Assembly (NCBI GenBank): GCA_964187785.1
Contig: OZ076409.1
Location: 18,416,001 to 18,480,000 of the forward strand
Reading direction: 5' to 3'
Source: Amphiscolops sp. MND2022
Taxonomy: Eukaryota
Length of the DNA stretch: 64,000 nucleotides
Part shown: positions 1 through 64,000 of the stretch, piece after piece
Position numbering within the stretch: the first letter of the stretch is position 1
Layout: each line of letters opens with the position of its first letter
Notes under the pieces: model-generated
The model's database searches: none
What the model saw: only the letters and a program-made list of their open reading frames with translations
What the model was told of the DNA's origin: nothing
Program-made: the position numbers and the translations under genes

Positions 1-6
1 CGGCAT

Positions 7-758
7 GGGTACAAGACATATTGCTTAATTCCATATTGCTTAATGCCATATTGCTTAAATTTGTGGACATATTGCTTAATAATTTTTAGGCAATATGGAT
101 AATGCCATATTGCTTAATTTTGTGGACATATTGCTTAATAATTTTTAAGCAATATGGATGTGTTTTCACATTGAGTAATGAGTGATGAATCGAGCAATGC
201 GTCGGATCTAAGTGACACTTATAACACGTGCCTCGGGTATGTCCCCATTTCCTCTAGTGGCCCGCGGCCCCTTGGGGCCGCTTATATTCCCATCTTGCTA
301 AGCGAGGTCGAACAGGAGCAAAGACCTAGCGGGAACGGAGATCGCGAAGCGACCGTAGTGGGAGCTGGTCTTTGCGACGGTGAGGGCGAGCGTGCATACA
401 TCGCATATGCCCCACATTATATTTTCGCTTTCAGAACACATATTAGATCATAAAGGCGTTAGACCTAAGTATTTTAGATAAAATTAGATCTGAAAGTTAG
501 ACCTACCGTTGAATCTAATTCCATACGACACATATCATACTCAGAACACATCTTAGATCATAAGACCTATTAGATCATATTAGACCTAAGGTCCATATTG
601 TACTGTACTAGGTCCATATTGCTTAAAATGATGTCCATATTGCTTAAAATGATGTCCATATTGCTTAAAATGATGTCCATATTGCTTTAAAAATTTTAAA
701 CAATTCGTACATGGTCGATTTTTAAGCAATATGGCATTAAGCAATATGACTTGAAGCC
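7..758. mobile_element. Non-autonomous foldback/MULE-like MITE, type A (ATATTGCTTAA terminal arrays), carrying the shared GC-rich core at ~222-418
   Basis: Left end GGGTACAAGACATATTGCTTAA matches the reverse complement of the right end, GGCTTCAAGTCATATTGCTTAA. Tandem (CC)ATATTGCTTAA motifs occur at both ends. Flank CGGCAT (1-6, cut by the window edge) recurs as TTTCGGCAT (759-767), consistent with a 9-bp TSD. Confidence 0.75.
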
Positions 759-836
759 TTTCGGCATGTTTTTTTGCCGAAACGTCCGCCGCCATGTTTT
801 TGCCGAAACGTCTTTTGCCGAAACGTCCGGAATCCC
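759..836. mobile_element. Right end of a type C MITE (GCCGAAACGTC arrays), host of the type A insertion
   Basis: Three GCCGAAACGTC motifs ending ...CCGGAATCCC. This is the reverse complement of the GGGTTCCGGACGTTTCGGC terminus of the element at 13875-14444. Confidence 0.7.
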
Positions 837-873
837 TTGGCGAAGGGAGCAAACCGACCGAGTCATACAACAA

Positions 874-1115
874 GGTAAATGGTCACTTGGCTTAATGCCA
901 TTTGGCTTGAAGTCATTTGGCTTAATACAATTGGTCACTTGGCTGAATTTTTTTAAGCTAAGTGTCTCGGGTATTGGTCACTTGGCGCAAAGTCATTTGA
1001 CTTAAAACCACTTAGTTGAAAACACGTGGCAGATTTTGTCGAATTTATCTTTATTACGTAGTCAGCGTATTATTATAACATGTCATATCAAGTACCCCTC
1101 GGATATGTCCCCATT
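874..1115 (+). mobile_element. Left arm of a type D MITE (CA(C/T)TTGGCTTAA arrays), truncated inside the shared core
   Basis: Starts GGTAAATGGTCACTTGGCTTAA, has repeated CATTTGGCTT/CACTTGGC motifs, and ends in CCTCGGATATGTCCCCATT, the first part of the shared core. Confidence 0.55.
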
Positions 1116-1325
1116 GGTTGTGATAAACTTGTTGTGATAAACTTGTTGAATAGTTTCAGACTTTTGATTGAATTGATTGATCTTCATCACATCACTGGAA
1201 GCGTTGTGCAGGACCGATCAAGGCTTTCGGGGGATCTGTGGCTCTTCTGTTGGCTTTTCTCACCAATTGGGTGGACCTATCTAGACAATTCTGTTAGTTT
1301 GTTCCAATTTCCTTATGTGATTCCT

Positions 1326-1949
1326 ATGGTTTATATAGTTGGAGCTAGCTCATTACACGTAACAGTAGAATCAACTACTTACAAATTCAGAAAAACTATT
1401 CGGAACTTCATTACCGCAATACCAGGTCTCAGTTTCTGTCACAACTCGAGACTGAAAAATTTGCAGCATCTTCTATCTCAAGGAAAACTGAAATATCAAC
1501 ATAACCTGCTCCTCTGGCACGACCTGATAAATAATACTTTATCCCCACATTCAAGCAACAATCATAAACCCTGGACCCCTCAGCAACTAGTTACGGCATT
1601 AAAACAGCAAAGTCATCGAATAACTGCAGTCATTTACTGCAGAAGATTTGGGACTGCAGATATCTTTAACCAATTACTGGCTACTGATATGCTTATAATC
1701 CGGGCTGATAAACACCTTCTATCTAACAGAAAGAGGAACAATCATTGGATTAAAACGCAACTTGCAGAAGTGCATCTCTGGGTCCGCATTGAACTGAACT
1801 TGCTACACACGGTTTTACAGCGGAGCAAAAAGCTGCAGTCAATAGTTATTCAAAACCGCTCCAGAACCAGAAAACGTAAATCCAAGAACAGATCCACTTC
1901 CGCGAGAAGGAGGAACAAAAAAGCGAAACAGGAATCTCTAACTGGGTAG
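1326..1949 (+). CDS. SGNH/GDSL-hydrolase-like protein with a basic C-terminal tail (probably element-encoded)
   Basis: From ATG 1326: VYIVGASSL (block I-like), AIPGLS (block II-like), LLWHDLINN (block III-like), EVHL (block V-like), then RSRTRKRKSKNRSTSARRRNKK. Intronless and embedded among transposons. The motifs are divergent, so the fold call is tentative. Confidence 0.5.
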   Translation: MVYIVGASSLHVTVESTTYKFRKTIRNFITAIPGLSFCHNSRLKNLQHLLSQGKLKYQHNLLLWHDLINNTLSPHSSNNHKPWTPQQLVTALKQQSHRITAVIYCRRFGTADIFNQLLATDMLIIRADKHLLSNRKRNNHWIKTQLAEVHLWVRIELNLLHTVLQRSKKLQSIVIQNRSRTRKRKSKNRSTSARRRNKKAKQESLTG

Positions 1950-3137
1950 CTATTTGAGCCTTTGTTGGTTTGGAGCGGCCCGGGGCGAGTAACCTGCTTG
2001 CTTTGAATCAAAAATGACTGGCACACGCAGTAGAAATCAATCCACCTCGGACGAAAAATGTCCGCAGTGCAAAAGTAAGGTAGCTGAAAAAGAAAAGAAC
2101 TCAATTCTTTGCAACGGTTGTTTTGAATGGTGGCACGGGACATGTGGAGGAATAGAAGTGAAAGATTTGGCAATATTGGCGAAGTACTCGGCTGTGCACT
2201 GGTACTGTCCCAAATGTGAAAACGACACTTTGCAAAAACAAGGTATGACCATCATGAAGTCCTTAAAAACGTTAAATCAATGGTATAATAATAAAAGTGA
2301 AATTCGCAAACAGGAAACTGATCTATTGATGTCAATTAAAACTGATATCGAAATCATCAAGGAAAAAACCCCCTCAGGAAACACCTATGCAGAGAAATCG
2401 CCCGAAAACCTTCGCCCTCTACGAGACAACAAACACCTCGAAACAAAGAGAAAGACTTGAGTACCATATTGATTGTCAGTGGCAATCAAAAGTATCGAGA
2501 TAGCATTGAAATTAAAAGGGCATTTTCAAAAATTTTTCCTATGAAAAAATTGATTGTAGCATTCAATACTGCTCGGGGAAACATTCACTTAAAATTCTTG
2601 AACTCTCAAGAGCCTGACGAGGTGTTCTCCAACTGGAAAGCTGATTATCTTGGAACGAAAACCAGTATACGAAAAGCTAGCGCTAGAGATGAGCAGAGAA
2701 ACGCTGTCATAAAAGGTGTTCCGAAAGAGATAGAAGAGGTTCATATTACTGAAATTCTCCAGAAGAAGTATCCTGGGATCTATGTGAAAAGATTCGTAAA
2801 AGCGGATGGAACAATTCTGCAGACAGTGAAACTGACCTTCCAGTCAGAGCTTCAATACAACAATGCACTATCTGAGGGACTCTTTTTGGATTCCGTTTAC
2901 TACCAGCCATATGCATTTGTTCAGAGAGGCATAAGATTCATTCGATGTTACAACTGCCAAAAATTCAGTCACCTTAGCGGAAACTGCCACTCCAAAACAG
3001 CCTGAATAAAAACTGTCCGAATAAATAATTAGAAAGCAAATGTATGAATTGCAAAGGGACTCACGATGCGGATTCACTTGTGTGCCCAACTTACATTAAA
3101 CAAAAACAAGTGGTTTATGACGCTCGAGGGCTAACTG

Positions 3138-5303
3138 ATGAAAATCATGATGGATGGCATGATGGCTCCTGAAAGGAGAATATCATTCTTACAGATCAAC
3201 ATTTGCGGCTTGAGTAATCACAGTAAAATTGCAATTGATGCATATCTTGAAAAACATAAACCAGATGTGGTTTTCTTGAATGAAACGAAACAACAAATTC
3301 CTGATAATGCCTTTACCAATTATACAACTCTCAGTAGTACTCCAAAGAAATCGACAGGCGGGGTTTCGTTGTTGTTTCGTAACGATGTGGCGTATGCTCA
3401 AATAGAGGAATTAGAGACCAAAAACAATGACTATATTGTGGCTGCAGCTAATGTCCGCGGCCTAAAATTACTAACTACGACTGCTTATGTAAAACCTGAT
3501 GACAAAGGTGAACTACTAGAACTCATAAAAAGACTTGAAGCCTGTAAAGTCTACGCAGATACAAATCACATGGAAGGTGTCCTTTTCTTCGGCGACTGCA
3601 ACGCCAGACACTTATACTGGGGTGATCAGAAGTGCAATGCACTTGGAAATGAGTTAATCAGCCACGTACCAACTTATACTATTTTGAACGATGGCCAACC
3701 TACTTTCCTCTCAATCAACGGTCAAAGTGTAATAGATCTTTGCATTTGCTATGGAAACTTCATTAACCAATACAAATGCTCGGTTACAACTGATGAAGAT
3801 ACAGAACTATTCACTGGAGCACCCTCCAGGGGCCACCTGCCTGTGCTAGTTTCTCTTGTCGAGTCGAAAAGTGGTTATTTCAAGGAGAAGCCGTGGATTG
3901 AGAAAGCAATGTGGGATGACTGGCGCGCACATCTAGAAACTGAAATGCTCGACTGGACAACTTCAGATAATGCTCTGGAAATGTGGGAGTTTTTCAAGAA
4001 CTCTTTAAGGGAGATCACACTACTTTTCATTCCTTTCAAAAAAGTTACCCAACATAGTAAACCATTTTGGTGCACCGAGTTAACTATAGCCAGTAAAGAG
4101 CTCAAGCAGCTGCGTCGGAACTTCCGATACAAGTCCAATTATGCAAATTTAGAAAAACTAGCAGAAGCGAAAGAATTATTCAAACGACTACTCAGTGAAA
4201 AGGCGTCTGCCTGGATGAAAGACTACTTGAAGACACTGGGACACAAACGAGGCAAAGAATTTTGGGTATCGTACAATAAACTGTTCGCTGGAAGCAGTTC
4301 CCAAGTGGATCTCATCAAGAATAAACACGGGAAACTGCTGCTCTCAAAAAAAGATATTGCTCAAGAATTCCAAGAGACCTTCTTCGAAGGAAAACATCTG
4401 GAAACTCTCAACTTCGACGAGTCAATGTCAAGGACAGTCTCAGGTTATCTGGACTCGTTTGATGATGCTTCCGAGCATGTTTCGGAAGTTTTTCATGAAC
4501 CTTTCACAATGGAAGAACTAAACGAAGCAATGAAACAATCTTCTGATACAAACTCCTTTGACCCTGACGGGTTCCACGTCAAAATGATCAAAAACTTGGG
4601 AATCAATGCGAAAACTCTTCTGTTGGAGATTTTTAATACATGTTGGGAACATGCTGTATGGCCCTGGTCTTTATCACGAATTGTGTTTATCAGGAAGCCT
4701 AACAAAGATAGATATGACGAGTGTTCCAGCTATCGACCGCTATCAATCTCTAGTCATTTTGGAAAGCTCTTTGAGCGTATGCTGTGCAATAGAATAAATT
4801 ATTTCACGGGAACCGAGAACATTCTGGCGGACGAACAAGAAGGTTTCAGAAGTAAAAGAAACACAGTCAGATCTCTGTACAGGCTACATCTTAATCTGGA
4901 AAATTCTAAATTAATGAAAACACCGACCGCTCTACTCAACATTGACCACGAAAAGGCCTTTGACAGCGTGTGGATAGATGGCCTACTTTACAAACTCAAA
5001 CATTACAAAATAAACGGTAAAATGATCTGCATTTTACGAACCTTTTTGAAGAACCGAGAAGCATTCATTGAGTTATCTGACTTCCGTTCATCTATGTCCA
5101 AAATAGACATTGGTGTCCCTCAGGGCAGTGTCTTGTCACCACTTTTGTTTGTAATTTTCTTGAACGATTTTCTGAGTGAGGAACCGTGTCACTACAAGTT
5201 CGCCGACGACAGTGCTATTTTGATTCAAGGCTGCAATGAAAATGATATCTCCCAGAAACTCGAACACTCTTGCAGGGGGTTCGAACAGTGGTGCCGCAAA
5301 TGA
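3138..5303 (+). pseudogene. LINE ORF2 endonuclease/reverse transcriptase, main open segment (continues 5307-5769, 6857-7243 and 7601-7745)
   Basis: APE and RT motifs as above. Removing the MITE at 5770-6847 restores EVKFVIKAKRANDLVSNTH, which aligns with IEIKLLIKSVNKDDLVTATH of the second LINE. Confidence 0.9.
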
Positions 5304-5769
5304 AGAATGGGAGTGAATGGCTCCAAGACAGAATTGATTGTTTTCAATGTGGAAAGAAACAACATAACTGCGCCGAGCCTGAACAATGAAGCGTGCACTA
5401 TCACAAAAGCTACAAAATCTCTCGGTCTCCTGATTGATGATAACCTGTGTTACAAAGACCACGCCGAAAAAATCTGTAACAAAGCTAAACGCAGCTGGGA
5501 TAACGCTTCTAGAATTTTGAGATGCAAATGGAGCTTGTCAATTCCAACGTTAATTTTCCTCTACACTACTATCATTGTACCGCAGCTCTTATATGCATCA
5601 GTAATATGGTTTGAAAGAAATAGAAGCTCAGTCATGAGAGTCCAGAATCATATCATCAAATCAATCTTTCGACATAGTTTTACTCCTACTATTAGCATCT
5701 GCGAAACGCTGCTAGGACTACCCCCTCTGGACATTTACAATGATGCCATAGAAGTCAAATTTGTCATCA

Positions 5770-6847
5770 TAGGGGCGGGAATAACGTCTAAGGAATAACG
5801 TCTAAAGGAATAACGTCTAAATTTTACTCATTTTTCAGGAATAACGTCTAAAGATTTAGACGTTTTTCCCGTTTTTTTAGATGTTATTCCCGATTTTGAA
5901 ATATTGTTCCTCGTGCTGAAAAATTCCTTCCCTTGCTCTAGTTTTCAGGAATGAACTATGAAATAATCGAAGGCCACGGAATACGAGCAAAAGTCTATGT
6001 GTCTGATGGGTATTTGTTCCTAAATCGAAAAAAACGTCCAAAATATCAAAAAACTATGCAAATACGTCCGAAAAAAGGAATAACGTAAAAAATCCAGAAA
6101 AACGCCCAAAATATCCGAAAGTCATCGAAATACGACTGAGAAGCGGGAAAAACAAATTGAATTGGAAAAAAATAAATTGTTTAAAATCTCAAACTAAAAA
6201 GTGATATAAAATATAAAACGTGCCTCGGATATGTCCCCATTCCTTCTAGTGCCCCGCGGCTCCTTGGGGCCGCTTATGTTCCCATCTTGCTAAGCGAGGT
6301 CGAACAGGAGCAAAGACCTAGCGGGAACGGAGATCGCGAAGCGATCGTAGTGGGAGCTGGTCTTTGCGACGGTGAGGGAGAGCGTGCATACACCGCATAT
6401 GCCCCACATTTTGATATTTTCGCTTTCAGAAAGCCTTTTTCGAAACAGGAATAACGTCTGAAACTTCAGACGCTAGTCTCAAAAAATGATTTATTTTAGA
6501 CGTTATTCCCGTTTTGTATTTAGATGTTGTTCCTCAGACGTTCTTCCCGCTGCCACGTATTTTGATGATTTTTTGACGTTTTAGACGTTTTTGCCAATTT
6601 TAGACGTTATTCCCGTTTTTCAGACGTATTTTGATCGTTTTTTGACATTTTAAACGTATGTCAGTTTTAGACGTTATTCCTCTTTTTAGACGTTATTCCT
6701 CTTTTTAGACGTTATTCCACTTTTTAGACGTTATTCCCGTTTTTTTAAACGTTATTCCCGTTCATTTCAGATTTACATGTTATTCCTTTAGACGTTATTC
6801 CCGGTGGACTTTTAGACGTTATTCCTTAGACGTTATTCCTGTTCCCC
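5770..6847. mobile_element. Foldback/MULE-like MITE, type B (GGAATAACGTCTAA arrays), with the shared core at ~6217-6410
   Basis: TSD TTGTCATCA at 5761-5769 and 6848-6856. Termini GGGGCGGGAATAACGTCTAA and (rc) GGGGAACAGGAATAACGTCTAA. Many tandem TTAGACGTTATTCC copies at 6500-6840. Confidence 0.85.
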
Positions 6848-7243
6848 TTGTCATCAAAGCCAAAAGAGCCAATGACTTGGTGAGTAATACCCACTCTCTT
6901 TACATCTCCAACCGAAGTAAAGCTGCAGCATTAGAAAGTAAGTTAAGTAAATTCAAAAAGTTCCTTGATGACGATACTCGGACAGAATACAACAAGCACG
7001 AAATAGATGAATTCATAGAAGAAAGTTGGATAAAGAGATGGAAGAACACCCAAAACAAAGGCCTCTTGCAATATCTCCCTAACACGCAACCACAGTTAAA
7101 CTCCTGTTGTCCTTTAACTATTGGAGATCCTTATGTTGTCAATAAAATTTGCGAATTAGTAATGGGAATTCCTTTGCTTTTGGCGAATATGCCTGGAACA
7201 TGTGGAAGTGATGAATCGCCAATGTGCATATGTGGAAAGTCAG

Positions 7244-7591
7244 GGGTGGGCGGAAGTAGGTCGAAGGAACGGGATCGAAAATCAGAGTTAGTCCTCAGGT
7301 CGACATACCAAATTTTTGAATGGGATCGAAACAACTCGGATCGAAATTTTTATTACGTAATCAGATATGTTCACTTACCCCTAGTGCCCTGAAAGCAGGA
7401 GCGAAGCGAAGCGGAGCGACGTGCCATATGGCCATGCCTCAATGTTGCTACTTGGCGAAGGGAGCGAAGCGACCGAGCCATACAACAAATACGATTAAAT
7501 TCGACCGCATTCCATTCGATCCTGCAATTCGATCAAAACGATCGACCTCTGTCCTTTCGACCAGAAAAATTCGACCTACTTACAGCCACCC
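7244..7591 (+). mobile_element. MULE-like MITE, type E (~350 bp, TCGA-rich arms, GCGAAGC-rich core)
   Basis: 9-bp TSD GAAAGTCAG at 7235-7243 and 7592-7600. TIRs GGGTGGGCGGAAGTAGGTCGAA and (rc) GGGTGGCTGTAAGTAGGTCGAA. Near-identical copy at 11613-11962. Confidence 0.9.
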
Positions 7592-7775
7592 GAAAGTCAG
7601 AAGACAATCTCTATATCACTATTTCTTCTGCTGTCCGCACTATAACGAGATACGCCCAGACATACAGAGCCTAAATTTAATGGAAGCGACTGGTTGTCAG
7701 AAACTCCGAGATTTCATAATGAATACAAATAAACTGAACTTATAGACTATTGACCTATCATTAACATCCTCCCGC

Positions 7776-7975
7776 NNNNNNNNNNNNNNNNNNNNNNNNN
7801 NNNNNNNNNNNNNNNNNNNNNNNNNNNNNNNNNNNNNNNNNNNNNNNNNNNNNNNNNNNNNNNNNNNNNNNNNNNNNNNNNNNNNNNNNNNNNNNNNNNN
7901 NNNNNNNNNNNNNNNNNNNNNNNNNNNNNNNNNNNNNNNNNNNNNNNNNNNNNNNNNNNNNNNNNNNNNNNNNNN
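7776..7975. other. Assembly gap (200 N)
   Basis: Run of N. Confidence 1.
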
Positions 7976-10930
7976 GATAAGTGTCCGAATCGACGAGAGC
8001 GCTGATGGTAGGACAGTTTCCCAGTCAGTTAGTGGGAGGTTTGTGGAGTGTAGCAGGCACTGAACTGCTTTCCACACAATTCCGTTGTAGCGCTCGTTTT
8101 GGCCATTGCCCTGAGGGTGGTGAGGCGTAGTTTTGGAGGTCGCAACTCCATTTTGGCGGCAGAAGTTTTGGAATTCCGATGAGACGAACTGTGTGCCCCG
8201 GTCAGAGTGAATGAACCCAGGTGTTCCGAAGATAGCGAAAAGTGTTGAAAGACACTTGATGACGCTACTAGACGTGATGTTCCGGAGAGGGAAGGCGAAG
8301 GGAAACCTACTAAACTCATCCACCACTGTGAGAAGGTATTGGTTTTTGTTTCTAAACATTGGTTTGGGGCCAACAATGTCGATTGATAGTCGCTCCCAAG
8401 GTTTGGAGGATCGAATAAGATCGCTGCCGGGGGGTCGCAAAAAGCGTGGTTTCCATAGAGCCTACGTTTTGCAGTTTTCGGTAACCCTTTTTGCCTCATC
8501 TAAAGATATTGGGACTTTGTGTCTTTGAATGTATTCGTACAGTCGGGTCTCTCCTGGATGCGCAAGTGTCTCGTGTAGGGTTTTACAGCTGGGCTGTAGG
8601 GACGCTAATTGAGACAGGGCGTCAGCTGACAAGTTCTGACAACCTCTCTGGTAGCTTATCTCAAAGTTGTATTCCGAAAGTTCCAGGCGCCAGCGAATCA
8701 GCTCGTCATTCTTTACTCTGGAAGAGTTGGGTCCAAATATGAAAGAGAGGGCCATTTGATCGGTGCGAACTAGAACCCGTGACGTCCGTAACAGGTCTGA
8801 GAAACGGCGGAAGCCATCCAAGATAGCCATAGCTTCCCGTTCAACCACCGAGTACGCCATTTCGCTATGTTTAAGAGTTCTCGAGAAGAAACCGACAGGT
8901 TTGTCGTTTTGAGTGAGTGTCGCTCCGATTCCGTTTCCGAATGCATCGGTTTGGAGAACGAGAGGCTCGTTTGCCCGGGGCAGCCAGAGTACGGCAGAGG
9001 TAACTTCTTTCTTGAGAGTTGCTGTAGCCAGCCGAGAAGCTTGATTGAGCGGAAAGGCCAGTTGTTTCTGTGCTGCGAGCAGGGGAGCAACCTTATTAGA
9101 GTAGTCTGCAATCCACTTTGCGTTGTACGCAAAGAACCTAAAAGGCGTTTCAACTGTGACGAGTTTTCGGAGATAGGGAAATCCATCAGTGTCTTGATTC
9201 GGCTCGGATCGGGGCGTTTAGACTCAGCTCCCTCGTTGTGACCGAGCATTGGTACTGTCTTACAGCCAAAAACGCACTTAGCTTTGTTCAGTGTCAGACC
9301 CTCAATCTCGGCCGCTTTCAGGAAGTTCTTCAGATTTTCTTGGTGTTCCTCCTCGGATCTGCCTCCGATGATCACATCGTCAAGATATGGGTGCCGTTCG
9401 CTTCAGGTTGTGCCGGCGTACAAAGGCTGTCATTTCTCGTTGAAATGCGGCTACAGCGTTCGACGCCGAAGGGAAGTCTTGTGAACTCAAAAAGTCGTCC
9501 GTTCACTTCAAACGCGGTGAATGACATGTCCTTGCGATGGAGGGGGATTTGATGATACGCAGACTTCAAATCGATTTTCGAAAATATAGTGTTCTCGGCT
9601 GCTTGGTCAAGCAGATCTTGCATATTTGGAAAGAGGAAGGCGTCCTTGGACGTATGACGATTAATTTTCTGAGAATAGTCGATCACCATCCATGGCTTGG
9701 GTCCGTCCCTAACGACAAAGGCTTGAGCCCGCCAGCAGGGAGACGTGGAAACTTGGATTATGCCTTCAGCGAGCATTCGGTTAACTTCTCACTCCATGAA
9801 GGCGACGTCTTGCGGTTTGTGACCACGCGATTTTGTAGCAATCGGTTTGGCACTATAAACTGTTTTGGAAAGTATGGTCGGAGGGGCAATTTTCATCGCC
9901 GGGAACTCCAATTCCTTGAGCCAGGCAGATATAACCGTCTCTGGTCGATCACCGCCTAATTCCAGTCTCACAGAGTGATGTTGTCGGAGAACGTCAAGCC
10001 CGAGATTAACTACCGCTACGAGGTGTTTTGCGACAGTGAAGAGAACTTGGTAGGTCTTTTGGTTTACCTCAATTTTAACTTTAGCGGTGCCTGGCGTAAT
10101 CAGAGAGTCGCTATTTGCCAAGGCAGTGACCTTGCGCTTCGCGCGGACATTCACGCCATATTCGGCAGCTGTTGAGGCGCTGATAAAGGAGCCCGTGGAC
10201 CCGGTATCAATCATTGCTTGAACTTGTTCATTGCTTCCGGCAAGTTTGAGGCTGACATTCAGAGTGGCAGGGGATATGCCAGTACCGCACAAAACAGCGG
10301 CAGTCTCGGGTTCATCATCAGATGACTGTTGTAAGACAGCAGCGGTCGATCTACATACCGAAGCCCAGTGTCCTGCTTTCGAGCATTTGTGACAGGTGTC
10401 CTTTTCGGCTGGGCACTTTGAGCGTGGATACTGTTTCAGACCGCAGAACTGACAGCGTGGACGAGGCTTGTTCGAAACCTGTTGGGCAGCGGAGTTGTTG
10501 GGCCAATCAGGTTGCCGTCGAGTTGTCTGGGAGAACGGCTTGGTCGCTGCTACAGTTGAAGATTCGGCACTTCTGAAAGATTTGAAAAAATCACTGGATT
10601 GTTCGATAGCAGAAGCAAGCGATATGCAGCTATCAATGTCGGCCTTGGAGTCTTCCAGTTCCAATAGTCTTGCCCGAATGTCGTCAGACCTGAGCCCTGA
10701 TATTAAAGCGTCTCGTACTAGATAGTCTTTTGTGCTTGGACGGTCAAGCTGGTGCATTCGCAGTCTTCAACCAGACGTTTCAGCCTTCCTGAAAATTGTA
10801 CGATAGATTCGTCGTCCTTTTGACTGGCACTGAGCCTTTGATGACGGGCAAAGAGCACTCTCGTGGGCTTCAGAAACTGTCTGTCCAATGTTCTCAGGGC
10901 GTCAGAAGAGGGAATACAGCGCATAGACAA
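7976..10930 (-). mobile_element. Ty3/Gypsy LTR retrotransposon internal region (gag-PR-RT-RH-IN), frameshifted and 5'-truncated
   Basis: Gag knuckle CHKCSKAGHWASVC; protease IDTGS; RT KIDLKSAYHQI, LPFG, PYLDDV; RNase H YSVVEREAMAI...RTDQ; integrase HETLAHPG..CKT, DIVGP, SDRGTQF, GQNER. Domain order RT-RH-IN is Gypsy-type. Confidence 0.9.
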
Positions 10931-10932
10931 AT

Positions 10933-11058
10933 GCTACGAGGAACTTAAGAAAGTACCGTTGTAGCAGAATCAGGCGGTAGCTACGAGGAACTTAAGGAAG
11001 TACCGTAGTAGCGGAATGGTCGATAGCTACGAGGAACTTAAAGAAGTACCGTAGTAGC
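10933..11058. repeat. Three 33-bp hairpin-forming direct repeats separated by 14- and 13-nt non-identical spacers
   Basis: GCTACGAGGAACTTAARRAAGTACCGTWGTAGC at 10933-10965, 10980-11012 and 11026-11058. Spacers are AGAATCAGGCGGTA and GGAATGGTCGATA. Confidence 0.9.
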
Positions 11059-12027
11059 TCAAATAGGAAAGTCGCATACCTGAAGACAGGTTCAGCCTAC
11101 GTGACTTAGCGCGGGCAGGCGCAATGACCTCGAGGGCACTCGTATGTTCGGGGGTGACCTTGTTTGTCTGGGGGCAGAAGGCTTTCCGAAGTACTCGATT
11201 CTTCAAGATGGAGCGAATTCCACTAATGGCCCTAGGCTCTAGGTGGATGTCGTCTCGGGTAGTGTGTTTTTCGACGCTGTAGATGCTTCGAGATATGCCT
11301 CTGTAAGGCCAACGGTGATCGTTGTTGTCTTCTAGGAGTCGATTGAAGACCTTGGCCTGGTCAGGAATGTCTAGCCGAGGAGGAACCGCAATAACGAAGA
11401 CTCTGAGTGCAACTTCAGATGCTGCTACGGCAAGGTCAGAGATGTTCCTGGCAATAGTTCGAGTGTTGTCGGTTGGTAAGTCGTTGCCTCCGATGAAGAG
11501 TACAATCAGATCAAACCGACCTTTCGCAGGTAAGAAAAGTCTCACGTCTCCAACTCGGGCCCCTGGTAGGACGAGAATATTGAAGTTAGGGAACGTCAGG
11601 TTCCTTCCTTGTGGGTGGCTGTAAATAGGTCGTATTTTTCTGGTCGAAAGGACAGAGGTCGAACCTTTTGATCGAATTGCAGGGATCGAATGGAAAGCGG
11701 TCGAATTTTATCGTAATTGTTGTATGGCTCGGTCGCTTCGCTCCCTTCGCCAAGTAGCAACATTGAGGCATGGCCATATGGCACGTCGCTCCGCTTCGCT
11801 TCGCTCCTGCATTCAGGGCACTAGGGGTATGTGAACATATCAGACTACGTTATAAAAATTTCGATCCGAGTTGTTTCGATCCCATTCAAAAAATTTGGTA
11901 TGTCGACATGGGGACTAACTCTGATTTTTGGTCCCGTTCCTTCGACTTACTTCCGCCCACCCCTTCCTTGTGAATCAGTAATAATCAGGTTACGAGTGGG
12001 CGAGGTCTTGAAGAGGTGATAACGCAT
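11027..12027 (-). pseudogene. SGNH/GDSL esterase ORF split by a type E MITE
   Basis: Excising 11613-11962 plus one TSD copy gives an in-frame MRYHLFKTSPTRNLIITDSQGRNLTFPNFNILVLPGARVGDVRLFLPAKGRFDLIVLFIGGND...RDDIHL. All four SGNH blocks are present (TDS, PGA, GGND, DDIH). Confidence 0.8.
11613..11962 (-). mobile_element. MULE-like MITE, type E (second full copy)
   Basis: 9-bp TSD CTTCCTTGT at 11604-11612 and 11963-11971. Reverse-complement match to 7244-7591. Confidence 0.9.
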
Positions 12028-12033
12028 GAGGAG

Positions 12034-12188
12034 TATCGAATAGAATTGGCGTGGGGGAAAACAATACTTGCAGGAAGTTTCTATTCGATGTATACTTCAG
12101 ATGAAAGCTTATCGAATAGAAACTTCCTGCAAGTAGTGTTTTCCCCCACGACACTTCTATTCGATAAGCAATCATCTGAAGTATACAT
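12034..12188. repeat. Nested, overlapping inverted repeats (two alternative long hairpins)
   Basis: 12034-12089 matches the reverse complement of 12111-12166 at 53/56 positions. 12088-12121 matches the reverse complement of 12155-12188 at 32/34 positions. Confidence 0.9.
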
Positions 12189-12297
12189 ACAACAATTAGG
12201 TTAACATAAATAACACAACGACATTATATAACAGTATTAATAACTAACTACATATATATAACTGCATCAACGTGGATACGTAATCAACTAGAGCAGC

Positions 12298-14902
12298 TTG
12301 GGCACAAAAAAGGTAGAGAATTCTGGAAATGTCATAAGAGACTATTCAAAGATAAGTTTGAGAATATTGGCATTGTCAGTAACAAAAATGGCGAGCTTTT
12401 GTGCGATCCAATGTCCATTTCACAAGAATTTCGCAACACTTTTTTCGAAGGCAGGCATCTTGAAGGAAACGATTTCCATGACTGGCAACCAACTGTTGAT
12501 TACACTATACCTGAGTTATGTCATGAACTTGACCGTGATTTTAGTATGGTCGAACTAAATGAAGCCTTGAAAAATTGCAGATCTTCTTCATTTGACAATG
12601 ACATGATTCATGTTACCATGTTGAAAAAACTGGGAGCCAACATGAAAAATTTATTGCTCTTCATGTTCAACACACGTTGGATCACATCCACATGGCCTTG
12701 GAACATATCTAGGATCACTCTTATAAAAAAGCCGGGAAAGAAATCCTACAAACAATGCTCCAGCTATAGACCATTATCTATTTCTAGCCATGTTGGAAAG
12801 TTATTTGAGAGAATGATTTCTGCTAGACTGAAGCTTTACTTCGAAACTCACAATATCCTTGATGAAGAACAAGAAGGTTTCAGTACTCATCGGAGCACTA
12901 CCCGTTCTTTGTATCGTATGCATCTCGTATAAGAGGAAGCAAAGCGTTCGAAAAAGCCGACTGCACTACTGAATATTAATCTGGAAAAGGCCTTTGATAG
13001 TATTTGGGTCCAAGGACTGCTTTATAAACTTGAATCGGTGAATTTGCCCCACAGGCTGCTTTGTATCATATCATCCTTTCTTAGCAATCGGAAGGGATTC
13101 ATTGATATCAATGGCCATTACACTGAACTTTTCGATATTAATGTTGGTCTCCCCCAAGGCAGTGTGCTTTCCCCTCTTCTTTTTATTTTTTACCTCAGTG
13201 ACTTCTTATCCGAAGTCGAGGTAAAGTTCAAATTTGCAGATGACAGCTCGGCTATCATCTCTGCTTTTAACACAGATACCTTACATTCAGCTCTACAAGC
13301 TATTTGTCATAATATAGAGTTTTGGTGCAAAAAGTGGAGAATGGTAGTTAATGGGTTTAAAACTGAGCTACTTCTTTTGAATTGCTTCGCTGACAACACT
13401 CAGCCAATCCTTCTCAACGGGGAGCGATGCAAGACGAAGCAAACTACTAAATCTCTGGGCTTAACTATAGACACTAACCTCACCTATAGAGAGCACACGT
13501 CTATTACGGCCTCGAAAGCTTTAACTAGCTGGAGGCTGCTTAAGAGTAAATGCTCTAACAGGTGGGGCCTCAGTATACCAACACGAGCCTATTTGTATAA
13601 AACCATAATCAGACCACAGTTAATATATGCGGAGCCGATATGGGCCCAAAGAAACTATGCAGGCCTACAGGTTGTACAAAATCGAATCATTCGCTCCATA
13701 ATGAAACACAGCATGTCTCCAAAGATAACAGCTATTGAAGTGTTGATGGGGATTCCTCCTTTAGACATTTATTGTTCTTCAATTGAAATAAAACTTTTGA
13801 TCAAATCAGTGAATAAAGATGATTTAGTTACCGCGACGCATGTCAAAACATTGACTAGACCCAGTAGTCTCTCCGGGTTCCGGACGTTTCGGCACAAGAC
13901 GTTTCGGCAACAAGATGGCGGAAGACGTTTCGGCAACTTTTTGTTGCCGAAACGTCTTTGGTGCCGAAACGTCTTCACAGCAGGTGAAAGACGTTTCGGC
14001 AACATTTTGTGACTTTTTTTGACTTCTTAAGAATAAATTTTTACTTTTCGTGAATGTCTCGCAAAATTTTCAGTACTTTCCCCTTCTAATGTGGGGGCAT
14101 ATTCGGTGTATTCACGCTCGCCCTCACCGTCGCAAAGACCAGCTCCCACTACGATCGCTTCGCGATCTCCGTTTCCGCTAGGTCTTTGCTCCTGTTCGAC
14201 CTCGCTTAGCAAGATGGGAATATAAGCGGCCCCAAGGGGCCGCGGGGCACTAGAGGAAATGGGGACATATATGGGGCACGTTTCATACTAAAGAAAACTA
14301 CAGATTATTCTTCTTGTTGCCGAAACGTCTTTGGTGCCGAAACGTCTTCACAGCAGGTGAAAGACGTTTCGGCAACATTTTGTTGCCGAAACGTCTTCCG
14401 CCATCTTGTTGCCGAAACGTCTTGTGCCGAAACGTCTTGTTCCCGTCTCTCCTCCCTTCTCCTAAGCAAACTGAGAAGATTTGAAAGAACTCATATGTCT
14501 CATTCTTACACTCGAGACTCCATCAATGCCTTCATCAGGGATAATTGGAACCGCAGATGGAACAGTCCGTATAATGACAATTTCCTCAGGAATTTCATTT
14601 CCAACTTGCCACAAGAAACGATTCATTCACCTTTACTGGACGGAAACCCTTTGATTGCCAATATGATAAGCGATCTTCTCATCGGAAGCTCACGAAGATT
14701 AGCTGAAAATTTATGGAAACTGAGCTGCACACCATCGCCCATGTGTCTTTGTGGAACGTCAGAGCAGAACAGCTACCACTATTTCTTCTATTGTCCAAAT
14801 TATTGTAATTTCAGACCCTTTCATCTCAATTCTCTTGATTTTTTCCTCTCTGATGACTGTGCCATTATTAGAAATTTCATCTCCGGTACAAATATTTTTT
14901 AA
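12298..14902 (+). mobile_element. 5'-truncated LINE ORF2 (RT + C-terminal CCHC), related to the LINE at 2014-7745; interrupted by a type C MITE
   Basis: Begins LGHKKGREFW (cf. LGHKRGKEFW). Motifs YRPLSISSHVGKLFER, GLPQGSVLSP, FADD and CLCG...YHYFFYC. Nonsense TAA at 12930-12932. Confidence 0.9.
13875..14444. mobile_element. Foldback/MULE-like MITE, type C (GACGTTTCGGCA arrays), with the shared core inverted at ~14088-14283
   Basis: 8-bp TSD GTCTCTCC at 13867-13874 and 14445-14452. Termini GGGTTCCGGACGTTTCGGC and (rc) GGGAACAAGACGTTTCGGC. Removal restores TRPSSLSSLLLSKLRRFERT. Confidence 0.85.
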
Positions 14903-14913
14903 TGAACTGAAAC

Positions 14914-15149
14914 GGGTGGCTATGAATAGGTCGAATTTTTTTGGTTGAAAGGACTGAGGTCGAACCTTTTGATCGAATTACAGGGATCGAATGGAATGCG
15001 GTCGAATTTTATCGTATTTGTTGTATGGCTCGGTCGCTTCGCTCCCTTCGCCAAGAAGCAACATTGAGGCATGGCCATATGGCACGTCGCTTCGCTTCGC
15101 TCCTGCATTCAGGGCACTAGGGGTATGTGAACATATCTGACTACGTTAT
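14914..15149 (-). mobile_element. Truncated type E MITE
   Basis: Matches 11613-~11850 from the GGGTGGCT terminus through the GCGAAGC core. The other arm is missing. Confidence 0.8.
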
Positions 15150-15578
15150 CGTAATGTTATACATATATAACCCAAACCCAAATATCGTCAACCCAATTAA
15201 TTGGCAACCCTGAGTCAAACTTTCTACGTTAATAGGACGACTGATAAAAGAAATTATGGATAAAAGGAACCCTTTTCTCACCGCCCAATGAGTTTTTTAT
15301 CCGAGTTTGACTATCTTTCTTCAGTTATTCCAGATTTGCTTCTAATAATGAACATGGAACCTAAAAAGCAGAAATATTGTGCCCACAGGGGCCTATTTTG
15401 ACCGATACCAACCAGGTACTTACTAAATAAAAAGTGTTTCAATTGAACGAGACCAGTAGCGTTGAATTGAGATCAAGCTTTTCAGATCATTGAGGCAGTC
15501 TTTATCGGGGGAAAACTATTTGCAATACCATATCTATACGAGAATTTCAATTCAATTTCACACTATTTCAGAAAAAAA

Positions 15579-18500
15579 ATGTTTCACAATGCTCAGCGAC
15601 CTAAAGACGGAGAATACACAAAGACAATATACGACCTGATCAAAGATCAACGTTATGCAGAGGTTGTAAAGATTTTGTCGGCGGAGTTGAATCAAAATTG
15701 CAGATCTCGCGCAGCATTATCTATTTTGGGATATTGCACCTATCAGATGCAGCACTACGAAGAAGCTGCTGTGTATTATCAGCGTTTGGTTGACCTGTGC
15801 CCTAACAATGAGCATTATGTGATGTATTTGGCCCAATCGCAGTATAAGTCATGCCAATATCAGGAGGCTATGAATAGTGGTGCGTAATTTTTGCTGCAAT
15901 AAATATTCAGTGTCGGTTTCATTGAGCTGACTCGACCTCCGAATATCTAACTGATTTTCGACAATCAAAACTAGTCAGTTGTTTAAATTGATATTCCGAG
16001 GTTTTAAATGAAGTTCCTGGAGAAAAGTTTCACCTCAGGTTATAGTTGTGTATAATGCGATGGGTTCATACGGAGAACCCGTTCAATTTTCCATAACCCT
16101 TCTGTAAGTTAACTGGGGCGTAGGAGCAAAAAAAATGTGATCAATTAGAGGTAACCAAATTTACCATGACTGAAAAAATTACATTGCTATTCCATTCAAT
16201 GACGAAATTTGAAAGCTCAGTTCTAAGGTGATTTACAATGCCTTAACGTTTACAGCTGTTCAATTGGATGATGCTAATTCTGAGTTTGCGGACAGCGTAA
16301 AGAAACTGCAGGCTGCTATCAAGTATGGCGAGGGAGAGATTCAAGCGGCCAAAAGTCTCGTGGATCAAAGCTCAAGCGGAGATGCTGATAAGCATGTCAA
16401 TTATGGCTGCATACTTTACAAGGTAGTGTTTTGTTTTATTACGTGTCTACATATCTTAATCTTCGATTTTTGCCGAGTTCTTGTTCCAAGTTCACTGAAG
16501 TTACAAGTAGGGAGTCTCGTTCAACATACAGTACAACTCATACAGTAAAATTCGCTTGTATCTAACCCTCATTGGCTTTAAAAATTGGCATCATCCAGTT
16601 AATTCTGATTTATCCTCTTACTGTTTTCTTCGGTCCCTTGTGGCATGTTATGGAGGCAGATCCCGTCTTACCTCGGATATAACGCCAAAAACTTGGATAG
16701 TATTGAAAAAATTATTGGTGGATATACAGTCGAACTCGGATAAAAGAAACATTCGGACATAAGAAACGTTTTTACACCTCCGCTTTTATGCAAGACAAAC
16801 TTTCCGCGTTAATAAGGCAACTGATAAAAGAAACTATGGATAAAAGAAACTCTTTTCTTACCGCCCTATGTGTTTCTTTTATCAGAGTTGGACTGTATAT
16901 TGAGAAAGCAGAGTTTCAGACGAAAATGAGAATTTTGACAGTCTCATAGTGCCGAAAAATCTAAAAGGGCTTTTTGGATCTTTGGGCTTTTTAAACATTG
17001 GAAAATTTTTGAAAAAAAGTCTCACAGAGCCGAAAAATGGAAAGGGGACTTTAGTCTCGTCCGGTGTTGTATGTTACGTTAAAATAGAATGAACGAATGA
17101 CCCTTTGCGCTAACTTCGATGCGTTTCTGCTGGCCGGTCCAGTAGTTTAGTAGTTTCTGTAAAAGTGTCCACTACGCATACATTCTGGTATCTGACGAAT
17201 TAAGCTTGCCACTGTAACAGCCGCGATCATTTTCTACTAAAATACCGCGACTAAAAAGACCTTTGCGAACCAGGGTGAACTTTGGCTCTGCTGCACTGCG
17301 AACATGGTTTAATTTCTTTGAATTACAGGAGGGTAAATACGAAGAAGCACTGAAACACTTCTTGGACGCTCACAACATTCAAGGTTTCAAGCCCGATCTT
17401 AGCTACAACATTGCCCTCTGTTACTACAAGAAGACAGATTATGCCCAATCGTTGAGGTATTTGTCTGAGATCATTGAACGAGGAATCAAAGATCACCCTG
17501 AGCTGAGTGTGGGAATGGCCACTGAAGGATTGGAAATTCGAAGTGTCGGCAATACCTTGGCTCTTCAGGTGAGACATGAACAATATGTATGGCCCTAATA
17601 TGGTCGTTGACCCTGATTCATTTTTTTAGTCTTATATTTTCCAGCGTTTTTATAGTGTTCTGATTGAAAGAAGCAATAGGCTTAAGGCTCAAAAGCCGAA
17701 TCTGATGAAAAGTAAATTACGTGTGACGACGGCTGGTATTTTTGAACTTCGTGTGTAATTCATACAATTTCATCGAATGATCAGTAAAATGCATATACGA
17801 ATAAAATCCTGTTTCGTTTTTACATTTTTTTTTCAATTTCATGATTCTTAGCAAGAAAATCTGCATTATAAGGATCAATTTGTTCATGAGCTGCTTTGAG
17901 ATGAAGACTTTTTCTGCATTGTCCGCTGTTTCGATCGGGAATAATTATGATGCTATTCTTTCAGGAAACTGCTCTGGTTGAAGGCTTCAACCTGAAAGCA
18001 GCTATAGAATTTAGACTGCGCAACAACGAGGGGGCAGTCGAGGCCTTGACCGATATGCCGCCCAGGTCAGAAGAGGAGCTTGACCCTGTGACCTTGCACA
18101 ACCAGGCGCTGATTAACTTCGAGAGCGAGCCCACTGCCGGTTTCGAGAAGTTCCAGTTTCTCATACAGCAGTCTGACTTTCCCCCAGAAACCTTCGCCAA
18201 TCTACTCATTATGTATGTCAAGTATGATTACCTTGACTTGGCCGCTGATCTGCTGGCCGAGAATAATGATATCCTGACCCAGAAGGTAAATTGGCAAAGT
18301 AGTTTTTTTGAGCTTTGTCTTCGCTGAGCATTTTTGGCGATTGCTGTGCAGCGTCGAATTATGTAGGATCCAAAATGAAGCAAAATCATGTAGGATTGAA
18401 TCGTGACTTGATTTTGTCTAAGATCGAAAGTTTAAATTTCAAATATTACACCATACCTTTAGTGCCCTAAATGCAGAAGCGAAGCGAGGTGCCACTACTT

Positions 18501-21500
18501 GTTCAGCGGAAGGAGAAAGGCCGAGTCGTAAAACCAATTTTTGTTTCTAAATATATAATGAAGTTATCCTTTTCGGTCCTGTATAATTCGATTCTAAATA
18601 ATTAGACTCTGGAGAGTCAACTCCATTTTTCTTACAGCTTTGTCATCGCTAAACTATGACTTATATACGCTTAATAATTGTATTTTCAACCAACAAACTC
18701 AGTCCGAGAAGAATCAAGGGCGGTGAAACCTGCTATACGTAGTGATTATTGATGCGCTTTGTAATGAATTACTAAGAGTGTATAGTTATTGATTTGTTGT
18801 TTTCCGCCCACATATAATGGGGGAGGAAAATCATAATCCTTGTTGCGTTTTTTTTTGCACATGACGAAGTCAATGTGCATTGCAGTCCAGCTAAGTAAGT
18901 TTTTTTTCCACTATAGTCAACTTCATAATGAGCGCCTTTTAGAAAAAAGCCAAAACCCCAGAGAGATTCGAACCTGCAGCCTCCCGATTGTACGGCATAA
19001 GTGTTGACCACTGTGCCATAGGGACGTTATTGAACAAAGTTGAACTGTTGAATATATACGCATGCGATTAAAATAATATATATACGCATATTAAAATAAT
19101 CGATGTCTTCGTCATGTGTTGCGAAGCACCGCTTCGCCTCTGTGTACAAATTCTGCCAAAACTCCACTTTATTACTCCATTTAGTAACACGGCATAATTT
19201 GGTAACACGCATTTACGGTAAACCCTCGATTATCCGCCACCTTTGGTCAACCGCCTCAAATCTACCGGGACATTTTGCTATAACACCCGTGTCTAAGCTC
19301 CCTTGATTAACCGCCACTCTCACTTATCCGCCATAATTCGCGCTGGACCGATGGTGGCGGATAATCGAGGGTTTACTGTACTCCATTTAGTAACTCCATC
19401 TAGTCACCATGGCGGAGTTGGTAGTGCGTCTGCCTGGCAGACACGGGGTCGTGGGTTCGAACCCGTGATGATGCGTTACATTTTTAGCAGAAAATATCCC
19501 GGTGCTAGCGGGCGTCTTGTTATTATTGAACATTGAAGTTAATGGTTATCGTAGCCAAAAGGAGAAATGTCACTGTGCCCCGAAGGGGCCTATTTTCACA
19601 TCAGCGGCAACAATAAAATGCCCAATCATGCTATATTCTTTTTTGGTTGAAGTTACTCTTTCAAAAACTAAATCGAGTTATTGCTTACTCTCAGACCATA
19701 CCTTTCAGTGAACAAGAATTTGAAAGAAAAACAGTTTAGTTAGTAGCAAAAATAGCGATGTCAAAACCATGTGCAATATCAATTTCACTTTTTTTGATTT
19801 TATTCATAGAATAGTGGTGGTTTGTCTATAAAGCACGAGAAGTTTGTTTCCAGGATAACCCATATCTGACTCAGTGGATGCTCGATTTCTTCGAAGCTGT
19901 CTTAATGGCGGAAACATCGGCGGAAGATGCTTATGCCAAGTTTGACGACATGAATGCCCGAATAACTGATGATTTGCGCAAGATCACCAAACTTGTGCAA
20001 GATTATCGTCAGAACCGCGAGGACGAAAAAGGTTAGACACTTTTTTAACGTTTGTGAAAAGTCCTCATTATGATATTCAGTTTTTTCAACACCTTGTTGA
20101 CACTGTGTTAATTTCCATAATGATGCTTTTTAGTTTTGGGCATCATGATGCCAAATCTAGCCGCTAGTATAGTCTTTTACTCTGTTCAGTTTCTTTTCCT
20201 TTCTAATATGATTCATGAGCATTTATATTATGTTGTAAATAAGATCAACCTGGATCGCTTTTCACGAGACCAAATTAATCATTTAATATCTATAGTATCT
20301 CGGTTTTTACTTGCAAGTAAAATCTTTGCAAAAAGTCTGAAAACCCCCAAGAGCTAGAGCCCACTCAACTCAACGATGACTTAGTCAAATTCTAGATTGG
20401 AGTTCATAAATAACTGAAGCAAAGAGACGGAGCAATCAATATTTATACATTTGAATTTGCACCACACCAAGGTTAAAATCCCTCCCAGATAAGGCTTACT
20501 TCCTCTACAACATGAAAATGCTTCTAGTCGTGCAACAGTATAGATGCGTAGATGCGGACGATGAAAATGAGAAAAATCTATCATGGTATACATTCAGAAC
20601 CATTGACACTAGTTTGAATAGCACCTTGTGTTGGTCTAAACCTGGGTAGTTTGACCAATTGGATTCTGGCTGGCTGCGAAGCAGCTGAAAATGTCAAAAA
20701 GTGAATAATGTCAATTCAAGACCACTCAGTGCAGTATTTCGATGATTTCGCCGTTCTACCCCTTCTACTTTAGACTGAAGCTATCTAGAGGTCATAGACC
20801 GATTAATTACTCATACAGTTTAACGCATGGATAGAATTTTTTAAACATGCTGTTCCATGGATGATATAATCCCTGTAAAATCATTACAGCATCTTTGTAG
20901 TTTCTGCCTCTATCTAATCGATCAAAAATGAGGTATTTTTGAAAAAGTTCCAGCTTGTCGCAATGAACAAAATTTATTTGGGCGGAAGTATCGGTGACAT
21001 TGAAACAGAATAATAAATGCTTGTTGGCTGATTCTTGAAGCAAATTCGCTCGGACGAAACTTCATTTTGAAAGAATTAAATACCAACAGACTCAGTACAA
21101 AATCACAACTAATATATTCAAGTTACTAAATTTGAAGACATAAATGACTACTACCATGATCAAACTAATATATAAACTAATATTGTAACCTTCACACTAT
21201 CGGTCAGAAAGCACGCATTAGTACCTTCAAGAACTTTCTGTAGACAAATATCTACAGTTCTCTCTGAGTTCTTTGAAGATTGAGCTCGTAGATTGCACCA
21301 TTCTTTGCACCCGTATAAGTTTTCGATGAGTCATTTCGAGTTTGATTTGCTGTCGACCCAAAAGGTTGTCGATTTCCTTCCAGAAGAACCATCACTCCCA
21401 AAGAAGGGGTCAGAATAGGAAAAAGAGAAGCTGGGAGAGCCGAAACCTTTTGCATTATATGGGGTTTCATATTGGAATATTCCACCTGAAGAGTAGTCGA

Positions 21501-24500
21501 ACACTTTGGGGCTGTTGACTGTCGTCCTCACAACTTGAGTTCCTCCGAAAGGCATCCTAGAAATTAGCTCTGTACTGTTTTGAAGGTTGAAACGATTCTG
21601 AATTGAGTGAAAATGAGAGCGTTCAAGTTGTGCAAGCTTGTTGCTTGGAATCTGTTGTTCTTTTTAGGTTTATTGCTGAGAGGTAGTATCTCCGAGGCTA
21701 AAAATGAGAAAAGTGACTTTGGTTTGAGAAGTTTCAGAGGATGTGATTTTTATCGCAACAATTTTGAAATGCGGAATCAATTCAAGATAAGATTGATTAG
21801 AGTTACACCACCAGACGCTGCAACAATAGCGGGTTCAGCTCGTAATTGTAAGTTGTGACGTCACACGCGAAAGCAAGTTTTGGTGACGTCAAAGAAGACA
21901 AAAGAGCAAATCAGAATAACAAAGTTCGACCCGAGCTCTAAGTCTTTTGTGACAATTGACAACTGAATTACTGGAATATAGGTCGAAAACAACGTCATCA
22001 AGTCAGTTTGCGATAAGAGAATTGAACAACTCTTGCAAAATAGTTGAGAAGGTCAGGCGAATTAGTTACAATATTTGAAATGCGTTATCTTGATGTATGA
22101 TTTTGATCTCTAATTGAACAGTTATAATGATTATCAATAATTCATTTTCAAGTTTGCACATTGCATCAGGTTTCATATCAATCACTTCTCAATCGAGTTC
22201 CCACCTTGTGATGTAATCATTTCAAAGTTTTTGTCTCTAATCGCTGACTAATTAAACGTTCTTTCCCCGTGACTCAGATCCTCAGCCTTCTACACGGTAT
22301 GATCTATTCCGAACTTTCAGTACACCGAGGCTCTCCCATTTTCAGTCGGCGCTTCATGAAGTGAAACGCGACTACTAGTGATTTTTTTTCAATCACACGA
22401 AGTGACCAAAATAGTTCATAAAAGTTCTACGAAACTATAAGGTGTCAAATTGGACCATTTGTCCTAGCGAACTGAACCAAAAAGGTTTTTCCTTTTTTCT
22501 CCGTAACATACAATACCGGGCGAGACTAAAAGGTCCGCCCTTTCATTTTTTCCGACTTATACCGTACCGGGTTGTTGAAAAACACAGAGGTTCGAAAAAT
22601 TTTTTGTTAGGCAATTTTTTAACTTGGGTTTAATCCAAGTTAGAGATCTGAGGTAATAGTGCAAGGTTTGTCTCAAACACTTTTTGTTCCAAACAGCAGT
22701 CCTCGAGATATTGCATGATAAATTACGGAAAATACCAAAAGCGAGGACTTCTTTTAGCTATTAACTTTTCTAGTTTATGTGTGAGTCCAAAAATATCCTT
22801 GTAAGTCATTCAAATTCGAGAAAGTTTTGCTTCAATGTTTTTTGTGTCTTTTGAGTATGTACAAATTTATTGAGATTTGAAATCAAGAGTCTTCAGTTTT
22901 TTGGTACCCTAGTGTATAAAATGCGGTTCATCTGAATTAATGACGTTTTTGCACATTATGGAAAGCGGTGGAAATACTCATTTTAAATTGTCATTTTGGA
23001 GGAAGAACATGTTTAATGTTTGGGGTTTCTGTTGGCCTTCTAAACTCGAGATTGTTTTAGTGCAAAAGACGATTAAGGAGTACGACGAGAAGCTGGAGAT
23101 GTATCTCCCTGTTCTGATGCAACAGGCCAAAATTTTCTGGGACAGGAAAAACTACCCGCAGGTGGAGAAGATCTTCAGAAAGTCAGTTGAGTTCCTGAAT
23201 GACAACGAGACATGGAAAGTGAACGTCGCACATGTGCTATTCATGCAGGAGGGCAAGTACAGTGACGCCAAGGGCTTCTATGAGTCACTCATCAAGACTG
23301 TCCAGGTATCAATGAATAATTCTACGAAGAGTAACTAATAATTACAAGATTTTAAACAATCGTGGAACCAAACTTGTGGAAAGTTGTCGAAATGTATTTC
23401 ATCGCTGTTTGAATTTGTTTTCAATAAATCTACTATATCTAAAAATTTGTAAAGTTGTCTGTCTGTCTGTTAAGTCTATTATCCAAGGGAAATTATCGCA
23501 GAATTGTTTTTGCACACAGGTAGGCATAATAACGGGGGGATGTTTTGCACCTAAGGAATCTATTAATTGAGCTGAATTGTCAGTCGTTTTGGAGGCCGTG
23601 ACATCTTTTGTGTCGTGACACCTGGAAAGTCGTGGTTTGAAAACTGTGAAACCTTTCTGAACATCCTGTTTTAACAAATTTATCACAGCTTCCTGTTTGA
23701 AAACCGTCGTAAACTTTAAAAAGCTATGCTTCTTCAACCTGATTTGATTGGGATTCTGGATAAGATTTGATGTTAAATCTGAATGTCCAAAGATTTCACA
23801 CTTCCGGCTCAACATCCGTTATGTATGAGACACCCAGTGAAACCGGATGCTCGGCCAACTAGTCTTTGTAAAGAGTATTTGTGTATTTGAATAGTGTTGT
23901 TTGTTCGAGTTGTAATCTAGGAGTGCCAAATGCAGTGATTGTTTCCAGGCAAGAAGAGAACCATTGTTGTCGTGCAGTGCAATAATCCCAGCTAACCTGT
24001 GCGTGTGTTACATAATGACCAGTCTGAATGAACACGCAGAAGAGATGATGCAGAAAGTTGAGAGGGAAGAGGAACAGGCAGCCTATGAGGAGCCCGACAA
24101 GAAGATATACCACTTCTGTATCATTAATCTTGTCATTGGCACTCTCTATTGCGCCAAAGGTGACTGACTATACATCGGAAACTTGTAGTATCGCTTAGGT
24201 CCAGGAAATGAGATGAGAAATTTGATAAAGGTCTCATTGAAACCTGTGTTTTCAACCTTTTCAATATTCCATTTCAGTCTTTCCATTTCTAGATTGATTT
24301 TGACCTATCCCAGATTGTGGAATTAGTGCATATTTTAAAAATACATCAGTTTCAGATCCTGTAAAGCGCATTTTTTTACTCTGTTTCAATTTGATTTTCT
24401 TGCGGATTATAGTTGGTCATTGTGTTGAATAGTTTTTGGTACTTCTCCAGTTTCCCCCAACCCTTGTGTTGGAACTCTCGTTCCTAGATAAACCAACTTC

Positions 24501-27500
24501 TTCTAGTTCTTCAGTGGGGTTTCCACTATTCTCGGTCCTGGTCGTCAAATAACCTTGTTCAGAATTGACGCTTGATAGGTTGTCAACTTTGGACGACAGG
24601 CTCTCGATCAATTTTAATATCTCACGTTGATTGAGTTCAGTGTCTCTAAGGCGCTTGGAAATTTTATTCTCAATTTTATTAGACATGTCTTCAAAATCCC
24701 TTTCCGATAGTACGGCGTTTTCGTCGTTAATTGAGCTTGCAGTCTCTATGTCGAACTGGCTTGTCGACTGGTCACTCCTCAACTTTCGTTTTTGAGACTT
24801 CTCAGGCATCTTGCAAAAATAGTGAAGAGACAATATTTCAATTAAACTTGAGTCGTTACAAATGTAATGGAGACTTCAGTTCAGTAATTTGTCAAAGTTT
24901 TCGAAACAAAGGAATTATACTAAGCAAAAGTAATTAACACGATTATTACAAAAGCAAAATTTCCGGAGAATGATTAATCAAACGCACTTGAAAAAATCAA
25001 ATTGTCAACTCACTTTTCCTAATCCCGCTTCAGGTATTTATACTTTACGCTAGACACGCGGGGAAAACCCCGCGCGTGAATTCACACCTTGTTCACCTCG
25101 GCGTCCTTTCCGAAGCGGGGAAATCCAAATAAGGTATTCTTCCTCGGGACTCGGCATTCGGTTTCAACCCACTTTAAAGAAAAGTGGGAATTCACTTCCT
25201 GCCGCTTCCCAATTCCGCGTCCCTTTCTTCTTCATTCCCCGCCTTTTCAAGACGCCGAAGGTGAAGTTGGCACTGAAATTCATGAACCTAGCTACTGAAG
25301 CGGGAAAAGGAAATGAAATTTTCTTTAAGAGAAAATGGACAATTAAGTATAAGGCAACTGCACAAATTAATGAATCAACAGAGTTAGAGATGATAATTAC
25401 AACTTTTGATGTATCGATGGTTAGGATTGACGCATCTTGACAAATTAGACACAAAACGTGCGCCTGGCCGGTAGACACAACACATATATAAAGTCGGGTG
25501 ACCGGGGTGAATGCATAGGTTAACAGGTGAAAAAAGAGGGGTTAATATCACTTGAGTAGGCGGTTGCGAGGGAATAAACTTCATTCCATTAACAAACATG
25601 GTATTTTAAACAATTAATAACCATCATATCGTTATTAATAACTCATTCGAACTTGGTACATCATTAATTATTTAAATGGTTGCCCAGGTGGTCGTCCCGG
25701 TTCAAATTATGATTAATCACCATTTCACTAGATTTGGACAATTTGTGACGTTCCATACAATATTAGGATAGTACATTTACATATATTAGTGCGGTGATTT
25801 ACTATCTGGTGGTACTCGATACTTTACTGCTTCATTCAACTTAAGTTGGTCGTCCCGGCGGTCGTCCCAGATTATAAATTTAAAACGGTCGTCCCGGCGG
25901 TCGTCCCAATTATCAGGATCGACAAATCTTCAAACACACCTTTTCATACTATAAATATTACATTTTCTATCTTCATTATTGAATACTGCACAATTTAAGC
26001 TTCTTCTAAGCTTTGGATTTGTATTCACTTCACGCGTGACATCACTTAATATATTAGCACTTTGATTAATTCGATCGAGCTGCCAGGCGTGCGTCCCAGC
26101 CTTTGTTGACTGGTGGCTTGACGAGTAGAGTAACTGAGTTAATACTGCACATTCGCGCTTAGCGCTGATTGGTTAATTAAAAGGACAGTGAGAATTAGTG
26201 TGTTTTGTTACGCAGATATTGGGACGGTAGGCTGGTCAGTGCGCTGGTTGGAATAACTTCAATCAGCGTATTGGTCAAGCTACTGCAAACAAATCACATT
26301 TACAACAAGTTATTATTATTTAATTATTTACATATTTATGTATTTCAGGTACTGCAGAGGGTTGATGGTATTAATATTATGCACTTACAGGGTTGTTCAA
26401 TATCAATGAGTGTTTGTTTGTTGATTGTTTTCTTTCAGGTTTGTGATGCTTTATTAGCTTCTTCTTGGTTAATTTCTCCATTTCTTTCCTCTGGCGTTCT
26501 CTCTGATCTTATTATTTCACGGCCCTGTGGCGGCTGTGACACCTTGATTTTTGCTAAACTGATTTTTAAACTGAACAATTTATTGTCCGAGGATTAAATC
26601 AAACAACATCAGTTAATATTGCTTCAAATGGATCTATCTTAGGTTCTATTGATCTTCTCCTTTGAACAGATTCATTAAAAAAACACTGAATTTCCTCGCA
26701 TTATGATAAAATACAAAAGATTTCACATATACGAGGGCAGTGTAAAATTCAAATTAATGATAATAATGACGATAATTGTAAATCACTTATTCAAATTATT
26801 ATTTAAACCGATACTCACTCCAACATTTCCGGCTATATTGTGGTCTATCAACTTGACTTATGAATTTCTCAGTAAAATATTTCTTTAGTCTCTTCTTCAG
26901 TGTATCATACGTTTGATTTCCACTTTTCATTTTATCAGGTAAAACGTTCCACAGATTGAACTCTCTTGAACAGACTGCTTCTCATTTGTTCACTTCTTGT
27001 ATGAGCATGATAGTACAATTTCTTAGTTCTATCGTGACTTGTTATACGGGCGGGCGGTTTCTAAATTAAGCTGGGAAAAAGCGGGAAGAAGATTATGCTT
27101 CCATTTCCAGAAAAATTTGATAGCGTTCATGTCTAACGTTTTACGAACTGATATGATACCGTGTTTTGTTCTCAAATCCTGCGCTGAATCCATTTTATAT
27201 CTATTGAAACACGCTTTTACACCCCAATTCAATTGTTTTTCTAAAGTCGAAATTAGGCTCTGAGAGATACCATTCAATAATACCGATGTATACTGGAGAT
27301 GGCTGATCACAAGGGCATTCAATAGAAATAATCGAGTTTTCTCTGGAAGGGAGTCGCGGACATAATAGATTGTTTTGATACTACAAGCCTTTTTTCGTAA
27401 GATATTCTTCACCTCTGATTGATAATTGAGATTCCTATCCAAATAAACTCCAAGATATTTTACAGATTCTTTTTGTTTAATCAAATAATCCCCAACTTTT

Positions 27501-28698
27501 AACGTAGCATTTTTTATTGAACTGTTTTTGGATGATTTACAGAAAACAATGAACTCTGTCTTGTCAGCATTTACATTGAGACGGTGGATTGCGAAAAAAT
27601 CAGAAAGTTCTTTTATGCCTTTCTGCAGATAATCAACGCCAGTTGCAATGTCTTTAGCTGCTACGAAGAGAAAAGTATCATCCGCATACTGAACCAAGTA
27701 CAAAGGAGATTGAATGGAATTCTTCATGTTGTTAACATATATATTGAAAAGTAAAGGGCCTAGTACAGTACCTTGTGGAACTCCTTGATATAAATTATTC
27801 CAATCGGATGTCGATGTTGATAATACTACTCTTTGTGTCCGTCCAATCAGGAAACTTTCTATTAAAGACACTGCTTTTTTATCGAAATGAAGTTCCTTAA
27901 GTTTTTCTAGTAGAATTTCATGTGAAATAGAGTCAAAAGCCTTTGATAAATCCAGGAAAGCAGCTGTAACAATTTGATTGCAATCGATTCTTTCCTTATT
28001 TTTTCCGTAGCATATACTAGTGCGTCAGTTCCGGAAAATTTTTTCGGAAGCCAAATGGTACTTGGCTAAGAAGTTTGTTTTTATTTAAATATTCCATTAT
28101 TTGTTCTCTAACATTATGCTTCAAGAGTGAACAAAACAACGTTGGATGTCACTTCCGGTCAGTTCCACTCCTGAACTGCCTTGGATTGAAACAATTGCAG
28201 AAACTAATTTCCGCTACACAAAGTACAAATTAATGCAGATTCTCGAATTGAAAATGAAAAATTCAAACTCAAGGGTTAGGGGAAACTGGAGAAGTATCTA
28301 GCTTTTTGAGAGCTCGTTCCTTAAAATTCTTTTTCTCAGGAAACTACGAATTCGGCATCTCCAGAATGATGAAAGCCCTGGAGCCCTTCAGCAAGAAACT
28401 GGGTACTGACACTTGGTTCTACACCAAACGATGTTTCCTGTCTCTGCTGGAGAACTTGGCCAAACATATGCTGGTGTTGAAAGACGAAGTGTTTCTCGAG
28501 TGTATCAAGTTTCTAGATGCCGCAGAAGCCAATGGGCGCAATTTGAAGGCCTATCACGAAGGACCTTTGCTCTCTGACGAGGAGAAAAACGACCCCACCA
28601 AAGACGGACGCAACACAATTACGTATGAAGCCAGATATCTGAAATGGCTCTTTTATGAATTGAGAGATGGTTTCAACTTCAACATTTGTCCTCTCTAA
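15579..28698 (+). CDS. IFT70: Intraflagellar transport protein 70 / TTC30 (fleer, DYF-1), TPR protein; join(15579-15879,16256-16422,17329-17568,17965-18285,19854-20031,23061-23305,23949-24159,28340-28698), 673 aa
   Basis: Family-typical peptides: KDGEYTKTIYDLIKD, IIERGIKDHPELSVGM, ETALVEGFNLKAAIE, ALTDMPPRSEEELDPVTLHNQAL, FPPETFANLL, VEKIFRKSVEF, NVAHVLFMQE, ANLCVCYIMTS, NLVIGTLYCAKGNYEFGISR, KKLGTDTW. All 7 introns are GT-AG with compatible phases, and the summed CDS is 2022 nt. Confidence 0.93.
16727..16895. mobile_element. Tc1/mariner-type MITE
   Basis: TA-flanked TIRs CAGTCGAACTCGGATAAAAGAAAC / GTTTCTTTTATCAGAGTTGGACTG. A partial related copy lies at ~15213-15312. Confidence 0.75.
18343..18638 (+). 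mobile_element. Diverged type E-like MITE in IFT70 intron 4
   Basis: TAGTGCCCTAAATGCAGAAGCGAAGCGAGGTGCCA...CCGAGTC resembles the type E core. Ends CTTACAGC, like the type E TIR. Confidence 0.45.
18800..19521 (+). mobile_element. Helentron-associated (HINE/DINE-1-like) non-autonomous element carrying two tRNA-like segments and an inserted MITE
   Basis: The 5' end TTTTCCGCCCACATATAATGGGGGAGGAAAATC and the 3' end ...CCCGGTGCTAGCGGGCGTCTTGTT are shared with 38822-39087. A/B-box-like segments at 18956-19025 (-) and 19403-19470 (+). Confidence 0.55.
19216..19378. mobile_element. Tc1/mariner-type MITE
   Basis: TA-flanked TIRs CGGTAAACCCTCGATTATCCGCCACC / GGTGGCGGATAATCGAGGGTTTACTG. Confidence 0.8.
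21854..21891. promoter_or_regulatory. Two full CRE/ATF palindromes (TGACGTCA), 28 bp apart
   Basis: TGACGTCA at 21856-21863 (extended palindrome TGTGACGTCACA) and at 21884-21891. Function not shown. Confidence 0.35.
24417..26540 (-). mobile_element. Probable retroelement-derived fragment (short coiled-coil ORF 24417-24833 plus long upstream non-coding region) in IFT70 intron 7
   Basis: ORF MPEKSQKRKLRS...MSNKIENKISKRLRDTELNQREILKLIESLSSKV resembles an ORF1/gag N-terminus. No diagnostic domain is visible and the boundaries are uncertain. Confidence 0.3.
26900..28130 (-). mobile_element. L2/CR1-group LINE reverse-transcriptase 3' fragment
   Basis: FLDLSKAFDSISH (upstream of the tracked ORF), GVPQGTVLGPLLF, YADDT, VKYLGVYLD. 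ORF 27029-27871. Confidence 0.85.
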
Positions 28699-31600
28699 AT
28701 CCTGCAGTTCGTATCAATGTGGACGCTAATTTTTTTCATTCATGGCTGCACTTTTAAAAGTATTCAAAAGACTGGCTTCTGTGCTATGAAACGTCAATTG
28801 CTTGACACGAGTCCGTTCTGATCAATTTTTGAAGTTAGTGGTTTGCATCTGAAGTAAAATTGACCGACAAAGGATTGGAGTACGTATCTTGTAAATATGA
28901 TGAGCGTGGTGTAAATAATTGTAGATTTATGAATATTAAATTACATGGTGATAAATGGCATCGAATTATTCATGTTCATAGTATATACATAACGATTTGA
29001 AACAGGTATAAAACATCTGTGAAATACTAACCTGTTTTTTTTGCAACAAAGTTTCAGATAAGTTTTTGTAGTGTAGTTGGCATAGGACGATACTCTGTGA
29101 AAACCAATTATAATTAGAATCAATGGGTATAGCTTTTTGTCACGTTTTTTTTTGTATTTCAATAACTGAAAAAAAAGTGAGAAATGTTAGTTTTAGTGTG
29201 GTTTTTTCTAACAATGTCTGCCTAAAAGTACTAACTTGGTGGAACGTGAAGTATATTCAACTTGGCCTAGTCCTGGACTGAAGTTAGTCCGATTTCTGAA
29301 CAGTTAGACCAAGTGCATCAGGGATGCAAAAGGCCGCTCTTTGATTCTTTTAGACTTCCAACTAGAAACAACAAAACCAAGTAGTCCTCGTCGAGTTTTT
29401 ATACACTAGCGACTTTTTCGAACGTTTTTGCATTCAACAAGGTGCCTTTTGGATTGTTTCAAGTTGGGAACGTGATTCTCGGCTGTCTGGGCATTTTTAC
29501 CGTAAGCTGCTTTTTTTCCAAAAGGTCTTCCGCTGCTTTTGGTTGCTTCTCGAAGAGAAGACCCGACTATATCAGTGGTATTTTAGGACCAGCGAACTGA
29601 TAGATTTCTATAAGCACCTTGGTAACTTCTTACTGCTACTTGGCCTAGAAGTTAAGTAGGACTTCTGAGAAGGTGATGTGATGTCTGAAAAGCAGGAGTA
29701 TGTGGGTTCGAGTCTCGCACTAAACTAATTTTTTATGCTTGTCAAAGTAGAGGGGTTTTCCGAGTTTTGAGGGTGAGCTCTTGGACAATTTTTTGATCCT
29801 ATGATAATTTTTCTCAATGATTGTGGAAAAAACCTACGTTTTTTCGACACTACGACTTTTCTCGATAAAATTTTCAATTGATGAAAGTACCCCTTCACTT
29901 GTTTTCGGACTCCAAAAAGCGTTTGGCGAACTTAGAACGTTTTCGGTACTGAAGGATTTTTCCGAAGAATATATATATTTTTGAAAATGTTCTCTTTTTC
30001 TAGTCTTATTCAAATCTTTGCTCATTAAAAACGTTTTTAACAGCGAGCGGAGCGCCGATTCGGACCGTTCGCGACTTGTTATTGGTTTGGTATTATATCT
30101 TTGAGCCTGAATGTGCCTCTTCTGGGGTTTTTGGGGTTGTTTGTAATTAATTCATTGTCACACTCAAATGGAGATCGCGTAAAATCAATGTCAAATTTTC
30201 GTTTCCAAAATTGAACTTGAAATTTTCCACGTTTTGGTATAATGTAAATAAAAATAGAAATGCGGTGTAACGGAAGTTTCGACTTTCATTCAGAAGTAAA
30301 CCAGCCTTTGATTCTAACCGTTTCCAATGTTTTCTATTTTTCCAAAATGATAATAAGATCGATACCTTTTTCCATAGTGGGTCTTGTCAAAGAAGGCAGC
30401 GGGGAATTTTTAAAAATGCTTTTTGGATCTATATATATCACTTTGACTGAATTAGGCGATTAAACAATTACCGCATACGTACATTAACACATACATACAT
30501 ACAGTAAAGTTTACATTGGATGACACATGCACGCAAAAGATTTCTAGTCATTTAGTGTAACTAACTAATTATGTCAATTTAGAGTTTAATGATTTGAACA
30601 AATTGCTTCGTGATCATGCCAGTAAGCAAAATTTTTAAACATAAACTGGACCATGTGTTCTTTTTGTGTGTTCATGGCATGGACTTGGAGGAAGCTAGTC
30701 TTTTGGCAGTAGAAAGTAGTCGCAATTCACGATAAACGAAATGCTAGAATTGACCAGAAACGGTTGCCTACTTGGAAAAAAAATATCGAGAAACTAATAA
30801 CTTTTTCTAAAAATGACTTTTTTCTGGTGAAAGATGAATTGTATCAGTTCATCATCTTAAAGACAATTTTGACCTAGAAACATTTTGACCTGCGATCAAC
30901 CGGTCAACAGTCGTGGAGCCAGATAAAATCATAGAATACTATAGCTTGTGAAGGTCTGGTATTTCAACATTACAAACAGAACACTGATCAAACCAATATC
31001 CTAGAGGGGACATTCGCTGAACACACTGATTATAGTTTGAATAAGGTATAGACTTAATCATACAAATGAAAAAAAATTAAATTGTTGCTATTAACAACTA
31101 TCATGTTGAAGCCTTGTGGATTGGAACGTTTAGTTGAAGCACAAAATTAGCCGCATAATAAACTACCGAAACTTGAATAACATCAAGGTAAAAACAAAAA
31201 ATGCCCAAAACTGAGTGCGGGCTGGTGCTAAGTGGGGATACGGTTCGTTCAACCAGTCAAAACAAGGATTAAAACAAGAGGATAAAACTAGGTAGAAATA
31301 AAGCAAGGCATTATGGATAAAAATTGGACTCATCAAAAACAAGTCTGAAAGGGCTTGTCAATCCCCTTTTGAGGCTTCCAAGCAAGAAGTCTTCTCAATA
31401 AGCATGGGAACTAAGCCTCAAATGCTCCTAATGTGCGCATTTTCAGAAAAGTTTAGAGGGCTATCTTATGGCTGTGAAAATGATCGAAGAACACTTTTAG
31501 AAAACTTCAACAACATCACACTGTCGAAACTGGGACTGCACATTATTTTTAAAGTAGGCTCCCTAGGCGCAAGAGACATCGGAAAAATGTCTAATGCACT

Positions 31601-31936
31601 GATGCTTGCAACCTCTGCATGATATCACAGACAAGCGTGAAAACGCTAAAGTTTTTTAGTCAGTAATATCGTGTCTCAATTTCGAGGGAAATGAAGAGAA
31701 AACGTACTGATAGAAAAACGGAAAATGCTTTTTAATTCCAGAATAGGATGAGTTTAAACTCATAATTCTTTGGCTCGCCTACGAACTTCGAGGCACAAGT
31801 CATTTGAGAAATTTATTTTAATTTTTCAATATTAATTTGGCTACGAAATGTACGAAATCAGCTGCAGGGCATCGTTTTTAACGAATTCGTTATGAAGGTT
31901 CTATAGAAATACCGTGAAATTTGAATTTAACCGACA

Positions 31937-32080
31937 ATAAAACAAGGCAATAATTAAATCAGTCACTTAATGATAAGGTCTCGGGGAAGGTCGTCGGTTT
32001 AAAATTCCGAATTTTCTACCGATGACCTTCCCCGAGATCTTATCATTGAAGTGACTGATTAATATTTTGCCTCAATTTAT
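31937..32080. repeat. ~145-bp imperfect palindrome (hairpin MITE-like)
   Basis: ATCAGTCACTT-AATGATAAG-GTCTCGGGGAAGGTC-GTCGGT pairs with ACCGA-TGACCTTCCCCGAGA-TCTTATCATT-GAAGTGACTGAT. Confidence 0.75.
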
Positions 32081-33199
32081 TCGCGATGTTCGTTGAACTT
32101 CGTTCGTGATGTTCGTTCACAAGTCGTTTAACTTTCACCTCGTTGGTTTTCTCGAGATGCTTTTCCAGAATTCCAAAACACGTCTCGAATCAAACTCGGA
32201 TTACACCACACGGAAAATATAATTCTGCCATACGTTACGATCCGTACGGTCATCCATTGACTCCCAATCTTCAATACAAATTGCTGAATTGTAGGATAAT
32301 TGTCACCTTCCAAGGCCATTTTTCAACCAGCATAAAAACTTCACCATCGGCTTCTAATGAAATGACGACTTGTTTAAGGAAAAGTTTGTCAAGGTAATTC
32401 AGATGTTCTGTGAGAAGTCCGATGCATTCGATTATTCGCTAGAATTAGGGTAGAAAGACTACATATAGTCGCAAACTACAATTTTACCATTCTAATAGAT
32501 GATACAAGTTTCATCAACCTGTCTCCAGAGCATGCAACTACATGGGGGGGAACTAAAGGTCAAATATAGAAATACAATTATTTTGATTTAAGGTATACAT
32601 TTTTATTGCTCTAAAATACCCCTCAAAGCTGAGCCCTATCAACCGAACAAGGTTCATCTCCTTGAAAAAAATGGAAATGATGATTGAGCAGAAATGAAGA
32701 CAGGAGAAATGAAGAAAACTGGAAATGTGGCTGCTCATTCAAGCTTTGTTTTGGAGCCTTTCCAATGTGGCATACGAAGTGATGGAATTTGCGCTTGATA
32801 AAGAGTGGAATTTAATTTGAAGTCCTACAAACTCGCATGCAATGGGCTGAGTAAATTTTGAGTGAACACCAATGAAACTCAATGAAAGATGTGGTACATT
32901 TAAAAGAATTGAGTCAAGAGTTAAGAATTGGGAAATTATGCACCTGAATCGTTTCTAAAGAAACCATCACATTCATTTGAAATCTACAACAATAACTGAA
33001 ACTTCGAAAACAAATTTTCGGCACGAGGACAAATCAGGCGTTGCAAAGGTAGTGTATCAAATACAAGGGACAAGTTGGTTATCTAAAACAAAATGTAACA
33101 TCCAAATTCAATCAAAATTAAAAGCTATAAGCAAACAGTTGGTATTCAACGGGCACTATCGACATAACCATTACAAACAACGAAACAAGAATGCCATGT

Positions 33200-34185
33200 A
33201 AAAAAACTATTACGTTTCGAAGAGGGCTTGAAAATAGTAGCTATTTTGCAGCTCGAAGATGTTGTGCCTCCGGCTGCGGCCGTTGAAGTACTATCATTTG
33301 AAGAGTTGTTGGTGTTTTTTGGAGTCCTGCAGGTCCTTTGAAGTTTGAGACACAATAGTGGCTTTGGTCGTTTTACTACTACTGCTACTACTACCACCAC
33401 CACCACTCATTGATGTAGTTACTGAAGTTCCTTTACATAAGTTGCCAGTCGAGTTTTTGCCTTTTCGGTTCAGTCCTCGAGCGTATGTTGACGTCGAAGG
33501 AGTTGATGCCGGTGCTACCCATCCAGGTACCTCGTTTCTGGAGTTGCCTTCTCCAAATGATCTAATTTTTCCATCAGCTTCAGAAACATAACTCAGTTGG
33601 CTGGGAGGATCTCCAGCATAGTTAGAGGTCACTGATTTGCTTTTGACTTGACCCCACGATAAACTTTTGCATTCGGATGACTTATCAGGGCTTCCATTGG
33701 CTCCCGATTGGAGGACGACTGTTTTCCAGTGGTTGCCAGAGGAGCTGACTTAGTGGAGATAATTTTTGTGGGACTTGGGATGTTCATTTGGTTACAACTA
33801 TTAACGTTAGCTTGTGAGGAGCATGTGAATGAGAAGGAATAGTCTGTCATTTTGCTGCTGCTGATTGGGGTTATTGAAGAGGAACAGATGTTGCCTCCAT
33901 CTCTGCGACACCCAATGCGGTGGCCATCAATCGTTCATCAGACGAGAGGTGGGGATTGGTGGGGCGAATGGCACAACTACTAATACTACTAAATATATCA
34001 GTGGGAGCTGCTGTACACCCTACTCCTCACCCTCCTGTCAGCACCCCTGTACAAGTGGAGGAGGAGGGTGAGGCCAGGAGGCCGGCAGCTGATGACATGG
34101 CAGAGATGCTGCTGTCGCCACAGTCTAGCAAGCCCGCGTACTCACTGTCTTCGTCCAAATCCTCGCCTCCAGAGCTGCTCTCTTT
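33200..34185 (-). pseudogene. Decayed Ser/Thr/Gly-rich coding-like segment (unknown gene remnant)
   Basis: GC-richer, codon-like text (SSSGGEDLDEDSEYAGLLDC...; MTDYSFSF...; ...SGGGGSSSSSSK) broken by stops and frame changes. No family recognised. Confidence 0.3.
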
Positions 34186-35176
34186 AAATTAATACATATT
34201 CGCGAGTTTAGAAAAACTTGTGAATGCTTGCTTTTGTCATCATTCAATCAACCCTTCAACTCATCATTAGTAAAGTATTGCAAACAATTGGCGTCATAGC
34301 AGAAACCATTTTAATAACATAATTTGAATTTAGAAAAAATCAAAATACACCCAAAAGAAACTCACCAGCAGTAGATAACTATTAAACTTTATCATCAACA
34401 ACTAAAATCTCCAAATGAAAAGGTCTAGCATTGCGCTCAGATTCAATTTTCAGTTAGTATTCATAGTTTTCATAGCAAAAATGCAGCATTAGCTCGCAAT
34501 TCAAACTAAATTCAAGTATGTTCAGCTTTGCCATCAGCTCCGTTACTCATTTACTACGTTTTCTCTTTCAACACAGAGGAACTAACATCAAGAAACGGTT
34601 TTCAGTTAATTAACCAGCAAGGTTGCACCAGAGCACTTTACTAATTTGTAACTGGTCCGTAAAAAAGCTTTGGAACTAAGAACTTCGCACCAGCAGCAAT
34701 TTCAAATTTGATTAGAATATATCATAATTGAACGCGTTTAAAAATGGATGTTAAAGCCTAGTTGGTTGCAAGGCTGAAGGACCTCACATGTCGTCATTTC
34801 GCAATACAGGTCCCGGTCCACAAGTTTGCGGCCTGACTTTCAACTGAGTTAGCCGCATATACTCGGAGCAATTTCTACGAGGATTCTTGTCGCGTCAAAA
34901 AAACAGCGTCAAATGTCTAATACATAAATCCAGCGACCAGCGACGCGCTCCGAGCAATAGCGTGAATAAGGATGCTAATTAGTTACGGCGTAAAAAACCA
35001 ACTTTAAGATGAATTTCTTCATTTTTTCATTGACGTTTTTTCGACCATTTTTTGCAGAATTAAGTTGTATATCAAATGGGATACGCCGGATTTGAAGAAC
35101 ATTCAATCAAATCAAGTCTACTCTAGCTTCTTGGCCAGGGAACCAATTCTTCGTATAGACATTTCAGATAATTGTA

Positions 35177-35344
35177 CAGTGGATTCCGCTTAATTCGTAC
35201 CGCTAGGGACCGAATAAATTAGTACGAATAAAGAGAAATTAACCGTATTTTATGACTTTGGTCGCCGCGAAACGGGGGTCTCAGATGCATACGAATTAAA
35301 CGAAGATCCGAATTATCCGGATACGAATTAACCGAAGTTGACTG
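35177..35344. mobile_element. Tc1/mariner-type MITE (degenerate)
   Basis: TA-flanked CAGTGGATTCCGCTTAATTCGTA ... TACGAATTAACCGAAGTTGACTG. Confidence 0.6.
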
Positions 35345-36129
35345 TATATGAACGTATAACAATGTATAATTTCACAAGTATAACAATGAATCTTAGTGCG
35401 AAAGAAAACAAATGCTGCAAATTTCGAATCATTCTATCTCGAAATGCCATAGGCCGTGATTCGCGAGTGGCTTTTTAAAAAAATATGAGTGTTAGAATAA
35501 GGAGATTTTTTCAAAATCATTAAATTTCGAATGGTGGTTGGGGGAGTCTCATTTTTTGGAAAATAAACGTTCACTGTCATTTTCTCGACAACTATTTTTA
35601 AAAAGTTGGATTGCCCACATTTCAATAACACTAATGCCCTTATTGCAGTAGCGAAGCCAAGCAAAGTGCATGCCACTTTTTGTTCAGCGTTTTTGACGAA
35701 GTCCGACCAGTAGGGGCACAAAGCGAAGGAAGAACAAGTCATGCAGGTAATTTTTTTCTAGAAACGTTTTTGAATAATGTTAGATGGAGTTGGATTGACT
35801 GGTGCACCCATGGATGTGAAATATTGTATTAAGGTATTTTTAATTATATTTATTTGTTACTGGCTAACAATTAAATATATTAAAAACATTGTCTGGTATT
35901 AGGTGAGGAAAAAATATTTTGTTCGGACAAAGATTTCGTTTGTTTGTACACTTCTTGGGTTGTTTTGTAAACTTCGATGATTTTATCAAACTTCCTGAAA
36001 TAATTTTTTACTCGACTGGTAACTATAGACTATAGGTTTAACTTCCTTATAGGTTTGAAAGTGAAAAAAATGGTCGTTTTCCGTACATTCCAGAGAGTTT
36101 TTTGCAGATGTTGTTTTATATTTCTCACA

Positions 36130-36320
36130 TTGTCTTGCAAGATTCGTCCAAGAAACTTGCAAGAAATGTCTTGACCTCTAAGAATCTTGCAAGAAACGTC
36201 TCAATCTGCAAGAAATGTCTGATCTGCGAGAATCTGACAGGTTTGTCTGAAATGTAAGATACTTTCAAGTTTTTTGCAGATAGAGTTTGATATATACTTC
36301 TGCAAGATTCTTGCAAGAGA
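36130..36320. repeat. Cluster of palindromic TCTTGCAAGA motifs (MITE-internal array)
   Basis: Repeated (T)CTTGCAAGA / CTGCAAGA motifs. Confidence 0.55.
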
Positions 36321-36422
36321 TGTATTGGAGTTTGACTCTGGCCAAAAATTGAATTGAGTTTCGTGCATTTCGCTCATACGATCATAAGATTATGTTGAGG
36401 AGAGAATGTCAAACTGGAGACA

Positions 36423-36990
36423 TGTTGATAAACTACCTGATAGACAGTCCCTTATTTCTGTTTGATCTAGTTTGATACCATTGATACACACTGAAGCTTA
36501 GTTAACATTAACGTTAGCATTGTTTGAATTCAACTTCTTAGTAACCCTCTCCGTTAACCTACTTTATGGCGCAGTCAGCAGCTTAAAGAATTATCAATAA
36601 TGAACACCGACCCAAACATGTCCGAACGACCCGGACAAACAACGACGACGATGGAGAGAAACATACAGAATTCCAATTTTGTCAGATAGAAACACAGACC
36701 TGACAAAAATCAATCCCAGAATGTGATGGGAGCAAATATCGGAAAATATTGACCTCACATATCATAAAAACCTGAAGACCTAATGGACCAGGGTACCGAA
36801 ACCATGATGCCCATACACTTTACCATATCAAGGGCGATGTCATATGGGCATTGGGTCCCAAAGCAAAACATGAGATAATGAGGGGTCAATTGGGCAGAGA
36901 GCTGAAAGATATCAATCTTTCAGACCTACTGAAACTGTTCAAAAAAACCTTTATACCCGCCCGAAATGTATTCCACAGCAGAGTGGTAAG
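36423..36990 (+). mobile_element. Gypsy remnant: partial LTR, tRNA-Ser-type primer-binding site (PBS) and decayed gag
   Basis: PBS TGGCGCAGTCAGCAG at ~36567 is identical to the PBS of the element at 50291. Downstream peptides VIWALGPKAKHEI and FIPARNVFHSR resemble that element's gag (FIWGIGPEALYQM, FLPKRNTYHNC). Confidence 0.6.
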
Positions 36991-38821
36991 TTGCAACATG
37001 ATTCAAAAATGAAGAAACGAAACGTCAGAGAGGAACACCTTCCAGGAGATAATGTCACCAGAAAAACGAAAAGCTGAACAATTGAATATCACCCATGACA
37101 TGAAATATACTGAGCCTTGGTATGTGCGGATGAAGACCGAATGACCGAAAAGCGTTATTTAGAGCCTCAATGAAATGCCAACAAATTTCAAAACTTTCCG
37201 CGTAACATGAATCTTGAAGTGTAACACTTTAGAGAGCGACAAATATGAAACGTGATTTGTCGTCAAAAGCGAAGTACGTCTTCGGAACACAGACATTCTT
37301 GTTATTCGCCAAATAATCATTCCAAAAAGCTTTCAGTTTTTCAGTACACGAAATTATGGGTTACACGACATTTCGGAAAGTTTTTCTCCTGAATAAATTC
37401 TTTACCGCAAGTACATTTTCATGAATTTGATAAATACTCATTCTGAGAAAAATATTGTACGCAATTTTTTTTCATTTCAACGTTAAACATTAATTTTGTA
37501 AGTGCAAAGTGATTTATTTATCAAGTGGCTATGTTAAAGATTGGGCGATTTTCATTGGCTAAAATTGAAGACAGAGCCTTCCTAAAATCGCCGCGCGACT
37601 TCACGTTCGAATGAAAAAATCAGCGTTTACAAGTGTCGGACAATTCTTTACTGTTTTACGCCAGTGGTCCAGTTTTATTCTGCAAGGTATTCAATGAGGC
37701 AATCAAAATGGTGGATCAAAAATACCCGCGTCGATTGATATATCATATGTGGAAATCAGGTATGACTGTTTCACTTTGCCAATAAAATTTGTCTTGGAGT
37801 CATTTTTTACAACAAGGATCCAAAAACTCGTGCAATCGACACACTATGAACTCTTAACTGATTTTCGTTTCAATTTTTGTTTTCAAACTAATTTCATTAG
37901 TTTCTCTGATGCTTATTGAATTTCAAGCATCATCCTTTCAAATTATACATGTATAGAATGCTGCCTAGACTCAGCTGCCTGAAGCGAACTTATATGTAGG
38001 AAATAATTGCAATTTATTGCAGAACTTGCAATCAATTAATTGTAATTGCAAATTCTGCGCAATCAATAAATTAATTGCAATGCAATTTGTTCCCTACTCC
38101 TGCCATGCTCAATATGAGAAAAATAATTACAAAGACTCTGCAACTGAATTTCCAAAGTTTTTTATGTGAAAATAATCATTTACAAACTTGTCTCAATAAT
38201 TTGTCCGTTGACAAAAAAACGGCTATCCAGATTTTGTGCCTTTCCAGAAACATGGTCGTCTACATGAGTGTTTCCCTAATAAGTGCCAAAACTTATTGTC
38301 TTACCGTATGTGTCAAAAATATTGTCATACTCACAATGTGATATGTTGGCACTTTCCAAACCTGCAGTTGGTGGTCATTACCTTTTCAATTCTTTGCTCA
38401 AGCTATTGCTAAGCTTTTTTGAAAAATTCTTTTCTGTTACAAGTTTTGATGTAACTTAAAGAATCGGGGAGTTCTACGACCTCCAGATATCTCATTCCAG
38501 GAATCTAACCCGTCTCTGCCTATCATACAATGATGCTAGATGTCATGGGCAGTTTGTATTCGCTTTCCATGCGCATGAGCTGAGAGCAGACGCAGCAGAC
38601 AGAAGAGCATTAGAAAAGAAACTCTACTTCCAAAATGGACCCACAATAGCAGCTGCCATACACACCTTTGACGCAGTGTAATTTGTGGCATTTATTAACG
38701 AGGGGCTACTTCATGCATTGAATTCTTCCTTCAGGAATGAGTTCGATTGCCTAACTACTTTTCTTCCGTACATGGAGCCCTAGCATTTGAGCTGAGTGGC
38801 TAGCATTGTTGTGCTTTTTTA

Positions 38822-39087
38822 TTTTCCGCCCACATATAATGGGGGAGGAAAATCACAAACTGTGTTGCGTTTTTCAAAATTCTGCCAATTCTCCACGATC
38901 TCCATCCACTTCACTTAGTTAGTTGAGTATTTTAGTTACTTCACTATTTTACTAGTAACTATATTACTAGTAATTATTACAGTCAAGTAACTAAAATAGC
39001 TATAACTCAGTTAGAGTCATAACTATGGCTCAGTTGGTAAAGGCGCAGAAGGCGGAAATAACCCCAGGGCTTAGCGGGCGTCTTGTT
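38822..39087 (+). mobile_element. HINE-like element, same family as 18800-19521
   Basis: Same 5' end; sub-terminal GGCGGAAA is inverted to TTTCCGCC; 3' end TAGCGGGCGTCTTGTT; A-box-like TGGCTCAGTTGG inside. Confidence 0.55.
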
Positions 39088-41149
39088 ATTAGTTATCTCG
39101 TGTAGTTGTTGATTAAGCTCATTCAAAGTTCAGATAACTTTTCTATTGCAGTACATTGCAAGCCTGCAATAAACAATTTATTGCCGTAACTTCAATTGCA
39201 AGACAATATTTTCCATCCCTGGTTCTTGCCTAAATTTAACGGCAGCGCCACGGAAACAAAATTAACGACCGCTTAACTAAGCCTCGGATTTTAAAATTGA
39301 ACCAAAAGGCAAGTCAAGCCAAGATCCGTTAAACTCTGAAAACAAATGCACATTCGAAAGAGCACATGAAATGACAGCACAAGATGGATCATGAAGCCAG
39401 AACTGAATAAAAAAGAGAAGCAGTCGAGGATAGATTGAAGGGAGTCAAATAATCACGACTCAGCCAGCCAATAAATGCAAAGAAAAAGTCACGAATTTCA
39501 TTATTGTATACGTAATTAATAGGAAAGTGAAGTCGGCCTTAGACAATTTTAGCAAAATGAACGTTGCAGAAGCTTCCTCAACGTCATTGGTATCAATAAT
39601 CTCCTCGTTATCGCACCGTGATCAACTGAATGGTAAAAATCGTGAAAGCAAAAACGAAGCGTCGAAATCATTTGCAAAATGAATATCACAGATGTATTTG
39701 CGTTGCAATGGATGAACGGACTGGAAGAAATCATAAGTCATTGCGTGGATGTACAGTAGTGATTCTAGAAGAAGCAACATAGCACGCGGAAAGAAAGCAT
39801 ATAAACAAATATCATTGGCTAATCAAGATCTCACGCGCTCTTTTCATTGATCGAGAGCGATTTCCGGAACATCATGTTTCTTAGTTTTCTGAATTTTTGA
39901 CCCTATTACAATTTTTTGGTTTCAAAATAATTTTGACAGAAACATTCTCCCAAACATTTCGAATCTGACAAAATAATCATTATTTAAAATTATAAAATCG
40001 TTCAAAGTTAACACTTTTGTTTTTATCAGCGACATCAGAAAGTAGTTTTGAGTCCTGGAAACTTTCTGAGTAGAATCCATTTTGAATTTCCTTGTTAACT
40101 GGCTTCGTTTTTTGTCGATAATCCCACATTATGTGGGTCCTTGAAGATGAGACCTTGAAGATGATATATGTGGGTATTTCTGGGAGTTTCAGTTTTTCTC
40201 GGGAATGGAGCTTTTTTTCATCTGCATTGAGGACGATCCATTTCACAGACTTTCTGGCGGTTTTCCTCAAACAAACAAAACACTACTTGTCAAAACTTTC
40301 AATACTTTCATCCTAAAAGTTATTCAAAATCTTTGAACACTTCCAAAACTAGTTTCAACATCAAACCTCTAACAGTTTTGAAATTAAGTGAATTGAAACG
40401 AAAATTATGAATTTCCTCGAAGAAAAAACTAAGCTAGTTTTCCTAAGCTCATTTGAACTAAGTGCTAACTGATCATGTCAGTAAGCAAAATTTTCGACCG
40501 TTACTTTAATGATTTGATTTAATTGCTCACTGATCATGCCTGTAAGCAAATTTTTTAAATTGAAAGTTTATGATTTGAATTCTCGTGGTTAAATTCAATA
40601 CTAATCGTCATTGAATCAATAGCGATGTTTTCCGACAATAACTGAAACATCAAGTGAAATTGATCCATTGCAATCTTCACAACAATGTTTATGAAACTAT
40701 CTTTAAAATAGGTAAAGCAATGACTCACAAAACGCGTAAAATAGTCAAGTTCATTACTGTGGTACACTATTTGACTAATTTACACCACGTAATTAGTAAG
40801 ACGGCGTAATTCAGTCAAAATGCGCAGTGGAAAATTGCGTAATTTAGTCAAAGTGCGTAGTACTGCATCTGTGCGTAATTCAGTCAATTAGTGTAAATTT
40901 ATGGACCGGAAAATAGTGTAAACCAGTCAGTTAGTGAAGTTTAGTCGTTCAGTGTAACTAATTATCACTTGGTGTAATAGGAGAAAAGTGTAAAACTGTT
41001 TTTATAATAATAACTCACTGTGATTGGTTTTTAATGCAAGTCGCAAGATCAGGGAACTTGCTTGCGGGGATATATATCGGAATGTACTCCTTCAGTTTCT
41101 TTTTCCCGTTCAAAGAAAGCGTTTAGCTAGCCTGAAGGATCATTCTGGA

Positions 41150-44100
41150 CGGTAGTCGAGCGAAAAAAACTACTGCAACGATCTTTTTTATGTGACTCAG
41201 TTTTAGATGTATATCGGAATTTCAGTTTTGTCTGTTTCATATGACTCAGCTCAAAGTGAAGAAAGTAGATTGTTGATGACAATTGTTTTATTAGTAGTAG
41301 AATATAAAGATATAATAAAGTCTTTGTCGTCGCGGTTCATTGCATCTATTGTGTCATCCTGTGATTTGCTAGTCATCGCGATTGGTCGATCTTGTAGTCT
41401 CCTCAACGAAATTTTGGTCCCTAAGGGTATATATCTTTGACAGTTATGGCACTCGCCACTTTTAAGGGAAGGGAAAGTCCCGTTCAGAGCGATAATGCCA
41501 TCAGACACTTGACGACGACGTCGAGGTGGCGTAAAACAAAGAGAGATGACGAAGCGACCAGTATTAACCAAGCGGAGCTAAAGCAGATGCCCAAAAAATA
41601 AAAAAACATACACATGACATAGAAAAAAATGAAAGAAGACGCCTCTTAAGAAAATTGTGAAAAGCATGGTGTATGACATACCGCATGAAATGACGAAAAA
41701 AGCTGGATCTACAACAAGAGCCAGCATAGCAGCGAAAGATGATTAATGTTGACTAAAGGTGTGGACTGAAAAGGGCGTATACGCAAACAACGAGATATGA
41801 TAAGCAACAATTGTTTGGTTATTGCAAACGTGTGACACGTGCCAAAGTGTGCAAAAGAGTGATTGTTTAATGATCTGAGTGATGGAAAGTGGGGCCAAAA
41901 CAACAGGAGTCAGAGCATAGGACTAAACTGTGATGCTGAAAAGAGGACCAGAGATTGTTGTGAGCAGAACGTTTGTTTGACTTTGTTTAGTAATTATTGA
42001 CAGATTTTATAAGGCGCATAGAGAAAATATCCAGGTAGAGCAAAACGAAATATGTTGAACAAATATACGGCACGCAATGAACAATGACACTGGCGACGAA
42101 AAGAGCACGGATATTGATATCAAAAGAGGAAGTATTAAATGGCAGAGGTCAACTGTATCGCATTTAACAACCCAAGGAATTGCCCAATTATCGAAACATG
42201 GAACGCAAAAAGGTACATTGACAATGTACAAAATACAAACAGTATAAAGGCACACAATAGTTCCTATTTCCAAAAGGGGGATTTGTTCTTCACACGGAAG
42301 ATCGTTACATGTTTTTGTGAATGGTGAGTAAACACCGTAGATTGGGAGAGGGGGGTAGGGTAAAGAAAACATTTATCATGCACTGAAAATGTTGGATCTT
42401 TGCTGAGACCACGTGATCATCTACATGAAAAGAATGGTGAAGGCGGATTTTGGAGGATTTTTTAGTGTTTTCATCTTTAACAGTATGGCTACAAGGAAGA
42501 AATTATTGCAATTGGTGGTAGCGGTGAAATAAGTACAAAAACAAAAGATGCAAAAGGATGGAAAGAAGGAAGCTACCGAGTCCTATTACCAAAATCGTTT
42601 TGAGAGTAGAGTACTGAGCAAAACTGTGTTCAAAAGGGTTTCTTAGTTGCACCATTTTCATAGCAATTGGTTCTGCCAATGTGCGAAACGCTTCCTGTGA
42701 CTCGGACGATGTTGTGGGAAATACCGAACTCTTTTTCTCATTGTACGCAACAACTCCTAGTTGGTAGAGGATTTGGTATTGTTTGTTGGAGGTTAACTGA
42801 AAGGAGGCTTGCTTGACAGTGGCATATTCTAATTTAATTTCGAGCAAACGGGAAAGTTCCATCATAACTCGAGCCGTAAAAACTGTTCCCATATCAAAAA
42901 TGTCTGTTTTTGGAATGTATAATGCACGCACAAAGATATGAAATAACTGTTTTGCAACATTCGGTGAACTTGCTTTGCGTAACGGAGTTGCAAAACGAAA
43001 TTTGCACATATTTCTTCAGCTGTTATGATATGGGTGAAGCCTCCTGATTCAGGTAAGTTTCCAACTAAGTCTATCTGTAACATATCACGTAACAAATGTT
43101 TGTCTGTTGACAGTGAGAGCAGAAGACCTTAATGTTGCATGTTTCGCTGGTTTTGTTTGTATACAAGAAGAGCAGTTTTTTCTTAGGTTGGTTAAAATTT
43201 CGACAAAAGATGGTAAATATAAATGTTTTGGGGAAAGTGCCACCGTTTTTGATATGCCATGAGGGCCGGCATATTTGGTATATTGAACCCGATATAAAAC
43301 TTCTTGACGGAGGTGAGCCGAGTTTACAAACTGACGTATGAAATGACTATCATTATCACTGTAAAATTTTTGACATACCACACTGTTGTGGTTCTCAAGA
43401 CGGTTAAAACGCTTGAGATGTTTGCGAAGCTCATGGTTCATAGAAGGAAGTTGAGAATGTGATACTGTCTCAATTCAGGTAAGAACTAATGGAATGTTTG
43501 AGTCTTTTTGTCGTTCAGCTTGTAGGTTCATTCGATTAGTTTTATCAGGCGTGTTCGGAGAATCTAACGACTTAGAAGCATTGAGAGCGCTCATTCCGGG
43601 GTGTGATTTCCGTAGATCTTTTGACAAGGAGAAAATTTTGCATCCATATTGAAGTAAGCTCACTGAATTATTAGATGTTTGCATTCCCATGTTCATATGA
43701 ACAGCTGCTACGGAAATCCTAATGTCAAATTTCATATCCTTTTATGGCTCTGGTTGTGAATGTGTAGCAGATAAACTGCTGCTGCATTTGCATTTCCTGG
43801 ATAGTGGCTTTTCACAAATATGATATTTCGGAGAGAGTGTCCGCATATCCAAAGGCTTGGTGGTAGGGTTTTTGCTTCGAAAAAAAAACGTGTCAGGCTC
43901 GTGTTGTCTACAGGCTTCCCCGAAACAAGCACGATGTCATTTTCTTTACCTAGCAATTGGTAAAAAAATAGCAATTTTTGTCCATGTTTTGGGATAAGGG
44001 ATCGAACATATTGGAAGAATCCAATAAATCGCTCCGCTGTTTGACAGCTTTAGGTACCTTTGGAGAAGATAGAAATTCAGACACTTTGGTTTTGTTAGGA

Positions 44101-47100
44101 AGCACTCCCTCACTTGTTAGTGTAATGCCCAAAAGGTTATTTCTTTCAATGCAAATCACATTTGCAAGGTGTCAAATTGGCCTGCGCACTTGAAATTGCT
44201 TATAAACTACTTGCAAATTTTTCAAAAGTGGTGGCACCTGCACATAGATCATCCACGTATTGAAAGCATTCGTCAGCTACATTACATGGGTAAAGGTACT
44301 TAGGCTAAAGGAACTGAAAGCACTGACAGAGCAGGTATGTCCTTGTGCTAGGCGTAAATAAGGATAGGCGTAAAATTAAGTCCTCGAGGGAAAGTCGAAG
44401 GCAAACAGTTGGACGGACAAAAGCTCTGCCTTTTGTAAGTCATGATACGCTTGGCTACTGTCAACCATAAAACTGCTTGCCTGCTAGATGTGCGTTAACG
44501 CCAGCCAAAGTAGCGATTGGAAAGTTGTGGTTATCATAGTCATGCCTTATCAAACGATTTTTGAGTCGCAGATAAACATCGATTCAGAGCTTTCACGAGT
44601 GTTTACGCACAGCAAAAATGGGGCTGGAGTCTTTTGAGTAAGTTAAAGTCAGACTTTAAAATTTTCGTTTGCCCCTATATCCAGACAGTGTCTCGCAAAA
44701 ATGTACTGATACTACAGTAGCAGGTTTTAAATTTTTGTTTTAGTTCCTCGTCAAAAGCAGAGTTTTCCCAACGAAATTGCGCCAATAACTTTTCTCAGTC
44801 GTCAGATGTTTTCGTAGGATTCCTTTCCTAGTTTCTCACGTTTTTTTTGGGCTAAGTATTTCATGTTATATCCATTTATGGATACCAGTTAGCGTTTCGA
44901 GGTTAGAATAGTTTTCGGTGGTATCGAACACACTTCATCTAGAGACGGATTATGTTCAGAGAGAGACAGCAATCAAACCTTTTATGGGTTTTACTAAATA
45001 GACGGACAAAAGTTCTGGACTCACAGGTTGTATAAATTGCGCGTGCGAAGCTGTTAGTTATGTGACTTTAGCTGCTAAGAATTTTTATTGACAGAGGGGT
45101 GATGTGGCGAAAGATTTTGGACTCCTAAGGAAACTTGTTTTTTTTTCATCAAGTGTGTTTGTATGTAACAATAGTACTAGTCACACATCGACCATTTTGT
45201 TTCTAAAATCGTGGGTTAGGTTCTACATTTGCTACGATTCCCTCACGAAATGATTCTGCAGAAAGTATGCCAGTGATTGTTTCGGAAGAAATCGATTTAA
45301 CTGTAGGGTTTTGTGCAGATTGAAGAAGAAAGTTTTTTGTGGTTGAAAATTTCTATTATTAGTCGGCGCGTTTTCCTTTCGAGGAAAAATGCCCGACTAT
45401 AGCAGTGACTTTTTTCTTCAGACTACAATCCTCACACTGAACGGTCCACGTCTTGGAAACAACCCTGAAACCACCTATGGCCGAGTCCGGCCAAGGCATA
45501 CTTAGTCCAAAGTGTCCCCTTTTCATTTTTTACTTTTTAGAGGAACCGAAAAAACCGGACGTGCCTAAAGTGTCCCCCTTAGGATATTTTGGCACTGTGC
45601 GACATTTTTTTCGAACATTTATACTGTCCCCAAAGGGTTCTGCCTTCGAGTTTTTTGATATTTTGCAACAGAATGTATATTAATGAATCCAAAGGGTCCC
45701 CTTTTACATTTTTCGGCACTGTGCAACATTTTCCGAAACAAAAAATTTTTTCGAAAGAAAAAAATTTCCAAACTTTGAGTTTTTTCCCAAAAAAATGTTT
45801 TGCACTTTTTGAGCCTTAGATGTAATGTCGCTCAATCTGAACAAAACGATTCTCACTACTTTAACAAAATTGGCTATCTCATTTCGCATTGCTGGTTTCG
45901 ACCGCAGCGAACCTACATGCCAACATCGCCTAACAACCAATTCTGCAACGCCAACGTTGTAGTTTTCCAATGCCAACGTCATACAACAGTTTCAGAGATG
46001 AACATTTGTTTCAGAGATGTCAAATGTGTTTGTTGTACCGGAGTGCATCAAACCCAAATGACATCTTCAAACTAAATGCCGCAATCATGGCCGTCTCAAA
46101 ATGATGCCAACTAGTCAAACAGCTATCAAAAGACTTGGTAACCCACACAATGCCGATATTTCTAAATTATCCAATCTTACTGACTGTACTGCTCCTGACA
46201 TCGTTATTAATTTATCTACAAAGCCGCGTTTATTGTATTATTGTCTATACCGCTTCAGTTTTTCCAGTGGAAGCCCTCAGTGATACAGATGTTCTCTCAG
46301 GTGGGTTGTTTCGTCGAGGAGCATTTTCCTTGTTCCAATTCTGGCGGTTCTGGTGGTGACTGTAGTTGTTATTAGAGTTGTTGTTGTTTTTATTGGATGT
46401 TTGAGCTGTAGTTAGCTGGTTAATGGTTGGTTGGAAACTTTTTGTCAATTTTGTGGTTTACTGGAAAGTTTTTCGGTTTCTTGCTTGAGAACATTTTGTG
46501 CTTTTGACAATTCATGGACTCCTGTAAAGAGATATTTTGTGCAGAAATGGTGAAGTTGATTCAATGCTGTATCGTCGTCTTCTGGGTAAATACGATACAC
46601 AATCATCCGGCTGGATGCTTTTGCGCATAACATCCTCAATTGGAGCATCCCTCGTCTGGCTGTGTCATTAAGGTGCCTTTCATTTTAATAGGCATTCCAA
46701 TAATGAATGCTTCTCGTACACGTCGTGTTCTTTCCGGAGCATAATCTTCAGCTGCTATTGCAGGTCTTCCTCTTGCGGCGGCTTTTGCTACAACGTTGGA
46801 GTAGGCTTCAAAAGCCAATCGTTGTAACTCTGTGAGTAAGTCCTGAGCACCTTCCTCAGGATTTCATTTTGCGCGAGAAGTAGCTTCTGTCTTTGGGTTT
46901 TTGGGTCATTTGTATATATATTGCGTAGCGCTGCTACTGCTTGGTCGTAGTCATCTCGAACTGCTGCTTCTTGTTGGTTGAAGAAAGTGAGCACATCTCC
47001 TTTTAGATGAAGGTGAAAGTATCGGTTTCTTTGTTCATTAGGTACAACTGCAACTTGAATGCAACTTCCAAGTTGCCGCAGAAATTCATTAAGGTTTTCC

Positions 47101-47711
47101 TCTTCAATTACCTTTAAGTGTTGCAGATTTACAAAAGATTGTATCATCACGCTGACATTGTAAATTTGAATTTTTGCGTAAAATGAGAATGAATTAGGTC
47201 TAGGAAGAGGAAGTATTTTGCTAGATTGTGTAAATTTGTTTGAGTTTTTCAGGTTGTAGAGGTTTTATATTAGCCATTCAAGTAGGAAAAATTTGCTGGG
47301 TGTATTTCAATTAGGAGCTGAAGAGAAAAAGAACTCCTGTCACCATGTCAGCAAGGGTAGTCGATCGGAAAATACTAGTTATAACAACAATTATTTTTTT
47401 GTAACTCAGTTTTAGATGTATCTCGGAATTTCAACTTTGGGTCCATTTACTATATCTTAGCTCAAAGTGAAGAAACCCAATTGTTGATGATAAAGTTGTT
47501 TTTTTTTTAGTTGTAGATAGATTTCATAAAGTTATATCTGTTATTTAGTGAAACGTTTTGAAATGAGTTAAGCTGCCTTCTGTGTCTGAATCACTGCCTC
47601 GCCGCGGTTGATTCCGTCTACTGCGTCATCCTGTGATTGTCTTATTATTACTATTGGTTGATCTAGCCTCCTCGAGGAATTTTTGTTACTTAAGGGTTAA
47701 TATTTATGACA
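41150..47711 (-). mobile_element. Old, heavily decayed Ty3/Gypsy element with two diverged LTRs (~41150-41442 and 47346-47711)
   Basis: Shared LTR blocks (ACTCAGTTTTAGATGTAT, AGCTCAAAGTGAAGAAA, GTCATCCTGTGATT, TAAGGGT...TGACA). PBS TGGTGACAGG follows the 5' LTR on -. Gag YFHLHLKGDVLTFF; RT CFQYVDDL (~44240-44270); integrase QIDLVGNLPESGGFTHIITA and DMGTVF. Confidence 0.75.
45359..45822 (+). mobile_element. HINE/Helentron-like element inserted in the decayed Gypsy (3' end eroded)
   Basis: The 5' stem-loop TT-AGTCGGCGC...GCCCGACT and the internal AAAGGGTCCCC/TTTCGGCACTGTGCGAC motifs match the reverse complement of 62474-62960. Confidence 0.65.
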
Positions 47712-49394
47712 AAGTCATGACAAAATGTTTGAATGTAAATTTAAAAGTTGGTGTTTTAGATTTTCCCACTTCAAAGTAAAGTTGTTTTCGAGTCTCAAGG
47801 GTATGCACGCCTTTGGTTACTTTTTGGAACAGTATGATGTTTGAAATGTTTCACAAAAGATATCCCTGAAATATTTCAATTATTCGGCTCTTTTTGAACC
47901 TTGGTCGAGGCACCGACTTGGACCGTTCCCGGCTTGTTCAAAATGGTGTTTGTTCAAAATACCTTGAAGATGTCGAAGAATACCGCAGTGCGACATCTTC
48001 TTGTTGGTGTATCTGTGTAAGCTGGACTACTGTTATAACAGCGGATCGACTGCTTCTAGTTCACCAAGTTTTCAACCGCAGAAGATCGTTTCTGGTTATT
48101 AGTAGTGTTCTTAAAATTTCAACTACCGAAAGTTCTAGATTAAGGGCGGGACGCTTTCAGTCGACATATCGAAAACTGCATCTTCGAGAAACTCGCAAAC
48201 TGAAAGTGTACCTCTGTCTGTTAATTTTCGTTTTCTTAAACGATAATTTTAGTTTTAGCTGGAATTTTTCATCCACCAGATTCTGCCATAATTTCTTTAT
48301 TTTCACGTCAATTTATATGCGATGCTGGAAGCCACTTGGCCTGGGGGTTAACGTGACTTTATCTACGGGTTGAGTGAGTTCCTCTGTCTGTACGTGGGTT
48401 CCGAAATCTTTAGGCTTGCAAAGGTTCAGGAAAGATCAACGGTCCACCCTTTGGAATTTTTTTTGGCACAATGCGTTTTTTACTATTTTTTAAAACTTGC
48501 TTGAAGACGGCGAATGTGGTTTCAGTTTGTGCTGCATGAAACAAAGCCACTGTTATAGGACACTGATATAATTCTAGGCTTCTCCAATTGTTTAAACACT
48601 CTCATGATTCAAAGCTAGATAGCCTAGTTGGTCGATGCGTGTGGTTTCTAGCCAACCAGTTGCGAGATCGGTTCGAAGAACATTCCTTTTTGCTTTCCTT
48701 CTTATATTTTTCAAAAAAGTTCTGCAATTTAAATGAAGTTTTTTGGAAAAAAAAGATTTACAGCTTTAAACGGGGTCCTGACATCGACATCTGGTGTTCT
48801 AAGTTTGGTCAAACTTATTTTGACTTTTCTATGTGGCTAAACTTTTAGCTTAATTTTGCTCATGAACTAACAAAGTATCCATATTTAGATTTTGGTGCAA
48901 AAATGTATTAATTACTATTATTAATTACAAGTATCACTTGAGTTATAGAAATGCAGTTTACACAGCAGGACCGACAATCAGCACAAAGATACAAAGTTGA
49001 GTAAAGCCATTTTAGTAGTACATTAATTCAATTAATTAAAAATTAGCTACATTGTTTTGTAATTTGGTGTTTCTTGGAATTACAAAGGATGTTTCAGGAA
49101 CTGAATGATTCAGGAAAACACTTTATGTTTTAAGATGAAAAATATATAAAGTTTAGGCGAAGTGAATAAATGCAAAATTGTAAATTTTTCTTTCGCTTGT
49201 TTCACTACGTTATCAAATTCAACTTTGATGTTGTCGACAACTTTTGGCGTCGTATGCTGGAGAAATCAAGCATTTTGACTCTAAACCTTTTTATCATTAA
49301 TTTTTTTCCTCACGGATACAATATTTCCCGCCTTTTTCAACTTTCAATCACCAGGTGTTTTCCCCTTGTCAAGTTTTACCCCAAATGTTTTTTT

Positions 49395-52300
49395 CTAGAG
49401 CAGTCGAGAATACTTGGAGCTCTCTTCGTCAAATGAGCTGACTTTGCAGTCGGTCTGTCTCTTCATCTGACAGAACCACTCATTGAACTCGTCTCCGAAC
49501 TGGCTGTTGAGGTCTACGTCACTCTCGAAGGCATCCACCGCCTCTGAAAGGTTCAAGGGCAGAAGTTCCGCGTTGGGGTTGTCACCTGTCATCAGAGGGG
49601 GCTCTTGTTTCTTCCTCAAACCGTCCATGCCTGCCGCTACTATCCCTGTAACATTTATGATATTCTACCGTAGTTGTTCTCAAAAAAGGTTTTGACAAAA
49701 GTAGACCAAAAGAGCGAGGAAAACCTCAATTTTGACCTAAATTTGGCTAAAAATGGCCAATGATAAATTTCACAAGTTTCATCGCATAATTTTCAAACGA
49801 ACAATTTGTAAACTAGATAAAATCGAAGAAACTTACTTTTACCATTTTTCGAAAATCACTGCCGTTTTTGAGATATTCAAATTTGAGATTTTCCTCATGT
49901 TGCTTTTTCTATAATCACCACTGCAGTTGTAAAATTTTAGGTGAATCAACTTGTGATCAGTTTTCACTGAACCTGGTTTGACCAAGACATCGGTAGTTCT
50001 TCAGAGTTCTGAAATATCGGTGTCAACGTAAATATTGATCAACATCCAATATATGTTTGAAAGTATTGTAGTTTCGCTGGTTAATACGACCAATTTCGAG
50101 TTGCCTATTTTATTCTCTTGTATCTTTGTACAAAACTATTGTGATATTGAATGTGTAGTAAATAAGTTCTTTTTGAGTTTGTTTATCAACAACTCGCTTC
50201 TATGCTAAATCGAAACTAGGTAGAGACCAGGACGGATTAAACCTATTTTATAAAACCATGTCTTTTCTTAATTTAGCCTGAGAATGTAACTGTTATACGG
50301 TGTAATACCGCGTCCGAATTTATTCTGTTCATCATGTGCCAATCAAACTGAGAGACAATCTGTTGACCAACAAACTCAAGTTCCATATTTATGTTGATAC
50401 ATATTTATATACATATATGTATAATTAGATTAGTGTTGTTCGGAACCATTGTTGGATAGAAAGTACATAGAATAAAGATTGGAAAAAGAGATTCATTAGA
50501 TTTGCAATTCGTTTTTATTATACCAAGTTGGAAATAGAACATGGCGCAGTCAGCAGTCTAATTTATCCGAAATTTTACCGAAACAAAGAAACAATGACAC
50601 AAGAAGCAACACAAATTGAAGTGCCGAACTTCGAAGCAACAACAGACGGGAAGAAAATCTTTACACCGAAACAATGGTTGGAAAGATTCCGGCAAAATAC
50701 GAAAAGAAAATACAAAATGGATATTGCGGAACTAATCCGGGGAGTAGAAATGACGCAAAACGAATGGGACACAAAAGAAAACCAAATACAAGATGACTTT
50801 ATATGGGGTATCGGCCCGGAAGCCTTATACCAAATGACAAGAGCAGAATACAAGACCGACCCGAACAAAATCGCGATTAAAGACTTAATTCGGTTATTCA
50901 ATGAATACTTTTTACCGAAAAGAAACACATACCATAACTGCGGAGAATTCTTCTGGACCAAACAGACCGAAGCCGAGACACCGGAAGATTTTTGGCGGAG
51001 ACTGATAGAAATCGAAAAAGAATGTAATTTCGAGAGCATAACAGCCGAAGAATTACTCATATCAAAATTCATGACCGCAAAAACGGACAAGAAACTTCAG
51101 GACAAATTAATGAAAGAAAAGAAACCCGAGATGAAGAAAACGATAGAGATGATCAAGCAAAATACATATGAGAAGAAAAACAACAAAACTACAATACCGG
51201 AAGCATTAATATCAAACCGAGAAAAAGAAATCAAAGAAGAACCAATACAAAGAATGGACAAATTCAATTCCCGACCGAGAAAGACATTCAACAATAACAG
51301 ACCTTGTAGATTCTGCAATGCACCGAACTGGAATACAACGCACAAATGCCCAGCACTCGACCAGACATGTAATAATTGCGGAAAGAAGGGCCATTTTGCA
51401 CGGTCATGCAGACAAAGAGAAAACTAGAAAAACAAATTACGGAATGTAACCGAAACCAAGAATTCAATTGGCGAAGAAAGCGACGAATCAGAAACGAGCG
51501 TACACAGAATCGAAAGAGTAAACAGAATTATTGACAGAAACAAATACTTGACGACAATAGTGAAAATCAACGGAACGGAAAAGGAATTTGTAATAGACAC
51601 CGGCTCACCCATATCAATAATGCCGGCGGACAATACAATAATGAAAGAATCCGAAATTCAAAAAGTGAGACACCGGTGCCAAGATGTAAACAAGAACGAA
51701 GTGAAATTCCGGGGGAAAATACCGGTAAATATTGAATACGAAAACAACAAACAGAAAATGCAATTACTGATTACCGAACGAAATGACATAACACCACTAC
51801 TCGGAATGGACTGGTTAAAAAAATTTAAACTAACAATCGGAAACATCCAATTGGACGAGAACGATCAATCGGAAAAGAGAAGAGTAATAGAAAAATTTCC
51901 GGACCTATTCCGAAACAACACGACCATAAAAGATACCGAAATAAATATTCAACTGAAACCGGGCATTACCCGGTAAAACAAAAAGCAAGACCAATCCCTT
52001 TACATTTACAAGAAGCAGTCGGAAAAGAAATTGAAAAACTAATGGAATCCGGACATCTAGAAAAAGTAAAACACGTAGATGAAGATTGCTTTATATCACC
52101 GGTGGTAATAACGGTCAAAAACGACAAGTCGGTAAAAATAGCATTAGACTCCCGAAAATTAAATGACAGCTGTATTAAAGTCCGACCACACATGCCGAAC
52201 ATGGAAGAACTGTTGAACCAGATTTCGGTAGAGATAACTAAAGACCGAACGAAAGAACTGAGAATGTCAAAGATAGACCTGGACTATGCCTACGGTCAAA

Positions 52301-55300
52301 TGATGTTATCCGAAGAAACGAGTAGACAATGTGTCTTCGCAATTACCGGAGGAAATTTAAGCGGATATTACCGATTCAAAAGGGGATTTTACGGTTTAGC
52401 CGATGTACCCACAATCTTCCAAGAAAAAATCGACAGAACATTAGAATAGTGTACACCTGCGTGGTTAGACGATATAATAGTGGTCACACGAGGAGACCGA
52501 GAAGACCACGAAAAGAAACTTTTCGATGTACTGAAAAAACTGGAAGACGCCGGGTATAGAGCAAGTGAAAGAAAATCTGAATTCTTCAAAAATAAAATGA
52601 AATGGCTCGGACATGAAATTGACGAAAACGGAATAAAACCGAACAAAAAAGTCAAAGCCATATTGGAATTGAAACACCCGGAAAATCCGAAACAACTAAA
52701 ATCTTTTCTCGGGGCTATACAAAATTTGGCAAAATTCTTACCAAAATTGTCAGACAGAACCGACAGATTACGAAAATTACTGAAGAAAAACACAGAATGG
52801 AGATGAGAAACGGAACAACAAAATGATTTTTAAACAATAAAGAAAATGTTAACCGAAGAACCGGCTTTAGCACATTACGCAAAAGATAGAGACAATATCG
52901 TTACAACGGATGCAAGCAAAACCGGTCTCGGAATAACTTTATGGCAAAGACAAGCTGACGGGGAATTAAAACCGATAGCATTCGGTAGCAGATTTCTTAA
53001 TGATAGTGAAAAGAACTACTCAATCGGAGAATTAGAATTGCTAGCAGTTGTTTGGGGATTAGAAAAATTCCGTTTCTATTTATACGGGAAAAAGGTGTTT
53101 CTATACACCGACCATCAAGCATTAGAACCGCTGATCAAACGGAACAGATGTAACAAACAATACAGTGCTAGACTTACCAGATGTTTAGACCGATTAGCGC
53201 ACTTTGACATCTCAATACAACATATAGCCGGAAGCAGTTTCAAAGTTACTGATTTTCTCTGCCGAAATCCGGTAGAGGGCGCCGCGACTGAAAACGTCTA
53301 TGATGAACAATACGTAATAAACATCTTAACCGAACAAGCCGAACTGAATTTGAAATACGGCAGAATATTCACGAACCAATCACAACGAACGCCGAACAAC
53401 GAAATTACGCGCGAGCGCAAACCGAACAACCAATCAGAAACGAATAGAACATTCGAGAAGAAACGACACGTGAACAAAACAAACGAACAAGCGGAAACCA
53501 GTCCAAACAAAACCGCGATAAAATTCAAACGTCACGCGCAAAGTTACCGGTACTAAATTGCAAAGAGTTACCATTATCGACATCTGAAGAAATGGACCGA
53601 GAATACTTCCATTGGGGAGCAACAACAGAAATAATGGAAATTATTCAAAGAAGAGAGAAAAGCACGGAAACACGGAGATTGGTGGACAGACGGCTAGAAA
53701 TAGCCAGACCGGGAATGATGAGAAGGCGTTATGACCAAAACGCACAAAGAACGATTTGGGTCCCGTCACGACCCAATAAAAGAAGCCGAGAAGAGATAGC
53801 CGAAATAGACGGAGCGCTCTACAACGCGCAAACAGACTGGGGGGAGGCTATCGGCCAATCCAAGAAGAAGAAAATGAACCGGAACAATTTGAAATGGAAG
53901 AGCAACCGCCGGAAGAACGAATGAACGACTCGGAGAGCGAAGGAGAAAGCCAAATTATCCGCGGAGATATTTTACCGATCGTCGACCTAAAAAGTTACAA
54001 CACCGAAGGAAAAGAAGCGCACTACGTGCAAATCAATCAAATTATCGGAGTAGTCACCGAAGGAAAGAAAGCAACGGAAGAAACCATTAAGAAAGCGGAA
54101 ATGGATTTCATGCTGGATTTAAAGAATCTGGTTGCAAAATCAACAACAGACGCGGAGTTAAATCGAGTTAAACTGGCACTAAATAGAGAAGACCGCAACA
54201 TGGCGCCAGAACACTACCGACCACACTTCGAGAACATCTCATCAAAATGGGGGCTAACGTTCCTAAACGACAAAATAGTGGTACCGACCGAACTTCGAAA
54301 AAAGTTACTGGATACACTACATTTTGGACATGCAGGAACCACCAAAATGATAGCCGAAGCGAAAATTTTCTGGTGGCCAAACATAAACAAGGACATTGAA
54401 GAAAAAGTCAAAAATTGCATAGCCTGCCTATCATCCGGTAAGAATTTAAAATATCAAATACCGAAAAATGAAAACGGAAAACTAAAAATACTAACCGAAC
54501 CGGGCCAAGAAATCCAAATTGATTTTACCGGAAAACTACACAACAAAAAATTAAACGGAGAAAGCCAATTACTAATTGCGATAGATAGATTTAGTAAATG
54601 GCCGACCGTAAAAATATGCAAAACTACCGAAACAAAAGAAGTATTAATTTTCTTAACGCAAAATTTTAATTTGTACGGATTACCGGAGAAAATCAAATCG
54701 GATAAAGGCGGAGCATTTATCTCAAAAGAGTACATCGAATTCTGCAAGTCGAAAAACATTGAGATAGAATACTGCACACCGAGACTACATACCGGTACGG
54801 GAGCAGTAGAACGCGCAATACAAACAATAAAGAACTTAATACTGGCCAATTTAGAAGATAATTTATGCTTGACCGAATGCGTAAATAGAGCGTTAAAAGT
54901 AATGCGATTTACAATACACACCGGATTAAAACTTACACCATTTGAATTACATCACTGTAGAAAACCGCGAACCGAATTAACCAATCTGGTTAAAGACGGA
55001 AAGTCATTCCTATCTGATTGGACCGAACTATCTGTTTCAGCTGAGAAAAAACCAAAGATACCAATTTACGTATCAAGGAACGAGGAGGGAGATGTTACCA
55101 ACTATTTGATCATGGCAAAAACCAAAACCGAAGAAAAAGCGATGGACAAACCGAAAAAGAAAAATTCGGTTAGTGAGTACCCTTTTAATTTCGTAGAAAA
55201 GAATCATAATAGAAAATCACTAGAAGGGAGATTCCAGAAGAAAATACAAACCGCGGTAAGCGGAACCGAACATACTGTAACCACCGAGAGTGGGAAGTTA

Positions 55301-58300
55301 ATACACCGAAAACATATTTCGGGACCAATTGTATTTCAGACCGAAAAGAAGAAAGAACGGGCACCGCAAATCGGAGACAGGATCACACCGAAAAATCGAC
55401 ACTGTCTCCGGGGCGTTGACGGGAAATACATTCAGTGGAATGAGATACTACGGGATATACTGAATGGAAAACTGAAGATAATTCAGAACCGAAAACACAA
55501 ATCCGAATCGGAGTCAGAAAGTGAAGAAGGAGAGATTGATGAAGAAAGTGACTTCGAGATGGAAAATCCGGACACATCCGAAAGAAACGGGTACAAACCC
55601 ATTTGCACGAACCCCGACGACGAACTAAAACTCCACACCGACGGTGAGATGCCTACCGGTGAGAAAGAAAATAAATATTTAGAAACCGAAAATGTAGCCG
55701 TTAGAAGATCTAACCGAAAATGTATGCAACCGAATAGATACGGGGGAGTGCAATACACAAAAAACTTTTGGGTGTAAAAATCGAAAATAAATACTCTGTT
55801 TCAGGATCTAACCGAAATAACTCAACAGTAGAGTTACCGAAACCAGCCGACTTCGCAAGAGAGATGAGCCCGATGCCCGGAACCTCCAAAGAGTAAAAAG
55901 GAGAAACCCAGAAGGGGGGAATGTTATTCGGTGTAATACCGCGTCCGATTTTATTCGGTTCATCATGTGCCAATCAAACTGAGAGACAATCTGTTGACAA
56001 ACAAACTCAAGTTCCATTTTTATGTTGATACATATTTATATACATATATGTATAATTAGATTAGTGTTGTTCGGAACCATTGTTGGATAGAAAGTACATA
56101 GATTAAAGATTGGAAAAAGAGATTCATTAGACTTGCAATTCGTTTTAATCATACCAAGTTGGAAATAGAACAGTAACAGCCTATCCGATAACAGTTGAAT
56201 CGATAGCATTACTTCAAGTTTTTGGAGCCACTGTTTTACCGATGACATTTGTGTTCATTTTTTTCATTGGGAGTGATTCCAAATACCTATACAACTAAAC
56301 TGCATATGCTAGTCTAACTAGTCTAATCAATACTTCGCACAGGTTTATTGATCTACCCTCGAAGGAAGAGTTCCAGTTCGAGACATCAGTTTACATTTTT
56401 TATCCACTAAAAGGCGGCGCTCTTTGAACTGATTACCAAATTCCGTGTCTGTATCTTCCCATTTTGCGATTACATTTGCCCATGTTTTCTTTCATGACTC
56501 CAATTCTAAGTATGGTTTATTGGCTCCTATGGTGACCCTTGCAAAAAATGAAAAAGTTGTTGCAAAAAAGAGTATCCGGTTTCAAACCTGCAATAACCAA
56601 ATAGGGGTTAGCGGCGCCACTGGCCGTGCGACATTCGTAGTAGGTGCCCTTGCTGCCGTCGTTCTTGGCGCGGAGGTAGGAGTCGCGTCTGTCGATGCCC
56701 CAACCTATCTTCCTGGGGGCCCAGCTTCCAGGCACGATCCTACTGAAGCAGTTCGCAGTCGGGCATATCAGGGCACACAGTGCTCTGTAGGTCAATGATA
56801 GATAGGCATTATCAATTTAACATTTCAAATTAGCATTTCTTTTGTAAATTGCTTTTCAGAAGAAAAATAATGACTCGACTGAGGTTCAGTAAAATTCTTG
56901 GTTCTTATAGATGCTTGGAAATAAAGTACTTTTGGAAACACATTTCGAATAAAAGTAAATTTCATTCAAATTTGCGTTGATAAGAAAGATGTTGAAAGCA
57001 GAACGTAATTTTTAGCCAGTGGCATTGTTTTGACGGGCTGTTTAGGACAGCTCAAACAAGCCTTTCGAACTTGCTGTATTCAGTAATTTTCTAAATTTTG
57101 ACAAAACGTATAGGCGTGGCATGCTATTCTTTCTATAAGCAGTATCAGATACTGGCATCTGTCAGAGCAAAGTATTGGCAGAAGATAGACAAAAAATTGA
57201 CGCCTGAAGAAGAAAGTAGTAAACAATTGAAAAGAATCCCTTTATTACATATTTGTTCCAGTTTGAACTTGTTTTCCTTTGATGTCAGCTATCAAAATTA
57301 TCACCAATGAAATTCGAAGATTTAGTTTAAACAATTTTGAATTTTTTGTGTGGCAAAAACTTCTCTGTGGCAAAATAACTGTCAATTGCTACCCTTGCTG
57401 AAATTGCTTGAACTTTTTTTGCATGTTCTTTCAAGCTGCCGCCAAGTTCATGCTTTTCTAAAACTCTAACGAAAAGTTTTATGTGAAAAAAGGAGAAGGC
57501 GAAGGTTCGAAAATGAAAAACGTCCTGGGCATGCTTTTATAAATTTGTCTTTTGACCGTTAAGCGGGGCATCGACTTGCTTGAGACGTTCCCGTCTTATT
57601 TGTCGTTGCTCTACCAATTCATTGAACCGCTGAGATACCAACTTGAAAATGAAAACTATCAATGGTGCGAATTACATACTTAGCCACACGAAATAATTAC
57701 ACGTCTTATGCACTCTTAGTCCTTACGATATCGAGCGTTGGGAAAGTAAGCAGTCTGAGACTTGTCAAAATTTTAGGATTGTTTATAATGTTGGGTGTTG
57801 GTTTGTTCCAAGTTTCCTAAGGATAACGAGTGAGTAAAGTGGATGATATTGCCTGGCATGAGTCATGAGTCCGGCTGCCCACCAGCGTGCCAGTTGGGAG
57901 AGCCTGTCTGGAGTGGATGGGTCGTACATCACGTTCTGCTTGTCCGCATCCCACAAACTGTGGTTGAAGTGCCCGCTGTTAGTGACCAGCTTGTCTCTGA
58001 ACGGCTTCGACATGAAAGTTGCATGCTTGCCAAAATCTGCCAAACAAAAAGATTAATCTTTATAGAGAAGATTGAATGTTATATCCCGAATTTGTTTTAT
58101 TTTCCACTCAACACATCGGTGAAGGAATACTTGGGAGTTAGTTTCGAGGAAGGATTGAATATTGAATCGTTCTTGGCATTAAAACGGTTTTCAAATATTC
58201 TATAGTTGAATAGCAACGAGATTTTTTGCAAGCTCGAAAAAGGAATGAATCAAATATTTGTCCAAAAACCAGGTAGAACATTTTCTTTAGAAGTTAGAAA

Positions 58301-59616
58301 AAGCTACGCCTGTTAAAAACAACTCCACAATTGACGAGGCTCAGATTGCTCGGATTTTAGGTGCCTCGGAAGTGAGGCTGATTTTGCATCACTTGCGAAT
58401 TGTTTAGGTTTTTGCACACTATGAGCCTTGGTTGTTCACAGTGGGGTTTAGCTTTACTTTGTAGTATTTGGACGTGAAACGAATTTAGTGGGTGTTCCCT
58501 ACCCCAAGCGGTTTCTTTGATGCACTGTTTGAGAATGAAGGCGTGGTCACCGGCCGACACTCCGAAGGCGGGGCTGAGTGTGATCTCGTTCTGGGCCTGC
58601 CCTAACTCCACCTGATAAGTGCGCCCGTTCACTCCCGCCATGTTGAGCCGTCGGTCCACTTCGAAGTGAAAGTCTTCCACTATCTTGTGCACTGAAACAT
58701 ACACCTGTTAGACATTGGAACAATTTAATAAAACGAAGCAAAAAGCTACATATTATTCATATCCATGTCATATGTAATTCTTTTTATAGTTAAAATATGT
58801 TTTGCGTCAGAAATTTAGTCTTGAGTTGAACTTTTGAAGTATTTCAAGAGCTTAAAATTGCACGGCCTCCAATATTTTCAAGTTTATGATTAATTTCAAT
58901 CACTACTGCATATAGGGCACGTGGACTTGGAAATTCTTGGATGGAATCTTCCCCGTTCTGTATTGTTTTTGAAAGACTTTTGATGGGAGGACTAAATTAT
59001 CGCACGGGTGATGACTGGAATCTTGCCTAATTAGTTCTTGAACTAAACATTTTTTACAAAATAGGGTTTTACAGCTCTTTGTGATACGAGCATTATAAAC
59101 TTCATCTTCACCAACTCAATGTTTCAATTGAAATAAACTTTTTCGGGCAAGGAGATGAAAAGAATTACAATAAATAGAACCAAAACTGAAGTTATTTTGT
59201 TAGAAAAAAATGAAAATAGTCCAAAAAGACTCACAAGCGTCTTTATTGAAAAATTTTCCTGGAGGTTTTTTCCAATTTTTAACGACTAATTTAGAATCCG
59301 TTTAGTTAAAAAACCAAACTAATTGTTGGTTATTCAGTGTGACACTAGACAATTATTTCATGTGAAAATGATCGTGAAACTTATGATCGTGAAATGCTCG
59401 TTTTAAGCTACTGTGCAGTGAAGGTGGATTCGGAAGCAGATGACTAGTGTACTCACCGAATGTGGAGCAGATGTCGGATCCAAAAAACACGGGCTCTGTG
59501 CCCTCGTGGCCCTCTAGCAGCACAAACTCGTACTCCAGGGCAGAGTAGAGATCCAACCCGAATTCACTCTTCAGGCTGGCCAATTGTTTCATGCATTGGT
59601 ACCGAGAGTCTATTCC
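49395..59616 (-). CDS. Type-I glutamine synthetase / lengsin-like protein, 3' five exons (5' exons not identified in the window); complement(join(49395-49645,56588-56784,57853-58036,58503-58691,59457-59616))
   Basis: GS catalytic-domain motifs: SALEYEF, VELGQAQNEITL, ATFMSKP, NSGHFNHSLW, HARALCALICPTANCFSRI..GSWAP, WGIDRRDSYLR, YECRTASGAANPYL, GMDGL, LPLNLSEAVDAF. Phases join into 981 nt in frame when one GC-AG intron is used. Confidence 0.85.
50291..50541 (+). repeat. 5' LTR
   Basis: Direct repeat of 55922-56172; 9 mismatches by manual alignment. Confidence 0.95.
55922..56172 (+). repeat. 3' LTR
   Basis: Direct repeat of 50291-50541, preceded by the polypurine tract. Confidence 0.95.
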
Positions 59617-59819
59617 CTGAACAGAAATAATTATTTTCCGCCCATGTTTCATATGGGAAAGGAAAATATTTAAATCAAACGGTTTTTCTTACAAAATTTG
59701 CCGAGCACCAAATTTATATTTAAGTTTATGGTGTTACCCAGGGAATTTAACTCACATAAATCTAGCTTCGTGAGATTTATTTATGGAGAATTCTGGACTT
59801 TTTTATTTGACGCCAAGGA

Positions 59820-61500
59820 CCCCAGAATGACCCAAAAATGACTCCAAAAATGAGAAAAAACCAAAAGTTTCCCGATTTTTATGCAAGTTTCGTCAAATTT
59901 TCGATAGATTTCGTGGAATAAAATGTTGAAAATACTCAACATAGCACTAATTCGGTGTCCAGTAGGCTTTTCCGAAGATATAATGGCTCTTTTCTAAATG
60001 AAAAAATCTCAAATTGACACCGAAAAAGAACAAAAACGCAAAAGTTTCAATTTTTCAAAGTTTTAACGCATTTTTTGTCAAATTTTGACAGACGTCGTAT
60101 ATTCGAATGCCTCAAGGGGCTAAGACGAAAGGGTTGGTAGTCCGGTTGTCTTTTCCGAAGAGTTTATTGCAATTTCAAAAATGAAAATGTCTCAAACTGC
60201 CACCAAAAATGACAAAAAGTTCAAAATTTTCTACTTTTCAAAAATTATTTGCTTTGTTTCCCTAAATTTTAGACCGACTTCGTCAACTGGAACGTTGAAA
60301 AGGGTCAACAAGGAAAAAATGCGTTTTCCAGTATGCTTACAAAAGCGATAAATGCAGTTTTGCAAGCAAAAACTCCGGAATTGACATCAAAATGACAAAA
60401 TTTCGAAAATTTTCCAATTCTCACTATTTTTGTTAAGTTTTTGTCAAAACACCGATAGACTTCGGAGACTAGATTGTTAAAATGCCTGAAGCATGGGCAA
60501 ACGTGATGTTTAGGTGAGTTCCAACAAAATCAACTCGAAAAATAAAAACACGAGCTTTGCACAACCTTTTTTGAAGAGAATGTTGCAGTGTTCTGCTTCA
60601 AAAGCACTTTAGAATGACTCCAAGGGAGTCGAAACGTTTCAACTTCGGTTTTGTGCAACTTGTGTACTTTTTGAATCGTTTTGAAGTCAGAAAGTTGACA
60701 AATATTCAACAAAGACTGAACTCATAATCCAGTAGTCTGTTAAAGGAATATTTGCAGACTTCGATGGGAAAATGTCTCAAAATTAACCGCAAAAGTCAAA
60801 ATTGTCAAAAAATTTGTCAATTTCTGACATTTTCAGTGAATATTTGTTTGAGATGATAAAAACTAGATTCTTTTTAGATAATAAAACCAGATCCGTTGAG
60901 AAAAATGTCTGATTCATTGCTGAAAGTTTCCTCAGAATGACCCAAAACTTGGAAAAACTAAAATTTTATGTTTTTTAAAACATTTTTAGGCAATTTTTGG
61001 TACATTTTTTAAGCATTTTCCTTGCATAAAATAGTTTAAAAACTCAGCATTGACTAATCCGGGTATTTTGGCAAGTTTGAAGAGATAACTGCATGTTTTG
61101 TTGGAATTGGCCTCCAAAACACCCAAAAATCCATGAAACAACAAAGAAGCACAATGTTGACAAACTAATCCTAGTTTTTGTTCAAATTACGCAAGTTTTT
61201 GAAGAATAGAACTTCGAATGACCTGGGCCTTGACACAATAGGGTATTCAATACGCAATTGGGGAACAAAGTACGATGAAGTTCATCGCGTACACAACAAA
61301 GGTGTCAAAGTTTTCGAACTTTCTCTAGTTTCGACAACCTAGTCTCAATTTTGGACCCTTTCCGAAAACTTACTTCAATCAGAAATACCATACGTTCAAG
61401 ATTGAAACGTATACATACCGATGGTGTTTCGAAAAGATATCAGACAATTTGAATGGCAAAACTTTTAAAACTTTTACTTGAAAACGTAAATTTCGACCTG
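59820..61500. repeat. Degenerate ~180-bp-period AT-rich tandem repeat
   Basis: Anchor AAAATSTCTCAAA.TG.CACC-like at ~60001, 60183, 60366 and 60768. Anchor CCAGTAGGCTTTTCCGAAGA-like at 59959, 60142, 60328 and 60729. Confidence 0.5.
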
Positions 61501-62473
61501 GTTTGTCCAATATTTAATTTTCAAAAACCTCAAGCAAAATCACTAGATATGGCGTAAACCTTCCAAAGGAAGAGGTTTCGAGCGACTTCCTGGGTTAGAA
61601 TTGTGTAATAATTCAACAACTGGTTTCCGGTAGGTGTCCGGTAGGCCCTAAATGTGAGGACACATCTGGAGATTCATGTTAGAAAATTCATGTTTCTCAT
61701 TTTGACCCCAAAGTTGTCGAACCTGTTTCCTTTTTTTGACATCTGTGGTGAAACTTTGTGCAAAGTTATAACAAACCGGGATCGCTCAACTTTCTTAAAA
61801 TTGCAAAGGACCTAGTTTTAGGTTTTTACCATTTTCTCAGTGCCAAAAGTTACCTAAGAGATACGCCTGAGACTATGAAACCAATTTTTGCCCAACAGGA
61901 ATCACAAAAAAACGTTGTTTTGATTTTTTTCGGAAAATTTGATGGCGAAACGAGTTTCATACCAATTATTTTCATACCAAAAACTAGTTTCTATAAATTT
62001 ATTAAAAATTTTCTCTTTTCTTGGTTAGACGCATAGTGCCGAAAATAGAAAAAGTGGCCAGCTATCGCAGAAAGTATAAATTAGAGTTTCCTTTAAAATG
62101 GGCTAAGATCAATCAAAGCTTTCCCTTCTTCGAACCTCTTTGCGTTTTTTTTATTGCATTGGCTATTCTTGAGCCTCAAATTTATTATATTGTAGAACAG
62201 TTTGGGGCGGAAAACATCTCGCTGCTCAGCAGGCGTCTTGTTTTTGAATCGAGATACTTTTTCATACGTTGTTAAAAAACAATTCCTAAGTATTAAATTT
62301 GAATTAGAAGTGCAGTGCTGATATAGAAATGCGTTACGTTTGAAACTAGTCAAGGAACCTCCATTGCACTTCTTATCGATCAGCAACTGAAATCGATTGA
62401 AATCAGACTCTTACGTTTAAAACATTGATGGGGAGCTAAATGTGCAAATTGAAGTTGCCTGAACTGAATAATC

Positions 62474-62960
62474 AACAAGACGAGAACGTCTAAAGTCGGC
62501 GCCATATCTAAGGCTCAAAAAGCGTAAAACACTTTTTTTGGAAAAAAATTGAAATTTTTGAAAAAAAAATTTCTTTCAAAAGAAGTCGCATAGTGCCGAA
62601 AAATGTAAAAGGGGGGACCCTTCTGGATTTATTGACAAACATTCCGTTGCAAAATATCAAAAAACTCAAAGGGGGGACCCTTTGGGGACATTAAAAAATT
62701 TTCGAAAAAAAGTCGCACAGTGCCGAAAAAAATCCAAAGGGGGGACCCTTTGGGCACGTCCGGTTGTGTATGTTTCCTTGAAAAAGTAAAAACTGAAAGG
62801 GGGACCCTTTGGAGTAAAGTTTGCCTTCTGCGCAGAATTGCAGAATTGTAAGAAAAGTGGACCACTCAGAGTGAGATTGTCAACTGAAAAAAACAAACAA
62901 AAAAAAACTACTCACTGTAAGAGTCGGGCTTTTTTCCTTAAGGGAAAAGGCGCCGACTAA
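62474..62960 (-). mobile_element. Complete HINE/DINE-1-like (Helentron-associated) non-autonomous element
   Basis: On -: TT followed by subTIR AGTCGGCGCC (62958-62949) with a short inverted GCCCGACT; 3' subTIR GGCGCCGACT (62503-62494) followed by hairpin AGACG-TTCT-CGTCT and TGTT. Related ends occur at ~17250, 22345, 30051-30080, 47909-47938 and 57565-57600. Confidence 0.7.
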
Positions 62961-63149
62961 AAAACACTATTGTTGAAATTTTATCATTTTTCAATGTCGA
63001 AAACTACCTGAAAACATAGGCATAAGACTCAAAAATCACTGATTTCCCAGCTGCAAGGAAAAAAATATTTTTTGAGCATTTTGTTCCAAAACATAATCTC
63101 AGTGTGCCGAATTGGAGATTTAGGAAGTTGGTTGCTAGATGTATATCTC

Positions 63150-64000
63150 TTCCTAATATTGTGGATGTAAGTGGAATGAGTTTATTACATCCATATGCCT
63201 CAATGTAAAGCTTTCTTTTGCTGCTAGCAAACGAATGATTCGAAAAGTATCTAGTTCGCTGGTTGAACTTTGGCCATATCTTTCAGTGGGACATCGTGAC
63301 CTCGTTCTTCGCTTCAGTTGCGTAGCGTTCCTTCTTGCAGTTTCCATCACAAATAGATTATCCCATCTTTCAAATGGCACTTTGTCGCTTGATGAACTAA
63401 CAATGTTCAAGTACTGCACAGATTTGTTCAATTTTTTGGGTGTTTTATGTTTTGGTTTTACAACCTGTGTTGTTGGCTGAACATCAGTTGACTTTTGAGA
63501 CCGTTCCTGTATGACCAGAATTCATGAAGGTTTTGCTTAAAGTGTTCGTTCCAAGCTGCTACGATTTATCACACTATTCTGTATTTCCTGACTGAAAGTT
63601 ATCGTGAAAGAAGTTTCATTTTGATTTTCAGAATCACTTCTCGTTGAGTTTCCAACCTATTTTCACACTCTCAACCTCGAGTACACCTTCGAACTTTGAG
63701 TACAAATTGCTTTGCTCAATTTTATTGTCGAGTGTCACAATTTAAAGATCATCATTCTCGTGTTCTCTTGTTTTGTCGGTGAAACGATCTACTCTATTTC
63801 CCATGAGGACGTCCTTCTGAGCAGGTGTCATTTTTTTAGTTTCAACTTTTTCCACCATGTAGGCAGTACTGCGCTATCGTCAAGGACTACATATTGCTGC
63901 GATTTTGGGTCGAATTTTGACCTTTCATGTTTACGGTTTTTTTTCGCTAGACGGCCAAAAATGTTCAGGTGATCTGTTATTGGTTTTGTGCCCCGTGTTT
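63150..64000 (-). mobile_element. Ty1/Copia remnant (post-integrase SH3-like region and RT start)
   Basis: DHLNIFG...RSKFDPKS near 63900-63975, and LDTFRIIRLLAAKESFTLRHMDVINSF (Copia RT ...HQMDVKNAFL-like). Integrase precedes RT. Confidence 0.65.

Follow-up and report, generated by a model that had tools for sequence, protein, structure and literature searches.

A GC-rich core shared by foldback Mutator MITEs with different arms in an acoel genome

Normally, MITE families have their ends in common with their transposase, and hardly anything more. In 64,000 nt of the acoel Amphiscolops sp. MND2022 (contig OZ076409.1, positions 18,416,001 to 18,480,000, hereafter the window), a 193-bp GC-rich core occurs in three full copies with pairwise identities of 94–95%, each inside a MITE with different arms. 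On balance we favour the explanation that this core is a passenger of foldback Mutator MITEs, without ends of its own, that has been copied between families and probably raises transposition in cis.

Cores and their host MITEs in the window

The first core type, alpha, and its hosts A–D are placed as follows (sequence comparison for the cores and for host D).

7..758, + strand: host A, foldback MITE with CATATTGCTTAA arrays (TIR 7-43/722-758), inside a C-type arm
226..418, + strand: alpha core, host A copy
419..436 (B: 6414-6431), + strand: right flank of 18 bp common to hosts A and B, absent in C
759..836, + strand: right part of a C-type MITE, 87–90% to C arms, adjoining the inside of a beta core
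874..1096, + strand: host D left arm (CACTTGGCTTAA arrays) and spacer
1097..1115, + strand: alpha core start, cut off, host D (19/19 match)
5770..6847, + strand: host B, foldback MITE with GGAATAACGTCTAA arrays and a 9-bp target duplication, inside a LINE
5951..6022, + strand: first-coding-exon stub of a FLYWCH-MULE transposase, inside host B
6218..6410, + strand: alpha core, host B copy
13875..14444, - strand: host C, foldback MITE with GACGTTTCGGCA arrays and an 8-bp target duplication
14088..14281, - strand: alpha core, host C copy

The three full copies lie within 4 bp of where the original prediction had put them, and the core start that it had noted at 1097-1115 is a cut-off fourth copy. 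In pairwise alignments of 194 columns the full copies agree at 185, 183 and 182 (BLAST E values from about 1e-81 to 1e-92), and their GC content is 59% vs 31–45% for the remainder of the hosts. Complete host D copies elsewhere have the whole core behind the D left flank (P0226, P0239 and P0310-P0312; flank matched as peptide).

The hosts, 350–1080 bp in length, are non-autonomous foldback-type MULEs. Duplications at their outer ends measure 9 bp (B), 8 bp (C), 9 bp (E1) and 9 bp (E2); that of host A is probably 9 bp (759-767), with 6–7 bases of its left copy visible at the window edge, and D and E3 are incomplete. The TIRs are long and have subterminal tandem repeats of 9–15 bp, as the definition of foldback MULEs requires. 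MULE or foldback hosts with 8–9 bp target duplications had been proposed beforehand, and the duplications, the tandem-array TIRs and the transposase stub in B bear this out. The stub gives no Pfam match by itself; 19/24 of its amino acids are identical to P0351, a protein with Pfam FLYWCH above the cut-off, a MULE score of 25.9 bits, just below the cut-off of 27.6, and an Atlas score of 0.97. A search of the representatives with the stub gave 12 matches, of which 2 are long unrelated proteins and were taken as chance. In P0350 and P0352 transposase stubs are joined to B-type right arms without a core. Among hosts A–E the transposase link is established for host B only.

As predicted, the cores sit in different TIR families, but some arms are related: over 30 nt, those of A and D show 80% complementarity, and A and C have similar terminal motifs and the core in the same orientation. 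These kinships, with the 18-bp flank common to A and B, are what would be expected if the core of an ancestral MITE had been retained while its tandem arms diverged by concerted evolution. We consider such vertical descent very unlikely, because the cores are about 5% different while the arm units of B, C and E are unlike each other, B comes from its own autonomous element, and several core variants occur within one arm type.

No target duplication was found flanking the alpha cores in the window. Direct repeats said to terminate the core are present in imperfect form, but not as its termini. The additional 18-bp match right of the core in A and B was reached by 0/300 shuffles, and since these two hosts share 18 bases beyond the core its edges are not sharp. 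In host C, 299 bp that include the core lie between two 74-bp direct repeats (13937-14010 and 14310-14383; 73/74 identical).

The second core type, beta, belongs to the type E MITEs.

837..873, + strand: beta core 3′ fragment (92% over 38 bp)
7244..7591, + strand: host E1, GGTCGAA/GATCGAA arms, 9-bp target duplication, beta core 7355-7488
11613..11962, - strand: host E2, 9-bp target duplication, beta core 11717-11850
14913..15149, - strand: E3, a single E arm with beta core 15018-15146 (sequence comparison)
18350..18640, + strand: old diverged E-like MITE with a beta-type core near 18439-18535 (outer limits approximate)
35612..35745, + strand: old beta-type core relic, no arm motifs detected (limits approximate)

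Sequence comparison identifies the beta core as a distant homologue of the alpha core. The kinship of the type E 5′ block, already suspected, is supported by a pattern built from both types, which matches four places in the window and none in 100 shuffles. Past this block the two cores align over about 100 further bases, at a significance that depends on scoring (6/2000 shuffles when lenient, 108/2000 when strict), and they keep collinear blocks despite their divergence. The E-like MITE at 18350..18640 has five inward-pointing arm motifs, and 0/3000 random windows reach three; its relic at 18452 had been considered as a core outside MITEs, a candidate dropped once arm motifs were found around it. 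The relic at 35612..35745, without arms, counts against the passenger explanation. The beta core has 6 changes in 402 nt vs 14 in 312 for its arm (p=0.02, events hand-counted), a weak sign of constraint.

The second flank of E3 resembles the far end of the beta core itself, as a head-to-tail junction would give. The match runs across ATAA; in post hoc comparisons, 0/746 other ATAA sites equal it against the E2 end and 4/746 score as well against the core end of E1 and E3.

Host types, junctions and copying between families

Other copies were reached through a chance open frame that runs through the core. This frame matches 952 ORF clusters, one window ORF being itself among the collection, and we examined 120 of the 952 together with 104 members, 224 sequences in all. 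We treat the frame as accidental, a judgement made from sequence features: it has no Pfam family match, its best Atlas score (0.85) is at chance level, and its starts and stops are variable. DNA patterns of the core had 0 matches in each of two scans of viral contigs and 0 in prokaryote genomes; of two metagenome scans, one gave 0 and the other five loci that match the pattern alone and were ascribed to chance.

The flanks of the 224 sequences fall into about ten recurring host types, in classes drawn by hand after the data were seen. On the right, 191/224 belong to seven recurring classes and 33 are short or unassigned. Since flanks were read as peptides of chance ORFs, often of fewer than 15 residues, copies outside MITEs could be under-sampled; among flanks of at least 15 aa, 24/63 failed the match test to window arms. 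As far as flanks of ORF length show, the core is not a SINE or HINE found mostly outside MITEs, in agreement with the original prediction.

At both core ends the junctions are host-specific and staggered. Core variant and host are associated (five Fisher tests on 120 sequences, p 1e-14 to 2e-8), so that cores have been amplified with their hosts. C-type arms nevertheless hold several variants (10 TG, 7 IA, 2 TA, 1 TE and 1 IE of 21), and E-type arms carry alpha cores (P0158) besides beta cores. The core has been acquired or converted repeatedly. Staggered junctions, variants that track the host and several variants in C-type arms together argue for a core that has no ends of its own and is a recent, repeated cargo.

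The mechanism of copying and a benefit for transposition are both inferred. Several times a copy of the core would have passed from one MITE family into the interior of a second; the probable route is template switching or gene conversion while a gap, or the loop between the long inverted arms, was under repair. Nesting of MITEs in each other would aid copying, and MITE ends do adjoin or interrupt cores (P0242, P0344, P0358, window 836/837 and 873/874). Each new combination of arm and core would then be amplified by the transposase of its arms. One sequence would most likely be found in so many families because the core raises transposition in cis.

A circular intermediate would also fit the junction of E3 and the 74-bp repeat of host C. 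These two features could point beyond a passenger to a portable selfish module, a parasite or symbiont of MITEs without own ends, that sweeps through unrelated Mutator transposase families, promotes its own transfer, perhaps by a single-stranded or circular intermediate, and boosts transposition of the arms that receive it. This stronger version we regard as improbable.

Tests for independent mobility and for structure

Could the core instead move by itself? It might be a second-order parasite, a Crypton-like partner of a tyrosine recombinase or a rolling-circle partner that makes no target duplications, targets AT-rich MITE middles and is then amplified by its host. The missing duplication at the core, the armless relic and the match across ATAA at E3, a post hoc observation, would suit it. 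On the minus strand of the alpha core, moreover, an 18-nt palindrome ends 6 nt before CTAG, which itself ends 10 nt after the palindrome; this is the spacing of a Helitron 3′ end (palindrome of 16–20 nt, about 11 bp from CTRR) and is confined to alpha. Other features of Helitron ends were not found. Copies share 28 bases past CTAG, where the next base is A or G; the opposite core end does not begin with TC, and an A-T insertion site was not seen. Subterminal inverted repeats of 12–15 bp, as in HINEs and Helentrons, were not found in copy B, whose inverted matches of at least 7 nt are confined to the stem inside the core and a short palindrome; nor was TT found at both ends in the core flanks. 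The beta core of E2 and E3 is bordered by ATAA, whereas alpha has no consistent short direct repeat (4–6 bp, as for Cryptons). Animal Cryptons may have no terminal repeats (PMC3212892). Against any such element, both core ends vary by host, several hosts break inside the supposed ends, flanks recur instead of being unique, and no recombinase or Rep-helicase match was found among 102 window ORFs. A Crypton or HINE insertion lost favour as the origin of the core once the junctions proved host-specific, and we judge independent mobility to be improbable. Literature searches on the GCGAAGC motif in transposons and on CryptonV gave nothing relevant by titles and abstract openings.

Structure had been thought to be what is retained in the core, and this was not upheld. 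Taken whole, the core is barely superior to shuffles in folding (z -0.8 to -1.7), and the GCAAAGACC stem region alone is exceptional (z -2.6 and -3.6). Long stems are missing from the beta core, which folds no better than shuffles. Families differ at few sites, which leaves little power to detect covariation: among the three window copies 0/58 of the predicted pairs covary, and stem changes in 120 sequences are 83 one-sided vs 1 both-sided. Stems largely without compensatory substitutions, an outcome that the original prediction had named as telling against it, are therefore what these counts show. Rare changes fall in stems at the chance rate (79/250 vs 32% expected), and changes in the named stems of the window copies are not depleted (2/16, p=0.18). 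A weak sign of constraint is that 8/9 frequent variants lie outside stems (p=0.29). A less mutated middle of the window copies (4/16 changes in 112/194 columns, p=0.008) was set aside, being a post hoc observation on clustered changes. The proposal of arms swapped around a fixed, structured module holds in that one module occurs across many arm types, but structure is not supported as the retained feature. Movement of the core between arm families fits the data better than swapping of arms around it, although 4/50 sequences with a D left flank are chimeric, their right flank coming from another family.

The well-folding long stem and the one of 120 sequences with a both-sided stem change are also what a structured RNA gene or SINE captured by MITEs might have left. 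With 0 Rfam and 0 tRNA matches for the core, neither tail nor duplication of its own, A-box- and B-box-like matches in the wrong order, no covariation at family level and a beta core without stems, we find such an origin barely credible.

Neutral cargo is harder to dismiss, though still unlikely. Here the core would have no effect and would owe its frequency to one successful family that carried it (D or A); through abundance, nesting and the tendency of MULEs to take up GC-rich DNA it would have become the usual donor. The even spread of rare substitutions over stems and loops, the MITE ends at or within cores and the existence of B derivatives without a core agree with this. It accounts less well for uptake of the same 190 bp by about ten host types, for alpha and beta blocks that stay collinear despite divergence, for a beta core less variable than its arm, and for a core already present in the old E-like copy. 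If the core is neutral, there is still clear sequence traffic between transposon families, of a kind that confuses repeat libraries.

Comparison with known systems

The shared acoel core is a CMITE-like pattern, already known and unexplained, in another superfamily and phylum. Corals provided the sole literature report that we found of a core across MITE families (2010); acoel repeat tables in supplements could list the present core. In Acropora CMITEs, several MITE families with different TIRs have in common an internal part that is better conserved than their TIRs; its variants follow the TIR families with a stated exception, its origin is unexplained, and a role in transposition is proposed only (PMC2872659, Wang et al. 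2010). The acoel core is likewise better conserved across families than the TIRs, and its variants follow the families. CMITEs, however, are about 100 bp long and piggyBac-type, with TTAA duplications, related 14-bp TIRs and a 75-bp core (PMC2872659), whereas the acoel hosts are foldback MULEs of 350–1080 bp with largely unlike arrays, a 193-bp GC-rich core in two distant subtypes, and staggered junctions. TTAA and piggyBac-type TIRs were not found in the acoel hosts, which have 8–9 bp duplications and G-started array TIRs.

Muta1, a type-2 foldback MULE of Aedes aegypti, has 8–9 bp duplications, long TIRs and 9–15 bp subterminal repeats (PMC5225508), and resembles the acoel hosts in duplication size, TIR build and its many non-autonomous derivatives. 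The internal sequences of Muta derivatives are heterogeneous, and none is reported as common across families in the cited part of that source (PMC5225508), in contrast to the acoel MITEs; a core is therefore not generally required. Muta1, as a related MULE, is already functional in a yeast assay. With some ten host types, young copies in the many hundreds, controls that lack the core and a candidate transposase, the acoel case makes it directly testable whether the core aids the movement of MITEs and how it passes between families. Rice MITEs provide a model for a cis benefit: internal sequence raises transposition, with which higher GC correlates, and Ost35 and mPing have internal regions that promote it (PMC9921582), although these belong to other superfamilies and, as far as that source is cited here, are not common between families.

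Captured internal sequence is found in related elements too. Meloidogyne Tm1-HH is a Mutator/foldback element with 9-bp duplications, repeats of about 14 bp and one class whose conserved internal segment bears a hairpin and is thought to have been captured; it differs in having a single TIR family and a recognisable histone hairpin as cargo (PMC3169594). Pack-MULEs likewise hold GC-rich foreign DNA between MULE TIRs, in their case many different gene fragments (PMC5861414), where the acoel MITEs have one recurring non-coding module.

The core and its host MITEs

The original prediction of a shared module of ~190 bp is borne out by three copies of the core that we call alpha, identical pairwise at 182-185 of 194 columns, and by a further match to its start (19/19).

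226-418, + strand: alpha core
1097-1115: exact 19-bp match to the alpha start
6218-6410, + strand: alpha core
14088-14281, inverted: alpha core
5951-6022: transposase gene start within host B

The 5′ block noted in the E-type MITEs is clearly common to alpha and to beta, the shorter core of those elements. Beyond this block beta is collinear with alpha; of 2000 shuffles, 6 reach the alignment score with lenient parameters and 108 with strict ones. GC content is 59% in the core versus 31-45% in the rest of the hosts. The motif GCGAAGC folds into a DNA mini-hairpin of unusual stability. Of its 21 occurrences in the window, 14 are in cores or core relics, always on the same core strand.

Assignment of the hosts to MULE/foldback elements is upheld by target duplications at their G-started array ends (9 bp in B, 8 bp in C, 9 bp in both E1 and E2) and by the transposase start kept in B, where 19 of 24 residues agree with P0351, a FLYWCH-MULE protein of 395 aa. 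Duplications of 8-9 bp at such ends match those described for Muta1 of Aedes (PMC5225508) and the nematode element Tm1 (PMC3169594). The arms had been considered unrelated; this holds for the B, C and E units, which are mutually unlike (B and C have only a short AGACGTT in common, by eye), and fails for A and D, whose arrays show 80% similarity across 30 nt, and for A and C, which have terminal motifs in common.

At 1-1115 there is a four-deep nest: A lies within a C-type arm, the C-type end adjoins the inside of a beta core, and D begins at the end of that beta core and is cut off at 1115. No core match was found in other palindromic or TIR MITEs of the window, at 12034-12166, 16706-16896, 19214-19380, 31936-32081, 35174-35345 and 38928-38998 (some limits by eye).

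Core copies among ORFs outside the window

By chance alpha is spanned by one open reading frame, which is why gene callers have recorded core copies as ORFs. A search with this frame matched 952 of 952 candidate ORF clusters, a figure that indicates scale rather than copy number, as the collection, in which one window ORF is itself present, may include more than one assembly. The best 120 of the 952 clusters, all from ENA contigs, were examined with 104 further members (224 sequences, one being the window's own). Right flanks fall into seven recurring classes, drawn by hand after the data were seen, for 191 of the 224; the other 33 are too short or without a class. By eye, left and right flanks together distinguish some ten host types, of which five have arms present in the window; host D is over-sampled because a start codon adjoins the core. 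Among 63 flanks of at least 15 residues, 39 match window arms above shuffles and 24 do not, although several of the latter look like recurring flanks (by eye).

Exchange, amplification and possible constraint of the core

In these flanks the core shows no fixed ends. At the left junction some hosts join ~6-10 bp inside its edge and others have 10-19 bp in common beyond it; at the right, some break ahead of the direct repeat and others extend the common sequence by up to ~25 bp. The core variant follows the host in 5/5 tests (p 1e-14 to 2e-8), which means that the core has been amplified together with each host. One arm type has acquired several variants: 21 sequences with C-type right arms comprise 10 with the variant also present in the host type FSF, seven with that of host A and four others. 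Both core types, alpha (P0158) and beta, occur with E-type arms. In four of 50 D-left sequences the right flank is that of another family, and most of these also switch internal variant to match, the outcome expected from a crossover inside the core. In P0350 and P0352 transposase stubs are joined to right arms of B and the core is missing; these could stem from deletion, and do not imply a core-less autonomous element.

Gap repair and template switching occur in DNA transposons. Together with the frequent nesting in the window and the capture bias of Pack-MULEs toward GC-rich DNA (PMC5861414), this suggests that the core would have been copied by such events from one MITE family into another, each host's arms then amplifying it as cargo. 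The core may also raise transposition in cis, since the same sequence has been taken up repeatedly and transposition of rice MITEs is raised by internal regions and higher GC (PMC9921582). We lean modestly toward this reading, in which the core is cargo passed between families of foldback MULEs and repays its carriage; that it travels without any benefit is rather unlikely.

An independent element is less probable still. In its favour, the core has no flanking duplication, alpha includes a palindrome and CTAG reminiscent of Helitrons, one old relic in the window lacks arms, and the core segment of C is enclosed by 74-bp direct repeats. The E3 left flank also resembles the far end of the core across ATAA, with 0/746 or 4/746 other sites as good depending on the end used (a post hoc comparison). 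However, the core lacks the termini that define Helitrons and HINEs (PMC4067079). Crypton criteria were taken from PMC3212892, under which membership would need a partner element for comparison.

Structure had been proposed as the retained feature, and the sequences do not support it: 0/58 pairs covary among the window copies, and stems receive 79 of the 250 rare changes across 120 sequences, versus 32% expected, with a both-sided stem change in one sequence against 83 one-sided changes. Compared with shuffles, folding is barely more stable in whole alpha cores (z -0.8 to -1.7) and no more stable in beta, and it is more stable in the long stem capped by GCGAAGC (z -2.6 and -3.6). Weak hints of constraint on the core sequence may be seen in the frequent variants, 8/9 of which lie outside stems (p=0.29), and in beta, which is less variable than its right arm (6/402 versus 14/312 hand-counted changes, p=0.02).

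Precedent and genomic setting

Coral CMITEs likewise have a core common to several families, there of piggyBac MITEs, and it too has gone unexplained (PMC2872659). The acoel element works like the CMITEs but is not a member of them. No report of the acoel repeat, or of a core common to MULE families, was found in literature judged mostly by title or start of abstract, with few subscription papers and no supplements. The acoel core is real, and is a new variant of an already known, unexplained pattern.

The source organism is most likely a convolutid acoel, since the protein of the acoel Convolutriloba macropyga shares 93% identity with an IFT70 exon of the window and the next matches reach 69-77%. 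In the acoel Praesagittifera naikaiensis, MULEs account for 5.7% of the genome (PMC6451197). Over its first 15 kb the window consists of nested elements: two LINEs, a Gypsy fragment and MITEs.

1993-7745: LINE with PHD-finger ORF1 and endonuclease-RT ORF2, stop-broken, split by MITEs B and E1
7980-10770, - strand: Gypsy-type pol fragments beside an assembly gap (7776-7975)
12210-14900: second LINE, related to the first, split by MITE C
15594-28698, + strand: IFT70/TTC30 gene of many exons, with old MITEs and a LINE fragment in introns
50291-56172: Gypsy-type LTR retrotransposon (251-bp LTRs, 96.4% identical), apparently inside a glutamine synthetase gene on the - strand

Two long open frames amid the retroelements (1116-1949 and 11030-11707) have no Pfam match; the second has a GDSL/SGNH-like look, by eye. 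ARAGORN called no tRNA for the tRNA-like heads at 18960-19010, 19407-19530 and 39020-39090, which have a common 3′ stretch and may belong to a tRNA-derived SINE (by eye). A repeat with GTGCCGAAAA and GGGGGACCC units has two copies, 74% identical (45356-45821 and 62506-62963), and pieces at 16940-17087 and 22502-22550, and a tandem repeat of 2.7 copies of a 46-bp unit lies at 10933-11058.

Follow-up and report, generated by a model that had tools for sequence, protein, structure and literature searches.

A decayed stand-alone SGNH esterase gene with a His/Cys tail, likely an internal fragment of a BEL/Pao LTR

Several kinds of mobile element have acquired esterases, among them LINEs, Ngaro, Penelope-like elements, Helitrons and LTR elements of rotifers. 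Vesta LTR retrotransposons of bdelloid rotifers carry a separate, catalytically intact GDSL ORF3 that has neither a transmembrane nor a coiled-coil segment and for which an auxiliary or membrane role has been proposed (PMC5408684). Esterases are also found in ORF1 of CR1, L2 and RTEX retrotransposons and in Penelope-like elements; one example, that of ZfL2-1 (PDB 4c1b), has hydrolytic activity and an affinity for acidic phospholipids and for liposomes (PMC3905857). In amphibian Ngaro elements, an SGNH ORF lies ahead of split direct repeats, in overlap with the recombinase ORF (PMC9210276), and the Texim SGNH genes are carried by fish Helitrons (PMC4021074). Additional ORFs of LTR elements have been placed in the internal region (PMC7264820). 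The word 'Esterase' does not occur in the available text of a BEL/Pao survey (PMC3118150), and our literature search found no esterase in BEL/Pao elements and no enzyme ORF within an LTR; Repbase and Dfam, which lay outside its scope, may hold such families.

The window analysed here, a stretch of 64,000 nucleotides from Amphiscolops sp. MND2022, contains a decayed copy of a stand-alone SGNH gene with a His/Cys tail, which is probably an internal fragment of a BEL/Pao LTR. As in Vesta, this would be an LTR element with a separate SGNH/GDSL ORF whose catalytic residues are intact and which lacks transmembrane and coiled-coil segments. However, the Vesta ORF3 is internal and about 1.3 kb long, whereas the esterase gene here is about 0.6 kb, encodes a Cys tail and, in a related contig (L001), lies after BEL/Pao pol, flanked by a purine tract on one side and a primer site on the other. 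Esterases of the ZfL2-1 type share the SGNH fold and the intact active site and are the source of our lipid-binding analogy, but they form one domain of a multi-domain ORF1 ahead of ORF2, while the protein here stands alone and ends in the His/Cys tail. The residue before block III is F here, and the transposon-specific His of the ZfL2-1 type (H191) was found in none of 32 rows, the position having been mapped by inference from the residue numbers in PMC3905857. Ngaro elements likewise have an extra SGNH ORF near the element end, but the recombinase overlap and split repeats are not seen here: upstream frames are closed and split direct repeats absent in the window, and L001 has neither feature. 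Texim is also a multi-copy SGNH gene spread by a transposon, but it is a captured host-type gene with a Helitron carrier, and neither a Helitron Rep/helicase nor Helitron termini lie beside the ORF in L001 or in the window, where the ends of the copy are lost. The unit and its neighbours are made up as follows.

7976..10903, minus strand: Gypsy gag C-terminus, protease, RT, RNase H plus integrase; a neighbour, probably outside the unit
10905..10932, minus strand: family sequence past the array; the C-terminal read-through of P0011 matches 10943-10905, and a gag-like frame comes next
10933..11058, minus strand: three weak hairpin units of 33 bp with a period of 46-47, copy number variable in the family
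11106..11168, minus strand: stretch encoding the His/Cys tail, here shifted in frame, matching the natural ends of P0002, P0003, P0004 and P0006
11160..11603, minus strand: main part of the SGNH ORF with blocks II, III and V (match to Lipase_GDSL_2 of Pfam at E 0.005, which falls short of the curated cut-off)
11604..11971, no strand: MITE insertion including its target duplication (MITE 11613-11962, 350 bp; 9-bp target duplication)
11972..12027, minus strand: start of the SGNH ORF and block I with the catalytic Ser; Met and N-terminus as in intact copies
12034-12188, no strand: nested palindrome, made of the family's single short hairpin region and an inverted extra copy at about 12088-12166
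12189..12263, minus strand: AT-rich upstream sequence, common with the P0045 locus to about 12202
12264..14913 (3' limit approximate), plus strand: 5'-truncated LINE that carries its own MITE; a neighbour outside the unit

A sequence-only reading of the window had proposed that removing a MITE restores an esterase ORF with its ATG at 12027. Both pieces of the ORF, on either side of a MITE that inserted after block I, indeed have counterparts in natural proteins that are intact, for example P0002 (93% identity over the 150-aa piece used as query). This MITE has a 94.6% twin at about 7244-7591 with a 9-bp duplication of its own and a partial copy at 14914-15149, and from the duplication length we infer that it is Mutator-like. 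Intact copies of the window family have the window's start Met, the SGNH blocks and the His/Cys end, and at 188 aa they correct the proposed length of ~200 aa. In the window copy, a frameshift near 11160 puts the His/Cys tail out of frame; the alternative-frame tail with its stop at 11106-11108, which had been noticed earlier, turned out to be the true C-terminal end of intact copies. The tail is retained in P0021 at 56% identity.

Structural modeling of intact P0002 (pLDDT 93) gave an SGNH fold, with a best structural match at Z 16.8 (rmsd 2.1 Å, 157 residues aligned) and nearly all of the top 50 matches being SGNH-type esterases or their kin. All four catalytic blocks are present, as had been claimed. 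Of 307 proteins, 156 are near full length (near-duplicates included), and of these, 152 have the catalytic S, 146 the G, 148 the N, 146 the D and 147 the H. Although the Pfam scores of the window and L001 ORFs fall below curated cut-offs, the modeled fold together with the Ser, Gly, Asn and Asp-x-x-His blocks assigns the family to the SGNH/GDSL hydrolase superfamily, and hydrolytic activity is predicted. A C-x(n)-C-x-C tail is present in 97 of the 156; fold matches barely cover that of P0002 (residues 167-188), and judging by its motif the tail may bind zinc.

The same fold is what would be expected if the ORF were the ordinary ORF1 esterase of a CR1/L2/RTEX LINE, and the ZfL2-1 esterase 4c1b ranks 19 among the Foldseek matches. 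However, the conserved Met lies 18 residues before block I, leaving no coiled coil or other N-terminal domain, and profile A2 had no 4c1b match at E up to 10. Furthermore, neither the window nor L001 has an APE-RT after the ORF, and the neighbouring LINE lies upstream on the opposite strand. This explanation, which would have overturned the sequence-only reading, is largely refuted.

With the unbroken 150-aa window piece as query, 32 proteins matched among 109 candidates; a full HMMER scan gave 108 representatives, and a profile search 80 proteins among 2936 candidates. Members are mostly 100-250 aa with the same N-terminal offset, and a few long low-complexity or unrelated matches (P0114, P0150 and others) were excluded. 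P0002 represents 30 members and P0006 represents 13, on many different long contigs and with several of them truncated, as is seen when a transposon family has decayed. Between subfamilies, identity is 28-56% and proteins are about 190-210 aa. One long-branch, multi-copy clade (P0206, P0207, P0211, P0212, P0215) keeps the catalytic residues and has no Cys tail, and one intact subfamily (P0194, P0231-P0244) is found across many assemblies, only on contigs up to 5.8 kb. A search of 8000 longer candidates yielded no fused form of the esterase, a result of little weight. No relative came from scanning viral contigs at the protein level or from scans of prokaryotic genomes; the ESM Atlas returned only generic GDSL clusters, and a PDB sequence search a best match at E 0.046.

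The nested palindrome (z -11.5) ends 6 nt before the ATG, a position that the sequence-only reading had given correctly. Its order is V-R-U-R'-V'-R-U'-R'-ATG, where R and R' are inverted repeats of 9-12 bp, and its arms mismatch at 3 of 56 and 2 of 34 bases. Relatives that read through upstream of the Met have V-R-U'-ATG directly in eight of ten cases, and the window order in none of these ten. P0023 has V-R and then a deletion, sequence upstream of P0160 is unrelated, and P0045 is the only one to cover the entire region, beginning upstream of V. The inverted extra copy thus appears private to this locus, and the pattern suggests that the template was switched twice, at short inverted repeats. 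Flip/flop ends of the parvovirus kind were rejected as an explanation because relatives have the simple order. The palindrome had also been described as two-state, and here the claim weakens: as RNA, the long hairpin is more stable than the alternative (-87 against about -60 kcal/mol), so one fold is dominant and a functional switch is unlikely.

Three repeats follow the ORF, as had been noted, and none of 100 shuffles produced three matches of the 33-bp units. Their folding into hairpins is only weak (z -1.8, 6 of 200 shuffles equally good, -8 to -9 kcal/mol per unit). In a test of seven read-through proteins, P0011 contained one array unit and then post-array sequence, P0038 entered at least one unit, and P0063 apparently passed two or more; three stopped short of the array, and the distant P0079 did not match. 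The array is therefore a subfamily feature with a variable number of units. The possibility that palindrome and array would both be missing from other copies was borne out for the palindrome and not for the array, of which at least one unit is present. L001 has no such array; a short hairpin 5' of its ORF (750-766) has a core similar to the window array unit.

The unit sits in transposon-rich animal DNA. An intron-containing host gene, with its start near 15580 and exons at 15580-18290, resembles IFT70/TTC30. The description of the unit as lying between a Gypsy without a gag start and a truncated LINE was accurate, with the LINE start corrected: LINE homology sets in at 12264, on the strand opposite to the esterase ORF, and 12264-12297 thus belongs to the LINE. 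The Gypsy lies on the same strand, with the ORF directly 5' of its gag remnant, and the ORF could accordingly be an accessory gene of this Gypsy. However, there is no primer site between the gag remnant, which lacks its start, and the esterase unit. The candidate 3' LTR (a purine tract and TGTT at 7766, ~200 bp minus its MITE) shows no similarity to the unit, with the caveat that a 200-N assembly gap separates this LTR from the integrase. We consider a Gypsy accessory gene highly improbable, and the junction with gag near 10903 is probably a deletion.

Placement of the gene in a BEL/Pao element comes from L001. Three of 186 stretches passed a metagenome scan; L002 and L003 were set aside with matches of only about 50 residues, and L001 (1689 bp, 44% identical to P0002) is the sole relative with DNA context. 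Positions 1-201 of L001 encode a DUF5641 C-terminus (E 3e-8), and directly at the pol end there is a purine tract, then TGTT at 171. AT-rich DNA follows, with the only AATAAA of the contig at 298, an intact esterase ORF of 198 aa at 865-1461 and, about 80 nt past its stop, a TGGTGCCG-type primer-binding-like site at 1541, which is presumably a His-type primer site. The His assignment fits PMC4724089, and DUF5641 has been found alongside Pao/roo domains (PMC13424557; 10.1101/2022.09.05.505575). Because pol end, LTR and primer site follow one another in the order expected of an LTR pair collapsed in short-read assembly, the position of the L001 ORF suggests that it lies inside an LTR of ~1.35 kb. 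The 3' end of this putative LTR lacks CA, with AAAA-TTT before the primer site, and L001, which is one contig only, may be chimeric or represent a nested insertion.

Alternatively, the L001 ORF could occupy the env position of a BEL/Pao element as its ORF3, with a very short LTR after it. GDSL ORFs are known from this place in rotifer Vesta (PMC5408684), the L001 ORF does come after pol, and a short purine run lies past its end. However, such an LTR would have to fit into the 80 nt or so between stop and primer site, a purine tract with TGTT already stands directly at the pol end, and same-contig sister pairs (described below) would suggest two copies per element. An env-position ORF3 is very unlikely, and we favour an ORF inside the BEL/Pao LTR.

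L001 forms a clade with P0192, P0292, P0193 and P0293 (86-88% identical, support 100/99-100/100) in a tree of 47 chosen proteins plus L001, the backbone of which does not resolve relationships between clades. Direct LTR evidence is limited to this clade. The window subfamily is a separate clade, and its start, size and tail, common with the L001 clade, suggest that it too belongs in an LTR. Window DNA and L001 DNA show no similarity, and neither LTR ends nor a primer site nor any BEL gene can be seen at the window copy, both of whose ends are lost to the LINE and the deletion junction. Primer-site translations were found in none of 187 proteins, two faint read-through candidates of P0079 being excluded. 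The earlier proposal of an accessory esterase in an LTR is supported for a BEL/Pao element, by the order in L001, and not for the adjacent Gypsy, whose candidate LTR is unrelated.

Same-contig pairs served as a test for paired LTRs, 'same contig' here meaning contigs of equal size (8 shared sizes among 199 proteins of known contig size). In the wider clade of L001, all three pairs (P0192/P0292, P0193/P0293 and P0179/P0185) are mutual nearest neighbours, as expected of paired LTRs, and P0193 and P0293, on a 46.6-kb contig, are 98% identical with one truncation in common. These pairs are known from their proteins alone, and tandem duplication could mimic the pattern. In the window subfamily, two pairs could be tested, and neither consists of nearest neighbours (their ranks being 33/8 and 11/37); one further pair has too little overlap, and another is a split copy. 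P0266/P0267, from another clade, are not nearest neighbours. Exclusive shared residues among 43 window-family proteins did not single out same-contig pairs, which a star-like burst would hide.

The window subfamily may travel on some other carrier, either as an esterase-only non-autonomous unit, as the sequence-only reading had also proposed, or in an element of roughly 5 kb (another LTR lineage, a Penelope-like element, Ngaro, Helitron or a small DNA virus). In that case, the L001 clade would represent a single capture by a BEL LTR. Esterases do move between element types (PMC5408684, PMC9210276, PMC3905857, PMC4021074). The 15 listed members of the P0194 cluster (22 members) are all intact and all on contigs of at most 5788 bp, which is short for a BEL element plus a 1.35-kb LTR, and one member of the cluster occurs on 46 contigs. 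Members of the P0200 cluster are confined to contigs of 785-1083 bp, and P0021, the sister of the window family, is on a 4496-bp contig. The short contigs of the P0194 and P0200 clusters may reflect a different carrier; however, collapsed repeats would also give short contigs. Moreover, no recombinase, Rep or RT adjoins the ORF in the window, the viral contig scans yielded no relative, and the start, length and tail common to the clades fit one genomic slot. We regard another carrier as unlikely but as the main rival, and continue with the BEL/Pao LTR.

Taken together, the data may describe a deeply branched BEL/Pao lineage with a catalytically intact, zinc-tailed SGNH esterase inside its LTR, maybe in place of an envelope and maybe splice-switched against gag-pol, a combination to which we give slightly less than even weight. 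The esterase would be an accessory, membrane-acting protein of the element. L001 has a single AATAAA, and since this lies upstream of the ORF, the ORF would be in U5. It would thus come before any other ORF on the genomic RNA, preceding both the primer site and gag-pol. ORFs within retroviral LTRs, such as MMTV sag and the overlapping HIV nef, are non-enzymatic and lie in U3. Both cases have coding sequence within a terminal repeat, whereas here the product has an enzyme fold, the position would be U5 and the carrier would be an invertebrate retrotransposon.

An ORF borne by an LTR would be present in each of the two LTRs after copying and would persist in solo LTRs, and we propose that the many ORF-only copies arose in this way. 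Hydrolysis of lipids or O-acyl groups could aid particles that assemble on or cross membranes, by analogy with ZfL2-1 and the rotifer GDSL ORF3, and zinc might be held by the His/Cys tail, again by analogy only. In L001, GTAAGT occurs at 807 and 1500 and an acceptor-like stretch ends near 1529, so that these sites flank the ORF in the putative LTR; speculatively, splicing could use them to skip the ORF. At the window locus, later accidents would include the MITE, the frameshift, the template-switch inversion at short inverted repeats that formed the palindrome, the LINE insertion and the deletion joining the unit to the Gypsy gag. If this picture is true, each insertion carries two esterase copies, and each solo LTR is a ready promoter-plus-enzyme cassette, seeding many enzyme genes across the genome. 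A stand-alone 188-aa enzyme with intact natural copies also makes the substrate of transposon esterases directly testable.

The window contains several other elements. A second, near-complete Gypsy at 50291-56172 has 251-bp LTRs (96% identical), a primer site and a purine tract, and its coding strand is very A-biased, with an AT skew of up to 0.48. A LINE with endonuclease and RT at 1062-5798, 47% identical to the LINE at 12264, is preceded by ORFs of 295 and 219 aa, neither with a Pfam match. Rfam gave 17 matches in the window, all below the gathering score and mostly to hairpin miRNA models, with no ribozyme among them, and a hammerhead core sought by eye was not found. The MITE inside the LINE next to the esterase unit (13874-14445) has long, internally repeated inverted ends and kindred pieces at 220-436 and 6212-6431, and a 147-bp palindrome at 31936-32081 is 83% self-complementary.
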